This document shows positions 1 to 64,000 of a DNA stretch of 64,000 bases, in pieces. The notes below the pieces were generated by a model. The model was not told where the DNA came from and made no database searches. It saw nothing but the letters and a program-made list of their open reading frames with translations. The translations under genes were made by a program, and so were the position numbers. How positions within the stretch are numbered: the first letter of the stretch is position 1; every line of letters starts with the position of its first letter. The DNA comes from an uncultured bacterium (GTDB lineage: Bacteria; Eisenbacteria; RBG-16-71-46; CAZAMP01): assembly GCA_964486455.1 (NCBI GenBank), contig CAZAMP010000025.1, positions 26 to 64,025 of the forward strand. Reading direction: 5' to 3'.

Positions 1-539
1 CCAGCGAACCGAAGGACTTCGCCTTCAAGGAGCAGACAAGTACCGAAGGGTTCAACGACAACAACAACGATCTCGCAACGGGCGCCAGGATGAGCTTTGC
101 CCGGGGATCGTTCTCACTCGGCGGCTCCTACCTGCGCGGTGCCTACGATTCCGCGTCGCGCTTCGACTTTCATGCGTGGGGTGTCGATGCGGCCGTAACC
201 GTCATGGGGGTCCGCCTACGATCCGAGTACCTCCAGCGAAGAACGGACGTGGCCGGCGCGAATGGCGGGCGCATGGATATGTGGAAGAAAGGGTTCTATG
301 CGCAGGCCGAGCTACCGCTCGGAGCCCGTTTCATGGGCGTCGCGCGGCTCGACGGCCTCCTGCGAGAGGGCCCGGCCGTCGGCGTACTCGACGAATCGTC
401 CGGCATCGTCCGCGCCACTCTGGGATTGAACATCATGCCGACTGTGGATGTCGGCATTCGAACCGCCGTCGAGCATTGGCGCTTCACCGATTTCACGGAT
501 GTCAATGTTCTCCGCCTCGGGACCGTCATCACTTACTAG
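1..539 (+). CDS. Outer-membrane beta-barrel/porin-like protein, 5' truncated by window edge
   Basis: Frame is open from position 3 (SEPKDFAFKEQ...DNNNDLATGARMSF); amphipathic beta-strands; C-terminal aromatic residue (LRLGTVITY). Confidence 0.65.
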   Translation, partial: SEPKDFAFKEQTSTEGFNDNNNDLATGARMSFARGSFSLGGSYLRGAYDSASRFDFHAWGVDAAVTVMGVRLRSEYLQRRTDVAGANGGRMDMWKKGFYAQAELPLGARFMGVARLDGLLREGPAVGVLDESSGIVRATLGLNIMPTVDVGIRTAVEHWRFTDFTDVNVLRLGTVITY

Positions 540-575
540 ATGCGCTTCCCCCGGCGGACTGGGAGAACCGAACGC

Positions 576-1700
576 ATGCGTCGTGTCGTCAACAGCCTCA
601 TCCTTCTTGCCGCGGGCGCGCTTCTGGCTGTATCGACCGTGGAAACGGCATGGGGACAGGATGACGGCGACGAGGTCAAGATGTTCGATACCGATCTCGG
701 ACCCGCGTCGATCGATGTGAGCGGCTATCCGCCCGAGTTCCAGTCGCTATACCCACTCTTCGCTCGGAAGTGCAGCAAGTGTCACACGCTCGCGAGGCCA
801 ATCAACTCGTCCAAGCTCGGCGACGAGTGGCTCGCGTATGTGAGCCGCATGAGCCGGAAGCCGGGATCCGGAATCAGCCCGCGCGACGCGGAACGCGTCT
901 TCGAGTTTCTCGCGTATGACTCTCAGGCGCGCCAACGAAGCGCCACGGCCGTCGATCCCGAGCTGCTGCCGTTTCTCGAGGTGAGCCGCGAGCTCAGCGG
1001 TGCCAGACGATTTCCGGCCGCGAACAAGAACATCCCGACCGAGGCCGAAGAGCTTCGCCTGCGCGTACGAGGCGATCGTCGGCTGAATCTGAACACGCTC
1101 TTCGAGAGCGGTTCGGGACAGAAGCTCGTCCGCTGGTCACAGCGTGATCCGGGGCGCGGCGAGCTGGTGCTCACGTCCGTGGATACGCGCGACGGAGACG
1201 CGCCCGATCCACCGGCCCGCTCCCCCGCCGACAGCGCGGTCCGGCTGGCCGCATCCGAAGCGATCGGAACCGAAAGCGACACGGAAGAGCAGGTCGAGCT
1301 GATCCTGGACTGGTTGGATGAAGAGATCGAGCGGACCTACCAGCCGGGATCGGCAACGGCGGCGGGCGTGCTCGAAATACGCGAAGGCGATGCCACGGAG
1401 TTCACCCGTCTCTTTTGCGAGATGGCGAGGAGCGCAGGGCTCCCGGCCCGCTCCCGGATCGGCCTCGTCGCGCGACGAACGTCGTTTCACTTTCATGCGT
1501 GGGCGGAGGTGTGGCTTGACGGGTGGGTGCCGATCGACCCCTATCTCGGTCAATTCCCTGCCGACATCACGCACGTTCATCTCAAGGCGGCGGACGGGGA
1601 CGCTATCGACGAATGGAATCCCGACCGCTACCCCGCACTGGATCGCCTGAAGATCGAGGCGATCATCGAGGACACGTCCGACACCGTGGAGGGAGGGTAG
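576..1700 (+). CDS. Secreted monoheme cytochrome c fused to a transglutaminase-like domain lacking the catalytic Cys
   Basis: RBS GGAGAA at 562 then ATG 576; signal peptide; CSKCH with a downstream RM; C-terminal GDATEF..AGLPAR..HAWAEVW..GWVPIDP. Confidence 0.8.
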   Translation: MRRVVNSLILLAAGALLAVSTVETAWGQDDGDEVKMFDTDLGPASIDVSGYPPEFQSLYPLFARKCSKCHTLARPINSSKLGDEWLAYVSRMSRKPGSGISPRDAERVFEFLAYDSQARQRSATAVDPELLPFLEVSRELSGARRFPAANKNIPTEAEELRLRVRGDRRLNLNTLFESGSGQKLVRWSQRDPGRGELVLTSVDTRDGDAPDPPARSPADSAVRLAASEAIGTESDTEEQVELILDWLDEEIERTYQPGSATAAGVLEIREGDATEFTRLFCEMARSAGLPARSRIGLVARRTSFHFHAWAEVWLDGWVPIDPYLGQFPADITHVHLKAADGDAIDEWNPDRYPALDRLKIEAIIEDTSDTVEGG

Positions 1701-1704
1701 AGCC

Positions 1705-3291
1705 GTGAACGGTTCGGCCGAGCCCACCCCCGCTTGCAGACTCGCCTGTCCCGTCGACAAAGACATACCCGGTTTCCTACGCGCGATCGCGCTGGGCGAC
1801 TCCACAGAAGCGTGGCGGATCGCCTACCGAGACACCCTGTTTCCAGGAGTTCTGGGCCGGATCTGTCCGAGACCATGCGAGCCCGCCTGTGTGCTGAGCC
1901 GACACGACGATCCGGTGCCCGTCTGTAGGCTCAAGCGCTGGGTCAGTGAACGCGAGGGAACGCTTCACGGCCCGCCGACCGCCGCGCGAGGCGATGGCCC
2001 CTCGATCGCGGTTATGGGCGCTGGACCGGCCGGTCTCGCGACCGCCCACGATCTCGCCGTACGGGGAGCGAACGTCACCCTCTTCGACCGGGCGGACGAA
2101 CCCGGCGGTCTCATGCTCTCCTGCATCCCAACCTTCCGCCTTCCGGAGGAAACCGTCCGGGAGGACGTCGAGAGGATCTTGGCGCTCGGCATTCGCTTCG
2201 AAGCCGGGCGCGAGTTTCGCTCGACCGACTCGCTGACGACGCTACACGACGAGGGCTTCGACGCGGTCGTCCTGGCGTTGGGTGCCGGCGACGACCACGT
2301 GCCGGAGTTTCCCGGCTGGAGGTCCCCCCCCGCGTGCTGGACCTCGATCGAGTTTCTGGAAGCTTTTCGGCGAGGCGAGGCGGAGCTCGCGGGCCCGAAA
2401 GTCCTCGTCATCGGCGGCGGACTCTCCGCCATCGATGCGGCCCGGGCGGCGCTCCGCACCGGCGGTCGCGAGATTCGAATTCTCTACCGGCGGGACAGGT
2501 CGGAGATGCCCGCCGGCGAATCGGACATCGACGAGACGACGTCGGAGGGCATCACGCTTCACACGCGCGTCACCCCGGTCGAGCTTGCGTGGGACGGAGA
2601 TCGTCTGCGAGGCGCGATCATGGTCCGCACGCGTCCGGGCGATGCGATCGCGGATGGAGAGCAGCGCCCGACCGCCGTGGCGGGTACCGAAGCGCTTCAC
2701 GCCGCCGACGCCGTGATCAGCGCGATCGGCCAGCGGCATCCGCTCCACCGGGCGCGCGACAGCGAGCAAGCGTCATGGTTGTTCAGTTGCGGCGACTTCA
2801 CGACCGGGCCCGGCACGGTCGTCGGCGCCATCGCGTCGGGTCGAAGGACCGCGGCGGCGATCTGGAAATCGCTCAGCGCGGCGGGACGATGGAGCACGCC
2901 GGAAGAAGCCTTTACGCAACATCTTGCGGATGTCCGTCCGGGGAGCGGTGCGCCCTCGACTCCGTCGACCTGGGTATGCGATCGGTCGATCCTTCACCTG
3001 TCCCGCCGGTCCGCAATGTCGGAGGCCGCCCGCTGCGTGGGATGCGATCAAGTTCTTTCCCTGAGCCGAGATCGCTGTATTCTCTGTGGCCAGTGCGCGG
3101 AACGTTGCCTCGAGGCCTGTCTCTCCTGGGAGGCGGACGTCGGGACCGGTTCGTGGCGGCTCGAGATCGACGACTCCATCTGCGCGAGATGCGGTGACTG
3201 CGTGGACGTCTGCCCCTCGGGCGCGCTCAGCTGGAAGCCATGGACGAGAGAGAACAAAACGTGGGTGGCACGGAAGAACAACGTGGCCTGA
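1705..3291 (+). CDS. GltD/SudA/DsrL-like NAD(P)H:flavin Fe-S oxidoreductase with C-terminal ferredoxin domain
   Basis: CRLACP, GRICPRPCEPAC, GAGPAG, GGGLSAID, YRRDRSEMPA, RCVGC, CILCGQCAERC, CARCGDCVDVCP; no signal peptide. Confidence 0.85.
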   Translation: MNGSAEPTPACRLACPVDKDIPGFLRAIALGDSTEAWRIAYRDTLFPGVLGRICPRPCEPACVLSRHDDPVPVCRLKRWVSEREGTLHGPPTAARGDGPSIAVMGAGPAGLATAHDLAVRGANVTLFDRADEPGGLMLSCIPTFRLPEETVREDVERILALGIRFEAGREFRSTDSLTTLHDEGFDAVVLALGAGDDHVPEFPGWRSPPACWTSIEFLEAFRRGEAELAGPKVLVIGGGLSAIDAARAALRTGGREIRILYRRDRSEMPAGESDIDETTSEGITLHTRVTPVELAWDGDRLRGAIMVRTRPGDAIADGEQRPTAVAGTEALHAADAVISAIGQRHPLHRARDSEQASWLFSCGDFTTGPGTVVGAIASGRRTAAAIWKSLSAAGRWSTPEEAFTQHLADVRPGSGAPSTPSTWVCDRSILHLSRRSAMSEAARCVGCDQVLSLSRDRCILCGQCAERCLEACLSWEADVGTGSWRLEIDDSICARCGDCVDVCPSGALSWKPWTRENKTWVARKNNVA

Positions 3292-3758
3292 GCCGAAAGC
3301 TCTTCTTCGAGCGGCTTGGCTGGCTGGGGATCACGATCCTCGGGCTGGCCGGCATCCCCGGGCTCATCCGTTTCCTGAAACCGCGCGTGACGGGAACGTC
3401 CAAGGGCGCGTTCGATGCCGGATCGATCGATGACCTGAGATCGGTGATCGTCAGCACGCGCTGGCTCAAGCGCCATCGGCTGTGGGTGGTCCATGACCGG
3501 GACACGCTCTTCGCCGTGGAGGCCCGCTGCACGCACCTCGGCTGTACACCGCGATGGGACTCCACCGCCGGCGTATTCAACTGCCCGTGCCACGGCAGCC
3601 TCTTCACCCCACAGGGCGTCCCGCTCAACGGTCCGGCCGTCGAGCCGCTCTACCGGTTCGCGATCTGGTCGGACGGCGATCGCGTGGTCATCGATCCGTC
3701 AAAGAAAGCCACTCTGGAAGAGGCCGAGCTGAAGGATGACTATGTCATTCATCTCTAG
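3240..3758 (+). CDS. petC: Rieske [2Fe-2S] subunit
   Basis: CTHLGC and CPCHGS boxes; SRKLF Tat-like motif followed by a TM helix. The start overlaps the upstream gene and is uncertain. Confidence 0.9.
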   Translation: MDEREQNVGGTEEQRGLSRKLFFERLGWLGITILGLAGIPGLIRFLKPRVTGTSKGAFDAGSIDDLRSVIVSTRWLKRHRLWVVHDRDTLFAVEARCTHLGCTPRWDSTAGVFNCPCHGSLFTPQGVPLNGPAVEPLYRFAIWSDGDRVVIDPSKKATLEEAELKDDYVIHL

Positions 3759-3823
3759 TGCCCCGGTTGAGAGATTCGGCTCGATCGGGGCACAAGTGAC
3801 CACCGGCGAAAGGGATAGACCCA

Positions 3824-4612
3824 GTGCCCCATGACACGAAGAAGCGATTCGCCGGGCTTCGCAACAGCCAGTTCTGGCGGTCGCTCTTTCGCACGGGCGT
3901 CCCGGACGATCAAAAGAGCCGCGTGGCCGTCATGCTCTCCACCGTCTTCCTGCACCTACATCCACCCCGTATCCCGGCGGCAGCGATCGTGTTCCGGAGG
4001 ACATTCGGCCTAGGAGGTCTATCGTTTCTGCTCTTCATCATCCTGACGGTCACCGGACTTCTCCTGATGCTCTACTACCGGCCCACGGCGGAGATGGCCT
4101 ACAACGACATTCAAGAGATCGACGCCACCATTCCGTTCGGGCGGCTCATGCGCAACCTGCATCGCTGGTCGGCGCACGCGATGGTGCTGGCCGTAATCGG
4201 TCACATGGCGCGCGTGTTCTATGCCGGTGCGTATCGCCCGCCGCGCGAGTTTAACTGGGTAGTCGGTGTCCTTCTGCTCGTCCTGACGCTGTTCCTGAGC
4301 TTTACGGGCTACCTGCTGCCGTGGGACCAGCTGGCCTACTGGGCAATCACCGTGGGGACGAACATGGCCGGGGCCACGCCGATACTCGGGCACGCGGGGC
4401 CGTTCGCTATCGTGGGGCCGGACAACGACGTCCGCTTTTTGCTCCTGGGCGACACGACGGTGAGCGAGGCGGCGCTGCTCCGTTTCTATGTGCTTCACTG
4501 TGTGATCCTCCCGTTCGTCGTGGCCGTTCTGTCGGCGATTCACTTCTATCGTGTGCGGAAGGACGGCGGGGTATTGGCGCGCGAGAAAGAGGGTCACGAT
4601 GAGCAAACGTGA
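3824..4612 (+). CDS. petB: Cytochrome b6-type (split cytochrome b, N-terminal part)
   Basis: [43 protein letters not shown]-x14-H. Confidence 0.92.
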
Positions 4613-5351
4613 CCCCAGGAGTCTCGGCCAAGTGAAGTCGTCAGCTTCCATGCCGATGCGCGAGACACCGAAGCGGTTGGTGACGGTCTGGCCGCACCTT
4701 CTTTACCCGGAGCTCATCTACGCCATCGTCTGGATCGCGATCCTGATCGTGGCGTCGCTCGTGTGGAACGCGCCACTCGAGGAACCGGCCAACCCGACCC
4801 ACACACCGAACCCGGCGAAGGCGCCATGGTACTTCGTGGGTCTGCAGGAACTCCTCGTCTACTTCGACCCGTGGATGGCCGGCGTCGTCATTCCGCTCGT
4901 CATCATCTACGGGCTCTGCGCGATGCCGTACATCGATCCGTCGCGCCGCGGCGGCGGCGTCTACAGCTTCCGGGAGCGGCGGCGCGCATTCATCATCTTC
5001 ACGGCGGGTTTGGCGGGCTGGTTCATCCTGATCGCCATCGGAAGCTGGTTCCGCGGGCCGGGTTGGGCATGGGTCTGGCCGTGGAAAGAGACATTGGGGA
5101 GCGCGCCCGTCGAGGTGTCGACTTCGTTGCCGAACACGGTGGGAATCCCGCTTCTCACGCTCTACTTCATCGGCCTTGGAGCCTGGATCGTTCACCGAAC
5201 CGGACGATGGGAACGCTTCACGCCCGGGCGCCGATGGAATTTCGCGCTCCTCACGCTCGCGATGACGGGCGTCGGTCTCAAAATCGTCATGCGGCTCGTG
5301 TTCGGGATCAAGTACGTCGTGAGCTTCCCGAGCATCGGTTTCAACATCTGA
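4599..5351 (+). CDS. petD: Cytochrome b subunit IV-like protein
   Basis: [26 protein letters not shown] (APWY in place of PEWY); several TM helices; ATG 4599 overlaps the end of cytochrome b. Confidence 0.85.
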
Positions 5352-5360
5352 GGCGTCGAT

Positions 5361-7013
5361 ATGCGACTCGGCTTTGCGATATCGGTCGGTCTTCTCCTGG
5401 CGGTGTCGATCTGGGCCGTGTGGGCCGAGCTACGGCCCGAGTGGCGGCGTCACCAGGAGACGCTCTTCGCACGGGCCGAAGAACGTCTCGAAGCCGAACT
5501 CGACCAAGCGCGTCAGACCTTCGAGCGGCCGGAGGTGCAGGATCGACTTGCGACCATCGACCGACGGCTGTCGAAAATCGCGGCAGACACGACCGAGACG
5601 GCGACGCGGCGCACCGAGATCCAGAGCCGCCTGGCCGAGATTCGGACCGAGACGGCACGCCTTCGATCGCGTCTTCGTCACGAGGAGACACGCCTCTGGA
5701 CACCGGAGGTCGCGCGCCCCTATCGGGCCGCGCTGTCGCTCCTCGCCGCCGCTCAAAACGCCTACAGCGATGCGAGCGGCAGATGGCCACGGGACGCGGC
5801 GGAGGTTGACAGCCTCAAGGCGCGGGTCGATTCACTGGCGGAACTGTCGGGGCGATTCGTCCTCCGGATGGAGACGTTTCGACAAGAGCTGGAGCACGCG
5901 CGCGAAGAGGAGCGCGCGCTTCGGCTGCAGGCCGCGCTCATCACGGCCGAGGAAGAGAGCCTCCGGGCGGAGAAGCGCCGCATCCTTCGCCCCGTACGTT
6001 CGCTGGAGGTATCGCTCGATCGCGTGCGGAACCACCGGCCGGGAATTCGTGAGATCGCGTCTCCCGACGGCAATGAGAAAGCCCGATGCCCGACCTGTCA
6101 CGGCGATCTCATCCATCCGCCGGGCGCGCATCCCGTTCTCGACACGGGCGGCGATCTCGTCGATGTCGTGTGCACAGCCTGCCATCGCGGCGATGGAAGG
6201 GCACTCGACACCGAGCGCGCGCACCGCGGCCTGCTCACCGCGGCGGGTCAGGGCGCCGGACCGTTCTCACTTCAGGGTCGCATCGATCGTCTCGCGGATG
6301 CCGACCCGGACGTCCGCCGCGAAACGCTCGACGAGCTTCGCTTGATCACCGGGATCGATCCCGGCGCGGTCATCACGCCCGGGGGTAACGCAGACAGCGC
6401 GCGGGCGGCGGCGTGGCTCGACTGGTGGACCGACGCGCGCCGCTATTTCGAGACGGGCGAGGGATCCACCGAGGGGGACGACCCGGACCGGCTCATTGCG
6501 ATGGGACTCGATCCCTGGCTCGTCTCCACCGAGGGGCGACCGCTTCAGTACGTCGGCTCACAGGAGTGTTTGAGCTGCCACGAAACGCTTCACCGGGAGC
6601 ATTGTGAACGGTGGGTGGCGACGAAATCCAGCAGCCTGGAGCGACTCAAGGATGAACCCGACCCCGAAAAGTGCTATCCCTGCCACGCAACCGGATACGA
6701 GCCGGAGACCGGCACGTTCGCCGAGCCGGGTGTCACGTGCGAGGCCTGTCATGGACCGGGAGAGCGGTACAGCGAGATGATGTTCGTCGGGAAAGAGCTG
6801 ACCGGTCGTGGCGATACCGCTAGGGGAAACGCGCTCCTGGACCTATCGTCCCGCCTCTCGCGCGACGCCATCAGCCGGCGGCTCGTGGAAGGCGATTACG
6901 GTCCGATCAATGTGTGTGTGGAATGTCATCACCCGCGGAGGCACGCGGAAGGAGGACCCGGGTTCCTCGAGCGTGTCGGCGCGGACGCGGATTCGATCGA
7001 GGAGGGCGAGTGA
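5361..7013 (+). CDS. Membrane-anchored hexaheme cytochrome c with long coiled coil
   Basis: N-terminal TM helix, about 200 aa of heptad-rich sequence, six CxxCH (CPTCH, CTACH, CLSCH, CYPCH, CEACH, CVECH). Confidence 0.85.
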   Translation: MRLGFAISVGLLLAVSIWAVWAELRPEWRRHQETLFARAEERLEAELDQARQTFERPEVQDRLATIDRRLSKIAADTTETATRRTEIQSRLAEIRTETARLRSRLRHEETRLWTPEVARPYRAALSLLAAAQNAYSDASGRWPRDAAEVDSLKARVDSLAELSGRFVLRMETFRQELEHAREEERALRLQAALITAEEESLRAEKRRILRPVRSLEVSLDRVRNHRPGIREIASPDGNEKARCPTCHGDLIHPPGAHPVLDTGGDLVDVVCTACHRGDGRALDTERAHRGLLTAAGQGAGPFSLQGRIDRLADADPDVRRETLDELRLITGIDPGAVITPGGNADSARAAAWLDWWTDARRYFETGEGSTEGDDPDRLIAMGLDPWLVSTEGRPLQYVGSQECLSCHETLHREHCERWVATKSSSLERLKDEPDPEKCYPCHATGYEPETGTFAEPGVTCEACHGPGERYSEMMFVGKELTGRGDTARGNALLDLSSRLSRDAISRRLVEGDYGPINVCVECHHPRRHAEGGPGFLERVGADADSIEEGE

Positions 7014-7936
7014 GACAGGCGTCTAGCATCTGCACGTGCGGCATCCTGTTGCTCGTTCTGATGGGCTGCCCGGGAGAGGAGCCGGAGCTTCCCGACCCGG
7101 CGGCACAGACATCAAGCGCCGTAGATCGGGTAACGCCGCCGATGATTCAAGGTGACAGCGAGGCGTTTCGCGAGATGGAGCTTCCGCCTAGCCAGTTCGT
7201 CCGCGTGATTCCCACCGGCGACGCGCACGATCCGGAATCCGCGCCGGCCTTCCGAAGTCTCTGCCTGAACTGCCACGCGGTGAGCCAGACGTCGTTCGCC
7301 ACGGAAGCATGGGTGCAGAGTCTTCACGCGCGGGCCGGTGTGACGTGCGCGGCGTGCCACGGCTCCCACGAGGGAACGTTTGCTCCCCAGCCAACCGCGG
7401 AGGATTGCCGCAGATGTCACTCCCGACAGGTTGAAGCGTTTCTCGCGTCGGGCCACGGACCCGAGCGGGCCCCGGGCATGCGTTGCGTCTCGTGTCATGA
7501 GGTTCACGCCACCGATCGGAAACTGGCGATGAGCACGACGCTATGTACCGGTTGTCATATCGAATCGGAGCACGTGACCGGTTACGCGGAATCGCGGATG
7601 GGTGTGATCTTCCTTCAGGAAGGTTATGACGAGAACGGAGACCTGAGGGCTCCCGATTGTGTCTATTGCCACATGCCGCCCGATCCGATCATGGACGAAA
7701 CCGGCGACTTTCGAACCGACCGGGTGACGCTACACGACCCGGCCATCACGGTCGAAAAACACGCCAAAGACCCGAGTCGCCTATCGGACGCGGCAATCGA
7801 GTTCCTGCTGCCGCAGTGCGTGACGTGCCACAGCGAACGCAATGCCCGCCATCGGCTAGAGAACTCCGACACGCTGCTCCGACACTGGACACCGCTCGGA
7901 ATGGATGAGGCGACGCGACGGAAGGCGGCCCAATGA
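7010..7936 (+). CDS. Heptaheme cytochrome c lipoprotein, HAO-like scaffold
   Basis: GTG overlaps the upstream TGA; lipobox LVLMGC; seven CxxCH; APDCVYCHM and CVTCHS resemble HAO hemes 7 and 8. Confidence 0.8.
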   Translation: MRQASSICTCGILLLVLMGCPGEEPELPDPAAQTSSAVDRVTPPMIQGDSEAFREMELPPSQFVRVIPTGDAHDPESAPAFRSLCLNCHAVSQTSFATEAWVQSLHARAGVTCAACHGSHEGTFAPQPTAEDCRRCHSRQVEAFLASGHGPERAPGMRCVSCHEVHATDRKLAMSTTLCTGCHIESEHVTGYAESRMGVIFLQEGYDENGDLRAPDCVYCHMPPDPIMDETGDFRTDRVTLHDPAITVEKHAKDPSRLSDAAIEFLLPQCVTCHSERNARHRLENSDTLLRHWTPLGMDEATRRKAAQ

Positions 7937-10158
7937 TCGAACGGCGCGATTTCCTGAAATGCTGTGCCGGATGCGCGGCGGCGATCGCGATCGACGGGCT
8001 GCATCATTCCGGTGTTCGAGCGGCGCCCGTCGACGAGTGGACCCGCAGCGTCTGCGATCTCTGCGGTCTGGGCGAGCCGGTCTTCATCGGAACCCGAGAG
8101 GGCAAACCCGCGGCGGTGAAAGGAATCCCGAATTCGACGATCGGATTCGGCCGACTCTGCCCGCGCTCACAAGCGCTTTGGTCGGGCGGACTCGGCGAGC
8201 AGCGCGCGCTTCAGCCGCTGATCCGGCGCGACCCCGCCACCAAAGGAACGCTGGAAGGCCTCATGCCGGCGACCTGGGACGAAGCGCTCCAGGCCGCGGC
8301 GGGGGGGCTCGCGCGCGTTCGCGAGCGCCTCGGCCCGAGCGGCCTGGCGTTCTTCGCTTCCGACGGGGAAACGAACGAGACGTATCACCTTCTGTCGAAG
8401 GTCGCGCGGGGAGTGTTCGGGACCGATCACGTCGACACGCCCGCCCGCCTCGACGCGTTCGGTGCCGCTGATGCGTGTCTCGACGTGTTCGGCGTTCCCG
8501 GCAACGCCGCATCTCTGGAGGATGTCGATGCGGCATCGCTGATCATCCTCGTCGGCGGCGACGTGGCCGACAGCCACCCGGCGCTCTTCACCCGTGTGCT
8601 GGATGCGCGCCGAAACGGCCGGGCAAACGTCGTCGTGATCGACGCACGGAAGACCCTCGCGGCCGGTGCGGCGGACCTTCACCTGCGCCCGATGCCGGGC
8701 GGCGAGCTAGCAATCGTGAACGCGCTGGCCCGCGCGCTGCTCGCCGAAGCGCGGATCGAGCGGCTTCGGGCCACCGACCGCATTCGGCATCAGATCGAGC
8801 CGCTGGAGGCTCTCTGGAACGAGGCACGCTCGGTGACCACCATCGTGGGGCCGACCGTTCTCGCGTCGCGCTCCGGCTCTGTGTTCGCGCGCGCCGTGGC
8901 ACAGCTCCATCGGGCCACCGGCCAGTGGGGTCGTCCCGGCACCGGATGTCTCTTCCTGCCGAAGGGCGCAAACGCCTCGGGCGTGGTGACGCTCGGAATC
9001 GCCCCCGGTCGGCTCCCGGGCCTGCGATCACTGACCGATGCGGACGAGCGTGAGCGCGTGGCCACCTGGTGGGATGTCGAGCCCGAGCGCATGCCGAGGA
9101 GCGTGGGTCTTCCGGCCACATCTTGGCCGCGCGCGATCGAGAACGGCGACATCGGCGCCATGATCGTGCTCCGGGCCAACCCGGCGGTCGAGATGCCAAA
9201 CGCGTCGGCCTGGCGCGAGGCGCTACGGAGCGCCTTCGTCGTCTCGGCCGCGACGCACTCCCCGAGCGAGACCGGAGTCTACGCGGACGTCGTGCTTCCG
9301 CTCGCGCTGGTCACAGGAGAATCGGACGGAACGATGATGACGCTCGAAAGGCGTTGCCAGCTCCTCGAGCGAGCTGCCGATCCGCCCGGTGAAGCCCGAT
9401 CGGCTTCCGAGGTTCTCGTGGCGCTCGCGCGCGGAAACCTCGACGCAACGTCCCACGACCAGATCCTCGGGCGATACCAGGCCGGGCCGCACGTCGCGTG
9501 GGGCGAGTGGCAAGCGCTGTCTCGGGGCACGGAGTGCGACGCGAGCGGGATCACGATCACGCGCCTTCGCGAGACCCTGGGAATCAAGTGGCCGTGTCCG
9601 GCGGAGAACGACCCCGGGCTGGAACGCATCGGACCCGAATCCGGCATGGCGGTCCGCGCGGCGGCCGACGGCTCGGTGCTGGCACCCCCGACCATCGCCT
9701 CGGCTAAACCGTTCGTGGAGACGTCAGTCCCCACCGACCTGCCCCGCGCCGACGACGTGCGTCCGTTTCTTCTCGTGGGCGGGCCCATTCGTGAGCACTT
9801 CCGATCGCGCATGCGCACCGGGCGCTGTGATGAGCTTCACTACGAAGCCCCCGTCGCACGCATCGAGATGAATCCGGCCGACGGCAGCGAGCTTGGGATT
9901 CCCGACGGAGAATGGGTTACGCTCGAGTCGGAGACCGGTAGACTCACCGCGCGCGTGTGGCTCACCGACCGCTCCCCGCGCCGCATGCTCTTCATACCCG
10001 AACACTTCGGCTTTCTCTCGGACACACAAGGTGGCAGCGATACGGTGAAGGAACCGGAAGGGCTCTTCCAGCTCGTGGCGTCGGACGGGCCTGTCGTCGC
10101 CGTGCAGGCGCGGAAAGCCAGACGGCGCGACATGCGCCGCCGGGGGCTTTCAGGCTAG
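7933..10158 (+). CDS. Tat-exported NapA/NasA-like molybdopterin-family protein with divergent cofactor ligands
   Basis: RRDFLK; CDLCGLGE...LCPRS; ATWDEAL; GTDHVDTPARLD; ADVVLP; C-terminal molydopterin-binding domain (IEMNPADG). Confidence 0.8.
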   Translation: MIERRDFLKCCAGCAAAIAIDGLHHSGVRAAPVDEWTRSVCDLCGLGEPVFIGTREGKPAAVKGIPNSTIGFGRLCPRSQALWSGGLGEQRALQPLIRRDPATKGTLEGLMPATWDEALQAAAGGLARVRERLGPSGLAFFASDGETNETYHLLSKVARGVFGTDHVDTPARLDAFGAADACLDVFGVPGNAASLEDVDAASLIILVGGDVADSHPALFTRVLDARRNGRANVVVIDARKTLAAGAADLHLRPMPGGELAIVNALARALLAEARIERLRATDRIRHQIEPLEALWNEARSVTTIVGPTVLASRSGSVFARAVAQLHRATGQWGRPGTGCLFLPKGANASGVVTLGIAPGRLPGLRSLTDADERERVATWWDVEPERMPRSVGLPATSWPRAIENGDIGAMIVLRANPAVEMPNASAWREALRSAFVVSAATHSPSETGVYADVVLPLALVTGESDGTMMTLERRCQLLERAADPPGEARSASEVLVALARGNLDATSHDQILGRYQAGPHVAWGEWQALSRGTECDASGITITRLRETLGIKWPCPAENDPGLERIGPESGMAVRAAADGSVLAPPTIASAKPFVETSVPTDLPRADDVRPFLLVGGPIREHFRSRMRTGRCDELHYEAPVARIEMNPADGSELGIPDGEWVTLESETGRLTARVWLTDRSPRRMLFIPEHFGFLSDTQGGSDTVKEPEGLFQLVASDGPVVAVQARKARRRDMRRRGLSG

Positions 10159-10402
10159 TCCGGCGCGACACGTTTCCGCCACCCGCACCGCAATCCCCTG
10201 CCCTCGCTTGGATTGCGTCCCGTGCTTCCCGTTCGGAGTCTCCGGAGGTAGAATCGATCATCGAGGCGACCAGGCAACCGCACAGCTCACATGGCGGTGG
10301 GCGGTTCGCCAAGCAGCTGCTCCGCTCCCCCCCGGTCACGCGTAACTCCCTGCGCCACATCTCCGCCGGCGGGCCGCCCGCTCCCGACAAGGAGGCCAGG
10401 CG

Positions 10403-12367
10403 ATGCGTATCCTCTCCGTGCTCCTCTGCCTTTCCGCCGTCATATTCGCCGCATCCGCGGGCGCACGCACGTGGCACGTTCCCGGTAACGCCCCCACGAT
10501 CCAGGCGGGGATCGATTCCGCGTCGGCCGGCGACACCGTGCTCGTCGCGTGCGGGACGTACTACGAGCATGACATCGAAACGAAGTCACAGGTGTGTCTA
10601 CGAAGCGAGACGGGGCAGGCGGATTGCGTGACGATCGATGCTCAGCAGCTGGGTAGTGTTCTTCGGTCCACGTACTACTCGGGGCCAACGACCTTAGAAG
10701 GACTGACCCTCACAGGCGGCGATGCGAATATCGGCGGCGGGTTCTATTGCACGAGCTATGAGATCACCGTCTCGAATTGCGTATTCACCGATAACTCGGC
10801 GTGGGGCGGGGGCGGTATGTGGTCCACGGGCGGAGTTACGTTCATCGACTGCGTCTTCTCCGACAACACCGCCTCGATCGGTGGTGGAATCGCCAACCAA
10901 GAGGCCACGCTTTCACTCAACGGGTGCCTCTTCACGAACAACTCGGCCGCACGAGGCGGCGGTGTCTATCTGTGGGGATTTACATGGCCCAGCATCAATC
11001 ACTGTTCCTTCGTGGGAAACTCGGCGGCGACAAGCGGCGGTGGCGTCTTCGGCGAGTTCGAGGTCCAGGGCTCATTCACCCACTGCACGTTCTTCGCCAA
11101 CTCCTCACCGACAGGCGGCGGCATCATGCTGGAAGGCAGCTCGTTGCTTCACCTCGACAACACGATCATCGCGTTCTGTCCGGAGGGTGAGGCCGTGGGA
11201 TTCGGCGAGAACTACAGAACCGACGTTACTTTCGCGTGCTCCGACATCTTCGGCAACGTCGGCGGTGACTGGGTAGGCGGCGGTTTGCCGGGACAATACG
11301 GCGTCGACGGCAACATCTCCGCGGATCCCCAGTTCTGCGACGCTGCCGGGGGCGATCTGTATCTGTCATCGACCTCTCCCTGTCTCTACGATTCGTGTGG
11401 TCAGATCGGGGCCTTCGTACAGGGATGCCTGGGCGAGGCACCTCGGATAATGAGTATCCTCGACGTCGATAACGATCAGGGCCGGGCCGTGCGTCTCTCG
11501 TGGCAGCGCTCACGCTACGACGCCGGCGGAGATACTGTCGAGGTCACCGGCTACGGGATCTACCGGCGACAGAATCAGGCCGGGCGGCCGGGGAATGGGC
11601 GTGCGGAGGGCTGGGACTATATCGACACCGCCCCCGCCCGCGGCGATTCGCTCTACCAGTTCGTCGCTCCGACGCTCTGCGACTCCACCGCCAGCGGTAT
11701 CTGTTGGTCGGCCTTCTTCGTGAGCGCGATGACGCCCGATCCGCTCGTCTACTTCGACTCGCCACCCGATAGCGGCTACTCGATCGACAACCTCGAACCG
11801 GGTCCCCCCCAGAACCTGAGATGGGAAACCGAGGCCATCCTCGCGTGGGATGAGGCGGAGGAAGAAGACTTCGACTACTTCTCGGTCTACGGCTCGGCGA
11901 GTGCGGAGTTCGGCGAGGACGCGGAGCTGATTCGGTACACCGTAGGAACGAACATGGACGTGTCGGAAACGATCCATCTGTTCTATCACGTGACGGCCAC
12001 CGACATGAACGGGAACGAGGGAGGTGCCGCGACCGTCGCGACCACCGTGGCCGTACCGGACGCGCTTGTTCCACGCGTGATCGCCCTCGGGCCGTGTCGG
12101 CCCAATCCGTTCAGCGCATCGACCACCCTCTCGCTCGATCTGCCGGAACCAGCGACTGTGACGTGTCGGGTCTTCGACGTCAGCGGCCGTCTCGTCCGCA
12201 CGGTGGCCGACGACCGAAGACCGGCAGGGCAGTATCGCCTGGTTTGGGACGGTGCCGATAGCCGAGGTTCGATCGTACCGGGTGTCTATTTCGTTCGGGT
12301 GGAGGCAGACCGGTTCACTGCCGTCCGAAGGGTCATTCTTCTGAATGGCACTGTGAGACGCCCGTAG
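10403..12367 (+). CDS. Secreted right-handed beta-helix protein with C-terminal FlgD-like domain
   Basis: Signal peptide; TIQAGID; repeated FxxNSA/GGG; NISADPQFC; PNPF...FDVSGRLVRT...WDG...GVYFVR. Confidence 0.85.
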   Translation: MRILSVLLCLSAVIFAASAGARTWHVPGNAPTIQAGIDSASAGDTVLVACGTYYEHDIETKSQVCLRSETGQADCVTIDAQQLGSVLRSTYYSGPTTLEGLTLTGGDANIGGGFYCTSYEITVSNCVFTDNSAWGGGGMWSTGGVTFIDCVFSDNTASIGGGIANQEATLSLNGCLFTNNSAARGGGVYLWGFTWPSINHCSFVGNSAATSGGGVFGEFEVQGSFTHCTFFANSSPTGGGIMLEGSSLLHLDNTIIAFCPEGEAVGFGENYRTDVTFACSDIFGNVGGDWVGGGLPGQYGVDGNISADPQFCDAAGGDLYLSSTSPCLYDSCGQIGAFVQGCLGEAPRIMSILDVDNDQGRAVRLSWQRSRYDAGGDTVEVTGYGIYRRQNQAGRPGNGRAEGWDYIDTAPARGDSLYQFVAPTLCDSTASGICWSAFFVSAMTPDPLVYFDSPPDSGYSIDNLEPGPPQNLRWETEAILAWDEAEEEDFDYFSVYGSASAEFGEDAELIRYTVGTNMDVSETIHLFYHVTATDMNGNEGGAATVATTVAVPDALVPRVIALGPCRPNPFSASTTLSLDLPEPATVTCRVFDVSGRLVRTVADDRRPAGQYRLVWDGADSRGSIVPGVYFVRVEADRFTAVRRVILLNGTVRRP

Positions 12368-12395
12368 TCAGAGCCACGCGGCGTCCGATTCGTGA

Positions 12396-14615
12396 CTAGC
12401 GGCCGCTCAGAACGGTGAAGCGGCCGCTTGCGATCGGACCCGCTTCGGGCACAACCTGCACGAAGTAGATCCCGGCGGACAGCCGCGTGCCATCCCAGCG
12501 GATCGTCACGGGTCCCACGCCGATCGACTCGGTGAAGGCGAGTACCCTTCGGCCGTTCACGTCGAAGATCTCGAATCGCGCTCGCCCCTGCGTTGCGCTC
12601 TGATAGCTGAATTCAAGCCGGCCGCCGGTTGGGTTTGGTGACACCCGAACGAGCTGCTTGTGTGACGAATCGATGAGATCTCCGGGACCCTGGCCGTCCA
12701 CCGAGTTGGTGTCGTCTCCACGACCCAAGAGAATGACGCTGCTCTCACCGCAGACGAGAAACCCATCGCCCGTCGACGCGACATCGCGGGGTCCATCCGC
12801 CCACGGGTACTCGACCTGCTCCCAGGTTAGTCCACCGTCTGCAGTCACCCAGACCCATTCATCGAACGGATTCGCGGTAACGCCGTGAAGCGAGTCGTAG
12901 AAATCAAGATACCAACCTTCATCCGGAATGGACTCCGTCCAGAGATCGCCGCCGTTCGTCGTACGGTAGATGCCGTTGCGCCCGACAACTACGGCCGTTG
13001 TCTCGCTCATCCAGTGCATATCGCGCACGTGCGAGGGATCCGGCAACCCCGTCGTGGAAACGGATGTCCAGAGCGCTCCACCGTCGACCGTCTTCCAGAT
13101 TCGCGGACTCCCCGATGAACTTCCTCCACCGGCGAAACCGACGTTCGTGTCGAGAAAACAGATCGCCTCCACGTCGTCGGCGCCGGGAATTCCCGTTCCC
13201 CGCTCTTCCCAGGTTTCCCCGCCGTCGGTGGAGTAGAAGATGAAGTGCTCGAGCACCTCGTCCCCCGTCGTCACCACGAAGCATGCGGTTTCTTCGGGAA
13301 CTGCAATGGCCTTGGCGTAGCCCATGTAGCCCGGTGCCAACTCATGGGAGATCCAGCTCTCTCCTCCGTCGGTCGTTCGTACGATGTTGCTGTGGCCCGG
13401 CGTCATGTACCCACCGGCCAAACCGAAGTCGTCGTTCAGGAATTCGATGCAGTAGACCAAGTTGACACCAGGCGTTGCCGCGGGGATCTCCCATGTCTCC
13501 CCACCATCGTCGCTCCTGAGCCAGCTCTGATCGCGCCCGCCGGCGAACGCCTTTCCACTCGGCAAAAGCGTCATCGCACGGAGATAGCTCCGTTCCCCGT
13601 CCTCAGGGCTGCGCGTGAAGTTCGTCCAACTCTGCCCCATGTCCACGCTTCGCAGAAGATCTCCATCGGAACTGCATACGACGAGCGCTCCGTCGGAAAG
13701 CATGTGGATGTCCGTGTAGCCCACGGTTCTAATCCTCCGATAGAGAATGTCCCAGTCCGGTCCATCGTTCTGCGTTTCCCATATCTCGGCGCCCTCGAGA
13801 TGCGTAATGACGAAGCGGCGCGACGCATCGATGAAGAGTGCTTCCTCTTGGTAGATGGGGCTCTCGAAGAAGTCGCCGTGCTTTTCGAACCAGGAGGCAC
13901 CACCATCCGTGGTCCGATACGTGGTGAAGTGTTCGAGCAGCCACCCGTTCTGTGAATCGAGGAATTGTATGTCGGTGAATGCCCCCGACTCCTGCACATC
14001 CGGGATCGGCTGCCACGTCTGGCCGCCGTCATCGGTCTGTCGCGCCACGTGCGAACCGACGACATATCCGTGCAGTTCATCCCACCAGAACTGGTCGTAG
14101 ATTTCTCTGTCAAACGGTGGCGGAAGAAGCGTCCACGTGAGTCCGCCGTCAATGGAGTGCAGAACGGCTCCGTGCCGCCCCACGACAGAGAGGGTGCCGC
14201 CCGGAATCTCCTCGATGTTGAAGAGTGGTCCCGTTGATGGGTTGGACACGGCGGACCAGCTCACACCACCGTCGTCGGACCGGAAGATCCCGGGGGGATC
14301 TCCGACGGCCAGCAGCTGTCCGGGACCCATGGAACGCACATCCCGGAGACCGGTTGTGAATGCGGGGAAGGAGGTCAAATCGATCCAGGTCTGACCGCCG
14401 TCATCGGTCCGCAGGACCGTCCCCTTGTCTCCGACGGCGTAGCCGGTGAGCGCATCCTCGAATGCCATGCCGTAGAGGCCGTTTCCTTGTGGTGTCGGGT
14501 TGGTCCACTCGAATGAGTAGTCGTTGGCAGGGAGACGTTGTGTCCACACGAAACACGTGGCGAGGGCGACGACCTGAGTACCGTAACGGAAACGATGGCA
14601 GCTCAATTCAGACAT
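12396..14615 (-). CDS. Secreted YCF48/BNR beta-propeller protein with T9SS/FlgD-like C-terminal domain
   Basis: More than 10 Asp-box repeats (TxDGGxTW); VSPNP...IFDVNGR...AGIYFVQV tail. Confidence 0.85.
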   Translation of the reverse strand: MSELSCHRFRYGTQVVALATCFVWTQRLPANDYSFEWTNPTPQGNGLYGMAFEDALTGYAVGDKGTVLRTDDGGQTWIDLTSFPAFTTGLRDVRSMGPGQLLAVGDPPGIFRSDDGGVSWSAVSNPSTGPLFNIEEIPGGTLSVVGRHGAVLHSIDGGLTWTLLPPPFDREIYDQFWWDELHGYVVGSHVARQTDDGGQTWQPIPDVQESGAFTDIQFLDSQNGWLLEHFTTYRTTDGGASWFEKHGDFFESPIYQEEALFIDASRRFVITHLEGAEIWETQNDGPDWDILYRRIRTVGYTDIHMLSDGALVVCSSDGDLLRSVDMGQSWTNFTRSPEDGERSYLRAMTLLPSGKAFAGGRDQSWLRSDDGGETWEIPAATPGVNLVYCIEFLNDDFGLAGGYMTPGHSNIVRTTDGGESWISHELAPGYMGYAKAIAVPEETACFVVTTGDEVLEHFIFYSTDGGETWEERGTGIPGADDVEAICFLDTNVGFAGGGSSSGSPRIWKTVDGGALWTSVSTTGLPDPSHVRDMHWMSETTAVVVGRNGIYRTTNGGDLWTESIPDEGWYLDFYDSLHGVTANPFDEWVWVTADGGLTWEQVEYPWADGPRDVASTGDGFLVCGESSVILLGRGDDTNSVDGQGPGDLIDSSHKQLVRVSPNPTGGRLEFSYQSATQGRARFEIFDVNGRRVLAFTESIGVGPVTIRWDGTRLSAGIYFVQVVPEAGPIASGRFTVLSGR

Positions 14616-14669
14616 GGGAGGCCCCCTCGTTGCCGGGACTTGCCCGCAGCGGTTGACGCAAATGGATGC

Positions 14670-14720
14670 CTCAATACATTATAAATAATATTCTAAATTA
14701 AGATACCCTAATAATCGACA
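14670..14720 (-). promoter_or_regulatory. AT-rich putative promoter of the propeller gene
   Basis: Strongly AT-rich island containing TATAAT on the minus strand (14679-14684), upstream of the start at 14615. Confidence 0.4.
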
Positions 14721-14973
14721 CTCATCAAGATCTCTGTATCGTATGCACGGATTCCAGGGTTGGGCTGGATATGCGCCCGCGTCAGCGGATCAGGTGCAGC
14801 CGTTCAACCTCTTGCCATCGAGGCACAACAGTGGATGGACTGTGTGAACGCCACAACCCAAGCGTCTCTGCCGCGAAGGGAACATCGAGCGTATCGGCTT
14901 CTATCGCAGGAGCTGGTGCAGTCCTCCTACCGATACGTCGCCTTGATCGCCCCCCAGCTTCCATAGAAAGCGG

Positions 14974-14979
14974 TGTCAA
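14974..14979 (-). promoter_or_regulatory. -35 box (TTGACA) of the circle-junction promoter; the -10 box CATCAT lies at 16523-16528
   Basis: Joining the element ends gives TTGACA-17 nt-CATCAT. Confidence 0.7.
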
Positions 14980-15059
14980 GACTAGACTCCCCCATTCGCC
15001 CAATGTCGCGCACATCGAACGCCCGCCCCACCGAGATTTCAGTCCTCCCAATGCGCGAG

Positions 15060-15340
15060 GCCGCCAACTGCTCCGACCATCCGATTCCAGTGTCCTCGAG
15101 CTTTTCGGTTCTCAAGCACCTGGGTCTTCACCTCGATGCGGTGAACCACGCTTCCATCTGGGCCTCAGGGGCCATTGCTTCGTTCGGTTCTGTGAGGGGG
15201 CATATTCTGCTTATCGGGCCTCCAGTTGAACTTGGGGCCAGCGGGGCGCCGGATGCTTCCCCTCGAACACTCTCCCGGAAAAGATCGTCGGACATTCGGA
15301 TCGTCGACAGTGAGTTCGCTTCCCCCCATCACCGGGGAAC
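15060..15340 (-). ncRNA. Candidate bridge/seek RNA of the IS110 element
   Basis: Stem-internal loop-hairpin at 15194-15264 whose two loop strands match the insertion target (6/7 and 8/9); ATGGAAG (15151-57) matches the donor junction 7/7. Boundaries approximate. Confidence 0.6.
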
Positions 15341-15344
15341 TCCG

Positions 15345-16388
15345 CTAAATACGATACTTCTCCGGGCTGTACTTCTCCTTTGCCTTCCACATCGCCAGCA
15401 CGATCGCCGCGATCTTCCGGGCAATCGTCAGCTTGGCAAGGTTCGGCTTCGTGCCATTCTCTAACAAGCGATCGTAATCATCCCGGAGCGGACTTGGTCC
15501 AGCAACGCCCACCACGTTCGTCGCTGCACCCTTGAAGATCATCTTCAGCATGCGATTGTGGCTCGTGTTCAGACCCCGCGTCTGAACCACTCGACCTTTC
15601 ACCCATCTCCCGTCTTCACGAACCCAGTCGGCGGAGGAGCGCGTGACGATTCCAAAGCCGCAGTAGCTCCAAAACTGACGTTTCGTTCGGAACCGGTGAG
15701 GCGTGATCACGATCGGCAACATCTGCGCCACCCGAACCGGTCCGAACCCGGGGGCGGTCCTAAGTGTGCGCGTAACCTTGTGCCGTTGCGACTCGCGGAC
15801 CATGGCCTCCTTCGCCTCAGCCTTGAGTTCCGTCAGAACATCCAGCTCTCGATTCAGTAGCTCCACCGCTCGACGAGTGGCCAGGGGAAGTAGACAGACC
15901 CGCTTCGATCTCTGATGAGGCGAGTACGTCGCCTGACCTGTGCTTGGTACGCCACGAGATCGGTAGAAACTCTTGAGACGATTCTTGGTACGCACGACAT
16001 CGCGCGTCACCATCGTATAGGTTCGAGCCAACTCCCGTAGAGCGCGGAACCGTCCGGGGTCTTTGTAGACCCCTCGACCAACCTTTCCCGTACGGATACG
16101 ATCAGCGAGGCCATGCGCATCAATCGCGTCGTTCTTCGAACCCGGCTTCCATTCAGCCCGAAACACCACCATCTCGGACACGTGAGGAGAGAGAATCTCA
16201 TACAACCATTGGCTCCACTCCCCCTCCTCGATGCACAAATGACGATTCCCCGCGATCTGGCGCACGTACTCGACCAGTGCCTCGCCATTCGTTTCAATGA
16301 CGTCGCGCCGAAGCTGCTTGCCAGCCACGTTCAGAACGCTGAACGTGCAGCTAGTGGCGTGAATATCGGCGCCAAGGTATCGTTCCAT
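15345..16388 (-). CDS. IS110-family recombinase/transposase
   Basis: YLGADIH, CIEE, KNDAIDA (DEDD); PGFGPV, RF..KRQFWSYCG, TRSS, IARK; RBS AAGGAGG. Confidence 0.95.
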   Translation of the reverse strand: MERYLGADIHATSCTFSVLNVAGKQLRRDVIETNGEALVEYVRQIAGNRHLCIEEGEWSQWLYEILSPHVSEMVVFRAEWKPGSKNDAIDAHGLADRIRTGKVGRGVYKDPGRFRALRELARTYTMVTRDVVRTKNRLKSFYRSRGVPSTGQATYSPHQRSKRVCLLPLATRRAVELLNRELDVLTELKAEAKEAMVRESQRHKVTRTLRTAPGFGPVRVAQMLPIVITPHRFRTKRQFWSYCGFGIVTRSSADWVREDGRWVKGRVVQTRGLNTSHNRMLKMIFKGAATNVVGVAGPSPLRDDYDRLLENGTKPNLAKLTIARKIAAIVLAMWKAKEKYSPEKYRI

Positions 16389-17322
16389 TGCGGTCCTCCT
16401 TCGTTAGGGTGGGGACTCAGGACTGCTCGAACCCCGAGCATCTCCCTTTCGGAGGAGACCGCAATATCCGCGTCAGCCTCGGCCGACGGACCAACCGGAG
16501 GCTATGCGGACGTGTCTTTCGAATGATGCCTGCTTTTCAGAACCGGAATGGCGCATTTGTGTCCGCACGGAAGGCAATTCTGCCAGTACGGGCCGTAGTT
16601 GTACTGATAGCACAGCCCGTCGTCCGGATGCAGCACGGCCTTCCCGTATAGCGACCTGCAGAGGCGGATTTCGTGCCCGGCGCAATCCAAGGCCTCCCCT
16701 TGGCCGATCCGCGGGTCGTTCATGATCCTGATTCCACCATGACTGCCTGGATACATGGTGAAGAAGCCTACTCTCGTGAGACCGTCATAGTTCTCGGTCA
16801 CCGTGTAGCAGCCGTCGTACCACGTCACGGCGTTCCCGGTCCCGGACTCGGGCCAGACACCGTCGACGTCGTCCTGCGGGATCTCAGAACCTCCCGTACA
16901 GAGGGTCCAGACCCAAACTTCCACCGTCGGCTCGTACTGAATACCGAACTGAAGCCCGCCAATACCGCCGTGCTCCCCGTCTACGTCCGGCACGCCGCCG
17001 ACCAGGATCCAAGTGAAGATCGGTGTCGAGCGCGCAGTCACTGCAAGCATACACAAGGTCACGGTGACGGTCAGGCGGGGGGTTCGATCCGGATGCAGCG
17101 TGTCTTTCAGCGTCGCAAAAGCTAACGCGTTTTATTACAATAGATTAATTCGGGTTCAGCGATCGCTGATCAGAGGGAGCCCGGTCGGCGGCCCCTCACC
17201 GTTCCCGGCAGCCCGGCGTCGTGGCGGCTTGTCACCCGGCGGACCGGTCTGCTACCGTCATGCGCCCGCTGTTCAACCTGCGGGCACGGTAAGAAACCCA
17301 CCGAACGGGGAGGATGGGCGCG

Positions 17323-18492
17323 ATGGGCACTAAGCTCCGCATCGGCGTATTAACGGGTGGCGGGGATGTTCCCGGTCTCAATTCGTGTATACGTGCGCTC
17401 ACGTATCGGGCCATCGATGACGGCCACGAGATCATCGGCATCCGCCAGGGATGGGAAGGGCTCGTGCGCCTCCAGCCCGGCGATCCCGAATCGGAGAAGG
17501 AATGGCTGCAACCCGTTAGCAAGGAGAAGGTCAGAACGGTCGATCGATTCGGCGGCACCTTCCTTCATACCTCCCGGACCAACCCCATTCGAGTCAAGCG
17601 GAGTGATCTGCCCGATCACCTGAAGAGCCATCACGCGGGAGGGGACCCATCGGAAACCGTGGACGTGACGAACGACGTGCTGCGGACTCTGGAAGCCCTC
17701 GAGCTCGATTTTCTCGTCGTGATCGGCGGCGACGACACGCTATCGGTGGCCGTTCGTCTCGATTGGGAAGGCTTTCCCATCGTTTCGGTGCCGAAGACCA
17801 TGGACAACGACGTGAACGGCACCGACTACTGCATCGGCTTCTCGACCGCCGTCACGCGAAGCGTCAACTTCATCACCGACCTCCGGACACCGGCCGGATC
17901 GCATGAGCGGATCGCGGTTGTCGAGCTGTTCGGACGCTACTGCGGTGAGACCGCTCTGGTCACCGGCTACCTCGCCAGCGTCGACAGAACGCTCATCGCG
18001 GAAGTGCCGTTCGACATGCACAAGCTCGCCGACATGCTGGTAAGCGACAAGATGAGCAACCCGAGCCGCTACGCCATACTCGTCATGAGCGAGGGCGCCA
18101 AGATCGAGGGCGGCGAGATGGTAATCGGCGGCGAACAAGACGCGTTCGGACATCAGAAGCTGGGCGGCATCGGGGACCGGGTCGGCGCCGAGATCAAGCG
18201 GCTGACCGGACACCATGTTCTGGTCCAGCGCCTCGCTTACCTCATGCGAAGCGGCCCACCCGACTCACTCGACCGCCTCGTGTCGTACAACTACGGCAAT
18301 CTCGCCTACGAACTGATCACCGACGGCCGGAAGGGAGAGATGGTAGCGCTGCAAAACGGATGCTACACGACGGTGCGGGTCAAGACCGCCACGAACGGCA
18401 AGCGCCAGGTGAACGTCCCGGCCTTCTATGACACCGCGACCTACAGGCCGAAGATCTCCGTGATCCGGGGCAAACCGATGTTCCTGTACTAA
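17323..18492 (+). CDS. pfkA: 6-phosphofructokinase, PPi-type motifs
   Basis: TGGGDVPGLN, GGTFLHTSR, GGDDT, PKTMDND. Confidence 0.92.
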   Translation: MGTKLRIGVLTGGGDVPGLNSCIRALTYRAIDDGHEIIGIRQGWEGLVRLQPGDPESEKEWLQPVSKEKVRTVDRFGGTFLHTSRTNPIRVKRSDLPDHLKSHHAGGDPSETVDVTNDVLRTLEALELDFLVVIGGDDTLSVAVRLDWEGFPIVSVPKTMDNDVNGTDYCIGFSTAVTRSVNFITDLRTPAGSHERIAVVELFGRYCGETALVTGYLASVDRTLIAEVPFDMHKLADMLVSDKMSNPSRYAILVMSEGAKIEGGEMVIGGEQDAFGHQKLGGIGDRVGAEIKRLTGHHVLVQRLAYLMRSGPPDSLDRLVSYNYGNLAYELITDGRKGEMVALQNGCYTTVRVKTATNGKRQVNVPAFYDTATYRPKISVIRGKPMFLY

Positions 18493-18510
18493 TCGAGGGG
18501 AAATCGCTCT

Positions 18511-19287
18511 ATGTATCGAATCACTATGCACGACAAGATCGCCGTCATCATGGGCGTCGCGAACAAGCGGAGCCTCGCGTGGGGCATCGCGGACGGGCTC
18601 CATGAAGCGGGCGCACGGATCGCGTTCACGTACATCGGGCACAAGTTCGGATCCAACGTACGCCAGCTGGGATCGAGCTTCCGGGGCGCGCGCTTCTATG
18701 AGTGCAACGTGATGAATGACGATCAGATCAGCGACACCTTCGAGAAGATCGGGCACGAGCTGGGACAAATCGACATTCTCGTCCACAGCATCGCCTTCTC
18801 ACCGCGAGAGGAGCTGGGCGGACGATTCATCAACACGACTCGCGACGGCTATCGAATGGCGATGGAGATCAGCGCGTTCTCGTTGATCAGGGTGGCGCAC
18901 GCCGCCTACCCGCTGATGAGGGATGAGGGCGGATCGATCGTGGCCATGACGTACGGCGCCTCGCAACGCGTCGTCCCGGCGTACAACGTGATGGGCGGGG
19001 CCAAGGCCTCGCTCGAACATCACGTACGGCAGCTCGCGGCCGAGCTCGGACCTCACCACATTCGCGTCAACGCGATATCGGCGGGCCCCGTCAGCACGCT
19101 GAGCGCACGCGGCGTGAAGGGTTTTCCAGACATGCTGAAGCACCACCGCGCCAAGGCGCCGCTCAGGCGAAACATAACGCAGACCGACATCGGCAAGGCG
19201 GGGGTGTTTCTCTGCAGCGATCTCTCCAGCGGAGTGACCGGAGAGGTTCTGCACGTAGACGGCGGATACAACATAATGGGGATGTAG
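18511..19287 (+). CDS. fabI: Enoyl-ACP reductase
   Basis: GVANKRSLAWGIA, HSIAF, YNVMGGAK, SAGP. Confidence 0.93.
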   Translation: MYRITMHDKIAVIMGVANKRSLAWGIADGLHEAGARIAFTYIGHKFGSNVRQLGSSFRGARFYECNVMNDDQISDTFEKIGHELGQIDILVHSIAFSPREELGGRFINTTRDGYRMAMEISAFSLIRVAHAAYPLMRDEGGSIVAMTYGASQRVVPAYNVMGGAKASLEHHVRQLAAELGPHHIRVNAISAGPVSTLSARGVKGFPDMLKHHRAKAPLRRNITQTDIGKAGVFLCSDLSSGVTGEVLHVDGGYNIMGM

Positions 19288-19291
19288 TCTG

Positions 19292-21544
19292 ATGGACTTC
19301 GCCTGGACCCTTTCGAACGAAGCCGTTCTGAAGATCGACGCGTTTCTGTCCCTCGCGGTGGTCGAGGGCCGAAAGCAGCTCTACGAGCACGAAATCTACG
19401 AGATCATTCGTGTCCTGGGGATCCGCACGCCGATGTATCGGTTCGTGAGGTGCCCCGACGAGATCGACGACGAGCTGCTCCGACAATTCCGATCGCAGAA
19501 CCTCATCATGAAAATCATCTCGGATGGAATTCCCCACAAGGCAAAGGTGGGTGGGGTCCGGACGATCGTCAAGAATACGAGCTTCGCGCGCTACATGGCC
19601 GGCCGGATGATCGAGGAAGTCCCCAATCATCCCGCGTTCAAGACACCGCCAAAGATCGCCGGTCTGCTGATCGCGGAGTACGTCGAGTACACCCGCGACC
19701 TCGGCAACGAGCTGTTGATCGCGACCCGCGAGAACCTCGCGTTCGGCCCGGTGCTCTCGTTCACGAAGGGGGGATCGGACGCCGAGCACTTCGCCAAGCA
19801 CTACTCCCCACCCAACCTCGCCTTGGCCCCGATTCCTTACGAGCAGTGCCGCGCGCTTCTCGAAGGCACCATGATCAGCCAGAAGTACAGCGAAGAGGGA
19901 CACGAGGAGTACGTCGGTCAGCTCGCGGAGATTTTGTTCAAGTTCAGCCAGCTGGCGACCCACTATTCGAGCTTCAGCACGCTGCGGCCCCGGTTCATTC
20001 TGACCGAGCTGGAGATCAATCCGTTCGTGTTCGACGTGACCGGTAGGCTGATTGCGCTGGACGGTCTCGGAAGCGTCGCGCCGGCCGACCACACCGTAGG
20101 CGACTGCCCGGCACCCAACGTATCGAATCTGGAGGGCTTCTTCCGTCCTGAGGGCGTCGCGGTCATCGGCGTGTCCAGCAGCGATTCCGGCAAGGCCGGA
20201 AACATCATCGCAACGCTCCTCCATAGCCTCGGCCGGAAGGATCTCTATCTCGTAAACCCGAAGGGCGGTGAGGCCGCGGTCAACGGCGATACTTACAAGC
20301 TCTTCAGCTCGGTAACGAAGATCCCGGACCCGGTCGACCTGGTTGTGGTGACCGTCCCGGCGCCGCGCACCCCGGCCGTCGTCGCGGAGGCGAAGGAGAA
20401 GGGGGCCCGCGCTATCGTGCTGATCCCCGGAGGTTTCAGCGAGGTCCACGGCGAAGCGACTCTCGAAAAACAGATCGCCGACATCGTTCGCGATACGGAC
20501 ATCCGCGTCGTCGGGCCGAACTGCCTCGGCGTGTTCCATGCCGCCGAGAAGAACCTGCCTGGCGTGAACACGATCTTCATCCCGGAAGAGAAGCTGCAGA
20601 TGATCCCGCAGGAGGATGCGGGCGTCGCGCTGGTGTCGCAGAGCGGCGCCGCCAGCATCACGATTCTCGACAAGCTCCGTCACGCGATCTACCCCCACTC
20701 CATCGTGAGCTACGGAAACCAGATGGACGTTGATCCTGCCGACCTCGTCGCCTACTTCGATCGCGAGCCGGCCATCAACGTGATCGCCGCCTACATCGAA
20801 GGGTTCAAGGTTTGTGATGGTCGCAAGTTTTTCGACACGGCCAAGAGCGTGATCACACCCGTCATCGTCTACAAGGCCGGGCGGACGGACGCGGGCGCGC
20901 GGGCCGCGGCGTCGCACACCGCCGCGATGGCCGGCGACTACGCGGTCGCGAAGGCCGCGTTGGAGCAGGCGGGCGCGATCGTGGCGGACACGCTTCTCGA
21001 TCTGAAAGACCTGGTGAAGACGTTCGCGCTTCTGAGCGGACGCCATCCGCGAGGGCGTCGCGTGGCCGGGATCGTGAACGCGGGATTCGAGAGCACATAC
21101 GCGGCGGACTCACTGGATCGTCTCGAGACCGCGGACTATTCCGACGAGACGGTGCAGACCCTCAAGGAGATTCTGCCGCCCATCGTGGGCATCAATCCGT
21201 TTCTCGATCTCACACCCATGGCTGACGATGCGCTCTTCGAGCGCTGCGTCGAACTCGCCTTGGACGATCCGAATGTCGACTCGGTCTTCATCTCGATCGT
21301 GCCGCACACACCCATGCTTCACACCACCGTCGAAGAGATCGAGAAGGACACCGACAACATCGCGAGCCGCATCATCCGACAGCACGAGCGGCACAATAAG
21401 CCGATCGTCGTCTCGGTCAACGCGGGGACGATGTACAACGCGCTGGTGGACTTCCTGGAAAAGGGCGGGATCCCGACGTACTCGACGGCCGAGCGTGCGA
21501 TGCGTTGCCTGAACTCGCTCGCGGACCACTATCTCGGACGCTGA
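19292..21544 (+). CDS. ADP-forming acyl-CoA synthetase, beta-alpha domain order
   Basis: N-terminal ATP-grasp (HK..VGGV, ELEINP), then CoA-binding domain (GPNCLG, SQSG, KAGRT..AAASHT). Confidence 0.88.
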   Translation: MDFAWTLSNEAVLKIDAFLSLAVVEGRKQLYEHEIYEIIRVLGIRTPMYRFVRCPDEIDDELLRQFRSQNLIMKIISDGIPHKAKVGGVRTIVKNTSFARYMAGRMIEEVPNHPAFKTPPKIAGLLIAEYVEYTRDLGNELLIATRENLAFGPVLSFTKGGSDAEHFAKHYSPPNLALAPIPYEQCRALLEGTMISQKYSEEGHEEYVGQLAEILFKFSQLATHYSSFSTLRPRFILTELEINPFVFDVTGRLIALDGLGSVAPADHTVGDCPAPNVSNLEGFFRPEGVAVIGVSSSDSGKAGNIIATLLHSLGRKDLYLVNPKGGEAAVNGDTYKLFSSVTKIPDPVDLVVVTVPAPRTPAVVAEAKEKGARAIVLIPGGFSEVHGEATLEKQIADIVRDTDIRVVGPNCLGVFHAAEKNLPGVNTIFIPEEKLQMIPQEDAGVALVSQSGAASITILDKLRHAIYPHSIVSYGNQMDVDPADLVAYFDREPAINVIAAYIEGFKVCDGRKFFDTAKSVITPVIVYKAGRTDAGARAAASHTAAMAGDYAVAKAALEQAGAIVADTLLDLKDLVKTFALLSGRHPRGRRVAGIVNAGFESTYAADSLDRLETADYSDETVQTLKEILPPIVGINPFLDLTPMADDALFERCVELALDDPNVDSVFISIVPHTPMLHTTVEEIEKDTDNIASRIIRQHERHNKPIVVSVNAGTMYNALVDFLEKGGIPTYSTAERAMRCLNSLADHYLGR

Positions 21545-21572
21545 CCGGTCTCACCAAAGAACGGGAGCCACT

Positions 21573-22679
21573 GTGTCTGACGAGCGCCTCACGGAATACC
21601 GCGCCCGCCTGGAGGAGATCGATCGCGAGGTCATTCGTCTCATCTCCGAACGGGTGCGAATAGCCAAGAACATCGGCCTGACCAAGACTGAGAATGGATC
21701 TCCCATTCGGGACTACCGCATGGAGAAGCGGGTCATCGATCGGGCGCGACGATTCTGCGACGAGAGCGGCGTCGATCGCGAGATCGGGGAACAGATCGCG
21801 ACGATCCTCATATCGGGCGCCGTGCGCGCGCAGGAGCACATTCATCAGAGCCGCTACGAGGGTGAGCTCCATCGCATCTTGATCGTCGGCGGCGCGGGCA
21901 AGATGGGACGCTGGCTCGCGAACATTCTTCACGCTCAAGGCCATCGGGTGACCGTCTTCGATCCGTCACCGGCAGCGTCCGACTTCGAGCAGGCGACGAC
22001 TCTGGCGGAGGGTGCGCGGGGCGCGAAGCTCATCGTGCTGGCCACCCCGCTCGAATCGAGCGAGGCCGTCTACGAGGAGATCCTGCATCTCGAGCCGACC
22101 GGTGTGATCGCGGATGTGTTCTCCGTGAAAAGCCAGGTGACGCCTCTGATCGAGCGGGGGGTTCGGGACGGTCGACGAATCGTCTCGCTACACCCGATGT
22201 TCGGTCCTGACGTCTATCTCTTGAGCGGCCGTACTCTGTTGATTTGCGACTGCGGAAGCGCGGGCACGGCCCACTTCATTCGCGACCTGTTCGAGGGGAC
22301 GGCGCTGACGCTGATGGATGTTCCGCTCGCGAGACACGATGAGATCATCGCCTACGTTCTCGGCCTGGGTCACGCGATCAACCTGCTCTTTGCGCGTTGT
22401 CTCTGTGACAGCGGGCGAAGCCCCGAGGAAATCGTCGGCGTGTCCAGCACCACGTTCGAGAAGCAGCTCCGCGCGTCACGGGAAGTGTGCTCGGAGAACC
22501 CTCGTTTGTACTTCGACATCCAGAACATGAACCCGCTCTCCCCCATGGTTTTCGATGTGATGGAGAACGCGCTGGATCATCTCCGCAGCGCGGCGCTCGA
22601 TCCTGATCCATCGGCGTTCGAGCGGATCATGACCGACGGGGATCGCTGGTTCGGGGCCGTGATGAAGGGCGAGGGTTAG
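21573..22679 (+). CDS. tyrA: Chorismate mutase/prephenate dehydrogenase
   Basis: N-terminal AroQ helix; GGAGKMG, HPMFGP, HDEIIA. Confidence 0.88.
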   Translation: MSDERLTEYRARLEEIDREVIRLISERVRIAKNIGLTKTENGSPIRDYRMEKRVIDRARRFCDESGVDREIGEQIATILISGAVRAQEHIHQSRYEGELHRILIVGGAGKMGRWLANILHAQGHRVTVFDPSPAASDFEQATTLAEGARGAKLIVLATPLESSEAVYEEILHLEPTGVIADVFSVKSQVTPLIERGVRDGRRIVSLHPMFGPDVYLLSGRTLLICDCGSAGTAHFIRDLFEGTALTLMDVPLARHDEIIAYVLGLGHAINLLFARCLCDSGRSPEEIVGVSSTTFEKQLRASREVCSENPRLYFDIQNMNPLSPMVFDVMENALDHLRSAALDPDPSAFERIMTDGDRWFGAVMKGEG

Positions 22680-23578
22680 CGGCAGGTGGCCGTCGAGTCG
22701 TAGACCGTCTCTTCGAAGAACTGCACGGGCATATCCGAGCGCGGGAGCTTTGCGATCGCGAACGGTCGCACGTCACGCGCGCACTCAAGCGGCACGTTGT
22801 GGCGGGTATATCTGGCCTTGAGCGAGCCGTTTCGCTCGTAGGCGACGTCGTCGAACGAGATGGAGACTGTGGTGCCCGGCCATAAGTCCTGCACGAGGTT
22901 GTCGCCGATGAAGGCGCAGACCAGCATCTCGCTCGAGAAGTCGATCGGCGGGAGCACCGAGATCTCCACGGAGCCTATCCGCCAGAGAAGGTCGAGAAGC
23001 GCATCCTCGCTCTTGACCGCGAAGTAGCTGCCCTCGTTGATGCGGGTCGACGTTCCGTCCACGAAGGGAGACACGGGCAGAGGCAGGCCCTCGCCGTACC
23101 ACTCCATGAGCATCTGGAGCCGCGCGAAGAGATCTTCGATCTCGAGCGGGACCTCCGCATCGCCATAGCGGACGATCTGATGGTTGGTGCCCGCGACTTG
23201 ATACGAGATCGACTGCTTGTCCAGAGTCCCCTCTCCGAAACTTCCGGGTTGTTGGAAGAATCCCGACTCATTGAAACGCTGCAGGAGCTGAATCAACTCG
23301 ATGTCCGAAAGGAACCCTTTGGTGCTCGTGAGCGTCGATTCCTGCTCGACGTCAAAGACGGTGTAGTGCATGTCACCGTCAGTGAAAACGCTGAGCGTTT
23401 CGTTGATGTCGCTCGGATCGTCAGTCGTACGCTGGAAGTAGTGTATGAAATCGAAACCCAGCGCCTCACCCGGCGTCACTTCTTCTTCAGGCGTGAGAAA
23501 GACCTGTCCCGTGCAACCCATGACGAAGATGAGCACGAGAATGGAGAGTGGAACGGATGCCCGTCGAATGGACAACAT
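22676..23578 (-). CDS. Hypothetical lipoprotein
   Basis: Lipobox FVMGC; RBS GGAGG. Confidence 0.7.
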   Translation of the reverse strand: MLSIRRASVPLSILVLIFVMGCTGQVFLTPEEEVTPGEALGFDFIHYFQRTTDDPSDINETLSVFTDGDMHYTVFDVEQESTLTSTKGFLSDIELIQLLQRFNESGFFQQPGSFGEGTLDKQSISYQVAGTNHQIVRYGDAEVPLEIEDLFARLQMLMEWYGEGLPLPVSPFVDGTSTRINEGSYFAVKSEDALLDLLWRIGSVEISVLPPIDFSSEMLVCAFIGDNLVQDLWPGTTVSISFDDVAYERNGSLKARYTRHNVPLECARDVRPFAIAKLPRSDMPVQFFEETVYDSTATCR

Positions 23579-23926
23579 GGAGCCTCCGAAGAAGATAAAC
23601 CACCTGACGCCGCCCCGCCGTCTCTGCCCCCAGATGCTGTGTTCTATCGAAGTGGTTGTCAGCGGCTAAACTCGTTGTCTCCAGCTGGAGTCTGATCGCG
23701 GCGCCGTTCGCCACCCTGCCTAAACCCAACCTCCCGAAGGGGTCAATTCCGAGAGGCCGGCAGTTCTAGCGGCGACCGCCGCGCTTCCCTCCGATCACCG
23801 GTATCGTGGCGGAGGCTGACCGCTGATCGACGACGATCGGAGCGGAAACGCGACGGCTTTCAAGCCCAGACGGCCAGATCTCCAAACGCCGAAGCGGCGT
23901 CCGGGTCTATTCCACTCAGGACTTAA

Positions 23927-23942
23927 TGCAAGAACCAGGCCG
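23927..23942 (-). promoter_or_regulatory. Possible sigma54 promoter
   Basis: CGGCCTGGTTCTTGCA (GG-N10-GC), downstream of the NtrC-type cluster. Confidence 0.4.
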
Positions 23943-24168
23943 TCGATTCGCTCGATCTTACCTGTTTGCGCGGACTTGCGCGATCGGAGGTCCGCCGGAT
24001 GCGTCCTCGCCCCCACCACGGCAACATACTTGCCTACAACAGACTATGCGCCGGTACTTCCTGAAATCCTCAAAATCCATCCGGCGGAGCCGATACCGCC
24101 ACGGCCCCGGATCGAGATAACCCTCAGAAACCCATGCAAGCGTACTCAGAATTCTGAGGCTTTCGGGA

Positions 24169-25239
24169 TCAGAATCGCCACTCGAGATGCGTCTCGGTGA
24201 CGAGCTTTGTGTAGCGCCGATCCCGGAAGACGGACTCGTTGTGATGCCAACCCAGCCTGAGCTTGAGCAACAGATCGGGCTGGATCGTGTGCCCCACCTC
24301 CGCGACGATCGCGTCGTTGTCCTCACGCTCGGAGTCGAAGTTCACCACGCCGAACGCGTCGAGATCTCCCTCATAGTCCCTGAGATCCAAGCGGGCCAAG
24401 AGTCGAATCGATGTCGTCCGCGTAAGGCGGTCCCCGAACGTCGCGTCAAAACGGTGTGACGCGAAATCCCATCCGAACGTGTTCGAGTCGTTCTGAAGAT
24501 ACCGGTAACCGAACTCCAGATAGAACCCGCGCAGATACTGCAGCTCGGCACCGATGTGCCAGAACGAATCCTCTTGTTCGCTGGGAAGAACGGACACCTG
24601 TCCGTTGGTCACGCGCACCGCCCGCCGGTTGAAGTCGAGCGTGCCCGCGCCCCCCTGAAGGCGCGCGAGGAAGCGGCGGGAGAGCTGCTTGCTCAGCGCG
24701 CCGTCCCCACGGAAGCCGGCCTGCTCCCGCCCCGTAGTGACCCTATAGTCCAGAAGCGTGCGGGCGGCCTTGACCTCACTCATCACGGAACCGATCGGGA
24801 CGCGAAGAAACGACTCGATAACCAGAGAGCCGAAGCCGCGCGTGGCGGCGGAGTCGGCGTAGTCGCGTGTCTCGAGCTGCAGCCGCACGCCGGCCGCGGT
24901 TCGATTGCGTGCCGTGTAGGAGAGATCGAAGCCCGCCTCACCCATGACACGGCTGTCGTCCTTGATATTTCGATAGCGATGCATCCCGAGTCGCCACACC
25001 GATGCGAGACGCAGGCGCTGCGCGAGGGCCGCGCGGTGACGGAGGCTGCCGAAGACCTGGAGCGCCTGGTCCGATGTTTCGTCCTCGAGACTTTCGCGAA
25101 CGTTGCTGTCATCGAGCAGACCGATCTGCACGTGCCCCTCGACGTGCTGCGCGATGGCGGCGACCCGAGCCGGCCCTGCCAACAGCGCAAGGGTCCACAT
25201 AGACGAAACGATTCCGATCGCCCATCCACGGCCCATCAT
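24169..25239 (-). CDS. Outer-membrane beta-barrel protein
   Basis: Signal peptide; DDSNV first-strand motif; amphipathic strands; ends in HLEWRF. Confidence 0.75.
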   Translation of the reverse strand: MMGRGWAIGIVSSMWTLALLAGPARVAAIAQHVEGHVQIGLLDDSNVRESLEDETSDQALQVFGSLRHRAALAQRLRLASVWRLGMHRYRNIKDDSRVMGEAGFDLSYTARNRTAAGVRLQLETRDYADSAATRGFGSLVIESFLRVPIGSVMSEVKAARTLLDYRVTTGREQAGFRGDGALSKQLSRRFLARLQGGAGTLDFNRRAVRVTNGQVSVLPSEQEDSFWHIGAELQYLRGFYLEFGYRYLQNDSNTFGWDFASHRFDATFGDRLTRTTSIRLLARLDLRDYEGDLDAFGVVNFDSEREDNDAIVAEVGHTIQPDLLLKLRLGWHHNESVFRDRRYTKLVTETHLEWRF

Positions 25240-26225
25240 CCGTCCCCCTCTCTTCGCGCCGCTTCCTCCAGCATGAGCCTGTGCTTGCCGTCCATGGCCC
25301 GGATGTCATCCCCCAGTTCGTGTTCGACCCGCTCGATTCGCACAATCAGACTATCCAAATCTTCCCACCGAGTCTCCCCGCTTTCCGACAGTTCGAGATG
25401 AGGCGCCAGATCCGCGAGCGAGGGCGGTAGCGAGATGGGTCCTTCACTTCCCGTCGACCATCCCGCGTCCCATTGACCGCCCATCGGATCAGGGCTGCTG
25501 AAGAAATCGTTCTCGGCCTCGAGTCGGCGGACTTCCTCAAGGATCTCACGGTCCTCGATGAGCTCACGCTTCCAGCTATTCAGTGCCTCGAATAGCCTGC
25601 CGAGGAGATCCCGATTGTCGGCCATCAGATCGGCCTTTTCCCTCAGACTTTCGGGGGTGTCGTCGGGCTCGATGTCGAGCTCCAGGTAGAGCAGGCGACC
25701 TCGCCGCGCAAGGCGGGCACGTATCTTCTGGCGCTCGAGAACGAGCGTCTCGAACTCTTGAAAACGCGTCACACGTGCCTGCGAATCCGCCGGCTCGCGC
25801 TCGTAGGCCTCGCGCCGGAGGTCGATCTCGGGACCCAGCGCCCGAAGGAGCTTGAGCGCGTAGAATCCGTACTCCTCCGACAGGCGCCCGCGCCGGGCCT
25901 GCAGGAAATCCAACCGCCCGGAATGCTGCTCCGACTGCCTGCGGAGCTCCGAATACCGCTGCCGATCGAGCGGACCCAGCGAGCTTTGTCGGTCGAGCCG
26001 CGAGATCTCTTCTTTGACCTCCACGGCCTGGGCGTCGACGTGGTCCCACTCCGTATCGATCGAACGCATCTCCGCATCGATGTCGGCGAGCCGGGTACGG
26101 AAGCTATCGGCCTGCGCGTAGCTCCGCGCGTACCCGCACCGGGGGAACAACGCGAGAAGACACAGCGCTCCCGAGACGATGAGCCATCCCGGAAAGCCGC
26201 GAATCTGTGTATTACGTAATCCCAT
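25236..26225 (-). CDS. Secreted coiled-coil hypothetical protein
   Basis: Signal peptide; heptad-rich; overlaps both neighbours, consistent with translational coupling. Confidence 0.7.
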   Translation of the reverse strand: MGLRNTQIRGFPGWLIVSGALCLLALFPRCGYARSYAQADSFRTRLADIDAEMRSIDTEWDHVDAQAVEVKEEISRLDRQSSLGPLDRQRYSELRRQSEQHSGRLDFLQARRGRLSEEYGFYALKLLRALGPEIDLRREAYEREPADSQARVTRFQEFETLVLERQKIRARLARRGRLLYLELDIEPDDTPESLREKADLMADNRDLLGRLFEALNSWKRELIEDREILEEVRRLEAENDFFSSPDPMGGQWDAGWSTGSEGPISLPPSLADLAPHLELSESGETRWEDLDSLIVRIERVEHELGDDIRAMDGKHRLMLEEAARREGDG

Positions 26226-27588
26226 ACTTCTCGAGCTTGTAGTAGAGCGCGCTTTCCTTGATTCCGAGCCGACGGGCGGCCTCCGCCTTCACCCCCTCGG
26301 CGCGCGCGAGGGCGCGCAGAATGAGCTGTCGTTCGAGTGCCTGAAGCGTCTGGTTGAGCGGAGGATCCCCATCCGGCACCGACAGGTAGCGCGTTGCCTC
26401 GGGTGAAGCCAGAACCGGCAAATCATCCGGACCGATCTCCGATCCGTCCGTAAGGACCATTGCCCGCTCCATCACGTTTTCAAGCTCCCGAACGTTGCCC
26501 GGCCAGTGGTACGACAGCAGCACTTCCTCGGCCGCCGTGGAAAGCTCCAGCTCGGGCCGCGACTTCTGCTCACAGAGACGGTTTAGGAAGAAACGTGCCA
26601 ACTCGGGAATGTCCTCCGGTCTCTCGCGAAGCGGCGGCATCTGAATCGGAATGACGTGGAGGCGATAGTAAAGATCCTCTCGGAACCGCCCCGCCGCGAC
26701 CTCCTGCTGGAGATCCCGGTTCGTGGACGTGATGATCCTGACGTCCACCTTGATCGTCTCCTCGCCACCGACGCGCTCGAAGGTCTTCTCCTGTAGAACC
26801 CGCAGGAGCTTGACCTGTGTCCCGGCCGGGACTTCCCCGACCTCGTCGAGCAGCAACGTCCCGCCGTGGGCCAGCTCGAAGCGCCCCTTGCGACGGCGCA
26901 CGGCACCCGTGAACGCCCCCTTCTCGTGACCGAAAAGCTCGCTCTCAAGCACGCCCTCGGCCAGCGCGCCGCAGTTGACCGTGACGAACGGCCCCGACGG
27001 GCGGTTGCCATTGCGATGAATGGCACGGGCCACGAGCTCCTTCCCGGTACCGCTCTCCCCCGTGATGAGCACGGCGGCATCCGACGGTGCCACCTTTCGT
27101 ATCTGCTTGAAGATCGCCGTCATCGCCGACGAAGATCCGACGATCTCGTCCACGTTGAATTTGCTCTCGACGACCTCTCGCAGATACTCGGCTTCGTCCT
27201 CCGCGCGCTCCCGCCGGCCGCGCTCGTCGAGCATGTCCGCGAGACGTCTGACCTTCAGCTCGAGCGCGTCCGGACTGAACGGCTTCGTCATGTAGTCGGC
27301 CGCGCCCGCCTTCATGGCTTCGACCGCCGACTCGACGGTCCCATAGCCGGTGACCATGAGAACCTCGATGTCGGCGCGGTGCGTTTTGGCGCGTTTGAGG
27401 ACCTCCAGTCCGTCGACGGGAGACATCTTCAGGTCCGTTACCACGATTCCAACGTCGTTCGCGACCAGCAGCTCGAGCGCTGTCGCACCGTCCGCCGCGT
27501 CCAGGACGTGGAAGCCCGCATCTTCAAGGGTGGCTTTCATGCCGAGCCGAAGCGTTTCATTGTCTTCAACAATCAAAATCGTCGTCAT
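26212..27588 (-). CDS. Sigma54-dependent response regulator (NtrC/AtoC family)
   Basis: REC domain (TDLKM), GESGTGKE, GAFTGA, WPGNVRELEN, Fis-type HTH. Confidence 0.95.
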   Translation of the reverse strand: MTTILIVEDNETLRLGMKATLEDAGFHVLDAADGATALELLVANDVGIVVTDLKMSPVDGLEVLKRAKTHRADIEVLMVTGYGTVESAVEAMKAGAADYMTKPFSPDALELKVRRLADMLDERGRRERAEDEAEYLREVVESKFNVDEIVGSSSAMTAIFKQIRKVAPSDAAVLITGESGTGKELVARAIHRNGNRPSGPFVTVNCGALAEGVLESELFGHEKGAFTGAVRRRKGRFELAHGGTLLLDEVGEVPAGTQVKLLRVLQEKTFERVGGEETIKVDVRIITSTNRDLQQEVAAGRFREDLYYRLHVIPIQMPPLRERPEDIPELARFFLNRLCEQKSRPELELSTAAEEVLLSYHWPGNVRELENVMERAMVLTDGSEIGPDDLPVLASPEATRYLSVPDGDPPLNQTLQALERQLILRALARAEGVKAEAARRLGIKESALYYKLEKYGIT

Positions 27589-29000
27589 GCTTCATCTCCA
27601 GCGCTAAGCCAATTCAGCGTCACGACCGTGCCGCCCGATGGACCGGCCTCGATCGTAAGTGTTCCGCCGTTTCGTTCGACAAGCTTCTGAGCGATGGACA
27701 AACCGAGGCCGGAGCCCTGCTGCTTCGTGCTGAAGAACGGCTCGAACACACGCGATCGTATGTCGTCGGCGATTCCGGGACCATCGTCCTCCACGCGAAT
27801 CCGGACTCGACCATCCGTGCGCTCCGCGTGCACTGCCACGCGTCCACCCTGCTCCAGCGCCTGGACCGCGTTTTGGACGAGATTGATGAGCACCTGCCTG
27901 ATCTGCCCGGGGTCGGCCGTGAGACGAACGTCGTCACAGTTCATTTCGAGGCGAACGCCGGCGCGGCTGATCGCGGCGTCGAGCACCTGCCCGACTTCCA
28001 CAGCGATCTCCTCCACCAGAAACTCCCGGCGGTTGGGCTCTTCGGTGGGACGGGCGTACTCCAGGAAATCCTTGATGATCCCCTCGAGATTATGAACCTC
28101 CTGGAGTATGCGGTCGACGCGTTCCTCCGCCTTGGAGTCGGGCGCGACCTCCCTCTTGAGCAACCCCGCGAAGAGCTCGATGCCGCCCAGCGGATTTCGC
28201 ACCTCGTGCGCGACACCGCCCAGCATGGCGCGCAGACTTCGCTCACGTGCGTGGACCGCCTCGCGCATCCGCTCCAGTGTCCGGCCGAGGTAGCCGATTT
28301 CATCGTGGCCGGCATCCGGCACGGATGTTTCCAGGTTTCCAGCGCTGATCCGGTCGGCCGAAGCGACCAGCTTTCGGATCGGACCGACGATGGTCCGCGC
28401 CATGAAGAGAGACAGAGCGATCGATCCGGCGAGTCCGATGGCGCCGGCGAAGAGAAGGCCGTTCTTCATGCGGGAGATCGCATCGAGGAAACTCGCGCTC
28501 GCCACGATGGCGAGCGCAGCGTCAACGCGGGACTCGGCCGGGAGCGGGATGTAGGCCGCCTTGTAGATGTGACCGCCGCGCCCTGTGAAGAGGTGACCGA
28601 CGACGCGTTCACCCGCGAGCACCTTGTCGACGGCCTCCTGCTCGAATTCCAGCTCGGGGTAGACCTCCCCGGCCGTCTTCTGATCGGCGTCCGCGAGGGA
28701 CGCGCGGCTCCTGTCAAACACGTAAAGTCGATGCAGGCCGGACGCCGTTCGGGCCTGATCGAGCATCTGGCTCACGGTGCGTGCGGCCCGTCCTTCGCCT
28801 CCCAGCGCGACGATCAGCTTCCGCTGGTCTTCGGAGATCCGCGACGCGACGATCGATCCGGTGGCCAGGAGCTTCTCACCCAGCTCTTCCTCCATCGCCG
28901 TCCGCATCTCTTCATAGAAGAGGACACCGCCGAGTCCGAATACGGCCAGCGCGAAAAGGCCGAACGTGAGGATCAGTCTGTTTTGGACGCTCGAGCGCAC
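27585..29000 (-). CDS. Sensor histidine kinase with HAMP domain
   Basis: Two TM helices, HAMP, AHEVRNPL, N/G1/F/G2 boxes. Confidence 0.95.
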   Translation of the reverse strand: MRSSVQNRLILTFGLFALAVFGLGGVLFYEEMRTAMEEELGEKLLATGSIVASRISEDQRKLIVALGGEGRAARTVSQMLDQARTASGLHRLYVFDRSRASLADADQKTAGEVYPELEFEQEAVDKVLAGERVVGHLFTGRGGHIYKAAYIPLPAESRVDAALAIVASASFLDAISRMKNGLLFAGAIGLAGSIALSLFMARTIVGPIRKLVASADRISAGNLETSVPDAGHDEIGYLGRTLERMREAVHARERSLRAMLGGVAHEVRNPLGGIELFAGLLKREVAPDSKAEERVDRILQEVHNLEGIIKDFLEYARPTEEPNRREFLVEEIAVEVGQVLDAAISRAGVRLEMNCDDVRLTADPGQIRQVLINLVQNAVQALEQGGRVAVHAERTDGRVRIRVEDDGPGIADDIRSRVFEPFFSTKQQGSGLGLSIAQKLVERNGGTLTIEAGPSGGTVVTLNWLSAGDEA

Positions 29001-29009
29001 CGCCCCCCC

Positions 29010-30098
29010 CTATACCGCATCTCCGCTCTTGGACTTCGCCTCGGTCTTCTCTTCCGATTTCTCGCCGTTTCGGTGCTTCGAGAACTTTCGAACGTTCTCC
29101 TCCCAGAAGGTCCGCAGGATCTCCGCCGGCGCCTGGTTCGAACCCGTGCGGAGCTGCTCCAAGCGGCGTTCGGCCTCGGCGAGCCAGTCTTTCGGGAGAA
29201 GCAGCGGTTTATGCTTCGGCACAACCAGCGGAAGCGCGCCGGGAAGTAACTCGATCTTGAAATAGGATCGAGCGTCGAACACGTCGCCGTCGATCTGGAC
29301 CGACATCGGCGGCTGAATCCAGACTTCCACCTTGCGCGTTCGGTAGAAGACCGCGTTTCGCGTGCGCCGCCAGCGGGCTGTGGCCGCGAATCCGACGAGC
29401 TTCAGGAATTCCCAGAGGTTCGCGAACTGCAGAACGGCCACGTCGAGCCAGCCGTCGTCCACTGAGGAATCCGGAACGATATCGACCTGCCCCAGCGTCT
29501 CACCGCAGTTGGCGAAGACGACGCCCTTCGCCCGATGAAGCACGGTCCGGCCGTCGTCGAGACGCATCTCCACCTGCACGCCGGAGCGGGCAAGGTTGCG
29601 GATCAGCGACCAGAGGTAGGCGATCGGCCCGAGGAACCGCTTGAGCTCGCGGTCCGTGTCTCGCATCGCGTCGGTCGCGATACCGAATCCCGCCGAGAGC
29701 GCGAACGGCTCGCCATCGATGAGCGCGATGTCCATCCGGCGCGTGTCTCCCTCGTCGAGGAGCTTGACCAGCGGGCGGGGCCGAGTCGGGATCCGCCAGT
29801 AGGTCGCGATGAGATTGCCCGTGCCGGCATGGGCCAGAAGCACGGGAACGTCGCCCCCGACGAGCGGGCCGAGTGCGGAGCGGAGGGTACCGTCGCCGCC
29901 GACGATCACGACCAGGTCGCACCCGTCCGCAAGCGCTTCGCGCACCGCGAGATCGGTTGGCCGGTCCCCGTCCACGAGGAAGTGGCGCGTCTCGATGCCG
30001 CGCTCGTCGAGCAGGCCCGCGACGGCGTCGCCAACCACCTGCCCCTTGCCTCGTCCGGCAAGCGGGTTCTTGATAATTAGTGCTTTACGGTATCTCAT
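29010..30098 (-). CDS. Diacylglycerol kinase-family lipid kinase
   Basis: NPLAG, GGDGT, GTGN, QIDGD. Confidence 0.88.
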   Translation of the reverse strand: MRYRKALIIKNPLAGRGKGQVVGDAVAGLLDERGIETRHFLVDGDRPTDLAVREALADGCDLVVIVGGDGTLRSALGPLVGGDVPVLLAHAGTGNLIATYWRIPTRPRPLVKLLDEGDTRRMDIALIDGEPFALSAGFGIATDAMRDTDRELKRFLGPIAYLWSLIRNLARSGVQVEMRLDDGRTVLHRAKGVVFANCGETLGQVDIVPDSSVDDGWLDVAVLQFANLWEFLKLVGFAATARWRRTRNAVFYRTRKVEVWIQPPMSVQIDGDVFDARSYFKIELLPGALPLVVPKHKPLLLPKDWLAEAERRLEQLRTGSNQAPAEILRTFWEENVRKFSKHRNGEKSEEKTEAKSKSGDAV

Positions 30099-30211
30099 AC
30101 CACCGCCGCAGCGTTTCGTGGAAATCTGGTGAATGGTATACTGCCCGCGTTCTCTCTGCATCTCTTTCCATGAACATAGGTTGTGAAGGCCGCCACCCGG
30201 AGGATTGACCC

Positions 30212-31177
30212 GTGCGCTACCGAAATCTGGGCCATAGCGGACTGAAGGTGAGCGAGGTCGGTCTCGGTTCGTGGCTGACCTTCGGACGGTCCGTCGACCA
30301 GAAGACGACGACCGCCTGCGTTCACAGGGCATTCGATTTGGGGGTGATTTTCTTCGATACCGCCGACATCTATGCCCGGGGGCGCGGCGAGACCGCCATG
30401 GGGCGGGCGCTCAAGGACTTCCGCCGCTCGGACTATGTGCTCGCCACGAAGGTGTTTTGGCCGATGTCGGAGAACCCGAACGACGCCGGGCTCTCGAGAA
30501 AGCACATCATCGAGTCGTGCGAGGCGAGCCTCAAGCGCTGTGGGGTCGACTATTTCGACCTCTACCAATGCCACCGCTTCGATCCGCACGTCCCGCTCGA
30601 TGAGGTCGTCCGCGCGATGGACCAGCTCATCCGTGACGGGAAAGTGCTCTACTGGGGGGTCAGCGTATGGTCCGCCCAGCAGATCGAACACGCGGTAGGA
30701 ATCGCCGACCGCTTCCTGGCCTATCGACCCATATCGAACCAACCCCCGTACAACCTGCTTCAGCGGGAGATCGAGGCGGAGGTCATTCCGACCTCCAAGC
30801 GGGTGGGTCTGGGTCAGGTGGTGTTCAGCCCGTTGGCGGAAGGCGTGCTCACCGGAAAGTACGCGGGCGGAAAGGTACCCAAGGGGTCGCGGGCGGACGA
30901 TCCGAAGACGCGGCAGTTCATGGAGCCCCATCTGAACGATGAGACGTTCGAGAGAGTCGAGCGCCTCGGCGAGATCGCCGGAGGCCTGGGGCTCACACCC
31001 GCGGCGCTCGCCCTGGCGTGGTGCCTGCGTGACGACGACGTGGCCAGCGTGATCGCGGGCGCCACGCGCGTCGAGCACGTGGAAGAAAACGTCAACGGGA
31101 GTGGGGTCGAGATACCGGCCGATGTGATGGCCGAGCTGGATACACTCTTCCCTGCAATCGGAGTGACAGACTCGTGA
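30212..31177 (+). CDS. Aldo/keto reductase
   Basis: GLGSW, FDTADIY, ATK, DLYQCH, SPLAEG. Confidence 0.92.
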   Translation: MRYRNLGHSGLKVSEVGLGSWLTFGRSVDQKTTTACVHRAFDLGVIFFDTADIYARGRGETAMGRALKDFRRSDYVLATKVFWPMSENPNDAGLSRKHIIESCEASLKRCGVDYFDLYQCHRFDPHVPLDEVVRAMDQLIRDGKVLYWGVSVWSAQQIEHAVGIADRFLAYRPISNQPPYNLLQREIEAEVIPTSKRVGLGQVVFSPLAEGVLTGKYAGGKVPKGSRADDPKTRQFMEPHLNDETFERVERLGEIAGGLGLTPAALALAWCLRDDDVASVIAGATRVEHVEENVNGSGVEIPADVMAELDTLFPAIGVTDS

Positions 31178-31866
31178 TCGATTCGTCTTTGACCACGCGC
31201 GCGTGCGAGGTCGGCTGGCTGGGCCGCATCGCGTACGCCGATGGGATCGCCATCCAGGAGGAACGGGTCGCGGCACGCCAACGCGGCGCGTCACCCGACA
31301 CGCTCCTGCTTCTGGAGCACCCGCACGTCATCACGACGGGGAAACGCGGCAGCTTCGCGAACCTGGTCGCGGACGAGGAGCTCCTGCGCCGTCGCGGCGT
31401 GACCGTTCATCGAACCGGGCGGGGCGGTGATGTCACCTACCACGGTCCCGGGCAGCTCGTGGGCTACCCGATCGTGAGCATCCGTGAGGAGCGGCGTGGG
31501 GCGCGCCGCTACGTGCACGATTTGGAAGAAGCGCTCATCAGGGCGCTCGCCGGCTTCGGGCTCGCCGCCGACCGGCGCGAAGGCAAAACCGGCGTTTGGA
31601 TCGGATCTGAGAAGATCGCCGCGATCGGCGTCCAGATCTCCAGCGGTATCACATCTCACGGCTTCGCCCTGAACGTCTCAACGGATTTGAGCTACTTCGA
31701 TCTCATCGTGCCGTGCGGGATCCGCGACGCCGGGGTGACATCGATGAGCCGGGCTCTGGGCCGTTCGGTGGAGGTGGCCGACTTCCTGACCGCCGTCGCC
31801 GAGTCGTTCGGTGAGGTTTTCTCACGAAGGATGAAATGGACAACAGCCGTTCCGACGACACACTAG
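31174..31866 (+). CDS. lipB: Octanoyltransferase
   Basis: LEHPHV, RGGDVTYHGPGQ, KIAAIG, HGFALN, IVPCG. Confidence 0.95.
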   Translation: MIDSSLTTRACEVGWLGRIAYADGIAIQEERVAARQRGASPDTLLLLEHPHVITTGKRGSFANLVADEELLRRRGVTVHRTGRGGDVTYHGPGQLVGYPIVSIREERRGARRYVHDLEEALIRALAGFGLAADRREGKTGVWIGSEKIAAIGVQISSGITSHGFALNVSTDLSYFDLIVPCGIRDAGVTSMSRALGRSVEVADFLTAVAESFGEVFSRRMKWTTAVPTTH

Positions 31867-32855
31867 ACCGCACGGCGGGCCACGCGCCGGCGGACACCAC
31901 TCGCGCGCGCGTCCGCTTCCGTCCCCGGGCAACCGATCCGCATCGAGGGCGGCTCAGCGAGCGACATGCCGGATTGGGTGAACGTCCCGAGTGGATACGT
32001 GTTCGGCTCAGCTCCAAGCCGCACTACTACAGCCTTCGCGGGCTTGTGAACGATCTCAAACTCCACACGGTCTGTCAGGAAGCACGCTGCCCGAACATCA
32101 CCGAGTGCTGGGAGAGCGGAACGGCGACGTTCATGATCCTGGGCGATAACTGCACGCGTCGTTGCGGTTTCTGCGCCGTGAGCAAGCTCACGCCCCGTCC
32201 GGTCGATCCGGAGGAACCGCGACACGTCGGCGAGGCGGTGAAGTCGCTGGGGCTCCGCCACGCCGTGGTGACGTCAGTCAACCGTGACGATCTTTCGGAC
32301 GGGGGCGCCGCCCACTTCGCGGAGACGATCGCGGCGATCCGAGACCTGAATCCGGGATGCAGTGTCGAGGTTCTGGTGCCTGATTTCGAGGGAAGTGGTG
32401 ACGCCATCGATACGGTGCTGGCGGCCCGGCCGGACGTGCTCAATCACAACGTCGAGACGGTGCCGAGTCTCTACCGGACCGTGCGGCCGCAGGCGCGCTA
32501 CGCCACGAGTCTCGGGCTTCTCTCCCGCGCGGACCGCTTCCGCCGAGGGAACGGCGTCGAGATGGTGACCAAGAGCGGCCTCATGGTCGGCCTGGGAGAG
32601 ACGATGGAGGAGATCTCGCAGGTCATGCGCGACCTACGCGCCATCGAATGCGACGTCCTCACGATCGGGCAGTATCTCTCGCCGTCGCTCAAGCACCTCC
32701 CGGTCCGCCGATGGGTGACGCCGGAGGAGTTCGATGCGCTTCGCGACGAGGGGATTGCCCTCGGCTTCCGGCACGTCGAGAGCGGCCCGTTCGTTCGGAG
32801 TTCCTACCACGCCCACCGGCACGTGGGGCACAAAGACGCGGCCGACGGGCACTGA
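31836..32855 (+). CDS. lipA: Lipoyl synthase
   Basis: CQEARCPNITEC, CTRRCGFC, RSSYHA. Confidence 0.96.
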   Translation: MDNSRSDDTLDRTAGHAPADTTRARVRFRPRATDPHRGRLSERHAGLGERPEWIRVRLSSKPHYYSLRGLVNDLKLHTVCQEARCPNITECWESGTATFMILGDNCTRRCGFCAVSKLTPRPVDPEEPRHVGEAVKSLGLRHAVVTSVNRDDLSDGGAAHFAETIAAIRDLNPGCSVEVLVPDFEGSGDAIDTVLAARPDVLNHNVETVPSLYRTVRPQARYATSLGLLSRADRFRRGNGVEMVTKSGLMVGLGETMEEISQVMRDLRAIECDVLTIGQYLSPSLKHLPVRRWVTPEEFDALRDEGIALGFRHVESGPFVRSSYHAHRHVGHKDAADGH

Positions 32856-32859
32856 CCCG

Positions 32860-34053
32860 CTACCGCTTGAGCCCCGCCACCGCGGCCTTGATCCGCTTGA
32901 GCCCCTCTTCCAACCGATCGAGCGAGGCCGCGTACGAGATCCGGATGAAACCCGGCGCTCCGAAGGCCCCGCCGGGCACCGTCGCGACGTGGCCTTCCTC
33001 GAGGAGATACTGTGAGAGATCCATGTCGCTGCCGATCTCGCGATCGCCTAGGCGCGTTCCGAGCGAGGCGCCGACGTTCGGAAACGTGTAGAACGCGCCC
33101 TGCGGCTTCACGCAGCTCCATCCCGGGATCTCGGTAAGCGCCTTGAGCACGAAAGCGCGCCGCTTCCAGAACTCGTCGACCATCGCATCGATGCCGTCCT
33201 GCGGGCCCGTGAGACCCGCTAGGCTCGCCCATTGCGAGATCGAGGACGCGTTCGACGTGCTGTGGCTCTGCACGACGCTCATCGCCTTGATCACCTCCTT
33301 GGGCGCGGCGGCATACCCGATCCGCCAACCGGTCATCGAGTACGCCTTGGAGACGCCACTGATCACGACGGTGCGGTTGCGGACTTCGTCACCGAGCGAA
33401 GCGAAGGAAACGAACTCGTGACCGTCGTAGACGAGCTTCTCGTAGATCTCGTCGGTGACGACGACCAGATCGGCCTCGACCGCAACCTGCGCGATCGCTT
33501 CCAGCTCATCGCGTGAATAGGAGGCGCCGGTGGGATTGCACGGGTTGTTGATGAAGAGCATCTTGCTCTTGGGGGTCAGGGCCGTGCGGAGCGCGTCCGC
33601 GGAGAGCCGAAAGCCGCTCTCCTCACCCGCCGATACGTACACGGGCTTGGCGCCGGCCAGGTTCACCATCGCGGGATACGACACCCAGTACGGGGCCGGA
33701 ATGATCGCCTCGTCTCCGGCGGCCAGAAGCGCCATGCACGCGTTGAAGAGACACTGCTTGGCGCCGGTGGAGACGATGATTTCCGACGGTTCGTACTCCA
33801 GACCGTTTTCGGTCCGGTATTTCTGGCAGATCGCCTCCCGGAGCTGTTGAATGCCCGGATTCATCGTGTAGGTCGTGTGACCGTCATCGATCGCCTTCTT
33901 TGCCGCTTCACCGATGTGCGATGGAGTCGCGAAGTCCGGCTCCCCGACGCTCAAGTCGACGATATCGATGCCGTCGGCCCGCATGCGTTTCGCGGCCGTG
34001 CTCATGTGTAGCGTGGCGGACATGCCGACGCGGCCGATGCGTTCTGCGATCAT
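32860..34053 (-). CDS. Class I PLP aminotransferase (aspartate aminotransferase-like)
   Basis: GEPDF, NPCNPTG, DEIY, SKAYSMTGWRIG. Confidence 0.93.
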   Translation of the reverse strand: MIAERIGRVGMSATLHMSTAAKRMRADGIDIVDLSVGEPDFATPSHIGEAAKKAIDDGHTTYTMNPGIQQLREAICQKYRTENGLEYEPSEIIVSTGAKQCLFNACMALLAAGDEAIIPAPYWVSYPAMVNLAGAKPVYVSAGEESGFRLSADALRTALTPKSKMLFINNPCNPTGASYSRDELEAIAQVAVEADLVVVTDEIYEKLVYDGHEFVSFASLGDEVRNRTVVISGVSKAYSMTGWRIGYAAAPKEVIKAMSVVQSHSTSNASSISQWASLAGLTGPQDGIDAMVDEFWKRRAFVLKALTEIPGWSCVKPQGAFYTFPNVGASLGTRLGDREIGSDMDLSQYLLEEGHVATVPGGAFGAPGFIRISYAASLDRLEEGLKRIKAAVAGLKR

Positions 34054-35168
34054 GTTTGTGCCTCGACTTTCTCACTGCTGTCGTGCTTCATGTAGATCGT
34101 CCGCGTGGGGAACGCCACCTCGAGACCATGGTCCTCCAGGAGCCGCATGATCCTCAGATTGACGTCCTGCCTCGCATCGAGGTAGTCCGCCCACACGGTC
34201 GTTTTGGTGAAATAGTAGATGAAGATATCCAGGGAGCTTGCCCCGTAATCAGTGAAGTTCACGAGGAAGAAGCCTTGATGGACCGCGGGATGCATCTTGA
34301 GCAGCTCGCGGATCCCTTCCACCGCTTTCTCCATCTGGTCCGCTTTCGTGTCGTACGTGACGCCGACCGTCATCTTCACGCGCCGGATCGGCATGCGCGA
34401 CCAGTTGTTCACGACGGAGTTCGCCAGGACGCTGTTCGGGATCGATATGACGGTCTTTCCGAACGTGCGTATGCGCGTCGAGCGAATGCCGATCTCCTCG
34501 ACGACACCCTCGAAGTCGTCACCTTCGATCCAGTCCCCGATCGCAAACGGGCGATCGAGGAGGATCGTCACCGATCCGAAGAAGTTCGAAAGCGTGTCCT
34601 GCGCGGCGAGCGCCAGCGCGAGCCCGCCGATCCCGAGACCCGCGAGCAGGCTTCCCACCGAGTAGCCCATGTTCTGAATGATGAGGACAAAGACGATCAC
34701 GCCCACGAAGAGCTTCATCGACTTCCGGACGATGGGTATGAGCTGGTCGTCGAGCTTCGAGTCCGTCTTGCCGGCGAGGGTCATCATGTATTCCGCGAGC
34801 ACGTCGATCAGACGCATGAAGAGCCAGGCGATGTCGACGGTCACGAGGACCTTCAGGAGCGTATAGCAGAATCGACGAACGTTCGTCGGTTCCGTCGGAA
34901 GCTGCAGGATGACGATCGCCGCGAACAGACCGATGATGATGAGCCCGAAGCCGACGGGCTTCTCCATGGCCTCGAGTAGCTTGTCGTCCAGCTCCGTGGC
35001 GGTTCGCTGCGTGAGTCGCCTGAACCAAACCGCCAGCACGGAATGCAGGATCTTCCTCAGCGCGACCGCGACGAGGATCGCCAGAAACGCCAGCGCAAGC
35101 CGATCCAGCGGGATACCGACGACGGAGTGCTCGTTCAGGAATGATGCGGCGTCAGATATTGATCCCAT
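34050..35168 (-). CDS. MscS-family mechanosensitive channel
   Basis: LAGLGIGGLALALAAQD, DRPF..GD, IGIRSTRIRT, IPN. Confidence 0.92.
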   Translation of the reverse strand: MGSISDAASFLNEHSVVGIPLDRLALAFLAILVAVALRKILHSVLAVWFRRLTQRTATELDDKLLEAMEKPVGFGLIIIGLFAAIVILQLPTEPTNVRRFCYTLLKVLVTVDIAWLFMRLIDVLAEYMMTLAGKTDSKLDDQLIPIVRKSMKLFVGVIVFVLIIQNMGYSVGSLLAGLGIGGLALALAAQDTLSNFFGSVTILLDRPFAIGDWIEGDDFEGVVEEIGIRSTRIRTFGKTVISIPNSVLANSVVNNWSRMPIRRVKMTVGVTYDTKADQMEKAVEGIRELLKMHPAVHQGFFLVNFTDYGASSLDIFIYYFTKTTVWADYLDARQDVNLRIMRLLEDHGLEVAFPTRTIYMKHDSSEKVEAQT

Positions 35169-35291
35169 GGTCCTCCCCACCCATTACCCCGGACTTGAGC
35201 GGTAGATCGTCTCTGGAACGGGCGGAGGGGTCAAGCCGAATTTGGGCCCGGAATCGAGTAATCCAACCCGAATCGAGGCGGCATTGGGGAA

Positions 35292-37064
35292 TCAGCCCGA
35301 TCTGACGAGAAAATCGATGCGTTCCCGCGCCTGCGCCGCCGCATCGGAATCGGGGGCGAGAAAGAGGATCCGGTGGTAGGCGTCGAGTGCTCTCTGGGAG
35401 CGCCCAACCCCTTCCAGGAGCTTCGCTTCGAGATAGGCCTTTCCCGCCTGCTCCTCCAGCCGGCGGCGCATCGGATCGGCGTAAGAGCTTGCAGGATAGC
35501 GCTCGAGAAACGCCGCGGGCTCCTCCATCGATTCGAGCGACACGATGAGCGAATCCATCTGGGCCGATGCCTCGGCCATCAGAACGTCGGGGATCGGGCT
35601 TTCGAGCACCGACTGCATGACGCACGGATCCTTGAGCCGCGGCACGACCGCCGACAGCGTGCTCTCGGCTTTCGCAGGCCACGGCTCTTCGGGGTGGTCG
35701 CGGCGGAGCCGGAGCGAACTCTTCGCCGCCAGCTCCCATCTACCGGAGCGACGGTAGTTCTCCGAGAGCAAGTAAAGCACTCCAGGGAATTGGGGATCGT
35801 CGGGGAAGTTCACGATGAACCCTTCGAGCACGCTCGTCGCCTGAAGCTCCTTCTCGAACTCCTCCCCGTAGCGTTCGCGGATCCGCCCGCGGTCGCGGTC
35901 GAGGCTGTCACGCTCGACCGACATCGCTTCGGCCAGCTCGCCGTTCGGATCGATCCGCCTGGCGCGCGTGATGAGCGAATCGTAGTCGGCGATGATCGGC
36001 CAGAGTTCCCGCTCGAGCTCACGCCGGGTCACGTCGCGACTCGTGCGGAAGCGGAGCAGCTCGTGGCCGGCTTCAAGCGCGGTCATGCCCCTCGGCTCGG
36101 CCCGAAGCGCCATCTCGTAGAGAAACGACGCCTCGTCGTCTTCATCGCGGAGAGAGGCGATACGAAACAGCTCGGCCTGAACCGCGCGGCGAAACGCGTA
36201 CACGGGCGGCGGCTCGGTGGCGGGCTGAATACTCCTTCCCTGCGCGGCGGCCCGCGGCGCGCGCTCCTTGAAGAACGGGTGTGTGAGCCAGAAGCCGTAG
36301 GTGGCGTCTTCATGCACGCGTTCGCGCAGCTTGTCGAGTAAGTCCGCGGTGGAGCCGGACGGATAGCCCACCTTCGTCGAAAGGCGCACGCCCGTCTCAT
36401 CGGCTTCGTACTCGAGGCCTCGTCCGTACTTTCGTTCGAGAAGCGTCCGGAACAGTCCACCGAAGAGCGGCACCCCCTCGATGAGCGCGTCCCGCCCGGT
36501 ACTTCCGCGCGTCACTTGATCGCCCATGACCTCGTAGCGCGGTCCGCTCGCGGCCACGTCATCGGCCGCTAGAAAGACGCCGACGAGCAACGCGAGCTGG
36601 GCGAGCGAGAGAACGCTCGACAATCGTTGTGATCGCGAGAAGTGATTGTGGATGACGTGACCGACCTCGTGTCCGAGAAGGGCCGCGAGCTCGCCGTCGG
36701 TGAGGTTCAGCTCCATCATTCCGCGCGTCACGAAGATGAACCCGCCGGGGAGCGCGAACGCGTTCGGGTCGGGCATGTCGATCACGTGGAACGTGAAGAG
36801 AGCGGGACGCGGAACCATGGAGGCCACTCGGTAGCCGATGTCGTTCACTCGGCGACGGAGGGAATCCACATCCACGAATCCGATGTGTTCGCCGACTTCC
36901 ATGGTGATGCGTAGCCCCAGGTCGAAGTCGCTCCGGGGAATGTGTTGGGCGTGTTCGTCGTCCTCGTGGACACCGAGCCGGTGGACCGGCGGCGCTACGG
37001 CGCAGGAAACGCCGATCACGAGCAGGACCGAAACGAGGCCGACGCGAACAGCGAGTCGTCGCAT
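35292..37064 (-). CDS. M48 metallopeptidase lipoprotein with C-terminal TPR-like region
   Basis: Lipobox GVSC; NAFALPGG; HEVGH; EYEAD. Confidence 0.88.
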   Translation of the reverse strand: MRRLAVRVGLVSVLLVIGVSCAVAPPVHRLGVHEDDEHAQHIPRSDFDLGLRITMEVGEHIGFVDVDSLRRRVNDIGYRVASMVPRPALFTFHVIDMPDPNAFALPGGFIFVTRGMMELNLTDGELAALLGHEVGHVIHNHFSRSQRLSSVLSLAQLALLVGVFLAADDVAASGPRYEVMGDQVTRGSTGRDALIEGVPLFGGLFRTLLERKYGRGLEYEADETGVRLSTKVGYPSGSTADLLDKLRERVHEDATYGFWLTHPFFKERAPRAAAQGRSIQPATEPPPVYAFRRAVQAELFRIASLRDEDDEASFLYEMALRAEPRGMTALEAGHELLRFRTSRDVTRRELERELWPIIADYDSLITRARRIDPNGELAEAMSVERDSLDRDRGRIRERYGEEFEKELQATSVLEGFIVNFPDDPQFPGVLYLLSENYRRSGRWELAAKSSLRLRRDHPEEPWPAKAESTLSAVVPRLKDPCVMQSVLESPIPDVLMAEASAQMDSLIVSLESMEEPAAFLERYPASSYADPMRRRLEEQAGKAYLEAKLLEGVGRSQRALDAYHRILFLAPDSDAAAQARERIDFLVRSG

Positions 37065-37151
37065 TGAAGGTGATCTCCACATCCGGTCCGGACGCTATCC
37101 CAGACCCACCACCAAGACAAGACCTTCCATGGCAGTAACCCGTTTGACGGG

Positions 37152-38996
37152 CTAGGGTTCCGTCTGATCGATCCGGCGGGCCAGGTCCGCCAACGAGCGG
37201 GCGGACGGGTTCTCCGAGAGACCGGTCCGAACCGCGTCGCGGGCCCCGGTGGGGTTCCCCAACGCCAGGCGCGCGCGGACCAGATTCTCCCACGCCAGCA
37301 CGTAGTGGACGTCCGCCTCTACCGCCCTCAGCCACAGGCGTTCGGCCCGCTCGATTTGCCCCGCACCCGCGAGGAGCGTGGCCAGGTCGTTCAGCATTCG
37401 GGCGTTGTCCGGCACACGGCCTGACGTCGCCTCTACCAAGCTCAGGGCGAGATCCGTTCGCCCGACCGCGAAGAGGTAGGCGGCATGATGAAAACTCACG
37501 GCGGCTAGCGTCCCCCGCTCGAAGTAGCCGAGCTTCGCCGACGCGCGATGGCGGAGCGCGTTGTCCCGCCAGCGCGGAGGCGCAGCTTCCGGCGGGCCGT
37601 ATCTAAACGCAAGGCCGTTGGGAGTGCACGCGCCCGGATCGAAGGGCGGCTTGGGCAACGTCACGAAGATGGGTCGCTCCCGTCGCTCAACGACACGCGT
37701 GGCAGACTCGGCTGGACGCCCGTAAGCATCCGCCGAATCCGGCGCCCCGATCACGCGGAGCGATACGTCGGTCCGCATCCTCTCGACCGCTTGAAGGTAG
37801 ATGAGCGGGAACGCCTCGTGATCAGCGCTCACGAACAGAACCGCGTCCGCCGGGAGCGGGGCCAGGAGCGCGCGCCCGTAGTCGCCGGCGATGTAGTTGT
37901 CAGACTTGTCGCAGACCGGCCTCACGACGATGAAGAGCCATACCGCCCACGCTGCAACCGCGACCCCCGTGATACCCGCGATACGAGCGGCGAGGGATTG
38001 TAGTCCCTGTGCCGCGAGTAGTAGCAGGAACGAAAACGACGGAAGGAGAAAGACCTCCGACTCGATGAGTTGTTCACCTCGGAGTAGTCCCGAAAGAACA
38101 ACCGCAGAGACGGGGCCCGCGAGCAACAGCCATGCGATGAGCGTTTGTGTCACGTGATCGCGCCGGAGCCGAATGATCGCCACGGCCGCAAGCCCCCACG
38201 CGACCCCCGATGCGACGTGCGTCGAGGCCGAGATCCACTTCGCCAATTGCTGTAAGACGACATCCACTCCGGGCCAACGAAACCCGCCGTACTGGCCGCG
38301 TGTGATGTGCGCGAGAAGGCGCTCGAGGTCGGCGGGATGTCCCCAATCCAGCGGCGGCGACGTTGCTGAACGAATGGGGAGATAGAGCAGCGGAGTCATG
38401 CCGAGAAGGACCCATCCGATCGTTCGCACCCACCCGCTCGGTCGAACCCCCTCCGCCAGAGATCGGCGAAGCCGTCCCCATACCACGGGTAAAAGCAGTG
38501 CGAGGTTTCCGCCGTGCGAGATGAGCGAGAGCCCGGACACGTAGGCCAGAAGCGACTTCCGGTCCGAACGAAGGTGCAGCAAAGCAAGCCACAACACGAT
38601 GACGAGATTGAGACTGTAGACCTCGGCAACGACCGATTGCCCCCAGAGGGTCGGCCCGAGACCATGGACGAGCGTGAGCGGGGCCCCGATCCACAACCGG
38701 AGTCCGCACGGCCCCACCGCCAGACGAAAGAAAATCCATGAGGCCAACGCGGAGAAGAACGCCACGCCGAGATTTACACCGACCGCGGGTGACCCGAACG
38801 GAAGCCACGAGAAGGGGTGAAGGCACAAGCACCAGAGCGGGTAACCGGGTGGATGAGGAACACCGAGCGTCGCGGCGGCGGTGATCAGCTCACCGCTGTC
38901 TCCGATCGATATCGACGGCGACAGGGTCGTGAGATAGACACAGAAGATGATGGCGAAGAGCGCGAAGCCGGTGAGTTTCTCGGCAGTGGCCGTCAC
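37152..38996 (-). CDS. DUF2723/TMEM260-like GT-C glycosyltransferase with TPR tail
   Basis: GDSGEL..LGVPHPPGYPL, QSVVAEVY, many TM helices. Confidence 0.82.
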   Translation of the reverse strand: MTATAEKLTGFALFAIIFCVYLTTLSPSISIGDSGELITAAATLGVPHPPGYPLWCLCLHPFSWLPFGSPAVGVNLGVAFFSALASWIFFRLAVGPCGLRLWIGAPLTLVHGLGPTLWGQSVVAEVYSLNLVIVLWLALLHLRSDRKSLLAYVSGLSLISHGGNLALLLPVVWGRLRRSLAEGVRPSGWVRTIGWVLLGMTPLLYLPIRSATSPPLDWGHPADLERLLAHITRGQYGGFRWPGVDVVLQQLAKWISASTHVASGVAWGLAAVAIIRLRRDHVTQTLIAWLLLAGPVSAVVLSGLLRGEQLIESEVFLLPSFSFLLLLAAQGLQSLAARIAGITGVAVAAWAVWLFIVVRPVCDKSDNYIAGDYGRALLAPLPADAVLFVSADHEAFPLIYLQAVERMRTDVSLRVIGAPDSADAYGRPAESATRVVERRERPIFVTLPKPPFDPGACTPNGLAFRYGPPEAAPPRWRDNALRHRASAKLGYFERGTLAAVSFHHAAYLFAVGRTDLALSLVEATSGRVPDNARMLNDLATLLAGAGQIERAERLWLRAVEADVHYVLAWENLVRARLALGNPTGARDAVRTGLSENPSARSLADLARRIDQTEP

Positions 38997-40213
38997 ATCT
39001 TGCTCGCGGAACTCGGACGCCGCCCCCGTCCCGCGAGCTGCTCGATCCATCTGCGAAGGCCTCCCGCGGGCTTGGCCTCATCGATCGAGATCGCGGGCAC
39101 GCGACCGAGACACCAGCCGTCGACATGGACGAACAGATTTCCGATCTCCTGTCCGACCCTTATTGGCGCGACGAGGTCTTCGGTGAGCGCCAGCGTCACG
39201 GCGGGATCGGCGGGGTGGTCGATCTCCGACCAGATGAAGAGCCCGGCACCCGAGGCGATGCGGATCTCTTCCGAATCCTCCGCGTCCATGACCGATCGTG
39301 TCGCAACGATGTCTCCGACATCGAGGACGGGTAGCTTCTCGAAGCGCCCGAAACCGTAGTCGAGAAGCGCGCGCGCCAAGCGAAATCGCTCGTCGCTCGA
39401 GGGTGCGCCGAGGATGGAGCAAACGAGCCGCCGGCCGTCCCGCTTCGCCGTCGCGATGAGACACCAGCGGGCGCGCTGTGTGAAGCCGGTCTTGAGCCCG
39501 TCCACGCCTTCGATCTTCCCCAGCATTTCGTTTGCGTTGACGATGATCAGGTCGCGATCGTTGACGGGCGTTCGCTCGGTTGCGCACCACTCCATGAGTC
39601 GCTGATGGCGAACCGCCTCGCAACCGAGAACGGCGAGATCCATGGCGCTCGCCCGATCTCCCTGCTGTCCCCAGCTTGCCGGAAGCCCGTGGGGGGTCCG
39701 AAAACGCGTCTCGGTCAGGCCGAGGTCTTTCGCGCGTGCGTTCATCATCGTGACCGATCGCTCGTAGCTGCCGAAGAGGCCCTCCGCCAGGGCGACCGCC
39801 GCGTCGTTCGCCGAGTGCACGGCGACGTAGAGCGCGAGCTCGTCGAGCGTCCGGACGTCTCCTTCGGCGAGATAGAGCTGTTGCCCTCCCGTGTCGTCCG
39901 CGCGGCGTGAAATGACCACGGGATCGTCGGGGTCCCGGCGACCCGACTTGAACTCCTCCGCCGCAAGAAGAAGCAGCATGAGCTTCACGGTCGACGCCGG
40001 AGGCTGGGCGGCTCTCGGGAGGTGCGTGTAGAGCGGTTGGCCGGTCTCGGCATCCAGGAGCACGGCCCCACGAACCGAGCGGCAAAGCCGATCAACGTGA
40101 TCGCGGGTGGGCGGTTCCGCGGTCTCGGCCAGGGGCGCGGAGATTGCCGTCATGGCAAGAACCGCCACCACCACCAGCACCATCGCCCTGACTTGCGCAA
40201 TTCCGAAAGCCAT
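38993..40213 (-). CDS. D-Ala-D-Ala carboxypeptidase (S11)
   Basis: PASTVK, SAND, GLKTG; start approximate. Confidence 0.9.
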   Translation of the reverse strand: MAFGIAQVRAMVLVVVAVLAMTAISAPLAETAEPPTRDHVDRLCRSVRGAVLLDAETGQPLYTHLPRAAQPPASTVKLMLLLLAAEEFKSGRRDPDDPVVISRRADDTGGQQLYLAEGDVRTLDELALYVAVHSANDAAVALAEGLFGSYERSVTMMNARAKDLGLTETRFRTPHGLPASWGQQGDRASAMDLAVLGCEAVRHQRLMEWCATERTPVNDRDLIIVNANEMLGKIEGVDGLKTGFTQRARWCLIATAKRDGRRLVCSILGAPSSDERFRLARALLDYGFGRFEKLPVLDVGDIVATRSVMDAEDSEEIRIASGAGLFIWSEIDHPADPAVTLALTEDLVAPIRVGQEIGNLFVHVDGWCLGRVPAISIDEAKPAGGLRRWIEQLAGRGRRPSSASKM

Positions 40214-40292
40214 TGCTATAGTTGGCAATTCGAGATTACCTGCCTGGGCCACTTTTGTGCCCCTACCCATATCGGATATCCGAGGAGGAGAA

Positions 40293-40520
40293 ATGGACGT
40301 CTCCATCGAGTATTGCGTTCAGTGAAACTACCTTCCGAACGCCGCCAGTTTGGCGGGGGTCATTGAGAAGAAATTCGGCGTGACGCCGACGTTAATCAAA
40401 TCGGGCGGAGGCGCATTCGAGGTAACGGCCAACGATGAGCTCGTCTTCTCGAAGCTGGCCGTCGGCCGTTTTCCCGAGGATGAAGAAATCATCTCCGCCT
40501 TGAGCGACCTCGAAACATAA
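40293..40520 (+). CDS. Rdx-family (SelW/SelT-like) selenoprotein with CxxU
   Basis: RBS GAGGAGGAG; MDVSIEYCVQ-UGA-NYLPNAA...SGGGAFEV...VFSK...RFP; 75 aa with readthrough. Confidence 0.9.
40330..40361 (+). promoter_or_regulatory. Bacterial SECIS-like hairpin
   Basis: CCGCCA-GTT-TGGCGG stem with a G-led loop starting about 16 nt 3' of the in-frame UGA (40323-25). Confidence 0.65.
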
Positions 40521-40579
40521 CCGCATGCCGCTTGGGCGCCAAGCCTGAACTCACCCGCGTGAGTGGAGGACCGGTAGCC

Positions 40580-40969
40580 GTGGGACACTCCGACACTGCA
40601 ACCAATGGGATCCGCGTCGAGGTGCGGAGCACATACGTTCCCGAGCGCTCCTCCCCCGAGGTCGGCGCGTACTTCTTCGTCTATCGAATTCGGATATCCA
40701 ATGAGGGGACGTTTGCCGCGAAGCTCACCGACCGTCACTGGATCATCACCGACGCCTTCGGGATGGTGGAGGAAGTGAAGGATCCGGGCGTGGTCGGCAA
40801 GCAGCCCCGCCTCGAGCCCGGGGAAACCTTCGAGTACACGAGCGCCTGCCCGCTCGGAACGCTCACCGGCACAATGCACGGCACGTACCGGATGGAAAGA
40901 GACGACGGAGAGACGTTCGACGCGGACATCGGCGAATTCGGCCTCGCCGTGCCGAACGTTATGAACTAG
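40580..40969 (+). CDS. apaG: ApaG protein
   Basis: YRIRISN, RHWIITD, GVVGKQP, FEYTSACPL, GTMHGTY. Confidence 0.93.
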   Translation: MGHSDTATNGIRVEVRSTYVPERSSPEVGAYFFVYRIRISNEGTFAAKLTDRHWIITDAFGMVEEVKDPGVVGKQPRLEPGETFEYTSACPLGTLTGTMHGTYRMERDDGETFDADIGEFGLAVPNVMN

Positions 40970-40977
40970 GAGAGCAT

Positions 40978-41484
40978 ATGCACAGCTGTCGCCACGATGC
41001 CTCACGCACATCAACATCGAAAGACATCTGGGTCGCCCTCAGCGTACTTCTCGCATCGGCGCTTCTCGTGTCATGCGGTGAAGAACGCACCGACTCGGAA
41101 TCCCACGAAAGTGACGCCCCCTCGACCCACTCAGAACCTCCCACCTCGGGGATGGCAATCGTCGCGCTCGAGCTCGACGACGGACACAAGTGGAAGGTGG
41201 ATGATCACACGCGCTCCGTCTTCGCCGAGATGAAGGAGATCTTTCTTGGAGCTGATCACCGATCATTGGGCGAGGAAGGCCTGAAGAAGACGGGGGCTGA
41301 TCTGCAAGCCAAGCTCCACGAACTGATCCGAGGTTGCACGATGACCGGTGCAGCTCACGACCAATTGCACGTGTACCTTACCGGATACATGCCCGCGGTC
41401 GCGACGCTTGCCGAGACGGGCCGGATGGAGGAAGCCATGAAGGTCGAGCACTACCTGGTGACGTTCGGCGAGTATTTCGAATAG
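40978..41484 (+). CDS. Helical His-containing lipoprotein
   Basis: Lipobox LVSC; GHKW..CTMTGAAHDQLH..YFE. Confidence 0.7.
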   Translation: MHSCRHDASRTSTSKDIWVALSVLLASALLVSCGEERTDSESHESDAPSTHSEPPTSGMAIVALELDDGHKWKVDDHTRSVFAEMKEIFLGADHRSLGEEGLKKTGADLQAKLHELIRGCTMTGAAHDQLHVYLTGYMPAVATLAETGRMEEAMKVEHYLVTFGEYFE

Positions 41485-41533
41485 TGCACCACGTGACCAT
41501 AGCGAGTCGCCTACCGCTAGGAGGAGAGAACGA

Positions 41534-41980
41534 GTGCTGGTACCAACGGCGTCCACCGCGAAGGCGTTCATTGAGATCGAAGGCGACGACCAGTTCTTGT
41601 TCGCTCGTAAGAACGCTCCCGGAAAGAAGAAGCACGGCAGGCTGGAAATGCTCGGAGGGCGGATCGAGCAAGACGAGGAGCCGTGGCAAACGCTTCGCCG
41701 CGAGCTTCGGGAAGAGGAAACAAGCGAAGCACTGGCCAGCCTCGTCGAGGACGAACAGCCGTTTGATGAAGTCATCGTCGAAGGCGTCTCACACTACATC
41801 TTCTCACTCTCGCTACCTCCGACAATCGTGGACAAGCTTTCCTACAACAGCCACGCCAGTCTCGGGTTCGTCCGGGTGTCCAGAGAGGACGTCTTCAACC
41901 GGGAGCATCTCGGCGGCTTCACGAAGAAGACCCGAAAGCTCTGGCGGGCGTGGGACTGCTGGCGGGATCTGGCCGACTAG
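41534..41980 (+). CDS. NUDIX hydrolase
   Basis: GGRIEQDE..LRRELREE Nudix box. Confidence 0.8.
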   Translation: MLVPTASTAKAFIEIEGDDQFLFARKNAPGKKKHGRLEMLGGRIEQDEEPWQTLRRELREEETSEALASLVEDEQPFDEVIVEGVSHYIFSLSLPPTIVDKLSYNSHASLGFVRVSREDVFNREHLGGFTKKTRKLWRAWDCWRDLAD

Positions 41981-42567
41981 TGACCGAGATCCTCGAACGC
42001 ATACTCGCTCTTCCCACTGACGGCCTCGTGATCGTCGTCGCGATCGACGGTCGTGGCGGCGCGGGAAAGACCACGCTCGCCGCCAACGTCGCCCGAGAAC
42101 TCGAGGATTCCGGGCGTCGCGTGAGTGTGGTCCACTACGATGACTTCTACCTGCCGAGCGCGCGCCGGCAACCGGGCGTGGGTGCGGAGAAATCGATCTG
42201 GGGCGACTTCGACTGGGAACGCCTGCGGGACGAGGTTCTCGTTCCGTTCCGCTTGGCGCGGCAGGCACGCTACGCGCGATACGATTGGGTCAGCGACAGA
42301 CTCGAGGAGACTCACGAAGTCCCACCCGGTGGGGTGCTCATCGTGGAGGGCGTCTCCTGCAGCCACCGAGGGCTCTTCGATCTCTATGACCTTCGGATCT
42401 GGGTGGACGCCCCTCGCAAGACGCGACTGCGGCGGGGAGTCGATCGCGACGGTGAAGCATTCCGTGACCTGTGGGAGAACGACTGGATGCCCGCCGAAGA
42501 CCGGTACATTCGCGAGCATAGGCCGGACCTAACAGCAGACATCGTCGTGAACGGTGCGGACAGCTAG
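41980..42567 (+). CDS. Uridine kinase-like P-loop kinase
   Basis: AIDGRGGAGKTT, DDFY, YDW, VEG. Confidence 0.8.
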   Translation: MTEILERILALPTDGLVIVVAIDGRGGAGKTTLAANVARELEDSGRRVSVVHYDDFYLPSARRQPGVGAEKSIWGDFDWERLRDEVLVPFRLARQARYARYDWVSDRLEETHEVPPGGVLIVEGVSCSHRGLFDLYDLRIWVDAPRKTRLRRGVDRDGEAFRDLWENDWMPAEDRYIREHRPDLTADIVVNGADS

Positions 42568-42727
42568 TCATCCGCTGCGGGCGATGTGATTTCACATGAG
42601 GCCGCGGCGGACGCCACGCGGCTATCTCCCATCGTGAAATGGGTCGAGTTGTCTCACTGGCTCAGGGCTAACGGCAAGGATGAAGCGGATTGAATCGGCG
42701 CCGCGCCGACAGGCTGTCGCAGACGGT

Positions 42728-43138
42728 CTACAGCCCCACCATTCGCTGGCGGGCGAGCGCCCGTTTCAGCGCCACTTCCGCTCTCGCCACGTCGATCGTC
42801 GAGTCGCCGATCGCCTGCTTGAGGCGGCCCCGCGCGCGCTCTTCGGCCTTCTTGGCCCGGTCGGCGTCGATTTCATCGGGACGCTCGATCGCGTCGGCCA
42901 GAACCACCGCACTATTGCCCGAGACCTCGAAGAAGCCGCCGCTCAACGAGTAGACGGTCTCCTGTCCCCCGGGGTCCCTCACGATGAACTTGCCGGGAGC
43001 GAGCGCCGAAATGAGCGGCGCGTGGTTCGAGAGCACGCCAAAGTAACCCATGAGACCCGGGAGGAGGACGTAGGAAACATCCTCCTCGAAAACCGTCTTC
43101 TCCGGCGTCAGAACGCTCAGATGGAATGTGCTTGCCAT
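42728..43138 (-). CDS. atpC: ATP synthase epsilon
   Basis: LTPE, GVLSNHAP, GGFFEV. Confidence 0.95.
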   Translation of the reverse strand: MASTFHLSVLTPEKTVFEEDVSYVLLPGLMGYFGVLSNHAPLISALAPGKFIVRDPGGQETVYSLSGGFFEVSGNSAVVLADAIERPDEIDADRAKKAEERARGRLKQAIGDSTIDVARAEVALKRALARQRMVGL

Positions 43139-43162
43139 ACGATTACTTCCGGTTGCCTGTGT

Positions 43163-45467
<2,305 letters not shown>

Positions 45468-45471
45468 CTAT

Positions 45472-47016
<1,545 letters not shown>

Positions 47017-47018
47017 CC

Positions 47019-47585
47019 CTACACCTCTTTGGCGCTCTCACGGAGCGATATCGCCCTGAGCTCGTTCCGAAGGACCTGGAGGTGGTGACGGATGCTGTCA
47101 TCGATGATCTGGCCGCCAAGGATGACGACCACGCCGCCGATCACAGACGGATCCATCTCCTCCTCTAGGACAATTTCCAGGCCCGTGCGCGCCTCCAGCG
47201 CCCGAGTCAGGCGGTCACGCTCTCCCCCATCGAGCTTTACCGCCGTCATCACGTTGGCCTTGAGGATTCCCTGGTCTTTCTCGAGGAGCTTCGTGTATTC
47301 GGAGGCGATATCCTCGAGGAGGCCGAAACGGCCTTTACGGCGAATGAGAAGCAGGAATTCGAGCAACGTCGGATCAACCTGCCCCTCCAGGGTGGCCCTC
47401 AGAAACGCTTCTTTTCGTTCGGGGGAAACTTTGGGCGAGCCAAGCAGGTCCATAAAAGAGCGATCATCCTTGAGAAGCGCAACCAGCGCGGTGAGCTGAT
47501 TGCCCACGGCCGGTGTCACACCGCGCTCTTTGGCGACCTTGAATGCCGCCTGCGCGTATCTTCTCGAGAGTCCGGATTCCCTCAT
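47019..47585 (-). CDS. atpH: ATP synthase delta
   Basis: RRYAQA, DPSVIGG; operon position. Confidence 0.93.
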
Positions 47586-48077
47586 CTAGGCCTTGCCTAC
47601 TCCGTCGATCGTCTTTGCGATCAACTCTCGGTGCTTGGCGTCGTCGAGTCGCTCCTGGATGATCTTCTCCGTCGATCGGATCGTCATTTCGACGATCTCG
47701 TCACGCAGCTCGATCCGGGCCTTGTCCAGCTCGCGCTGGGCGCTGTCCCGGGCGCGGTCGCGAATCTCATCCGCCTCACGCCGGGACTCGGCCTTGATCG
47801 TTTCCGCGATCTGTTGGGCTTCCGAGACCCCTTCTTGGATCCGTGCCCGCTTGACGGCCTCGATTTCCTTGAGCTTCTCTTCGTACTCGCCACGCAACCT
47901 GCCCGCTTGCGACTTGTCGCGGTCTATCGTCGCGAACTCATCGGCGATGCGCCTTCTGCGGTCCTCGAGGAACTGCATCAGGGGACCCCACGCGAATTTC
48001 CGCAGGACCCACAGGACGATCAGAAATCCGAAAATGTTCGTGACGATGACAGCGATGTCTTGCTGGGTCACTTGCAT
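47586..48077 (-). CDS. atpF: ATP synthase b
   Basis: TM helix + FAWGP + coiled coil. Confidence 0.93.
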   Translation of the reverse strand: MQVTQQDIAVIVTNIFGFLIVLWVLRKFAWGPLMQFLEDRRRRIADEFATIDRDKSQAGRLRGEYEEKLKEIEAVKRARIQEGVSEAQQIAETIKAESRREADEIRDRARDSAQRELDKARIELRDEIVEMTIRSTEKIIQERLDDAKHRELIAKTIDGVGKA

Positions 48078-48111
48078 CGTTGGCTTCTCCGGCTCGTAGT
48101 GGAGCCTCCTA

Positions 48112-48333
48112 TCACACCTTGCCCATGAGCAGGATGACGGTCAGCAGCGCATAGATCGTCAGCGCCTCGATAAACGCGGCACCGATAACCATTGCCGTTT
48201 GGATCTTTGCGATCGCTTCCGGCTGACGCCCCATCGCTTCCATTGCGCCGCCCACTGCGCGGCCAAGGCCCAGACCCGATCCCAACGCCGCAAGTCCGAC
48301 ACCGAGCGGAAGTCCAATGCCCAGCAGATTCAT
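48112..48333 (-). CDS. atpE: ATP synthase c (H+-type motif)
   Basis: GxGxG, RQPE, IEAL. Confidence 0.96.
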   Translation of the reverse strand: MNLLGIGLPLGVGLAALGSGLGLGRAVGGAMEAMGRQPEAIAKIQTAMVIGAAFIEALTIYALLTVILLMGKV

Positions 48334-48370
48334 GAGTGCGATCCTCCTTCAGTACTTGCCCCGATACTCC

Positions 48371-49357
48371 TCAATGTTCTTCGTGCGGGAGCGCCAGGGC
48401 GAAGTAGATAGTACTCAACAACGTAAATACCAGTGCCTGTATCGTCCCGGTCAGAAGCGCCAGGAAGACGAACGGCACTTGGAACGGAATCCCGATAGGA
48501 ATGTGACTGAACGCCAGGGCCATCGCCCCGAGCGTCGCGAACACGGCGATCAGCTTGTCCTCGCCGAAGACGTTGCCGAAGAGCCGGAGCGAAAGCGACA
48601 GCGGTCGCGCCAGCTCACCGATGATGTGAAGCGGCAGCATCAGCGGGGTGAGCGACCAACCGATCGCGTCTCTGGGCGAGCCGCACAGGTGATGGATGAA
48701 CCCGCCGATCCCGTTCTGCTTCACTCCGGTCCACTGCACGTATAGGAAGACGGTGATCGCCAACGCCACCGTCATCCGGAAGTGCGACGTCGGGCTCATC
48801 AAGAACGGAACGAGCCCCATGAAGTTCATGAGCCATATGTAGAGGAAGAGTGTGCCGAGGAACGGCACGAGATGCTTTCCGCGCTCTCCCACGATGGCCG
48901 CAAGGAAATCGTATAACCCTCCCACGATCAGCTCGACTACGTTCTGCAGCTTGCCCGGAACGAGCGTCATGTTCCTCGTCGCGGTCCGCATGACGATCGC
49001 GAAAGCGATGGTGAGGATCAGACCGAAAATCGTCGGCTGGAACATCTCCAACGTCTTGCCGACCGTCGCCTGCGACTTGGCCGGGAGCTGTTTGACGATG
49101 ATGTCCAGGATCGAGAGAATGTGATAGTGCGGCTCGTGATGCGCATCGTGCTCGCCGGCGGCCCCGTGCGCGGCCTCGACCGCGTGTCCGTCGTCGTGTG
49201 AGTCGACGACTTCCTCGACGACAGCATGCGACGACCCGTGCGCGTCTTCGGCGTGGTCCACTTCTGACGCGTTCGCGAGAATCACCAACGAGACGGCCCA
49301 ACCGACCAGAAGCACCACCAACGCCTGCTTGGCAATCCTCTTACGCAACTCACTCAC
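48371..49357 (-). CDS. atpB: ATP synthase a with His-rich N-terminal extension
   Basis: RPLSLSLRLFGN, IQALVFTLL. Confidence 0.95.
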   Translation of the reverse strand: MSELRKRIAKQALVVLLVGWAVSLVILANASEVDHAEDAHGSSHAVVEEVVDSHDDGHAVEAAHGAAGEHDAHHEPHYHILSILDIIVKQLPAKSQATVGKTLEMFQPTIFGLILTIAFAIVMRTATRNMTLVPGKLQNVVELIVGGLYDFLAAIVGERGKHLVPFLGTLFLYIWLMNFMGLVPFLMSPTSHFRMTVALAITVFLYVQWTGVKQNGIGGFIHHLCGSPRDAIGWSLTPLMLPLHIIGELARPLSLSLRLFGNVFGEDKLIAVFATLGAMALAFSHIPIGIPFQVPFVFLALLTGTIQALVFTLLSTIYFALALPHEEH

Positions 49358-49745
49358 CCCCGACGGTGCCGGAGTTCTCCGGCTGCTTGGCGAAAACCTG
49401 TCCCAGTGATCTGAGAAACATGACGAAGAGAATGATCGTGAAACCGATCGCGGCCGTGAGGATCTGCGGCACCGGGCGCCCGTAGAGCAGGGCGAAACCG
49501 AGCGCCAGCATGGCCAGCTTCAATATGATATCGAGCGCGATGAGTGCGGGCCTGCGAGGACGGTCCGGGCGGATGTGCTCGGTCAGTCGGCGGAGGATAT
49601 AGATGTTTGCCATACCCCAGAGCACACCGCCGAGCATGGGCAAAACCAGCTCGGTATGTCCCAAGGACATCAAAATGGCTGCCGCGATGACTCCGAGCGT
49701 CCCGGCCGACAGCTGGAGACGACCAATCGTTCCCAACATCACCAC
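49350..49745 (-). CDS. atpI: ATP synthase protein I
   Basis: Four TM helices; position upstream of atpB. Confidence 0.7.
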   Translation of the reverse strand: MVMLGTIGRLQLSAGTLGVIAAAILMSLGHTELVLPMLGGVLWGMANIYILRRLTEHIRPDRPRRPALIALDIILKLAMLALGFALLYGRPVPQILTAAIGFTIILFVMFLRSLGQVFAKQPENSGTVGGE

Positions 49746-49776
49746 CCAACCCTTCCGTTGTCACTGCCGTGCCGTT

Positions 49777-49998
49777 CTATTCGGCCTTCTTCAACAGAAG
49801 GTAAACCTCACGCCCACCGGCGATCATCCCCAAGGCCGTCATGACGACCTTCACCCACTCGCCGACGTGGAGCCAGCGAACCAGTGCCCATCCGATGCCG
49901 AATCCCACGAGGGGTGCGGCGAGGAGCATCATCGGAATCATCGTGTAGAGTCCGATGCTCCGCATGCCTTTGAGCTTCTCTCGGTCGCGTTCCTTCAT
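49777..49998 (-). CDS. AtpZ/gene1-family protein
   Basis: Two TM helices, GFGIGW; first gene of the atp operon. Confidence 0.75.
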   Translation of the reverse strand: MKERDREKLKGMRSIGLYTMIPMMLLAAPLVGFGIGWALVRWLHVGEWVKVVMTALGMIAGGREVYLLLKKAE

Positions 49999-50083
49999 CT
50001 TCCCACCAAGAGAGCCCTACCATCGGAGTCGAGCGCGATCCCAAAACGCAAGACGGGAAGGATATGGAAACGCGTCAGAACCG

Positions 50084-50431
50084 TCAACCGCTTTCTTGAC
50101 CCGATGGTGAGCCTTCTTTCGCCGCGAGACGATGGAGCCGATCGAACGCGAAGATCCCCGTATCGTGTCCGTCGCTCCAAGTGATTTTCACGGCGTAGGT
50201 TCCAACAGGCTTGATATCGAGCGGCTTGATATCCTCCGGCACCGTGTTCGGATCCAAGATGGGATGACCCGTCAACTCATCCACACAGCCGGCGCAGTGG
50301 CACGCGCGCCGCAGATCGGGATATCGAAAGTCGCTCACCCGACCATCGTGCCACGTGATACGCAGGGTTTCCTTGCCGGCCGAGATCTCCTTCGGGACGA
50401 TTTCTTGACTGAATTCCACATCGTCTCCCAT
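50084..50431 (-). CDS. DUF971/GBBH-like N-terminal domain protein
   Basis: [26 protein letters not shown]. Confidence 0.85.
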
Positions 50432-50612
50432 CTATCCCGCGCCGCATTCGGGGCGCTGATCGGTCATGTTGCGGCCTCGACCCCAAAGTGTACATCGTCG
50501 TCGCGGTCCTGCCGAGCCTACTCGCCTTACCCCGACATGAGAATTTGCTATGATATAATCAGTAATCATAATGCATTGCCATATATGCTGATCTCACAGT
50601 CGGGGGGAACTC

Positions 50613-52791
50613 ATGCCGAGCCGCTTTCTCACCTTCATGCTGGCCGCCCTGATGATCGCCGGCGGATGTTCGAAGAAGGACAGCACCGCCCCCGACGATG
50701 GCGGCGGCGGTGACAATGGAGACGGGTACACGCTCGAGGAAGAAGCCACCATCGGCGCCGGTGGCGGCACGCTCGAGGCCGACGACTTCACGCTGACCGT
50801 TCGTCCCGGCGCGTTCGATGCCGGATACGATCTATCTCTTCACGCCTCAACGACCGACCTCCCGTTCGGAGACTCAGAGGTCACGCGGGTGTTTCGAATC
50901 GAAGGGTTGCCGGATGACTGGTCCGACACTCTCGACGTGAGCATTGCGTACGAAGGCGATCTGGCTGAGGGTGGGGAAATCGCTGTTGGTTGGCCCACCC
51001 AAGAGCCCTATGAAGAAGACTCGACACTTGTCACGTACAGCTTCCCTGAGGCCAGCCTCTCTGACGGTCGGCTGATTTCCGTGATCCCGCCGGTCACGCG
51101 ATCGACTCATGTGTCAGATCGACGTGCTACCTCAACCAAGGCCGGCCAGAATCGCGGTGTCCAGGTCGCTGGGCTCGACGGTACGAAGAGGAAGACCTAC
51201 TACCGGTCGGACCTCAACTTCCGGATCAACTGCTCGACCGCGTTGACTCCTCTCCTTGAGGGTTGGACTCCTCCGTATCCTACACGACGCGCGCACAACG
51301 ATTGAGGAACAGCTTGGCCTGACGTTTCTTCAACATCGGTGGAGATGGCCGCTATACGTGACTATCGAGGCCTTGGCGTCAGACGGGCCAGGGTGGATTG
51401 CCATCAATACACACCGACCCGGGATCATCATCGATGAGGACTTCCTGATCCAACAGGGCCTGACGGAGCTACAGGTTCCAACGGGAACCTGGCTGACCTC
51501 ACTATGCTTGAATAGCTACTACCAGACCCCAATTCCAGACCGGGGCTGGCTTGCCCAGGCCATCCTGAGCTGGGCGGAAGAGAAGTTCACTGACTCTCCG
51601 GAGCAGTATGTCCCAGGGGACTACGCAGCGAGCAGTGTCGCGGCGCCGTTTCGAGGCCTGCAACCAGGTGCGGGAAGCTCCTACGGGGCGAGGGCAGCAC
51701 ATGGCGTCGGAATGGCCGCACTCATCAAGCATATGATGGATGAAGGCTTTCTGACGCCGGGTGGCATTGGGGCCATCTATGATCGTATCCACGGTCGAAT
51801 GTCAGAGACCGACGCACTGCTGGCGGAAGTCTCGTTGCCACTCACCACCTGGTGGCCGGATTTCTTCAGACGTTTCGTCGCCAGTGATATCTACGGGGTC
51901 GGGAGCGAAGCTTTCTACGAAGGCGAAAACGTCACGGATTCGTGGATCATTGACGGCCCTGAGGACACGGAGGTGCTCTTCAGCGAACACTATCCAGATC
52001 TCTCGGCCAGGATATTCCGTATGGCTCTCAGGCGCGCTGATCTCGACCCCAGCGCCACACTTCGGTTCACGCTCAGCAGCAGTCAGATCTCCACCGAGAA
52101 CCTCACGACGCTAGTCTTCGGATACGACTTCACTAGCGGCACCGGCAAATTTACCTACTACGATGAGGGTAACGATTTCCCGCTGACCGGCCTGAAAGAC
52201 TTATACGATGAGGGGGTCTACCTGCTCCTGGCCGTCGTGGTGAACAGCTACGGTGCACCACCCTACACGGGAACGGGCGAAGTCGATCTGGCGATCACGT
52301 TGGAAGAGGAGGAACCAACCGGGTACGCGCAGGTCCGTCTCGAGATGCGACTCAACGTCCGCAGGTATTTCACGGACGACAACTACGAAGTGCACTACTT
52401 CGATGATGTCTTCACACTCGATCGAACCGTGGACAACGAAAGCGGGACCCCCAGCATCTTCCGCGGGAGCTGGGAGTACCCTGAAGATCCGTGCCAACCG
52501 ACGCATGGTTTGCTGACGTCCAGTATCAATATCGACGGGAGCACCGCCACGCTATCCTATGAGAACCAACTTGGAACCACGGCGGACGAATGCGCCGTGT
52601 TTCAGAGGTGCTACACGCATCCATTGCCCCGTACGGGTGAGCACACGTATTCCGTCGTAGGGGAAGAAATCGATAGCTTCTTTGAGTCGACACCGATAGA
52701 CAGCTACTACAACGACAAGGGATTCTGGGTGGGGATCGACGAGATTCTCCCCGATGCCGGCAACAACCTCTCGATGACGTTTGTGGAATGA
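50613..52791 (+). pseudogene. Large lipoprotein split by a frameshift near 51260
   Basis: Lipobox AGGC; overlapping ORFs 50613-51305 and 51256-52791; the second has no RBS or signal peptide. Confidence 0.6.
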
Positions 52792-52793
52792 CG

Positions 52794-54380
52794 CTAGGCC
52801 GCGGGCGACTCCTGTTTCGCGAGTATCCCGACGAACGTGTCAACGAGGTCGGGATCGAAACTGCGCCCCGCTTCACCCACCAGCGTCGCCACCGCGTCGT
52901 CGACGCTGTGCGCGTCACGGTGAGGCCGGTCGTGCGTGAGCGCGTCGAAGCTGTTCGCGATCGCGACGATCCGCGCCCCGATCGGAATCGACTCGGCCCC
53001 GAGACCTTCCGGATAGCCCGACCCGTCCCAACTCTCGTGGTGGTGTCGGACGATCTCCGCGACGGCGTCGAGCAGTCCCGCGCCGCTGATGGCCTCGGCC
53101 GCCTTGAGCGGCGCCTCCACGAGACGGATACGATCCTCCTGTGGCAGCGGGTAGGTCTGCTCACCCAGGCGGTCATAGATTTCGACCAGCCCCAGATCAT
53201 GCAGCTCCGCCCCGAGCCGGACGGCCTCCACTTCCTGCGCGGGAATGCCGATGGCCTCGGCAATCGAAACCGCGTATCCGGCGACACGCTGCGAATGCCC
53301 CTCGAACCCCGTGTAGCACTTCTCGAGGCTCTGGATGAGAAGCCCCGCCGTGTTGAGGAAGGAGTGATGCAGATGGCTCTGTGACCGCTGGCTCGCGACG
53401 GCGTCACCCACCGCGTCCGCCAGGGCTTTCAATAGATCGACATCGATCGGGTCCAGCTCACCCGTCCCCTCGATCGTACCGATGCAGATCATGCCTTCGG
53501 GCTCGCCCTGGACGCGCACCGGATACGCGTAGCGAAGGCCGGCACCCATGAGCCGAGCCGCCTCCGCCGACATCTCGGGAATCGATCCGACGCTCTGCAG
53601 GCTGAGTAGCCGTGTGGCATCCCCGACCTCAGCCGCGAGCGGACCGTCCCCCGCGACCGTGAGCGCGTCGGTCGATTCATGCTCCCATCCACGAATGATC
53701 CGGCAGACGTACTCCTCCCCCGCATCGTCCATGAGGAACAGCGCCGCGACGTCCAGGTTCAGATGGCTGATCGCGACCTTCGCGAAGCGGCGGAGGAGAT
53801 CGTCGGTCCCCGTGGTGTGCCCCATGGTCTGAAGCTCACCCACCACGCCGCCCACGCGGAAGAGACGCCCGCGAAGCTCCGCACGCGTCTCGTCGAGCGC
53901 CTTCTCGCCCCGCGACAGTGCCGCCTCGAGCTCGCGAATGCGTTGCTCGAGATTCCGGGACTTCCCCACGCGGTCGAGAATCTTCCGAATGCGAAGGATG
54001 AGTTCTCGCGGCGAGAACGGCTTCGATACGTAGTCATCCGCGCCCCGGCGAAACCCCTGGAGCTTGGCACCGCTCGAGGCATCGGACGAGATCAGAATGA
54101 CCGGAAGCGCCTCCATGCTCGACGTCGCGCGTATCTCTTCCAGGACCTTGAGCCCGTCGCGTCCCGGAAGCCGGGTATTCATCACGACCAGATCCGGCTG
54201 CGTGCTCTGTGCCCGTCGCAGCGCGTCCGCGCCGTCTTTCGCGATCGTGACGTCGAACCCACGCCCCGTCAGGGTAATTCGAAGCAGATCCAGAACCCGC
54301 GCGTCATCATCGACGACGAGAATACGTTCATCCCCGCCGGCGGTCGTCGTCCGCGGGGTAGCGCTCTTCTTCTCTCTCAT
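52794..54380 (-). CDS. REC-GAF-HD-GYP protein, degenerate
   Basis: REC (VVDDD, KPF), GAF-like middle region, HDLG, HHESWDGSGYP. Confidence 0.87.
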   Translation of the reverse strand: MREKKSATPRTTTAGGDERILVVDDDARVLDLLRITLTGRGFDVTIAKDGADALRRAQSTQPDLVVMNTRLPGRDGLKVLEEIRATSSMEALPVILISSDASSGAKLQGFRRGADDYVSKPFSPRELILRIRKILDRVGKSRNLEQRIRELEAALSRGEKALDETRAELRGRLFRVGGVVGELQTMGHTTGTDDLLRRFAKVAISHLNLDVAALFLMDDAGEEYVCRIIRGWEHESTDALTVAGDGPLAAEVGDATRLLSLQSVGSIPEMSAEAARLMGAGLRYAYPVRVQGEPEGMICIGTIEGTGELDPIDVDLLKALADAVGDAVASQRSQSHLHHSFLNTAGLLIQSLEKCYTGFEGHSQRVAGYAVSIAEAIGIPAQEVEAVRLGAELHDLGLVEIYDRLGEQTYPLPQEDRIRLVEAPLKAAEAISGAGLLDAVAEIVRHHHESWDGSGYPEGLGAESIPIGARIVAIANSFDALTHDRPHRDAHSVDDAVATLVGEAGRSFDPDLVDTFVGILAKQESPAA

Positions 54381-54512
54381 GCATGCGTCTCCCGGCAGGA
54401 TGCTCCCAAAGAAGCGTCTGGGGGTAGTTTCCGTTGGTGGAATCATCGACAGACGGCGGCGGAACCTTTTGCCGGATAATGAGGTGCGGAGTCGGAGAAT
54501 CGGGCCGGTCGG

Positions 54513-55574
54513 CTACTCGGGCACCCAACACTGGGCGCTGTGGTAGACCATGACCGCGTCCTGGGCCCCGTTGTAGCGGGCGACAACCCAGGTGTAGCCT
54601 TCGCCCTCGAAGAGCAAAGTGGGCAGCCCCACGGGATTAGCGATCATCGCGCCCGTTTCGGCGTCGATCGTGGCGAGAGGAACGCCGTAGATATCCCGAC
54701 TTACCGGGAAGTAGAGCGGATCACCGGTTCGATCGAGGTAGACAACCTCGGTGGTCGCGCCCTTCAGGCCCCACTCGCCGTCGAGCGTCCAGCTGTCAGT
54801 GCCGCTCTCGAAGTCATCCGAGAAGACGATCTCACCGTCGGCCATCAGGAGCAGATCATCGATGAACCAACCGTCGGCGTGACTCGACGGACCGGAGTGG
54901 ATGAAGAAGCGAATCATGACGTCGCCGCTGTCCGCGTATGCGGAGAGATCGACCCGCTCCTCGAAGAACACGCCGTGGAAACCGCCGGCGTAGTTGTAGG
55001 TGACGACCGTTTCCCAGCCATCGAGTCCATCGTAGCTAACCTCTACACGGCCGTAGTCGGACTGGGAGTTGTACCTGAAGTTCCAGTGATGCCAGAAGCT
55101 CAGCTCGATGGAGTCGGCCCCGGCAAAGTCGAACGCCTGCGCGATCGTCGCGGCGTAGTCCCAGTCGCGATCGTAGGGCCCGTCGGGGCTGTCGGTAAGG
55201 CTGAACATGCCCGAGTGAGCGTCGTAGGCCGTGTCGGAGATCGACCAGGTCGCCCGGACCGTGCCGAGTTCGATATCGTCTCCCCCGCCGTGCTCCGCGA
55301 TTCCGTTGGGGCCGCGGTGATACCCCATTGCGTCCATGTCCTCGGTCCAGCGGGACTCGAGACCGCCATTGAAGCCGGGTCCCACGAGGCTCATGCAGCC
55401 GCCACCCCCGAGCTTCCAGAAGGTGTCGACCACCGGACGCTCGCCTACGTGCGTTTGCTCCGCGCGCTGGATCAGAATGTAGTCGGCCTCGAGAACGACG
55501 TCGGCGAGCAGCGGCCCCGCGATGGCGAGAAGCATAAGGAGAGAGAGAAGTGAGCCAAGTCCGTGCCGCCGCAT
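54513..55574 (-). CDS. Secreted acidic jelly-roll-type protein
   Basis: Signal peptide; LTDSPDGPY, LSFWH, DGWFIDD, FSDDFE. Confidence 0.7.
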   Translation of the reverse strand: MRRHGLGSLLSLLMLLAIAGPLLADVVLEADYILIQRAEQTHVGERPVVDTFWKLGGGGCMSLVGPGFNGGLESRWTEDMDAMGYHRGPNGIAEHGGGDDIELGTVRATWSISDTAYDAHSGMFSLTDSPDGPYDRDWDYAATIAQAFDFAGADSIELSFWHHWNFRYNSQSDYGRVEVSYDGLDGWETVVTYNYAGGFHGVFFEERVDLSAYADSGDVMIRFFIHSGPSSHADGWFIDDLLLMADGEIVFSDDFESGTDSWTLDGEWGLKGATTEVVYLDRTGDPLYFPVSRDIYGVPLATIDAETGAMIANPVGLPTLLFEGEGYTWVVARYNGAQDAVMVYHSAQCWVPE

Positions 55575-55809
55575 CCGTCAACTCCTTCGATCGTGATGGC
55601 GATCATGATGGCCGCGTAGGGTGGCGAGTATACTCCGGCGCTAACCGTCGAACCAGCGGGCGGGGCGCGCCGGCAAGACAATGGCCGGCCCTCCGTATGG
55701 AAGGCCGGCCGCCAAGGAAGCGCTCCGGGTTGCTGTCCCATGGCCCCTCTGAGTCAGCCGGATGCATCCGAATGATCTACAGGCACTATACCCGAAACTC
55801 ATTACTGTG

Positions 55810-56766
55810 TCAAAGGTTAGAGGATTTGCGATGTTCCGCCCCCCGCTCGACGCGGCGGCGCACTCCTTCCACCTCCAAACCGATACCGCGCCCTCGCCTC
55901 GCAAGCTCGCGGCTCTTCGACGCTTCGCTTTCGAGCCGGGAACTCAAGTGCCCGAGTACGTCGAGCGATTCGTCGAGACGCGTCCCGAGTAGCTGCACCA
56001 TGCCGGCAACGCGATCCAGATGTACAGATAGGTCAGCCGCCTCGGGCGCACCCTCGACCTCCCGAATGATTGTGTCGATGGATTGTCGGACTTCCTTCGT
56101 CTTGGCGATCGCTTCGAGCAGCATCATGAACTCGTTTTCGTGTCCGCCGGCCGCCGCGTTCACGTCTTCGCCGAGCGCCGTCATCGACTTCCCGAGCTGA
56201 TCGAACAGGACGGTCAGCTCGGTCTCGCGTCGGTCGAGGCGTTCCATCAGCGCGCGAAGCGCTTCGCCGATCGGCGCGAGCAGCCCCGTGCACGTGGCCG
56301 CGTCCCCGGGCGGCACGTCGGTCGCGATCCGATCGATGCACGTGACGACTTCTTCCGCCGACGCACGCGTGGCTTCGTAGCCCTCCAGACTCTTGCGACC
56401 CGTCCGCTGTTGCCTGAGCATCACGTCGATCCGATTGTAGAGAAGACGAATCTCCCAGTCCGCGCGAGCGCTCACGCTCGGGGAATCGCCGGAGTCTAGG
56501 GCGCGAACCAACTCCTCCACGGGATCGGTAAGAGAACGGGCGACCCGGCGCAGCCAGACGAACTGACTCAACAGCCCGACACCGACGATCACCGCGCAAC
56601 CGATGAGAAGCGTGGGTTCGTTGTGGAGCGGGCCGGGCTCACGCCAGATGAAGAAGAACCCCGTCAGCGCCCCGGCCGTGATGAGCGTAGGCAGCAGCGA
56701 GAAGCCCGCAAGCTTCGCCAGAAGCGGCCCGCCTCCAACCGGTGATCTCTCTTCACGTTCTCTCAT
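55810..56766 (-). CDS. Two-TM HAMP/coiled-coil membrane protein
   Basis: Two TM helices; LTDPVEEL HAMP-like start; helical tail. Confidence 0.6.
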   Translation of the reverse strand: MREREERSPVGGGPLLAKLAGFSLLPTLITAGALTGFFFIWREPGPLHNEPTLLIGCAVIVGVGLLSQFVWLRRVARSLTDPVEELVRALDSGDSPSVSARADWEIRLLYNRIDVMLRQQRTGRKSLEGYEATRASAEEVVTCIDRIATDVPPGDAATCTGLLAPIGEALRALMERLDRRETELTVLFDQLGKSMTALGEDVNAAAGGHENEFMMLLEAIAKTKEVRQSIDTIIREVEGAPEAADLSVHLDRVAGMVQLLGTRLDESLDVLGHLSSRLESEASKSRELARRGRGIGLEVEGVRRRVERGAEHRKSSNL

Positions 56767-56937
56767 CGTGCAACTACTCCGTGCAGGATGCATGGGGGCA
56801 CGGGGCACCTCCCGCGCCGATTCTCCCGCGCCACGTCGTCGGGCAACCGCACCAGCATCCGGAATATGCCGCGCCAAATCAAGGGGATACGGCCGATCCC
56901 GCGAACGACCCGAATCGATCCTTTTCGACAACGAACG

Positions 56938-56952
56938 TGGCACAAGCCTTGC
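56938..56952 (+). promoter_or_regulatory. Sigma54 (-24/-12) promoter
   Basis: TGGCAC-AAGCC-TTGC, 40 bp upstream of ATG 56993. Confidence 0.75.
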
Positions 56953-56992
56953 GCCTCCGGTCCGTAAATCCCCACCCAGGAGTTGGCAGGAG

Positions 56993-57784
56993 ATGGACGA
57001 ATACCGTTTGGGACAGGAAAGCCAGCCACCCAGTGATCGAGGAACGACGCCGACGTTTCACTTCATGCTGAAGTGCCTCCTCTATTCGCGTCTTCAGACC
57101 GGATTGGTTTCGAACCGCGAGTTCTATGATGAGGACGTCAACGTCTACATGGCTCACCTGCTGCAGTCGTTCATCAATCCGGATTACGTCGAGCGCGCAC
57201 GGCCCTACCTATCCCAGTACGACACCGATGTCTTCAAGAGTCTGGGCCGATCGATGGACGCGCGACTCAAGTACACGATCTACAAAGCCAACGCCGACTT
57301 CCTTCTCGTGTCGATGGGGATCTTCGACGATCCCCAGGCGATCGCGCCCGAACGGCGGAAGCGCCGGCGACGTGCTCCTCAGACCCAACCGTCCGAGGAA
57401 GCGTACATCGGGCGCGGAAAGACTTACTACCGGTTCGCGTACACCTACTCGCAACAGCTCTACAAGAAGAACGCCGGAATCAGCGAGGTATTGGAGAAGC
57501 TCTCGGTAGGTTTTGACAGCTATCTGAAGATTCTCGCGCACATGCGTGGCGAGTATCTCGATCTCATGGATCGTCTGTCGGCGGGTGAGGTCTTCCACCT
57601 CGAGCGATCCGTCGATGAGACGGCCCGTAGCGAAGAGATCAAAGCCAAGCAGAACGAGCTGCTCGATCTCTTCAACCTGTGGCAGGAAACACGCAGCCAG
57701 GAGACATGGAGGGAAATGCAGAAGGTGGCGGACGATCTCAGGGAGATTAACCCCGGCTTCGAATTCAAGTTGCCGGAGGCCTGA
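56993..57784 (+). CDS. Hypothetical cytoplasmic protein
   Basis: RBS CAGGAG; protein-like composition (DEDVNVYMAHLL..GKTYYRFA). Confidence 0.8.
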   Translation: MDEYRLGQESQPPSDRGTTPTFHFMLKCLLYSRLQTGLVSNREFYDEDVNVYMAHLLQSFINPDYVERARPYLSQYDTDVFKSLGRSMDARLKYTIYKANADFLLVSMGIFDDPQAIAPERRKRRRRAPQTQPSEEAYIGRGKTYYRFAYTYSQQLYKKNAGISEVLEKLSVGFDSYLKILAHMRGEYLDLMDRLSAGEVFHLERSVDETARSEEIKAKQNELLDLFNLWQETRSQETWREMQKVADDLREINPGFEFKLPEA

Positions 57785-57993
57785 TCGTCGCCACGCCCGT
57801 TTCAAACAAGGCACTCTAACAAAACAATCTGAATTGGGGCGCTTTACACCATGCCACTCCACCATTGCCCGAAGCGCCCTGGCCTCCTCCCGAATCACCA
57901 CCGCCTGGCAACTCCGCTCGGGAGGAGGCCGCTTTTTCCTCTCCGGAATAATCTGCTGGACGCGGCCCCGGCGCTGGGGCATCACTTGGGGTC

Positions 57994-59205
57994 ATGATGA
58001 AGACCCTGATCGCGCTCGTGTTGATCGTTCCGCACGTGTCGGCGGATAGCGACATCACCGTCACGTCGGTTGATGGTCTCGTCCGCTCGCTCAGCGCATC
58101 CCCTCCCCGCACGACGATCCGCCTCGCGGCCGGTGACTACACGCTCAGCCCGTTCCCCTACGAAGAAGCGACGTGTGGAAACTGCGAGGACCCGTTCACG
58201 CGCGTCCGCGCCACCGTCGGGCTCATCGTCTCCGGGCGCGGCATTCGGATCATCGGCGCCGGCGCCGATTCGACACGGATTCACACACACGCGGGTTACG
58301 GAATTCTCTTCGACGGCTGCCGCGATTGCGCGCTCGAAGGCGTCACGATCACCGACGGCGCGCGTGATCGCGACGGGCACGCGACCGACGCCGCCATCGT
58401 CGTGAAAGGATCGCGCGTCTCTATCCGCGATTGCCGGATCGAAAACAACATCGGCGACCCGGACATCGTCGGCGACGTCGTCGTCGGCGTCATGGGAATT
58501 GCCGGCCGCGAAGGCGCTGAGATCACCGCCGAGAGCAACCGAATCATTCGCAACTCCTGGGATGGGATCGCCCTCTATCGCGACGCGTCGGCCGTGATCA
58601 TGAACAACGTCATCGACGGTGTCGATCGCGCGCGCGGCGAGACCGTCGGCGGCGGTCGCGGCGTCGGGATCGGCATCACGTGGAACGCGCGTGCGACCGT
58701 GCGGGGCAATCTCGTGAGGAACTACTGGAAAGGGATCGGCCTCTTCGTCGATGCGCAGGCGACCGTCGAGGAGAACATCGTCGAAGACATTTTGACCTGG
58801 GGGATCTCGCTCTGGGACGCGGGAAAAGGACGCCCGTCCGGGATTATTCGAAACAACGCCGTCTATCGGACCGGAGCGTGCGGAGTCGCACTGATCCGCG
58901 AATCGGACGAGCCGCCGGATCCCGGGGAGCTCGTGGGAAACGCCATCGTGCGTAGCGGCCAGGATCCCCGCTACGACTCGGGCGAACCGTACTGCTTCCA
59001 GACCGCGATCGCGCGCCATGCCGTTCCGGAGGCGTTCGAGATCCGCGACAATCTGCTGCTCCGAAACCGGGAGGCGGAGGACGCGCCGGGGTCCGATGAC
59101 CTGCCGCCCGCCACGTTCGATCGCGAGGTTGGCGCTCTCGTGGCCCGCCTCCATGCGTGGAACGCGCTCTGGCGGTCGGCCTTCCTCGTGGAGTTCGGCC
59201 GCTAA
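57994..59205 (+). CDS. Secreted right-handed beta-helix protein
   Basis: Signal peptide; repeated IxNNxI/GI units. Confidence 0.8.
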   Translation: MMKTLIALVLIVPHVSADSDITVTSVDGLVRSLSASPPRTTIRLAAGDYTLSPFPYEEATCGNCEDPFTRVRATVGLIVSGRGIRIIGAGADSTRIHTHAGYGILFDGCRDCALEGVTITDGARDRDGHATDAAIVVKGSRVSIRDCRIENNIGDPDIVGDVVVGVMGIAGREGAEITAESNRIIRNSWDGIALYRDASAVIMNNVIDGVDRARGETVGGGRGVGIGITWNARATVRGNLVRNYWKGIGLFVDAQATVEENIVEDILTWGISLWDAGKGRPSGIIRNNAVYRTGACGVALIRESDEPPDPGELVGNAIVRSGQDPRYDSGEPYCFQTAIARHAVPEAFEIRDNLLLRNREAEDAPGSDDLPPATFDREVGALVARLHAWNALWRSAFLVEFGR

Positions 59206-59332
59206 GCGACCGGATCCCTCGCTCGACCCTTGCCTTCCACCCCACCGCCTGTGCTACTGTTTTCGCTCGCAAAACGCATCCCAGAGCGGTCGCAAGACCT
59301 GAAGAATGAGCCCCAAGAATGAGGATGACAAG

Positions 59333-60523
59333 ATGGCCAAGCACACGATCGTCTCGATGCCCGGCGACGGGATTGGAAAGCCTGTCCTTGACGAAACCAT
59401 CCGCGTTCTGGACGCCGTCGGATTCGACGCCGAATACATTCACGCCGACATCGGCTGGGAATTCTGGATCAGCGAGGGCAATCCGCTTCCGCAGCGGACG
59501 ATCGATCTGATCGCCGAGCACAAGACGGCGCTCTTCGGCGCGATCACGTCCAAGCCGAAGGACGCCGCCGACGCCGAGCTGTCGCCCGCGCTTCGCGACA
59601 AGGGCCTCGTGTACTACAGCCCGATCGTGGGACTCCGGCAGCACTTCGATCTCGATGTCTGCATCCGTCCGTGTCTCTCGTTCCTCGGCAACCCGCTCAA
59701 CTTCGTGCGGCGCGGACAAGGCGACTCCATCGAAGAGCCGTCGGTCAACACGGTGATATTCCGGCAGAACACCGAAGGGCTCTACGGTGGCGTCGAGTGG
59801 ACCAATCCGCCGGTCCAGGTGCGCACGGCGCTCGAGACCCATCCGAAGATGAAGACGTTCGCCAACACCCCGAGCGAGGACCTGGCGATCTCCACGCGGA
59901 TCTTCACGCGCACGGCGTGCCGGCGCATCGTCACGGCCGCATTCGACTACGCGAAGAAGTTCGGATACAAGTCGGTGACGATCTGCGAGAAGCCGAATGT
60001 GATCCGCGAGACCAGCGGCATGATGAGAGAAGCCGGCAAGGAGACACAGGCCGACTACCCGGGGATCGATCTCTGGGAAACCAACATCGACGCGCAAATG
60101 ATGTGGCTCACCAAGAACCCCGAAGATTACGGCGTCATCGTCGCCGGAAACATGTTCGGCGATATCGTCTCCGACGGCTTTGCCGGACTCGTGGGTGGCC
60201 TCGGCTTCGCGTGTAGCGCGAACATCGGTCGCGAAGTCGCCGTATTCGAACCCACCCACGGCTCGGCGCCGAAGTACGCCGATCTGGATCCCTCGATCGT
60301 GAACCCGATCGCCATGATGCTCTCCGCCTGCATGATGCTCGACCACATCGACGAGACGGAGAGGGCGGAGAAGATCCGGAGCGCCATCGCGACCGTGATC
60401 GCCGAGCAGAAGGTGCGGACCTACGACATGCTGAAGCTCCGTGGCGGGCCGGACGCGATCGGCCAGGGCGCGGCGACGACACAGCAGATGACGGACGCGG
60501 TGATCGCGAAGCTGGGAGCGTAG
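59333..60523 (+). CDS. Isocitrate/isopropylmalate dehydrogenase family
   Basis: PGDGIG, RQNTEGLY, NMFGDIVSD, FEPTHGSAPK. Confidence 0.92.
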   Translation: MAKHTIVSMPGDGIGKPVLDETIRVLDAVGFDAEYIHADIGWEFWISEGNPLPQRTIDLIAEHKTALFGAITSKPKDAADAELSPALRDKGLVYYSPIVGLRQHFDLDVCIRPCLSFLGNPLNFVRRGQGDSIEEPSVNTVIFRQNTEGLYGGVEWTNPPVQVRTALETHPKMKTFANTPSEDLAISTRIFTRTACRRIVTAAFDYAKKFGYKSVTICEKPNVIRETSGMMREAGKETQADYPGIDLWETNIDAQMMWLTKNPEDYGVIVAGNMFGDIVSDGFAGLVGGLGFACSANIGREVAVFEPTHGSAPKYADLDPSIVNPIAMMLSACMMLDHIDETERAEKIRSAIATVIAEQKVRTYDMLKLRGGPDAIGQGAATTQQMTDAVIAKLGA

Positions 60524-60529
60524 TGGCGA

Positions 60530-61855
60530 CTAGTCCCTGAGACTGGTCCCGCACCAGGCGCAGTGGTCCCAGTAGTTGCCGGGCACTCCCCAGCCACAGC
60601 TATGGCAGGTGCGCGTCGCGCCCTGGAACTTCCAGGCGCGGCGCACTTTTCTGTGGCACCAGGGGCAGTAGCGCATGAACGGCATCAGCACCTTTCGGGA
60701 GCAGCCGGGATTGGCGCAGCGGCCGTCGTAGTGGCGGTCCGAGTACTCCTGGTCCGAGAGCGGTCCGACCCCGGGTCCGTAGCACCACGGGCAGAACTTC
60801 CAGTCGAGCTTCACGCCTCGGTGGCACCGGGGACAGGTCGCCGGGAATCGTGTGTCCGCGCGATGACGTTTCCGCTCTTTCCCGCACCACGGACACACCT
60901 GCATGGCCTCGGACACCGGGTCGCCGCACCGCTCGCACTCGAAGCGTGTCTGAAGCACGCGTCCGTAGCGACGCTTGAACTCGCGCACCCGCACCTCTTG
61001 CCAATCCTTCACGGGTCTGACCAGGGCCCGGCGGCGACGGCGGCGCGCGCCGTGTTTGAGGGTCCGCGCTTTGAGACGAACGAACGCGTCGCGCATCACC
61101 CGACCGTTGGCGAAGCGTCTTCGGGCATCGATCTCGATGGAGCGGCGCAGGAGCGCGATCATTTCGGCCGGCACACGCCGGCGCAGGTTCAGGTGCCCGG
61201 GCGGTGGCCACTCGAACGGCCACTCCGGCAGGCGTCCCGCGAGCATGCGATAGAGAACGAGCCCCGTCGAAAACACGTCCGAGCGAAACGAGAGCTTTCC
61301 CATCGCCTGCTCGGGCGCCAGATAGCCGACAGTTCCCGATCCCGATCCCTGGATCATCGTGCGCACGCCGAGACGGCCGATACCGAAGTCGGTCAGCCTC
61401 AGGAGCCGCCCGTCATCGAAGAAGACCAGGTTCGCCGGTTTGATGTCGCAGTGTATGACGCGATGCTCGTGCGCATGCGCGACCGCGTCGAGGATCTGCT
61501 CCGAGTACTCCAAGGCCGTCTTGACGGAGAGCCTCGTCTTGAGACGCTCCTCGAGTGTTCGCCCCCCGAGCGGATAGACGATCACGAAGATGTCGGTGAT
61601 GAAATCGGCGTTCTTGATCGGAAGGATGTTCGGATGATTCAGCCGAGAGTTGAGCCGGACCTCCTTGCGGAAGTCATCCAGCTCTTCCTTCGTCGCCTCG
61701 CGGAGGCGGGGCACCTTGAGCGCGACGTGAATGCCCTCGATGGTATCGAACGCGCGATAGACGTCCGCGAAACCACCGCCCGCGATGTGGCGTTCAATCC
61801 GATACTTGCCGAGCATCCGCCGGGGGCGGAGCTTCGTCAGACGCGTTGCGGCCAT
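60530..61855 (-). CDS. Hanks-type Ser/Thr kinase with four C-terminal zinc ribbons
   Basis: GGFADVY, VALK, HCDIKPAN, DFG, APE; four CxxC...CPWC units. Confidence 0.9.
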   Translation of the reverse strand: MAATRLTKLRPRRMLGKYRIERHIAGGGFADVYRAFDTIEGIHVALKVPRLREATKEELDDFRKEVRLNSRLNHPNILPIKNADFITDIFVIVYPLGGRTLEERLKTRLSVKTALEYSEQILDAVAHAHEHRVIHCDIKPANLVFFDDGRLLRLTDFGIGRLGVRTMIQGSGSGTVGYLAPEQAMGKLSFRSDVFSTGLVLYRMLAGRLPEWPFEWPPPGHLNLRRRVPAEMIALLRRSIEIDARRRFANGRVMRDAFVRLKARTLKHGARRRRRRALVRPVKDWQEVRVREFKRRYGRVLQTRFECERCGDPVSEAMQVCPWCGKERKRHRADTRFPATCPRCHRGVKLDWKFCPWCYGPGVGPLSDQEYSDRHYDGRCANPGCSRKVLMPFMRYCPWCHRKVRRAWKFQGATRTCHSCGWGVPGNYWDHCAWCGTSLRD

Positions 61856-61971
61856 ACCTACCCAACTTCTTAAAAGGCAGATACTTAAGAGATGCCCTGT
61901 CCGGCGAATGGAAACGCCGTCAGAGTGACCGACGGGTATCTTCAGACAGGCGAGCCCCGCGTGGCAAGCGG

Positions 61972-63349
61972 TTAGTCGAATCGCGCCTTGATGGCGCTCC
62001 AGCTCGTCTCAATGACCAGCGTCGTCCCGCAGCTCACGCCGTGGTTGCCGATCACGCCGCACTCGCCGGCTGTGACGCAGGGGGAATCGCTCTGGAGCGA
62101 CCAGTTCTCGTCGTCGTCCGGGGTGGAGGAGCAAAACTCGGGATCGGCGTTGATGTTACCGTCGACTCCCTCCTGCCCCGCGACGCAGTCGACGTAGTCG
62201 CCGCCGGCGTTCCCGAACACGTCACAGCATGAAAGCGTGGCCGAGCTGAGCTCGTTGCAGACGATGGCCTCGCCGGCCGTGCTGAACGCGATGATGACAT
62301 CCTCGACCGAAAGCTCGGAACTGCTGTTGGCCATGATCGCCGCCCCGGCGCCGTCGGTTGAGTTGCCCGTGAAGACGCACGAGTAGACATCGAAGTATGA
62401 CGCGTTGCTTAGAAGTGCGCCTCCCCCATCTGTGGCACTGTTCCGCGAGAACGTCAATCCCATGAGGTCCCTGTTCGAGCGCTCCAGGGCAATCGCGCCG
62501 CCCCAGGCCGCGGAGTTCGCGATGAAATCGCTGTTGTCGATGGCCGCCCCGCTCGATTCGAACGCGTAGATGGCACCACCGAGGACAGTGGCACTGTTTT
62601 CCCTGAAGGTGCTGTTACCCCCATCGAAGTACGAGTCGTAGACGTCGATCGCGCCACCGCTTCCTCCCGCCGTATTCGTGATGAAATCCGTGCTCTCGAA
62701 GCTGAGATGCGAATCGGCCGCGGAGATGGCTCCCCCCCCCTCCCCCGGCTACGTTCCCTTCGAAGCGACTGGCACCGACATCGGAGGTTGCCAGGCCCGA
62801 CAGGGCCAGCGCGCCGCCGTCCCCGGCGGTCTCATTGTCCGAGAACGTGCAGAAGCTCAAGCCCACCGAAGAGTACTGCTTGCACAGGATCGCCCCGCCG
62901 TCCTGAACGCCGTAATTGTCCGAGAAGACGCAGGTCCCGAAGCTCGCCTGGGAGTCGTTTTCCAGGAGGACGGCGCCCCCAAGATCCGCATAGCCGTTCT
63001 GGATCGTGATCCGATAGACCCACGAGCCATTCACTCCACCCGCATCGAAAACGAATGCGCGATAGTGTGCCTTCGCAGTCCCTTCGCAGTCGATCGTACA
63101 GAGCGCCGGATCACCATTCAGTGATTCGATCTTGATCGGAAACGCGGGCATGTCGATATCCCGATTGCCGTCGCCTCGAAACGTCCCATCGCTGAGCTGA
63201 ATGACGTCGTCCTCCACCGCCGCGTTGACGGCCGCCTGAATGGTGGGGAAATCGCCCGTGCCGTCCGGATCGACGAGATAGGTTGCCGATTGGACAATTG
63301 AAAGCTGGAGAACACACAGTGCTACTAGAAAAAGCGGAGTGGAGCGCAT
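61972..63349 (-). pseudogene. Secreted beta-helix protein with SWSAIKARF tail, frameshifted at a G9 tract
   Basis: G9 at 62732-40; G8 would join the two ORFs in frame (AGGGGGAISAADS...). Confidence 0.8.
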
Positions 63350-63546
63350 GATTCGGCCTCCTTCAAGACACGACATCACCGACGCTGGCACGCCAGTCGA
63401 GGACGTCTAATGTAGCAGACACGGCTTCCGCTCGGAAGTGGGCCTTTACCGACGCCGCGTCAGCGCACATCATCATCTCAGAGCAAATCATTGTCATGTT
63501 CTCGGAGGATCTGGAAATCGATCGACTGAAGGAACGGGGTGACGTG

Positions 63547-64000
63547 ATGAAGCGGTCGCAGAGGGGATGCTACTTGACGTGTGCACTCGTGTTCACGCTG
63601 GTCCTCGTCATGACAGGCTGCGCCCGCCCACCGAGCGACACCGACCTCGATACCCGCCCCCTCTCACCGAGCTGCCGCGAACTCCTGCGCGCGCAGGGCG
63701 AATCGATGCGCATGGCGGATTCACTCCTCGCCGCCCGCGCGGCGCTAAAGGCGTCCTCGCGTTACGAGTCGCTCCTCGAGGTCTACTACGACTGCGCCCT
63801 GCTCCACACGCGCCACGGCGACGCGCTCCTCGCGGCCGACCGCAGGGAGGCTGCGCGCGCCGCCTACACGCGCGCCCTCGAGCTTGACGCCTGCGCGATC
63901 GACGCCTGGCTCGGAAGCGCTCGGCTCCGTCGGCCGCTGGTCGGCGGCATCACGCCCCCACTCTTGGGCGTGGAGGAGTCGTTACACCGCGCGCTGGGAT
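63547..64000 (+). CDS. TPR lipoprotein, 3' truncated by window edge
   Basis: MKRSQRGCYLTCALVFTLVLVMTGC lipobox; AYTRALELD..AWLG TPR-like. Confidence 0.7.
   Translation, partial: MKRSQRGCYLTCALVFTLVLVMTGCARPPSDTDLDTRPLSPSCRELLRAQGESMRMADSLLAARAALKASSRYESLLEVYYDCALLHTRHGDALLAADRREAARAAYTRALELDACAIDAWLGSARLRRPLVGGITPPLLGVEESLHRALG

Follow-up and report, generated by a model that had tools for sequence, protein, structure and literature searches.

A ten-gene operon of uncultured marine bacteria combining a Rieske/cytochrome b core with a predicted haem-porin and an unusual molybdopterin-family protein

The closest described counterparts of the locus analysed here are the anammox clusters Kustd1480-1485 and Kuste4569-4574 of Kuenenia stuttgartiensis, which, as described, encode a Rieske protein, a b6-type cytochrome b and a five-helix subunit IV, together with a multihaem cytochrome that has a membrane anchor and long helices, and an NAD(P) FeS flavoprotein resembling GltD and Nfn; every one of these protein types also occurs here (Kartal et al., as cited in Hauser et al. 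2025; PMC12954380). The measured midpoint of the Rieske protein Kustd1480 is +335 mV. In Geobacter sulfurreducens, the extHIJKLMNOPQS cluster is described as combining a phosphate-porin-like protein with a Rieske protein, a cytochrome b, a small membrane partner and several multihaems, again as here (PMC5877670), and in Campylobacter Nap is described as functionally coupled to a Rieske/cytochrome b complex, but with a different gene set (PMC6195509).

A conserved ten-gene operon

The window, meaning the whole 64,000-nucleotide stretch of DNA analysed, opens 25 bases into contig C25, which truncates the gene set on the 5' side. Nine closely packed genes on the + strand, g0 to g8, occupy positions 3-10158 and contain 14 CxxCH motifs in total (one in g1, six in g6 and seven in g7); both counts had been given in an initial annotation of this DNA and were confirmed by the ORF coordinates and a motif count. 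Neighbouring genes overlap by up to 52 nt or lie up to 65 nt apart, and g6/g7 and g7/g8 each overlap by 4 nt. For g5 the ATG at 4599 was chosen as the start over the GTG at 4551, and for g7 the GTG at 7010, which is preceded by GAGGAGG, over the GTG at 6914. The missing 5' part was recovered from another contig of this genome, C100 (locus L016), where a tenth gene lies together with the 5' half of the barrel gene; the N-terminal half of the barrel forms the end of C100 and overlaps the first codons of the window by ~14 residues. A terminator-like hairpin comes after groEL on C100, the first operon gene is preceded by a promoter-like site (10/12 matches), and the genes downstream of g8 vary between genomes. 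Of the ten genes of the operon, positions 3-10158 hold all but the first.

The initial annotation had proposed a synteny search for the gene set, and this search found it co-conserved. Seven species representatives hold the molybdoenzyme, and in all six of the loci drawn from them that have enough sequence (L007, L008 and L012-L015) the ten genes are collinear, with protein identities of 38-73%. Since the same order recurs in six other genomes at this level of identity, it is not a product of chance, and the cluster is an operon conserved in uncultured marine bacteria. The hosts of related proteins are titled Eisenbacteria, Gemmatimonadota or 'bacterium', and not anammox, which agrees with the earlier placement of the locus outside that lineage. 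The protein families originally named were recovered by Pfam for g1-g5 and g8, the porin matches of g0 being sub-threshold only. We found no description of the ten-gene respiratory set in print, so in this respect the set can still be called undescribed, but the combination of porin, Rieske/cytochrome b and multihaem has a partial precedent in the described ext cluster of Geobacter (PMC5877670).

The best explanation, to which we give about an even chance of being correct, is that the operon encodes one membrane-to-outer-membrane redox system working as in the model proposed below. The composition of the operon, its conservation and the pairing of the barrel with g1 are supported by computation; the direction of flow, the substrate, bifurcation and the physical association of all the parts are inferred.

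The Rieske/cytochrome b core, flavoprotein and multihaem cytochromes

The Rieske [2Fe-2S] subunit g3 (3240-3758; Pfam Rieske, 40.3 bits) has one N-terminal transmembrane helix (28-46), and its best match among solved structures is 9rk3, which is Kustd1480 (102 bits, against 63 for Kuste4569 and 57 for b6f); a Ser/Phe pair after the second cluster-binding box is common to g3 and Kustd1480. The four-helix cytochrome b g4 (3824-4612; Pfam Cytochrome_B, 148.9 bits) is assigned to the b6 type because it scores higher with cytochrome b6 (147 bits) than with bc1 cytochrome b (~101), and it reaches 272.2 bits with the NCBIfam model ExtP, below the cut-off of 290. Its N-terminal His-x-His-Pro motif is kept in 7/7 loci, whereas the haem cN Cys, present in the six other loci and in the metagenomic variant L032/L033, is a Gly in the window, which counts against the model preferred below. 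The subunit IV-like membrane protein g5 (4599-5351) matches Pfam Cytochrom_B_C at 26.2 bits and NCBIfam ExtQ at 52.6 (cut-off 150), and hydropathy predicts five transmembrane helices, as in the anammox subunit IV models.

The FAD/NAD(P)H FeS flavoprotein g2 (1705-3291) is GltD/NfnB-like; Fer4_20 forms its N-terminal domain and a 2x[4Fe-4S] ferredoxin its C-terminal one (Pfam Pyr_redox_2 67.6, Fer4_20 57.1 and Fer4_7 34.2 bits; NCBIfam PRK12771 308.7 bits against a cut-off of 516). No transmembrane helix or signal peptide was found in it by hydropathy, and it is assigned to the cytoplasm. Its closest solved relatives are the NfnABC structures 9bov/9bp5 (E 3e-69), the entry that Hauser et al. 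2025 describe using for Kuste4570 (PMC12954380). Judged by sequence, the core is predicted to be a b6-type Rieske/cytochrome b complex built like Kustd1480-1485, and the anammox analogy drawn in the initial annotation is strengthened by the Kustd1480 match, the five-helix subunit IV and the NfnABC-type flavoprotein; cytochrome b, subunit IV and the multihaem are likened to Kuenenia by type and description, not by direct sequence comparison. The flavoprotein, which had been counted as part of the gene set, is present in the seven complete clusters but absent from the otherwise complete variant L032/L033, and NAD(P) coupling is therefore not essential to the system.

The hexahaem cytochrome c g6 (5361-7013; 6 CxxCH) is anchored by a transmembrane helix at residues 1-24, and residues ~28-230, between the anchor and the haem domain, match SMC-type coiled-coil models. 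This layout matches the one anchor and long helices described for the Kustd1485 multihaem, which accompanies a five-helix subunit IV (PMC12954380). The protein matches Pfam Cytochrome_C554 at 37 bits, no close relative was found among solved structures, and from its sequence g6 appears to stand in for cytochrome f. The heptahaem cytochrome c g7 (7010-7936; 7 CxxCH) is of lipoprotein type, with a Cys after a hydrophobic N-terminal stretch, and matches Cytochrom_c3_2 at 41.7 bits and, in part, the DmsE and NrfH models. Together g6 and g7 contribute thirteen periplasmic haems. The 4-nt overlap of the g7 stop with the g8 start is accompanied by a single gene call, P0004, in which g7-like and g8-like parts are joined.

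The outer-membrane module and the molybdoenzyme

Gene g0 (3-539, open at its 5' end) encodes the C-terminal 178 residues of a ~369-aa outer-membrane barrel, of which P0278 is an intact 369-aa form; the N-terminal half, which carries a CxxCH additional to the 14 above, lies on C100 (L016 2033-2647). The window half has only sub-threshold Pfam matches (SlpA_C 26.2, cut-off 35; Porin_4 18.5, cut-off 27). The CxxCH is invariant in 25/25 aligned family members, the AF2 model has 16 strands (pLDDT 86.1, pTM 0.82), and its best Foldseek matches are OmpT, OmpF and OprP (E ~1e-13). In this model, which was built without haem, the haem would sit at the extracellular end of strand 3. The barrel is thus modelled as a 16-strand porin with a predicted covalent haem, which would make it a cytochrome itself. 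Its L3-loop region is common to non-haem porins of the same phylum, which suggests that the haem site was gained within a porin family.

Gene g1 (540-1700) encodes a signal peptide, a monohaem cytochrome c domain (one CxxCH and an invariant Met), a linker and a transglutaminase-like domain (Transglut_core, 74.2 bits). The domains of the cytochrome c-transglutaminase fusion noted initially are thus present, but a role as an enzyme is improbable: the catalytic Cys position holds Cys in 3/7 orthologues and Val in 4/7, and the domain is probably non-catalytic. In a complex model the g1 cytochrome c domain docks on the barrel from the periplasmic side with an ipSAE of 0.76 (0.75-0.80 in three runs); the best of three controls has 0.00, contacts agree between runs by at least 59% and the partner pLDDT is at least 71. 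In our calibration 58/80 solved complexes and 2/110 mismatched pairs reach the mark, a guide that is only rough here given the use of our own alignments and the riding haem. In P0332 the barrel is naturally fused to a g1-type cytochrome c domain, and in 47/76 distant barrel-family loci a g1-like cytochrome c gene lies directly upstream of the barrel gene. The tenth gene, upstream of the barrel on C100, encodes a lipoprotein with Big_7 and PSCyt1 cytochrome c domains. The earlier idea of an envelope-spanning system is reinforced by a barrel that is predicted to be a cytochrome and on which g1 docks in the model.

The same distant loci bear on an explanation that we consider quite improbable, in which the Rieske/cytochrome b complex and g6-g8 form an ordinary quinol:acceptor pathway, and the lipoprotein, haem-porin and g1 an independent redox sensor or substrate channel on a shared transcript. 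No Rieske/cytochrome b gene was found near the distant barrel loci (0/76, of which just 12 are flanked by 5 kb or more on each side), and in the three examined (L078, L064 and L087) the neighbours of the pair are a Ser/Thr kinase, which fits sensing, and a DUF7482 protein, so that the cytochrome c and haem-porin pair has non-respiratory uses too. Geobacter ExtI, the porin of a Rieske/cytochrome b cluster, is likewise described as a solute channel (PMC5877670). Against such a division of labour stand the retention of all ten genes and their order at the identities given above, the position of the outer-membrane genes, which follow the promoter region and precede the flavoprotein gene at gaps of 0-4 nt, and the lack of any kinase or regulator among the operon gene annotations.

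The last gene, g8 (7933-10158), encodes a Tat-exported molybdopterin-family protein (Pfam Molybdopterin 141.3, Molydop_binding 65.7 and Molybdop_Fe4S4 24.7 bits) whose twin-arginine motif is invariant in 15/15 sequences and which every score places in the Nap/Nas/Fdh lineage. Its best solved match is the NapA 2jim, with which it shares Tat export, overall fold family and length, and its molybdopterin and dinucleotide-binding domains both exceed the Pfam cut-offs, but the initial label 'NapA-like' is misleading and we rejected an identification as NapA: the score is 180 bits against a NAPA cut-off of 930, three NapA-defining residues are replaced relative to the D. desulfuricans chain 2jim (D174 for C140, E48 for C20 and Thr for R354), and the operon contains no NapB-, NapC- or NapGH-like gene. 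All 16 members of the g8 clade have Asp at the Mo-ligand site, Glu or Asp at the third cluster Cys and no active-site Arg; an alignment of the clade with four ordinary Nas/Nap-like proteins has 48 invariant columns. These residues point to an unusual molybdenum enzyme with a new predicted active site, Asp replacing Cys. Given the loss of both Cys (Mo ligand and cluster) and of the active-site Arg, g8 could instead be a non-catalytic relic, its losses presumably being comparable to those of NuoG- or QrcB-type proteins.

The active site is also relevant to a reading that we regard as highly doubtful, namely that the molybdoenzyme is the point of input, oxidising a periplasmic substrate and feeding the thirteen haems, and through them the haem-porin or terminal oxidases, while Rieske/cytochrome b donates to that haem pool in parallel. 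With three Cys, the cluster site of g8 resembles the [3Fe-4S] centre of arsenite oxidase, which is an oxidising enzyme and has a Rieske protein as partner, and Asp-ligated enzymes of Nar type include dehydrogenases; haem-copper oxidases are present in genome G000. Arsenite oxidase is, however, only a weak match, no substrate can be named, the Nap/Nas/Fdh lineage consists mostly of reductases or formate dehydrogenases, and the tight g7-g8 coupling is uninformative on direction.

In the single redox system that we prefer, menaquinol would be oxidised at the outer quinol site and the first electron would pass to the Rieske cluster, probably a high-potential one, and on to the six-haem and seven-haem cytochromes. 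From this haem chain the Tat-exported molybdoenzyme would reduce a periplasmic substrate of high potential, an oxyanion being the likeliest. The same chain would also be linked to the outer-membrane module, in which the 16-strand haem-porin is plugged from the periplasm by the g1 cytochrome c domain and joined by the lipoprotein with its Ig-like and cytochrome c domains, and which may exchange electrons with an extracellular partner. The second electron would cross the membrane via the b haems, either to be recycled at the inner quinone site, which would be obligatory in the flavoprotein-less variant, or to pass through the FeS chain and FAD to NAD(P)+, as has been suggested for anammox. It is not obvious why NAD(P)H from bifurcation would be needed, because G000 (completeness 97%) has no RuBisCO match and does have haem-copper oxidases.

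Comparison with known systems

As described, Cyc2 of iron oxidisers resembles the barrel in its signal peptide, single CxxCH, 16-strand OprO/OprP-type fold and length (~370-400 residues); the haem motif, however, lies in an N-terminal cytochrome domain in Cyc2 and at the end of barrel strand 3 here, the Cyc2 motifs PxFAR[Q/K][T/Y] and PxL are both absent from our barrel, and the barrel, unlike Cyc2 in that description, is accompanied by a separate periplasmic g1-type cytochrome c (PMC8406198). The shared architecture underlies a further reading, electron uptake, which we think unlikely: a Cyc2-like haem-porin would oxidise Fe(II) or a different reduced donor outside the cell, electrons would run downhill via the haems to the molybdoenzyme (reducing a nitrate-like oxyanion, for example), and a fraction would be driven uphill via a reversed Rieske/cytochrome b to quinone or, through the flavoprotein, NAD(P)+. 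A reversed bc1 feeds such an uphill branch to NADH in known iron oxidisers, one paper reports Cyc2-like genes in Eisenbacteria and Gemmatimonadota MAGs with nitrate suggested as acceptor, and the cluster's cytochrome b is the only PF00033 match in each of the genomes G201, G204 and G205. Besides the differences in motifs and haem position, the lack of a RuBisCO match in G000 leaves the need for reverse flow unclear, and g8 is without the residues of Nap-type nitrate reductases.

Set beside the Geobacter cluster, the operon has both a flavoprotein and a molybdoenzyme, neither of which the ext cluster contains; conversely, ExtH (a rhodanese) and ExtKL (a selenoprotein cytochrome) are absent here, and ExtI is described there as a porin with no mention of a haem motif, whereas our barrel carries a CxxCH (PMC5877670).

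The likeness to the anammox clusters has its own limits. The gene order differs, the flavoprotein gene preceding the Rieske gene here, and the nearest named relatives of g2 are not anammox proteins. The catalytic module on the high-potential side is described as an HAO-like octahaem protein in Kuste4574 (PMC12954380) and would be the molybdoenzyme here, so that a Tat molybdoenzyme and a heptahaem take the place of the HAO-like protein; an outer-membrane haem-porin module is added, and there is no anammoxosome.

A ten-gene operon split between two contigs

The nine + strand genes at window 3-10158 lie close together, neighbours overlapping by up to 52 nt or being spaced by up to 65 nt, and the description of this region in the initial annotation, as nine tightly spaced or overlapping genes with 14 CxxCH motifs in total, was accurate down to the motif count. 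The first gene, g0 (3-539), is open at its 5' end and encodes the C-terminal end of a β-barrel protein, followed by g1 (540-1700), in which a monohaem cytochrome c is fused to a transglutaminase-like domain. Matches to Pfam and NCBIfam families identify g2 (1705-3291) as a GltD/Nfn-like FAD/NAD(P)H protein with an FeS domain at each end, g3 (3240-3758) as a Rieske protein and g4 (3824-4612) as a b6-type cytochrome b. The remaining genes encode a subunit IV-like protein (g5, 4599-5351), cytochromes with six (g6, 5361-7013) and seven (g7, 7010-7936) CxxCH motifs, and a molybdopterin-family protein with a Tat signal (g8, 7933-10158). Two starts were moved in this analysis: g5 now begins with the ATG at 4599, and g7 with the GTG at 7010, just after a Shine-Dalgarno-like GAGGAGG.

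The window spans positions 26-64025 of contig C25 of the source genome, G000, so that the operon is cut at its 5' end. By searching G000 with the upstream genes of a relative, we located the rest of the operon on contig C100 (2647 bases; locus L016). This contig carries, in order, the end of groEL, a strong terminator-like hairpin, a promoter-like site (10/12 matches), a gene for a 456-aa lipoprotein and the N-terminal part of the barrel gene. In the related locus L007 the orthologue of this lipoprotein combines two Big_7 Ig-like domains with a PSCyt1 cytochrome c domain at its C-terminus. The barrel part at the 3' end of C100 covers 205 N-terminal residues, and the last 14 or so of them reappear as the first residues of the window; the assembly break thus lies inside the barrel gene, and the shared stretch of about 14 codons (window 1-45) differs in one or two residues. 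An intact barrel is represented by P0278 (369 aa). Since C100 supplies both the lipoprotein gene and the missing part of the split barrel gene, the operon comprises ten genes, of which the first is probably the lipoprotein gene and the last is g8.

The gene 3' of g8 is a β-helix/FlgD_ig protein in the window and a KDPG aldolase in L007 and L008. We rejected the β-helix/FlgD_ig gene (10403-12367) as a member of the operon: it lies downstream in the window, its counterpart is two genes upstream in L007 and L008, and in other loci it is elsewhere or absent. The window encodes two β-helix proteins, the one at 10403-12367 (+), with a FlgD_ig/Por_Secre_tail-type C-terminus, and another at 62029-62742 (-), both related to that upstream gene of L007 and L008. 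Next to the first, at 12396-14615 (-), the ORF translation gives a 739-aa protein with many D-G-G-x-T/S-W-type repeats and a C-terminal sorting-type tail.

The g8 protein has 23 relatives at 48-60% identity, after which the next match falls to 31%. This g8 type was present in three of the 201 sampled genomes of the phylum (G000, G050 and G099), and the barrel is carried by a further, fragmented genome of the same sample, G192. Among GTDB species representatives seven loci encode the g8 type, two of them titled Candidatus Eisenbacteria, three 'bacterium' and two uncultured Gemmatimonadota. A synteny search had been put forward as the way to check whether the gene set is co-conserved elsewhere, and it is: in all six loci with enough sequence the ten genes are collinear, in the same order, with identities of about 38-73%. 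The seventh locus, L009, is a 6.8-kb contig that covers only g6 to g8. Two metagenome contigs, L032 (8402-16212) and L033 (126-9365), carry a close-clade version of the cluster from which the flavoprotein gene is missing; in L033 about 30 nt separate the end of g1 (2391) from the start of the Rieske gene (2422). At 11685-13518 of L007 the g6 orthologue is broken into two frames that overlap, and it is a single frame in L008. Four DNA runs, all from one study, carry the locus, and no RNA run was listed as carrying it.

The Rieske/cytochrome b core and its flavoprotein

When compared with solved structures, the Rieske protein g3 scored 102 bits against 9rk3, 63 bits against 9rk4 and 57 bits against the best b6f Rieske protein. 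The first two are Kustd1480 and Kuste4569, from the two anammox complexes of Kuenenia stuttgartiensis, with reported midpoint potentials of +335 mV and +303 mV, respectively (Hauser et al. 2025, PMC12954380). The Ser/Phe pair that follows the second cluster box of g3 is the same as in Kustd1480, and g3 is probably of high potential as well. Cytochrome b (g4) is closer to b6 (147 bits) than to its bc1 counterpart (about 101 bits), and comes close to the NCBIfam ExtP equivalog of Geobacter (272.2 bits, cut-off 290); against the ExtQ equivalog g5 scores 52.6 bits (cut-off 150). Hydropathy analysis gives g5 five segments, predicted to be transmembrane helices, and the models of the anammox complexes likewise have a subunit IV with five (PMC12954380). 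In place of cytochrome f there is a membrane-anchored multihaem protein, g6, with one N-terminal transmembrane helix, a long coiled-coil stretch and six CxxCH motifs; in the anammox complex Kustd1485 is described as having long helices that wrap round the complex (PMC12954380). Searches of solved structures with g6 and g7 returned nothing close.

Two sites in cytochrome b bear on its haems. The Cys to which haem cN is attached in b6-type cytochromes is a Gly (codon GGC) in the window and a Cys in L007, L008, L012-L015, L032 and L033; the Gly of g4 may be genuine or may come from a sequencing error. A His-x-His-Pro motif near residue 44 is kept in 7/7 sequences and is a candidate ligand for an extra haem b, by analogy with the anammox complexes, for which an additional haem b at the dimer interface, with a His ligand, has been proposed (PMC12954380). 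The source genome has a second cytochrome b, on contig C11. In three other carriers of the cluster (G201, G204 and G205) the cluster gene is the sole Cytochrome_B match found, and the complex may be the only one of its kind in these genomes.

For the flavoprotein g2 the best solved relatives are 9bov and 9bp5, a structure that Hauser et al. used for cluster placement in Kuste4570 (PMC12954380). Its gene is found in seven complete clusters, and since L032 and L033 do without it, the core must be able to work without NAD(P). The initial annotation had drawn an analogy with the anammox complexes, and for the make-up of the core this stands. A flavoprotein that is specifically anammox-like was not supported: about 16 orthologues at 41-57% identity are followed directly by generic GltD-like proteins at 36% or less, none of them named as anammox, although names are sparse and this evidence is weak.

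A haem-porin family and its predicted cytochrome c partner

The CxxCH motif of the barrel is invariant in all six orthologues and, more widely, in 25 of 25 family members (31-71% identity), and is followed by a conserved loop with an invariant Met. The AF2 model of the barrel (pLDDT 86.1, pTM 0.82) has 16 strands, with the motif at the end of strand 3 and the conserved stretch within the 45-residue third loop; standard porin topology would then place the haem within the lumen, towards its outer half. Foldseek matched the barrel to general and phosphate porins (about 1e-13).

A porin with a single CxxCH and a 16-strand, OprO/P-like barrel resembles Cyc2, and we considered whether g0 belongs to that family. 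As defined by Keffer et al. (2021, PMC8406198), Cyc2 has an N-terminal cytochrome domain, with PxFAR[Q/K][T/Y] five residues before the CxxCH and PxL four residues after it. Unlike Cyc2, the alignments of g0 contain neither motif, and the CxxCH is at the end of strand 3 rather than in an N-terminal domain. With both motifs missing and the haem placed elsewhere we rejected membership, keeping the functional analogy. Weak barrel relatives from the same phylum were also discarded as haem-porins, since none of eight loci (L023-L030) had an ORF of at least 330 aa carrying CxxCH; the four examined encode ordinary porins that have the loop region in common with the barrel and lack the motif.

Evidence on the partner of the barrel came from a complex model of barrel residues 31-369, the cytochrome c domain of g1 and two haems, which reached an ipSAE of 0.76 (0.75-0.80 across runs), against 0.00 for the best of three controls. 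Between runs at least 59% of the contacts are shared, and the pLDDT of the partner is 71 or higher. Calibration had shown that this mark is attained by 58 of 80 solved complexes and by 2 of 110 mismatched pairs, figures that apply only roughly here, where our own alignments and a riding haem were used. In the model g1 touches the barrel at its two termini and along its periplasmic turns, and an invariant loop of g1 enters the lumen to meet the third loop. The model thus makes g1 the predicted partner of the barrel, and independent support is provided by a gene fusion and by gene pairing at distant loci. The fusion, P0332 (585 aa, in a record titled Planctomycetes), joins a g1-type cytochrome c domain to the N-terminus of a haem-porin, without a second signal peptide. 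The pairing was seen in 47 of 76 distant barrel loci, or 47 of the 63 whose upstream sequence extends to 450 nt or more, in which a g1-like cytochrome c gene lies directly upstream on the same strand. An enzymatic role for the transglutaminase domain was rejected for the family, as the catalytic Cys position holds Cys in only three of seven orthologues and Val in the other four, and the His position varies too; g1 of the window keeps both Cys and His.

The distant loci were drawn from a metagenome scan that returned at least 475 barrel relatives, of which 80 were fetched. No Rieske/cytochrome b gene was found near the barrel in the fetched DNA of 76 distant loci, only 12 of which extend for 5 kb or more on each side. 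In the three loci scanned for it, L078 (6480-11110), L064 (6199-11137) and L087 (6833-11101), the haem-porin is preceded by a Ser/Thr kinase, a protein of about 330-360 aa (with a weak DUF7482 match in L078 and L064) and a small monohaem cytochrome c. This arrangement suggests that these three loci encode an outer-membrane redox-sensing module that feeds the kinase. Look-alike clusters in the Atlas were mostly from Myxococcota. The barrel and its relatives form a large, unnamed family, with the haem motif within the barrel and a dedicated periplasmic cytochrome c as partner, which published motifs separate from Cyc2; it widens the range of candidate outer-membrane electron gates and possibly of redox sensors.

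The molybdopterin-family protein, electron flow and known systems

The best solved match of g8 is the NapA of Desulfovibrio desulfuricans (2jim, E 2e-71). Asp174 of g8 occupies the position of Cys140 of that chain, the Mo ligand, and an Asp is found there in 16/16 members of the clade. At the third Cys of the four-Cys [4Fe-4S] motif g8 has Glu48, with Glu or Asp in 16/16 clade members, and a Thr aligns with Arg354 of 2jim, the active-site Arg, where the residues of the clade are non-basic. The twin-arginine motif is invariant in 15/15. Scores against curated families were low (NAPA 180.2 bits, cut-off 930.55; NasC 251.5, cut-off 1100; Fdh-alpha 262, cut-off 666.25), while ordinary neighbouring representatives reach 430-765 bits. 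The label 'NapA-like' in the initial annotation was therefore abandoned: the Mo-ligand Cys, the third cluster Cys and the active-site Arg are all replaced, and the NAPA score is far below its cut-off; the Tat signal is retained. The same three residues and scores led us to reject NasC and formate dehydrogenase. From 48 columns invariant across the clade and four ordinary relatives, and from two cofactor domains that pass the Pfam cut-offs, we infer that g8 still binds the molybdopterin cofactor.

The type is rare, with only about six clusters above 500 bits for the g8 profile among 1.84 billion representatives. Three intermediate relatives differ at the two altered sites: P0341 has both changes, the Asp at the ligand position and the acidic cluster residue, P0339 has the acidic cluster-site residue and retains the Cys ligand and the Arg, and P0342 has a Gly at the ligand position. 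P0004 (1117 aa) is a single gene call made up of a heptahaem part resembling g7 and a part resembling g8, with the Tat motif mid-protein; this may be a true fusion, or an artefact of read-through or of a frameshift. The Asp at the metal position, together with the acidic cluster site, suggests that this branch has a substrate or chemistry so far unassigned in the Nap/Nas/Fdh lineage.

As to the direction of electron flow, a Rieske protein that is probably of high potential points to a chain with a strongly oxidising end, and the haem-porin and g1 plausibly form a gate to the outside. Since oxidases are present in G000 and RuBisCO was not found there, we favour a heterotrophic organism with outward or periplasmic electron flow as our first choice, with Fe(II) uptake second. 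A bolder scheme would be a self-contained trans-envelope circuit, in which Fe(II) or some other reduced metal or mineral outside the cell would supply electrons through the haem-in-barrel porin to a periplasmic split, most going to an oxyanion at the Asp-ligated Mo site and the rest through the anammox-type Rieske/cytochrome b complex to NAD(P)+. We regard this circuit as improbable; if true, it would give heterotrophic marine bacteria an enzymatic route that couples metal oxidation to an oxyanion and generates reducing power within the same system.

Compared with known systems, the core is of a known kind, that of the anammox complexes, with which it has in common the nearest Rieske protein, a b6-type cytochrome b, a five-helix subunit IV, a clustered FeS flavoprotein and an anchored multihaem cytochrome. 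The Geobacter sulfurreducens ext cluster is a precedent for a Rieske/cytochrome b cluster linked to a porin, as Cyc2 is for a monohaem porin. The ext cluster is described as encoding the rhodanese ExtH and the selenoprotein cytochrome ExtKL (Jahan et al. 2018, PMC5877670), and in contrast the ten proteins contain no ExtH or ExtKL domains. A limited literature search found no description of the ten-gene set, of an Asp-type Nap-like enzyme or of a haem-in-barrel porin. As far as that search shows, what is new is the combination of parts, their occurrence outside anammox bacteria, the haem-in-barrel family with its partner cytochrome, and the Asp-type molybdoenzyme. The NAD(P)-linked complex, so far discussed as peculiar to anammox bacteria and as bifurcating by a mechanism still unproven, is not confined to them. 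Other lineages, probably heterotrophic, carry it too, some with the flavoprotein and some without, a natural comparison that makes the bifurcation mechanism more testable.

What the first reader, a model, noticed from the sequence alone, without database searches (positions are those of the whole stretch)
7933..10158. NapA-fold protein with Asp at the Mo-ligand Cys position and a three-Cys Fe-S motif
NapA/NasA have NARHC/NSRLC; here it is PARLD (GAC 8452-54). The third Fe-S Cys is Glu (GAG 8074-76), LCxKG is LCPRS, and the C-terminal TGR..HWHT is GGP..HFRS. Asp ligation is known for NarG-type enzymes but not the Nap clade. Either a new molybdo/tungsto-enzyme chemistry or a cofactor-less scaffold like ActB. 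Together with the dead transglutaminase and the HAO lacking heme 4, three subunits of this operon deviate at their active sites.
Basis: partly seen in the sequence, partly recalled or inferred. Interest (0 to 1): 0.78.

Follow-up and report, generated by a model that had tools for sequence, protein, structure and literature searches.

The report
NapA-like subunit, probably without molybdenum
This gene encodes a conserved relative of periplasmic nitrate reductase that has swapped its metal-binding cysteines for acidic residues and most likely no longer carries the molybdenum cofactor, serving instead as a built-in part of an unusual respiratory Rieske/cytochrome b complex.

Summary
ORF 7933-10158 (741 aa, twin-arginine signal) has the NapA fold, with Asp174 at the Mo-ligand Cys column and Glu48 at the third Fe-S Cys. 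It is not decay: all 22 homologues (48-60% identity) keep Asp and Glu/Asp. They form a clade (support 1.0) on the Nap/Nas side of the tree. The gene ends a syntenic cluster of at least ten genes: transglutaminase-like, GltD-like NAD(P) oxidoreductase, Rieske, split cytochrome b6/subunit IV, and 6-haem and 7-haem cytochromes. It occurs in 8 genomes of two phyla.

The family changes 31 of 107 columns conserved in Cys-bearing relatives; five control clades change 1-16. No NapD is found. Decisively, three carrier genomes (G206, G208, G213) have no detectable MobA. Their only other MopB homologues are NuoG, a QrcB-like protein and a short degenerate one. Their MoaC and MocA-like genes are accounted for by xanthine-dehydrogenase-family enzymes.

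Against: 27-30 of 35 superfamily-universal columns survive (E. coli NapA 28, NuoG 19). The completeness of those three genomes is unknown.

Best reading (about 0.6): a NapA-derived, Fe-S-bearing, bis-MGD-free subunit of an anammox-type Rieske/cytochrome b complex. An active Asp-ligated enzyme remains possible.

The parts
7933..10158 (+). NapA-fold MopB protein (741 aa), last gene of the conserved cluster; start overlaps the stop of the upstream gene (ATGA)
   Evidence: nothing conserved downstream in 6 of 6 loci
7942..7959 (+). twin-arginine motif RRDFLK (residues 4-9)
   Evidence: RRxFL is present near the N-terminus of 21 of 22 family proteins and internal in P0004; R4, R5, F7, L8 are invariant in alignment A3
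8053..8076 (+). Fe-S motif C41-x2-C44-x3-E48 (canonical third Cys replaced by a carboxylate, followed by invariant Pro49)
8155..8169 (+). LCPRS: fourth cluster Cys76 and Arg78 at the LCxKG lysine column
8443..8454 (+). ARLD: Asp174 in the Mo-ligand Cys/Sec column
8554..8580 (+). GGDVADSHP: canonical GxN...HP loop with Asn replaced by Asp210
8956..8973 (+). LPKGAN: canonical TGQxN segment; universal Gly replaced by Lys/Arg344, Gln by Gly345
9238..9258 (+). VVSAATH: strand end where canonical enzymes have Asp (col 440); here Ala, and Ser/Thr in most relatives
9778..9807 (+). GGPIREHFRS in place of TGR..HWHT; Pro618 replaces the canonical Arg
10006..10062 (+). C-terminal lineage-specific insertion FGFLSDTQGGSDTVKEPEG
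   Evidence: shared only with the sister family and the P0123/P0285/P0122 group, not with Caldithrix, Rhodothermus, Desulfovibrio or E. coli NapA
6914..7936 (+). heptahaem c-type cytochrome (7 CxxCH), lipobox-like LMGC; true start probably downstream of 6914
   Evidence: 7 motifs in 6 of 6 homologues
5361..7013 (+). 550-aa cytochrome: N-terminal hydrophobic segment, long coiled-coil-like stretch, 6 CxxCH
4551..5351 (+). subunit IV-like membrane protein (Cytochrom_B_C)
3824..4612 (+). cytochrome b6-like (Cytochrome_B, 149 bits)
3240..3758 (+). Rieske [2Fe-2S] protein with membrane anchor (CTHLGC...CPCHGS)
1705..3291 (+). GltD-like FAD/NAD(P)-binding Fe-S oxidoreductase with C-terminal 2x[4Fe-4S] domain
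540..1700 (+). secreted transglutaminase-core protein with an N-terminal CSKCH haem motif
   Evidence: motif in 6 of 7 loci
2..539 (+). 3' part of a conserved ~370-aa protein of no known family; the contig starts 25 nt before the window

Best explanation
The protein is a NapA-derived subunit that has most likely given up the Mo/W-bis(pyranopterin guanine dinucleotide) cofactor. It still folds in the cytoplasm and probably still binds an N-terminal Fe-S cluster through Cys41, Cys44, Cys76 and a carboxylate (Glu48). It is exported by the Tat pathway. In the periplasm it would sit with the lipoprotein heptahaem cytochrome at the positive side of a b6-type Rieske/cytochrome b complex. On the cytoplasmic side that complex carries a GltD-like NAD(P) oxidoreductase, the same design as the NAD(P)-linked Rieske/cytochrome b complexes of anammox bacteria. 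In this reading Asp174, Arg/Lys344 and the other newly fixed residues are structural, filling or reshaping the former cofactor cleft. The subunit then acts as a scaffold and perhaps a one-cluster electron relay, as NuoG/Nqo3, ActB and QrcB do in their complexes. Shown: the substitutions, their conservation, the clade, the synteny, the Tat motif, and the presence of the family in genomes without detectable MobA. Inferred: absence of the cofactor, ligation of the cluster by Glu/Asp, physical association with the cytochromes, and the role of the complex.
For: (1) Conserved clade, not decay: D174 in 22 of 22, E/D48 in 22 of 22, R78 in 22 of 22, and in 15 of 15 genomic loci. The family is monophyletic with support 1.0.
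(2) Divergence at sites that canonical enzymes keep. Of 107 columns conserved at 75% or more in Cys-bearing relatives, the family keeps 76, has 12 fixed to a new residue and 19 variable. Five control clades of Cys-bearing enzymes keep 86-99%, with 0-4 fixed-new and 1-14 variable.
(3) The changed columns include N210, P238, G344 and D440, which are shared by E. coli NapA (Thr at 238), FdhF, NarG and DmsA. E. coli NuoG, which is cofactor-less, also has Asp at 210, Ala at 238 and Arg at 344.
(4) All NCBIfam equivalogs are far below cut-off: Fdh-alpha 262 of 666, NapA 180 of 930.
(5) The sister family (19 sequences) shows the same erosion, with Asp (17), Ala (1) or Gly (1) at the ligand column.
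(6) No NapD was found in this 97%-complete genome. Its single TorD-family gene lies beside the PhsA-like gene on another contig. No chaperone gene is conserved in the cluster.
(7) Comparative test. Eight genomes carry the family, and MoaC is present in 8 of 8. G206, G213 and G208 have no match to this genome's MobA domain at E <= 0.01, while G216 and G217 match at 57% and 54% identity. Their best TIGR02665 hits are MocA/DVU_1551-type transferases. Their other MopB homologues are NuoG (580-586 bits), a QrcB-like protein, and a 527-aa protein; the last two lack the ligand Cys. Three to four xanthine-dehydrogenase-family genes explain MoaC and MocA.
(8) Within that 12-genome phylum, the 4 genomes with a PF00384 match above 140 bits all have MobA. 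The 5 genomes without MobA have none above 118 bits.
(9) The GMP moieties are reported as crucial for cofactor insertion into apo-TorA (PMC9103625, abstract read).
Against: An unbiased count is not decisive. Of 35 columns universal across Nap, Nas, Fdh, Nar and Dms/Phs enzymes, the family keeps 27-30. That is inside the canonical range (mean 32.7, minimum 27; E. coli NapA 28) and far above E. coli NuoG (19). Many nucleotide-fold motifs survive: D237/R239, P255-G256, N416, T447, L455-P456, E463, G466. The four 'marker' columns (N210, G344, D440, R618), at which the family scores 0 of 4, were chosen after seeing where the family differs, so that count is circular. D174 and its neighbourhood are strictly conserved, as expected of a functional site, and Arg78 is the residue that Nar/Dms-type enzymes have in that column. 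Close relatives with intact motifs carry Cys (P0123) or Ser (P0122) at the ligand column, so ligand swapping may occur in active enzymes of this lineage. Completeness of G206, G208 and G213 is not reported, and MocA-like transferases are present there. No metal, cofactor or activity data exist.
Confidence: 0.6

Rival explanations
1. It is an active Mo/W-bisPGD enzyme in the Nap fold with Asp174 as the metal ligand and a Cys3-Glu Fe-S cluster. It would be the high-potential terminal oxidoreductase (nitrate, chlorate, selenate or similar) of the complex, taking the place the HAO-like octahaem protein holds in the anammox Kuste4569-4574 complex.
For: D174, E/D48 and R78 are strictly conserved. 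27-30 of 35 universal columns are retained, within the canonical range. The Tat signal is conserved. The gene sits last, after a multihaem cytochrome, with overlapping stop and start. This genome makes bis-MGD enzymes: a MobB-MobA fusion plus DmsA-like and PhsA-like proteins. The anammox model calls for an exergonic periplasmic reaction (PMC12954380, passages read). Nap plus Rieske/cytochrome b clusters exist in Caldithrix (PMC5317091, passages read). The genome has no other nitrate reductase among its 5 PF00384 matches.
Against: Three of 8 carrier genomes lack detectable MobA and any canonical MopB enzyme. N210, G344 and D440, which are kept even by Asp-ligated NarG, are replaced. No NapD or TorD gene accompanies the cluster. 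The sister family tolerates Ala or Gly at the ligand column. 31 of 107 conserved columns are changed, against 1-16 in control clades.
Confidence: 0.17
2. It is catalytically active but with a different cofactor. One option is a pterin without GMP or with CMP, since MocA-type transferases are present in every carrier examined. Another is a new non-pterin metal site built from the newly fixed Asp, Glu, His and Arg residues.
For: Twelve canonical columns are refixed to new residues and 81 family-invariant residues are rare in canonical relatives. Many of these are shared with the sister family, including D174, G345, W398, W427, R626, H636, D697 and E707. The changes fall on positions I take, from recalled knowledge of Rossmann-type MGD binding, to touch the nucleotide parts (N210, D258E, D440). 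MocA-like genes are present in G206, G208, G213 and G000.
Against: I know of no precedent for MCD or nucleotide-free pterin in a MopB fold (recalled). The MocA-like genes are explained by 3-4 xanthine-dehydrogenase-family enzymes per genome. GMP is reported as crucial for insertion into TorA (PMC9103625, abstract). Refixation is equally expected for a scaffold with new partners.
Confidence: 0.1
3. It is a decaying NapA pseudogene or an assembly artefact of this genome.
For: None beyond the loss of two canonical cysteines.
Against: The frame is intact at 741 aa. There are 22 full-length homologues at 48-60% identity with 170 invariant columns. Eight-gene synteny holds in 6 of 6 loci with enough flank. 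The stretch is present in 4 DNA runs of one study.
Confidence: 0.02

Closest known systems
Monomeric periplasmic nitrate reductase NapA (Desulfovibrio desulfuricans type; PDB 2NAP, 2V45, 2JIM)
   Same: Best sequence match in the PDB (244 bits) and best structural match (E 2e-43, TM 0.66). Same length class, Tat signal and four-domain MopB fold. Lies on the Nap/Nas side of the tree.
   Different: Asp for the ligand Cys and Glu for the third cluster Cys. The TGQ, GxN, VxD and TGR columns are replaced. It has a lineage-specific C-terminal insertion. It scores 180 of 930 bits on the NapA equivalog. No NapD or NapB/C/G/H genes accompany it.
Cofactor-less MopB subunits: NuoG/Nqo3 (complex I), ActB (alternative complex III), QrcB, FhcB
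   Same: MopB fold kept inside a respiratory complex after loss of the ligand residue. NuoG shares Asp210, Ala238 and Arg344 with this protein. ActB is listed as lacking Mo/W-bisPGD, and Nqo3-like sequences are recognised by the missing Cys (PMC10100899, passages read).
   Different: Not a member of those clades. NuoG branches with the Fdh half of the tree, and QrcB scores 52.8 of 440 bits. Derived from NapA, not from Fdh or Arr/Psr. Keeps far more universal columns than E. coli NuoG (27-30 against 19 of 35). Its partner is a Rieske/cytochrome b complex, not an NrfD-type or Nuo membrane module.
Asp-coordinated (Nar-type, DMSO reductase type II) enzymes: NarG, NxrA, PcrA, ClrA, SerA, EbdA
   Same: An Asp where the metal ligand would sit, together with a non-standard first Fe-S cluster ligand set. 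NarG has His-Cys3 (HCCC); here it is Cys3-Glu.
   Different: Different clade: TIGR03479 scores 47.7 of 985 bits and E. coli NarG falls in the outgroup. NarG keeps N210, G344, D440 and R618; this family keeps none of them. The 'Asp-coordinating' group is treated as its own family in PMC10100899 (passages read).
Anammox NAD(P)-linked Rieske/cytochrome b complexes (Kuste4569-4574, Kustd1480-1485)
   Same: b6-like cytochrome b plus subunit IV, a Rieske protein, multihaem cytochromes instead of cytochrome f, and a putative NAD(P) oxidoreductase (PMC12954380, passages read).
   Different: Found here in non-anammox lineages (NCBI labels Eisenbacteria, Gemmatimonadota). There is no full HAO-like octahaem protein. 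Extra subunits: the NapA-like protein, a transglutaminase-like haem protein, a Big_7/PSCyt1 protein and a ~370-aa unknown.
Caldithrix abyssi nap cluster with Rieske/cytochrome b genes
   Same: A NapA-type protein encoded with a Rieske/cytochrome b pair and multihaem cytochromes (PMC5317091, passages read). Caldithrix NapA-type proteins belong to the same monomeric NapA neighbourhood.
   Different: The Caldithrix proteins keep the four cluster Cys, the ligand Cys, TGQ and TGR, and lack the C-terminal insertion.
Arsenite oxidase AioA with its Rieske partner AioB
   Same: A MopB protein with only three cluster cysteines that works with a Rieske protein (recalled, not tested here).
   Different: AioA is a distant match (35 bits). 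By recall, the missing Cys in AioA is the fourth, not the third. AioA holds bis-MGD with no protein ligand.

Membership tests
NapA (periplasmic nitrate reductase catalytic subunit) | Four-domain MopB fold with N-terminal Fe4S4 domain | tested here: met
   Pfam PF00384, PF01568, PF04879; best PDB and fold matches are NapA
NapA (periplasmic nitrate reductase catalytic subunit) | Cys ligand to Mo (RxCM segment) | tested here: not met
   Asp174 in that column in 22 of 22 family members
NapA (periplasmic nitrate reductase catalytic subunit) | Four-Cys motif CxxCxxxC...C for the [4Fe-4S] cluster | tested here: not met
   The third position is Glu (19) or Asp (3)
NapA (periplasmic nitrate reductase catalytic subunit) | Score above the curated equivalog cut-off | tested here: not met
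   TIGR01706 180 of 930.6 bits; NF010055 177 of 904 bits
NapA (periplasmic nitrate reductase catalytic subunit) | NapD chaperone and Nap redox partners | tested here: not met
   No PF03927 match in the 97%-complete genome; no such gene in the conserved cluster
NapA (periplasmic nitrate reductase catalytic subunit) | Nitrate reductase activity | not testable with these tools
   needs enzyme assay
Asp-coordinated Nar-type MopB enzymes | Membership of the Nar/type II clade | tested here: not met
   TIGR03479 47.7 of 985 bits, narG model not matched at E <= 0.001; NarG lies in the outgroup of the tree
Asp-coordinated Nar-type MopB enzymes | Asp bound to Mo | not testable with these tools
   An Asp is present in the Nap Cys column; ligation needs a structure or spectroscopy
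Cofactor-less MopB subunits (NuoG/Nqo3, ActB, QrcB, FhcB) as a functional kind | Loss of the Cys/Sec/Ser/Asp ligand of its parent clade | tested here: met
   The Cys of the Nap/Nas/Fdh clade is replaced
Cofactor-less MopB subunits (NuoG/Nqo3, ActB, QrcB, FhcB) as a functional kind | Erosion of cofactor-binding residues | tested here: inconclusive
   31 of 107 conserved columns changed against 1-16 in controls, but 27-30 of 35 universal columns kept, as against NuoG 19
Cofactor-less MopB subunits (NuoG/Nqo3, ActB, QrcB, FhcB) as a functional kind | Independence from bis-MGD synthesis (MobA) | tested here: met
   The family is present in G206, G208 and G213, where no MobA was detected; completeness of these genomes is not given
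Cofactor-less MopB subunits (NuoG/Nqo3, ActB, QrcB, FhcB) as a functional kind | Descent from one of the named families | tested here: not met
   Separate clade within Nap/Nas; NuoG 99.5 of 470 bits, QrcB 52.8 of 440 bits
Anammox-type NAD(P)-linked Rieske/cytochrome b complex (operon level) | Rieske + b6-type cytochrome b + subunit IV + multihaem cytochrome c + NAD(P) oxidoreductase encoded together | tested here: met
   syntenic in 6 of 6 loci; definition from PMC12954380 (passages)
Anammox-type NAD(P)-linked Rieske/cytochrome b complex (operon level) | HAO-like octahaem subunit (Kuste4574 type) | tested here: not met
   The cytochromes have 6 and 7 CxxCH motifs; there is only a weak partial HAO-like match (E 2e-4)

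The most novel reading that the evidence does not exclude
The protein is a working catalyst that no longer needs MobA-made bis-MGD. It would be a NapA fold holding Mo/W through Asp174 on a nucleotide-free or cytosine-dinucleotide pterin, or holding a new non-pterin metal site, wired through a Cys3-Glu cluster. Its exergonic periplasmic reaction would let a Rieske/cytochrome b complex push electrons uphill to NAD(P)+ outside the anammox bacteria.
Probability: 0.12. Interest if true: 0.9.

Novelty: new variant of a known kind. Interest (0 to 1): 0.6.

Why it matters
MopB proteins that survive as cofactor-free parts of respiratory machines are known from formate-dehydrogenase-like (NuoG) and Arr/Psr-like (ActB, QrcB) ancestors. 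This would be a nitrate-reductase-derived case, attached to a Rieske/cytochrome b complex. It shows that the NAD(P)-linked Rieske/cytochrome b design, so far discussed for anammox bacteria, exists in other phyla with a different periplasmic module. That gives a second, independent system in which the proposed quinol-driven NAD(P)+ reduction can be tested. The family also offers a natural series: Cys ligand with intact motifs, then Ser, then Asp with eroded motifs. Such a series is useful for asking how a molybdoenzyme is retired or re-tooled, and whether a carboxylate can serve the first Fe-S cluster. For annotation, these genes should not be counted as nitrate reductases in metagenomic nitrogen-cycle surveys.

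Tried and rejected
- Complex prediction of the MopB protein (residues 32-741, alignment A3) with the heptahaem cytochrome (residues 95-340) gave no answer: score 0.00 against a mark of 0.32.
- Sequencing runs: no RNA holder was listed. Four DNA runs of one marine-metagenome study hold the stretch, and two of them may be its source.
- The genomic context of the sister family could not be obtained. The metagenome scan with alignment A5 found no relative. The scan with P0278 found one 2-kb fragment. The sister family was not found in the 12-genome phylum.
- The apparent cytochrome-MopB fusion P0004 (1117 aa) was rejected as support. It keeps an internal Tat motif and has a frameshift-like stretch that removes a haem motif, so it looks like an assembly error.
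- The fraction of conserved columns kept (0.63-0.74) does not separate the family from E. coli NapA (0.77) or FdhF (0.74).
- The four-marker count is circular.
- The AF2 model from 21 sequences is only moderate (pLDDT 71, low around the cofactor-facing loops). No coordinates are returned, so the cleft could not be inspected. The second fold job was not used.
- No terminator-like or promoter-like site was found in 10000-10600. GC is only mildly raised over the cluster: 0.64-0.70 against 0.59-0.66 elsewhere.
- A paper giving residue-level MGD contacts was sought but not found. The assignment of N210, D258, G344, D440 and R618 to cofactor contacts therefore rests on conservation and recall.
- Literature searches found no description of this family or operon. 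Supplements are closed and subscription journals are not covered, so prior description cannot be excluded.

Full report
**The observation**

The ORF at 7933-10158 (+) encodes 741 residues. The best match among solved structures is the monomeric NapA of Desulfovibrio desulfuricans (244 bits). In that alignment:
- Asp174 lies over the Cys of 'nprlCmasav';
- Glu48 lies over the third Cys of 'vCryCgtgCgv';
- LCPRS lies over LCLKG;
- GGP..HFRS lies over TSMR..HWHT.

That this Cys is the Mo ligand is recalled knowledge. The column is Cys in 114 of 140 cluster representatives. Pfam finds the three MopB domains. An AF2 model (pLDDT 71) has Dd NapA as its best structural match (E 2e-43, TM 0.66). The N-terminus carries RRDFLK, a twin-arginine motif.

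**A family, not decay**

The large protein search returned 23 relatives at 48-60% identity, followed by a drop to 32% or less. In all 22 full-length members the ligand column is Asp, the third cluster position is Glu (19) or Asp (3), and the LCxKG lysine is Arg. The same residues are read directly from 15 of 15 genomic loci. Alignment A3 has 170 invariant columns. Every curated NCBIfam model is far below its cut-off: Fdh-alpha 262 of 666 bits, NapA 180 of 930 bits.

**Position in the superfamily**

The exhaustive representative search gave 7498 hits, and I aligned the best 145 with the family. E. coli NapA, FdhF, NarG, NuoG and DmsA were added, along with this genome's other MopB proteins. A FastTree LG+gamma tree was built on 185 sequences and 676 columns and rooted on Nar/Dms/Phs; this genome's short NuoG was dropped for low coverage. 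The tree shows:
- the family is monophyletic (support 1.0);
- it is sister to P0126 + P0127 (1.0);
- the next branch is a canonical Cys-bearing sequence, P0196 (0.88);
- all of this lies on the Nap/Nas side, while FdhF and NuoG lie in the other half.

The sister group has 19 sequences. It has CxxCxxxD in 18 of the 18 that cover the site, Asp at the ligand column in 17 (Ala in 1, Gly in 1), and similar erosion.

A C-terminal insertion (SDLxGG..EPE) is shared by only three groups: the family, the sister group, and the small P0123/P0285/P0122 group. It is absent from Caldithrix, Rhodothermus, Desulfovibrio and E. coli NapA. P0123 has the ligand Cys and intact TGQ/TGR motifs but already has CxxCxxxD, and P0122 has Ser at the ligand column. 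The carboxylate at the cluster therefore appears in sequences that otherwise look like working enzymes. I infer that it preceded the loss of the Cys ligand.

**Is the cofactor site intact? Mixed evidence**

*Evidence for erosion.* Of 108 columns conserved at 75% or more in 114 Cys-bearing representatives, the family majority agrees in 79. In a leave-one-clade-out design the family keeps 76 of 107, with 12 columns fixed to a new residue and 19 variable. Five control clades of Cys-bearing sequences keep 86-99%, with 0-4 fixed-new and 1-14 variable columns. The changes fall on the well-known motifs:

| Canonical motif | In the family |
|---|---|
| GxN | GGD |
| DPR | DxR |
| PGTD | PGxE |
| TGQxN | PRGAN |
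| VxD | VxS/T/A |
| TGR | xGP |

E. coli NuoG shares Asp210, Ala238 and Arg344 with the family.

*Evidence against erosion.* Among 35 columns that are also shared by Nar, Dms and Phs enzymes, the family keeps 27-30. That is at the low end of the canonical range (mean 32.7, minimum 27; E. coli NapA 28) and well above E. coli NuoG (19). The overall fraction kept (0.63-0.74) overlaps E. coli NapA (0.77) and FdhF (0.74).

*A circular count.* Four marker columns are N210, G344, D/E440 and R/K/H618. All four are present in 111 of 129 Cys-bearing sequences, and the family has 0 of 4. I picked these columns after seeing the family, so the zero is circular. Only their near-universality in Cys-bearing enzymes is informative.

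**A comparative-genomic test**

This test gives the strongest argument. Eight genomes carry the family:
- G000, G007 and G009 are the 3 carriers among 206 genomes of the window's phylum;
- G206, G208, G213, G216 and G217 are the 5 carriers among 12 genomes of a second, small phylum.

MoaC is present in 8 of 8. This genome has a MobB-MobA fusion, and G007, G216 and G217 have MobA-type genes. In G206, G208 and G213 the best TIGR02665 hits are MocA/DVU_1551-type transferases: MocA 87-96 bits against MobA 30-35 bits. With this genome's MobA domain as query, G216 and G217 match at 57% and 54% identity, while G206, G208 and G213 have nothing at E <= 0.01.

The other PF00384 matches of those three genomes are all degenerate types:
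- NuoG in each (580-586 bits, above the cut-off);
- in G208, a protein whose best family is the cofactor-less QrcB (276 bits, below its cut-off);
- in G208, a 527-aa Fdh/NuoG-like protein.

Both G208 proteins lack the ligand Cys. Three or four xanthine-dehydrogenase-family genes per genome explain MoaC and the MocA-like genes.

Across the 12-genome phylum, the 4 genomes with a PF00384 match above 140 bits all have MobA. The 5 genomes without MobA have none above 118 bits, and three of those five carry the family. The GMP parts of bis-MGD are reported as crucial for insertion into apo-TorA (PMC9103625, abstract read).

The proteins in the MobA-less genomes still keep Asp174, Glu48 and Arg78. 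The conservation of Asp therefore does not track the ability to make bis-MGD.

Caveats: the completeness of G206, G208 and G213 is not reported (G208 has contigs above 1.2 Mb). Related genomes are not independent. A non-orthologous guanylyltransferase cannot be excluded.

In this genome no NapD is found. The single TorD-family gene lies next to the PhsA-like gene on another contig.

**Context**

The gene is the last of a conserved cluster. Eight genes are syntenic in 6 of 6 loci with enough flank, and the last three are present in a 6.8-kb contig:
- a transglutaminase-core protein;
- a GltD-like FAD/NAD(P) Fe-S oxidoreductase;
- a Rieske protein;
- cytochrome b6-like;
- subunit IV-like;
- a 550-aa cytochrome with 6 CxxCH motifs;
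- a 340-aa cytochrome with 7 CxxCH motifs;
- the MopB protein.

Two further upstream genes are also conserved: a Big_7/PSCyt1 protein and a ~370-aa protein of no known family. The window begins inside the second of these. Nothing downstream is conserved. The MopB start overlaps the stop of the heptahaem gene.

The design matches the NAD(P)-linked Rieske/cytochrome b complexes of Kuenenia: b6-type cytochrome b, subunit IV, multihaem cytochromes and an NAD(P) oxidoreductase (PMC12954380, passages read). A nap cluster with Rieske/cytochrome b genes is described for Caldithrix abyssi (PMC5317091, passages read). This genome has a clade II NosZ (873 bits). No NirK, NrfA or canonical nitrate reductase was found.

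**Most likely mechanism (confidence about 0.6)**

The apoprotein would fold in the cytoplasm and take up one Fe-S cluster on Cys41, Cys44, Cys76 and Glu48 (inferred). The Tat pathway then exports it (motif shown). [quoted passage not shown] Without bis-MGD it would act as a scaffold and perhaps as a single-cluster relay, as NuoG, ActB and QrcB do. Asp174 and Arg/Lys344 would then be structural.

The complex as a whole would oxidise quinol. One electron would go through the Rieske protein and the haems to a periplasmic acceptor chain. The other might go through the b haems to the GltD-like subunit, as proposed for anammox. This is inference by analogy.

**Rivals**

- An active Asp-ligated Mo/W-bisPGD enzyme acting as the exergonic terminal module (0.17) fits the conservation and the anammox logic. 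It conflicts with the MobA-less carriers and with the loss of columns that even NarG keeps.
- A re-tooled catalyst with another cofactor (0.10) is not excluded.
- Decay or artefact is excluded by the conservation.

**Novelty and limits**

Seven literature searches found no description of this family or operon. The MopB survey PMC10100899 (passages read) treats the Asp-coordinating enzymes as a separate family. It names ActB, and Nqo3-like sequences without the Cys, as lacking the cofactor. No expression data were found, and the complex prediction gave no answer. Cofactor content can only be settled at the bench.

Noticed in passing
window 540-1700 (motif at residue 78, about nt 771-785): The transglutaminase-core protein carries an N-terminal signal-like segment and a CSKCH/CCKCH c-type haem motif. 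The motif is present in 6 of 7 loci; it was not seen in the L005 ORF as I called it.
   Followed up: partly
window 6914-7936: The 340-aa cytochrome has 7 CxxCH motifs (also in 6 of 6 homologues) and a lipobox-like LMGC. Its best PDB match is chain 6r2q_A (E 5e-6). HAO-like proteins match only residues 190-319 (E 2e-4). It looks like a haem wire rather than an HAO that lost one haem.
   Followed up: partly
window 5361-7013: The 550-aa cytochrome combines an N-terminal hydrophobic segment, about 200 residues that hit SMC-type coiled-coil models, and 6 CxxCH motifs. Only the C-terminal third is well conserved (62-67% identity).
   Followed up: no
window 2-539; L005:24-2514, L006:87-1523: The conserved cluster extends upstream by two genes: a ~470-aa Big_7 protein (with PSCyt1 in L006) and a ~370-aa protein without a family. 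The window's contig starts 25 nt before the window, so the first gene and part of the second are missing here.
   Followed up: partly
proteins P0123, P0285, P0286, P0122: A small NapA-like group has intact TGQ/TGR motifs and the ligand Cys (Ser in P0122), but CxxCxxxD in place of the third cluster Cys, and the same C-terminal insertion as the family. It may be a working enzyme with a carboxylate-ligated cluster. Its context is unknown.
   Followed up: partly
proteins P0025, P0047, P0032, P0134, P0150 (actinobacterial and metagenomic 'molybdopterin oxidoreductase family'): These relatives keep the ligand Cys and the TGQ/TGR columns but have lost one to four of the Fe-S cluster cysteines (for example THDG and SHDD patterns). 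That is the reverse of the case studied here.
   Followed up: no
representatives (alignment): 26 of 140 cluster representatives of the Nap/Nas/Fdh supergroup have a non-Cys residue in the ligand column: Tyr 9, Ser 4, Gly 4, Glu 2, and others 1 each. Many have further motif changes, and some (P0263, P0253, P0215, P0174) keep 33-35 of 35 universal columns.
   Followed up: no
window 7942-8000; N-termini of P0001-P0022: The hydrophobic region of the Tat signal is Cys-rich. It often holds a CxxC directly after RRxFL (CAGC, CGRC, CGHC), and FLAGC in P0018-P0020 resembles a lipobox. No Cys is invariant.
   Followed up: no
protein P0004: An apparent 1117-aa fusion of the heptahaem cytochrome with the MopB protein keeps an internal Tat motif. 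It also has a frameshift-like stretch that removes one haem motif, so it is probably an assembly or gene-calling artefact.
   Followed up: yes
window 10403-12367 (+) and 12396-14615 (-): Two large secreted proteins have Por_Secre_tail (type IX secretion) ends: a beta-helix/FlgD_ig protein and a BNR/sortilin-type protein. They are not conserved next to the cluster in other genomes.
   Followed up: no
G000 contigs C22, C37, C3, C33: The genome holds a clade II NosZ (873 bits), a DmsA/YnfE-family protein (804 bits, above the subfamily cut-off), a PhsA-like protein followed by a TorD-family gene, and a 1022-aa MopB protein of unclear type. No NirK, NrfA or NapD was found.
   Followed up: partly
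L044:1043-3466 (-) in G208: An 807-aa Tat-signal MopB homologue has the cofactor-less QrcB as its best family (276 bits, cut-off 440) and lacks the ligand segment. It sits in a genome without detectable MobA.
   Followed up: partly

What the first reader, a model, noticed from the sequence alone, without database searches (positions are those of the whole stretch)
15060..15340. Candidate bridge RNA whose guides can be read against its own target and donor
On the minus strand, the outer stem GAGGGG..GCAU/AUGC.CCCCUC (15264-15194) encloses an inner GGCC-CCA/UGG-GGCC hairpin. The left loop strand CCCCGCU (15246-40) matches the target left half cccagCT (6/7). The right strand GAUAAGCAG (15215-07) is complementary to CTgcttttc (8/9). 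Both end on the core, as in IS621 bridge RNA. Downstream, AUGGAAG (15157-51) matches the donor 7/7, and GGUGCUU (15120-14) can pair with the other donor half using two wobbles across a UUCACC/GGUGAA hairpin. The two loops appear to read the core in opposite orientations. This points to a programmable RNA-guided recombinase with unusual loop layout; the donor-loop assignment is less sure.
Basis: partly seen in the sequence, partly recalled or inferred. Interest (0 to 1): 0.9.

Follow-up and report, generated by a model that had tools for sequence, protein, structure and literature searches.

The report
Bridge RNA of an IS110-family element
This stretch is the guide ("bridge" or "seek") RNA of a jumping gene of the IS110 family, and its loops read both the insertion site and the element's own ends; it is a well-supported new example of a mechanism already described in 2024.

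Summary
The finding is real, but it belongs to a known kind. Window 14958-16531 (minus strand) is a roughly 1.57-kb IS110-family insertion sequence. It has a DEDD transposase (15345-16388), a short left end and a long 3' non-coding end, which is the IS1111-like layout.

The 3' end holds a two-loop RNA. The donor loop is 15189-15144.

[quoted passage not shown] Its helices show compensatory changes in 16 of 26 pairs.
- **Target guides:** across guide-distinct relatives, both target-loop strands covary with the DNA flanking each element (231/315 and 322/540 matches; 0 of 10000 shuffles reach either).
- **Left-donor guide:** AUGGAAG covaries with the element's right end.
- **Second copy:** its left flank matches the 7-nt guide 7/7.

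GGUGCUU (15120-15114) lies outside both loops in a conserved GCUUC and shows no covariation with the donor. A better candidate for that guide is AACGAAGC (15184-15177). With that change, both loops have the same polarity, so the "unusual layout" disappears. The guide order is the one already published for IS1111-type seekRNAs.

No expression data could be obtained.

The parts
14958..16531 (-). Whole insertion sequence, including the AG core copy at each junction (A16531-G16530 on the left, A14959-G14958 on the right)
   Evidence: Ends were read. The left boundary is confirmed by a second copy: contig C63 ends with 55 nt identical to window 16535-16481, and its sequence diverges upstream of AAGCAG. 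In an 8-copy relative, identity between copies stops at the homologous positions.
15345..16388 (-). Transposase/recombinase gene, 347 aa, DEDD RuvC-like domain plus Tnp domain
   Evidence: Pfam PF01548 (E 1.1e-11) and PF02371 (E 2.2e-10). NCBIfam 'IS110 family RNA-guided transposase' scores 115.2 bits, below its cut-off of 140. A profile of 30 homologues hits the IS621 transposase 8wt6 at E 5.8e-07. D8, E54/E55, D87, D90 and S252 are invariant in the 30 homologues.
16389..16529 (-). Left end (141 nt), starting GCAUCAU. CATCAT at 16528-16523 is a possible -10 box of a junction promoter
   Evidence: the motif [AG][CGA]AT[CT]AT follows the variable flank in most relatives.
15194..15264 (-). Target-binding loop: outer stem, 13x13-nt internal loop and inner hairpin (15239-15217)
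   Evidence: MFE fold. Outer stem: 6 of 10 pairs change on both sides. Inner stem: 6 of 7.
15240..15249 (-). Guide for the DNA right of the insertion point (GCGCCCCG plus CU). It is complementary to the element-sense top strand AG+CTGGGGGG, 7 of 10 in this copy
   Evidence: positions -10 to -3 covary with the first 8 flank bases in 45 guide-distinct elements (322/540 against null 194.1 +/- 9.5; 0 of 10000 shuffles).
15207..15213 (-). Guide for the DNA left of the insertion point (UAAGC plus core AG). It is identical to the top strand: 6/7 to this copy's flank AAAGCAG and 7/7 to the second copy's flank TAAGCAG
Evidence: Second copy.
15206..15206 (-). Handshake-like position of the target loop, the first base after the core. 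In relatives it equals the first base of the left end. In this copy it is A against G, so not matched
   Evidence: 37 of 40 identical against null 29.0 +/- 1.7 (0 of 5000 shuffles).
15144..15189 (-). Donor-binding loop: stem AACCG (15189-15185)/UGGUU (15148-15144), inner hairpin GGCC 15173-15170 / GGCC 15164-15161
   Evidence: RNAalifold proposed it. The stem has pair types AU, GC, UA and CG at one pair. 2 of 5 stem pairs and 2 of 4 hairpin pairs change on both sides.
15151..15157 (-). Left-donor guide AUGGA plus core AG, identical to the right end CTATGGA+AG. The next base, C15150, equals the first flank base C (handshake-like)
   Evidence: the variants ATGGA, ATAGA, ACAGA, CTAGA, CCAGG, TTGGG and ATGGC each go with the same 5-mer at the right end. 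284/322 against a selection-aware null of 246.0 +/- 4.4 (0 of 2000 shuffles); the post-core base equals flank base 1 in 31 of 40 (null 20.0 +/- 2.0).
15177..15184 (-). Candidate right-donor guide AACGAAGC, 6 of 8 Watson-Crick pairs with the left end GCATCATT (discontiguous)
   Evidence: the last base against left-end base 1 gives C-G 30, U-A 2, A.A 4, A.G 1. The G against left-end base 5 gives G-C 32, A-T 3, G.T 2. This register gives 61% pairing against 8-30% at eight other shifts. Evidence is moderate.
15114..15143 (-). Third hairpin (CACC 15143-15140 / GGUG 15132-15129) and conserved GCUU(C) 15117-15114. Its function is not explained
   Evidence: hairpin 58.7% paired on the MAFFT alignment; a GAAGC/GCUU helix is 75% paired but only 1 pair changes on both sides.
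14960..14980 (-). Right end: CTTGAC (TTGACA 14979-14974, possible -35 box), imperfect sub-terminal inverted repeat, and terminal CTATGGA
   Evidence: CTTGAC-like motif plus 15 nt plus core is conserved. On a circle the arrangement is TTGACA, 17 nt, CATCAT (inference).
14950..14957 (-). Right target flank CTGGGGGG
16532..16538 (-). Left target flank GAAAAGC

Best explanation
Window 14958-16531 (minus strand) is an intact insertion sequence of the IS110 family with the IS1111-like organisation. Its 3' non-coding end encodes a bridge RNA (seekRNA) of about 120 nt or more with two internal loops.

**Shown by comparison with relatives:**
- The RNA's helices are kept by compensatory changes.
- The 5' strand of the first loop is complementary to the 8 bases to the right of the insertion point plus the core.
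- The 3' strand of the first loop equals the 5 bases to the left of the insertion point plus the core.
- The 3' strand of the second loop equals the last 5 bases of the element plus the core.
- The base after the core in each 3' strand tends to equal the first base of the other partner's right half. This matches the recombination products, like the handshake guides of IS621.

**Inferred from the homologous IS621 and ISEc11 systems:**
- The element excises as a circle that abuts CTATGGA-AG-GCATCAT.
- The RNA binds the DEDD/Ser recombinase.
- The first loop pairs with both strands of a target of the form ..UAAGC-AG-CGGGGCGC.., and the second loop pairs with the circle junction.
- Strands are exchanged at the AG core.

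**Tentative:** the 5' strand of the second loop (AACGAAGC) reads the element's left end discontiguously.

Seen from the + strand, the grammar is that of IS621: left guide 5', right guide 3', core CT, target loop before donor loop. The RNA and transposase cassette lies on the other strand.
For: **Protein.** Pfam PF01548 and PF02371. A profile hits IS621 transposase 8wt6 at E 5.8e-07, with the DEDD and Ser positions aligned.

**RNA conservation.** nhmmer finds the 3' non-coding end conserved, most strongly at window ~15270-15120. Model R1 finds the RNA on the transposase strand in 74 of 80 related loci (76 hits). It finds the RNA once in the own genome and in 2 of 40 relatives' genomes.

**Structure.** 91.3% of cells are paired against 83.3% in shuffles and 30-51% when slid. 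16 of 26 pairs change on both sides, and 0 of 500 shuffles reach this. The result is similar on A2. G-U pairs are frequent (for example UG 13 of 52 and GU 15 of 52), so the structure is specific to this strand.

**Guides.**
- Left target guide: 231/315 against 130.5 +/- 9.0, 0 of 10000 shuffles, n=35.
- Right target guide: 322/540 against 194.1 +/- 9.5, 0 of 10000, n=45.
- Left donor guide: 284/322 against 246.0 +/- 4.4, 0 of 2000, n=46. A strictly defined right end with the same 5-mer is present in 39 of 46.
- Handshake-like bases: 37/40 and 31/40.
- Right-donor candidate.

**Second copy in this genome.** Its flank TAAGCAG matches the guide 7/7.

**Two elements outside the training set, read by eye.** In L093 the left guide is 7/7, the right guide plus core is 7/7 after a 1-nt shift, and a new donor variant UUAGGAG matches the end CCTTAGG+AG 7/7. 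In L094 the left guide is 7/7 and the right guide 9/9.

**Literature.** Bridge RNAs were predicted in the right end of 93.0% of IS1111 elements (PMC11208160). IS1111 seekRNAs co-purify with the transposase and have this guide order (PMC11187229).
Against:
- No sigma-70-like promoter or intrinsic terminator was found in 14800-16700.
- The window's RNA does not fold better than shuffles (z -1.17 and +0.81).
- No Rfam family matched.
- NCBIfam's IS110 model scores below its cut-off (115.2 against 140).
- This copy's own right flank matches its guide only 5/8 plus core 2/2, and its handshake-like base does not match.
- 11 of 55 guide sets have AA in the target guide but AG in the donor guide, so either the register or the core rule is not fully understood.
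- The right-donor guide rests on only two variable columns.
- The shuffles treat related elements as independent, which overstates significance.
- For one search the right end was chosen with help of the donor guide, not of the tested guide.
- 6 of 80 loci have no RNA hit. L053 and L074 run out of contig. L030 and L073 are partial genes. L031 and L079 are unexplained.
Confidence: 0.88

Rival explanations
1. The RNA guides target choice only (the seekRNA view). The second loop is a protein-binding scaffold, and the element's ends are recognised by the transposase through the sub-terminal inverted repeats, not by RNA pairing.
For: The 5' strand of the second loop is almost invariant, and its match to the left end is only 3-6 of 8, mostly 5 of 8. 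Siddiquee et al. suggest that end recognition may differ between the families (PMC11187229, section 6). The short seekRNAs they purified (82-96 nt) would cover little more than the first loop (review table).
Against: The 3' strand of the second loop follows every variant of the right end seen: 7 different 5-mers, plus UUAGG in the held-out L093. Two columns of the 5' strand change together with left-end bases 1 and 5, exactly on the antiparallel diagonal. The second loop has the same build as the first.
Confidence: 0.08
2. The donor loop spans the third hairpin, with AUGGAAG on its 5' side and GGUGCUU (15120-15114) on its 3' side, so the two loops have opposite polarity.
For: In the window, GGUGCUU can pair with AGGCAUC using 5 Watson-Crick and 2 wobble pairs. 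GCUU(C) is conserved in most relatives.
Against: Only GCUU is conserved. The three bases before it vary without keeping pairing, and elements with a different left end or core (ACATCAT with core CG) have GACUUC, which cannot pair (inspection, not a formal test). AUGGAAG sits in a loop closed by AACCG/UGGUU, which has compensatory changes. That leaves no role for a strand beyond the third hairpin.
Confidence: 0.03
3. The structure acts as single-stranded DNA of the element, with guide sequences read at the DNA level as in IS200/IS605, rather than as RNA.
For: Sequence comparison cannot tell RNA from single-stranded DNA of the same strand. No expression data were available.
Against: The protein is a homologue of IS621 and of the IS1111-family recombinases, for which the guide was shown to be RNA (PMC11208160 and PMC11187229). 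It shows no similarity to HUH transposases.
Confidence: 0.01

Closest known systems
IS1111-type seekRNA / bridge RNA (ISEc11, ISPa11, ISKpn4; Siddiquee et al. 2024, PMC11187229; predicted in 93.0% of IS1111 elements by Durrant et al. 2024, PMC11208160)
   Same: - The guide RNA is encoded in a long non-coding end downstream of the transposase gene.
- The segment complementary to the top strand lies 5' of the segment complementary to the bottom strand.
- The two matches overlap at the insertion point.
- Sub-terminal inverted repeats are present.
- Conserved boxes are placed to form a junction promoter on a circle.
   Different: - The protein is divergent. It scores below the NCBIfam cut-off and gives no single-sequence match to any solved structure.
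- The conserved Ser is followed by Ala here (Ser in the consensus) instead of Gly.
- The donor-reading bases sit in a simple internal loop, whereas Durrant et al. describe a multi-loop for many IS1111 orthologues.
- Whether it belongs to the IS1111 clade by tree was not tested.
IS621 bridge RNA (Durrant et al. 2024; Hiraizumi et al. 2024, PMC11208158)
   Same: - Two internal loops, with the target loop first and the donor loop second.
- Each loop reads both DNA strands around a 2-nt core.
- One donor guide pairs discontiguously.
- One or two handshake positions next to the core-pairing bases match the other DNA partner.
- The recombinase has DEDD plus Ser.
- Read on the + strand, the core is CT and the order is left guide 5', right guide 3'.
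   Different: - The RNA is at the 3' side of the gene and on the strand opposite to the IS621-style 'top' strand.
- Guide lengths differ: 5+2 and 8+2 nt here, against 9 and 4 nt used for IS621.
- The protein matches IS621 only at profile level (E 5.8e-07).

Membership tests
IS110-family bridge/seek RNA system | DEDD (RuvC-like) plus Tnp-domain recombinase | tested here: met
   PF01548 (45.2 bits) and PF02371 (41.2 bits), both above their cut-offs. A profile hits IS621 8wt6.
IS110-family bridge/seek RNA system | Catalytic D, E, D, D and Ser conserved | tested here: met
   D8, E54/E55, D87, D90 and S252 are invariant in 30 homologues. They align with the GIDTA, CIEA, KTDTVDA and ESG positions of IS621. 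The IS621 residue numbers come from PMC11208158.
IS110-family bridge/seek RNA system | Structured non-coding RNA with two internal loops in the long non-coding end | tested here: met
   (74 of 80 loci).
IS110-family bridge/seek RNA system | Target-loop strands covary with both flanks of the insertion | tested here: met
   the second copy and the held-out elements.
IS110-family bridge/seek RNA system | Donor-loop strands match both ends of the element | tested here: inconclusive
   The left-donor guide is met. The right-donor guide is only moderately supported.
IS110-family bridge/seek RNA system | The same 2-nt core at both junctions and in the guides | tested here: met
   In the window, AG is found at 16531-16530 and 14959-14958, in the left target guide and in the left donor guide, with CU in the right target guide. 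In relatives, 20 of 55 guide sets read AG/AG/CU. 11 of 55 read AA in the target guide against AG in the donor guide.
IS110-family bridge/seek RNA system | RNA is expressed and bound by the recombinase, and loops are reprogrammable | not testable with these tools
IS1111 group | Long non-coding region downstream of the transposase gene | tested here: met
   The left end is 141 nt (16529-16389). The right end is 385 nt (15344-14960).
IS1111 group | Sub-terminal inverted repeats of 7-17 bp | tested here: inconclusive
   In the window, CATTCGAAAG pairs with CTTTCTATG, imperfectly (one indel); the repeat finder did not list it. In relatives such as L036 there is a perfect 8-bp CATAGGGG/CCCCTATG (by eye).
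IS1111 group | Top-strand match 5' of bottom-strand match in the RNA | tested here: met
   The criterion comes from PMC11187229.
IS1111 group | Transposase in the IS1111 clade, with C-terminal motif GL-P----S(t)G | tested here: inconclusive
   The motif here is GFGIVTRSSA: Ser is kept and Gly is replaced. No tree with ISfinder references could be made.
NCBIfam NF033542 (IS110 family RNA-guided transposase, equivalog) | Score at or above the curated cut-off of 140 bits | tested here: not met
   115.2 bits over the full length.
Rfam families | Match to any curated RNA family | tested here: not met
   The only hit is a chance-level SpR20 match elsewhere, at E 0.29.

The most novel reading that the evidence does not exclude
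This clade was found here in genome bins labelled Gemmatimonadota, Myxococcota, Acidobacteriota and others. It may be a distinct branch of the family in which the whole IS621 grammar can be read from natural variation in a 3'-encoded RNA: four guides, a 2-nt core and handshake positions.

If so, the 'reversed order' of IS1111-type guides is simply the IS621 architecture with the RNA and transposase cassette turned over relative to the recombination site. It would also mean that IS1111-type elements read their own ends by RNA.

With 54 distinct natural guide pairs seen here, the clade would be a ready-made set of orthogonal programmable recombinases.
Probability: 0.4. Interest if true: 0.5.

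Novelty: new member of a known kind. Interest (0 to 1): 0.35.

Why it matters
The result shows that a reader working from raw sequence can spot a genuine bridge RNA. It also gives a clean natural data set: one RNA family with 54 different guide pairs whose targets can be checked against real insertion sites.

For people who mine bridge recombinases, this points to a compact 347-aa enzyme from lineages that are little studied. All guide positions are mapped, including likely handshake bases. The work also clarifies how the IS1111-type layout relates to IS621.

It does not reveal a new mechanism.

Tried and rejected
- **Folding the window's RNA alone** gave no signal above shuffles.
- **Rfam** gave nothing.
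- **Promoter and terminator scan** found nothing.
- **The repeat finder** did not report a terminal or sub-terminal inverted repeat among its 25 longest pairs. The imperfect repeat was seen only by eye.
- **My first donor-loop model** closed the loop with GAAGC/GCUUC and a UGGUUC/GAAC hairpin. I dropped it. The GAAGC/GCUU helix has only 1 pair with changes on both sides, while AACCG/UGGUU has compensatory changes.
- **Searching the own genome for an 'ideal' target** predicted from the guides gave no perfect site and fewer hits than the reversed control (74+78 against 193+186 at up to 3 mismatches), so it was not informative.
- **The right junction of the second copy** was not found in the assembly.
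- **Single-sequence search of solved structures** found nothing. Only the profile did.
- **nhmmer with the window's ends as single queries** recovered few ends (23 left, 6 right), so ends were located by motifs instead.
- **Rows dropped or failing.** Of 80 loci plus the window, 71 gave parsed target loops with 54 distinct guide pairs. Only 35 of these had a usable left flank and 45 a usable right flank. Mis-parsed rows (L023 with a deleted loop, L048 with a wrong left end, L026) were left in the counts. L068 (internal duplication), L023, L044 and other duplicates were left out of alignment A3.
- **Not done.** No tree against ISfinder references, and no formal test of GGUGCUU against the donor, because the script machine was lost. 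Supplements of the papers were not seen. Durrant et al.'s Supplementary Table 5 and Extended Data Fig. 10 may already include relatives of this element.

Full report
**What is there.** ORF 15345-16388 (-) encodes a 347-aa protein with Pfam DEDD_Tnp_IS110 and Transposase_20. NCBIfam's 'IS110 family RNA-guided transposase' aligns over the full length but scores 115.2 bits, below its cut-off of 140. A single-sequence search of solved structures found nothing. A profile of 30 homologues (A1) hit the IS621 transposase (8wt6, E 5.8e-07) and the ISCro4 transposase. The invariant D8, E54/55, D87, D90 and S252 align to the IS621 catalytic positions named in PMC11208158 (passages). The Ser is followed by Ala (Ser in the consensus), not Gly.

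**Ends.**
- On the minus strand the left junction reads ..ggttctgaaaagc-AG-gcatcattcg.. (AG = 16531-16530).
- The right junction reads ..ctttctatgga-AG-ctgggggg.. (AG = 14959-14958).
- The own genome (107 contigs) holds a second left junction. Contig C63 ends with 55 nt identical to window 16535-16481 and has a different flank..cctatt, in front of aagcag. The right end of that copy is not in the assembly.
- In a relative with 8 copies, identity between copies stops at the homologous positions, and the flanks are similar only for about 8 nt.
- The left end is 141 nt and the right end 385 nt, which is the IS1111-like layout (PMC11187229 section 6; PMC11208160 passages).
- The right end carries CTTGAC 15 nt before the core, and the left end starts G-CATCAT. 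On a circle this gives TTGACA, 17 nt, CATCAT. This is an inferred junction promoter of the kind described for this family (PMC11187229 section 12; review PMC13604230).

**Relatives.** The protein has thousands of homologues (3650 at E <= 0.001 among the 8000 scored). A scan of genome contigs returned 80 loci (of 591 confirmed). They come from bins labelled Gemmatimonadota, Myxococcota/deltaproteobacteria, Acidobacteriota and others, at 48-76% protein identity. nhmmer with the window's 3' non-coding end hit almost all of them, most strongly over window ~15270-15120.

**Structure.** MAFFT alignments show conserved stems that bracket hypervariable strands. RNAalifold and my counts support four helices:
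- target-loop outer stem (6 of 10 pairs change on both sides)
- target-loop inner stem (6 of 7)
- donor-loop stem AACCG/UGGUU (2 of 5, with AU, GC, UA and CG types at one pair)
- donor-loop hairpin GGCC/GGCC (2 of 4)

Overall, 91.3% of cells are paired, against 83.3% in shuffles and 30-51% when slid. 16 of 26 pairs change on both sides, and 0 of 500 shuffles reach this (similar on A2). Frequent G-U pairs make the fold strand-specific.

A covariance model (R1) gave these results:
- The RNA is found in 74 of 80 loci, always on the transposase strand. Of the misses, 2 run out of contig, 2 are partial genes and 2 are unexplained.
- It is found once in the own genome and once in the window at 115.2 bits.
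- It is found in 2 of 40 relatives' genomes. This is the patchy spread of a mobile element.

**Guides against DNA.** I parsed the loop strands, left ends and right ends by motif anchors. I counted one element per distinct guide pair and shuffled flanks among elements as the control.

1. *3' strand of the first loop against the 9 bases before the left end.* 231 of 315 are identical against 130.5 +/- 9.0 (maximum 169; 0 of 10000 shuffles; n=35). Only positions 3-9 carry signal, so the guide is 5 nt plus the 2-nt core. The window's UAAGCAG matches its own flank 6/7 and the second copy's flank 7/7.

2. *5' strand against the reverse complement of core plus 10 flank bases.* 322 of 540 against 194.1 +/- 9.5 (maximum 232; 0 of 10000 shuffles; n=45). 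Signal lies at positions -10 to -3. The last two bases (mostly CU) are conserved. The window matches 5/8 plus 2/2. Some elements show a 1-nt register shift.

3. *3' strand of the second loop against the last 5 bases of the element plus core.* 284 of 322 against 246.0 +/- 4.4. This control repeats the choice of the right end for every shuffle (0 of 2000; n=46). Seven different 5-mers each go with the same 5-mer at the end. With a strictly defined right end, 39 of 46 are identical, 2 differ by one base and 5 have no usable end.

4. *The base after the core.* In the first loop's 3' strand it equals the first base of the left end in 37 of 40 (null 29.0 +/- 1.7). In the second loop's 3' strand it equals the first flank base in 31 of 40 (null 20.0 +/- 2.0). 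Both reach 0 of 5000 shuffles. The second base after the core is weak or not significant. These positions behave like the handshake guides of IS621 (PMC11208158 passages).

5. *5' strand of the second loop (AACGAAGC).* It pairs with the left end GCATCATT at 61% of positions in one register, against 8-30% in eight others. Two of its columns change with left-end bases 1 and 5, exactly on the antiparallel diagonal. I take it as the likely right-donor guide, pairing discontiguously. Durrant et al. report discontiguous pairing for the IS621 right-donor guide.

**Held-out checks by eye.** Two elements found only by the RNA model carry guides that do not occur in the earlier lists.
- *L093:* left guide 7/7; right guide plus core 7/7 after a 1-nt shift; a new donor variant UUAGGAG against the end CCTTAGG+AG, 7/7; both handshake-like bases matched.
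- *L094:* left guide 7/7 and right guide 9/9, but with two extra bases between the end and the predicted flank. The donor-loop column follows the left-end base 5 (A with T).

GGUGCUU (15120-15114) lies beyond a third hairpin, outside both loops. In relatives only GCUU(C) is kept, and the bases before it do not keep pairing. Elements with ACATCAT and core CG have GACUUC there (inspection only). With the donor loop placed at 15189-15144, both loops have the same polarity. In element sense this is the published IS1111 order (PMC11187229 abstract and sections 9 and 12). Read on the + strand it is the IS621 order with core CT (PMC11208160 passages).

**Limits.**
- The shuffles ignore relatedness.
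- The AA/AG discrepancy in 11 of 55 guide sets is unexplained, as is the role of GCUUC.
- Placement in the IS1111 clade was not tested by a tree.
- The script machine was lost.
- Supplements of the papers were not seen.

**Verdict.** This is a genuine, intact IS110-family element with a 3' bridge/seek RNA. The right-donor guide is re-assigned, and the layout is ordinary for its type. It is a new member of a known kind.

Noticed in passing
window 14974-14979 and 16523-16528: TTGACA in the right end and CATCAT in the left end would lie 17 nt apart on a circular junction. This is a likely junction promoter. Both boxes and their spacing are conserved in relatives.
   Followed up: partly
L002 (own genome, contig C63) 1500-1555: The contig ends with 55 nt of the element's left end behind a different flank. 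This indicates a second copy (or a variant in the population) that the assembly did not resolve. The same locus holds long G runs and a run of N about 330 nt upstream.
   Followed up: partly
window 16532-17062 (-): The element sits 10 codons before the stop of a 187-codon open frame with no Pfam match, and it replaces that frame's C-terminal residues. Whether this frame is a real gene was not tested.
   Followed up: partly
relatives such as L036, L047, L049, L055 (left junction ..GGATAA|GCATCAT, right junction ..CTATGGA|AG): In 11 of 55 guide sets the target guide ends in AA while the donor guide ends in AG, and the two junctions differ in the same way. Either the left end is 1 nt shorter in this subgroup or the core rule is looser than in IS621.
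   Followed up: partly
L094 1850-1880: In this copy two extra bases (CT) lie between the right end AATAGAA and the flank predicted by the guide (GGTTCGTAA). This may be a damaged junction.
   Followed up: no
window 15114-15117 and homologous positions: GCUU(C) after the third hairpin is conserved. It could pair with GAAGC in either strand of the donor loop, which would be a possible alternative conformation. Covariation is too weak to say.
   Followed up: partly
L013 and L014: Each of these loci holds two RNA hits about 2.1-2.2 kb apart, so copies of the element lie close together in that genome. Seven of its eight copies sit in the same repeated palindromic sequence.
   Followed up: no
window 12396-14615 (-) and 17314-18492 (+): The neighbours are a 739-aa BNR/Sortilin-repeat protein with a weak Por secretion tail match (26.3 bits, just under its cut-off of 27) and a phosphofructokinase. 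Both are ordinary chromosomal genes.
   Followed up: no
protein P0001 residues 117-285: There is a sub-threshold NCBIfam match to the TIGR-Tas RNA-guided endonuclease model (56.7 bits, cut-off 100). This fits the published kinship of IS110 transposases with other RNA-guided proteins.
   Followed up: no
window 61651-61776 (-): A weak hit of the RNA model (11 bits, E 0.3), most likely noise.
   Followed up: no
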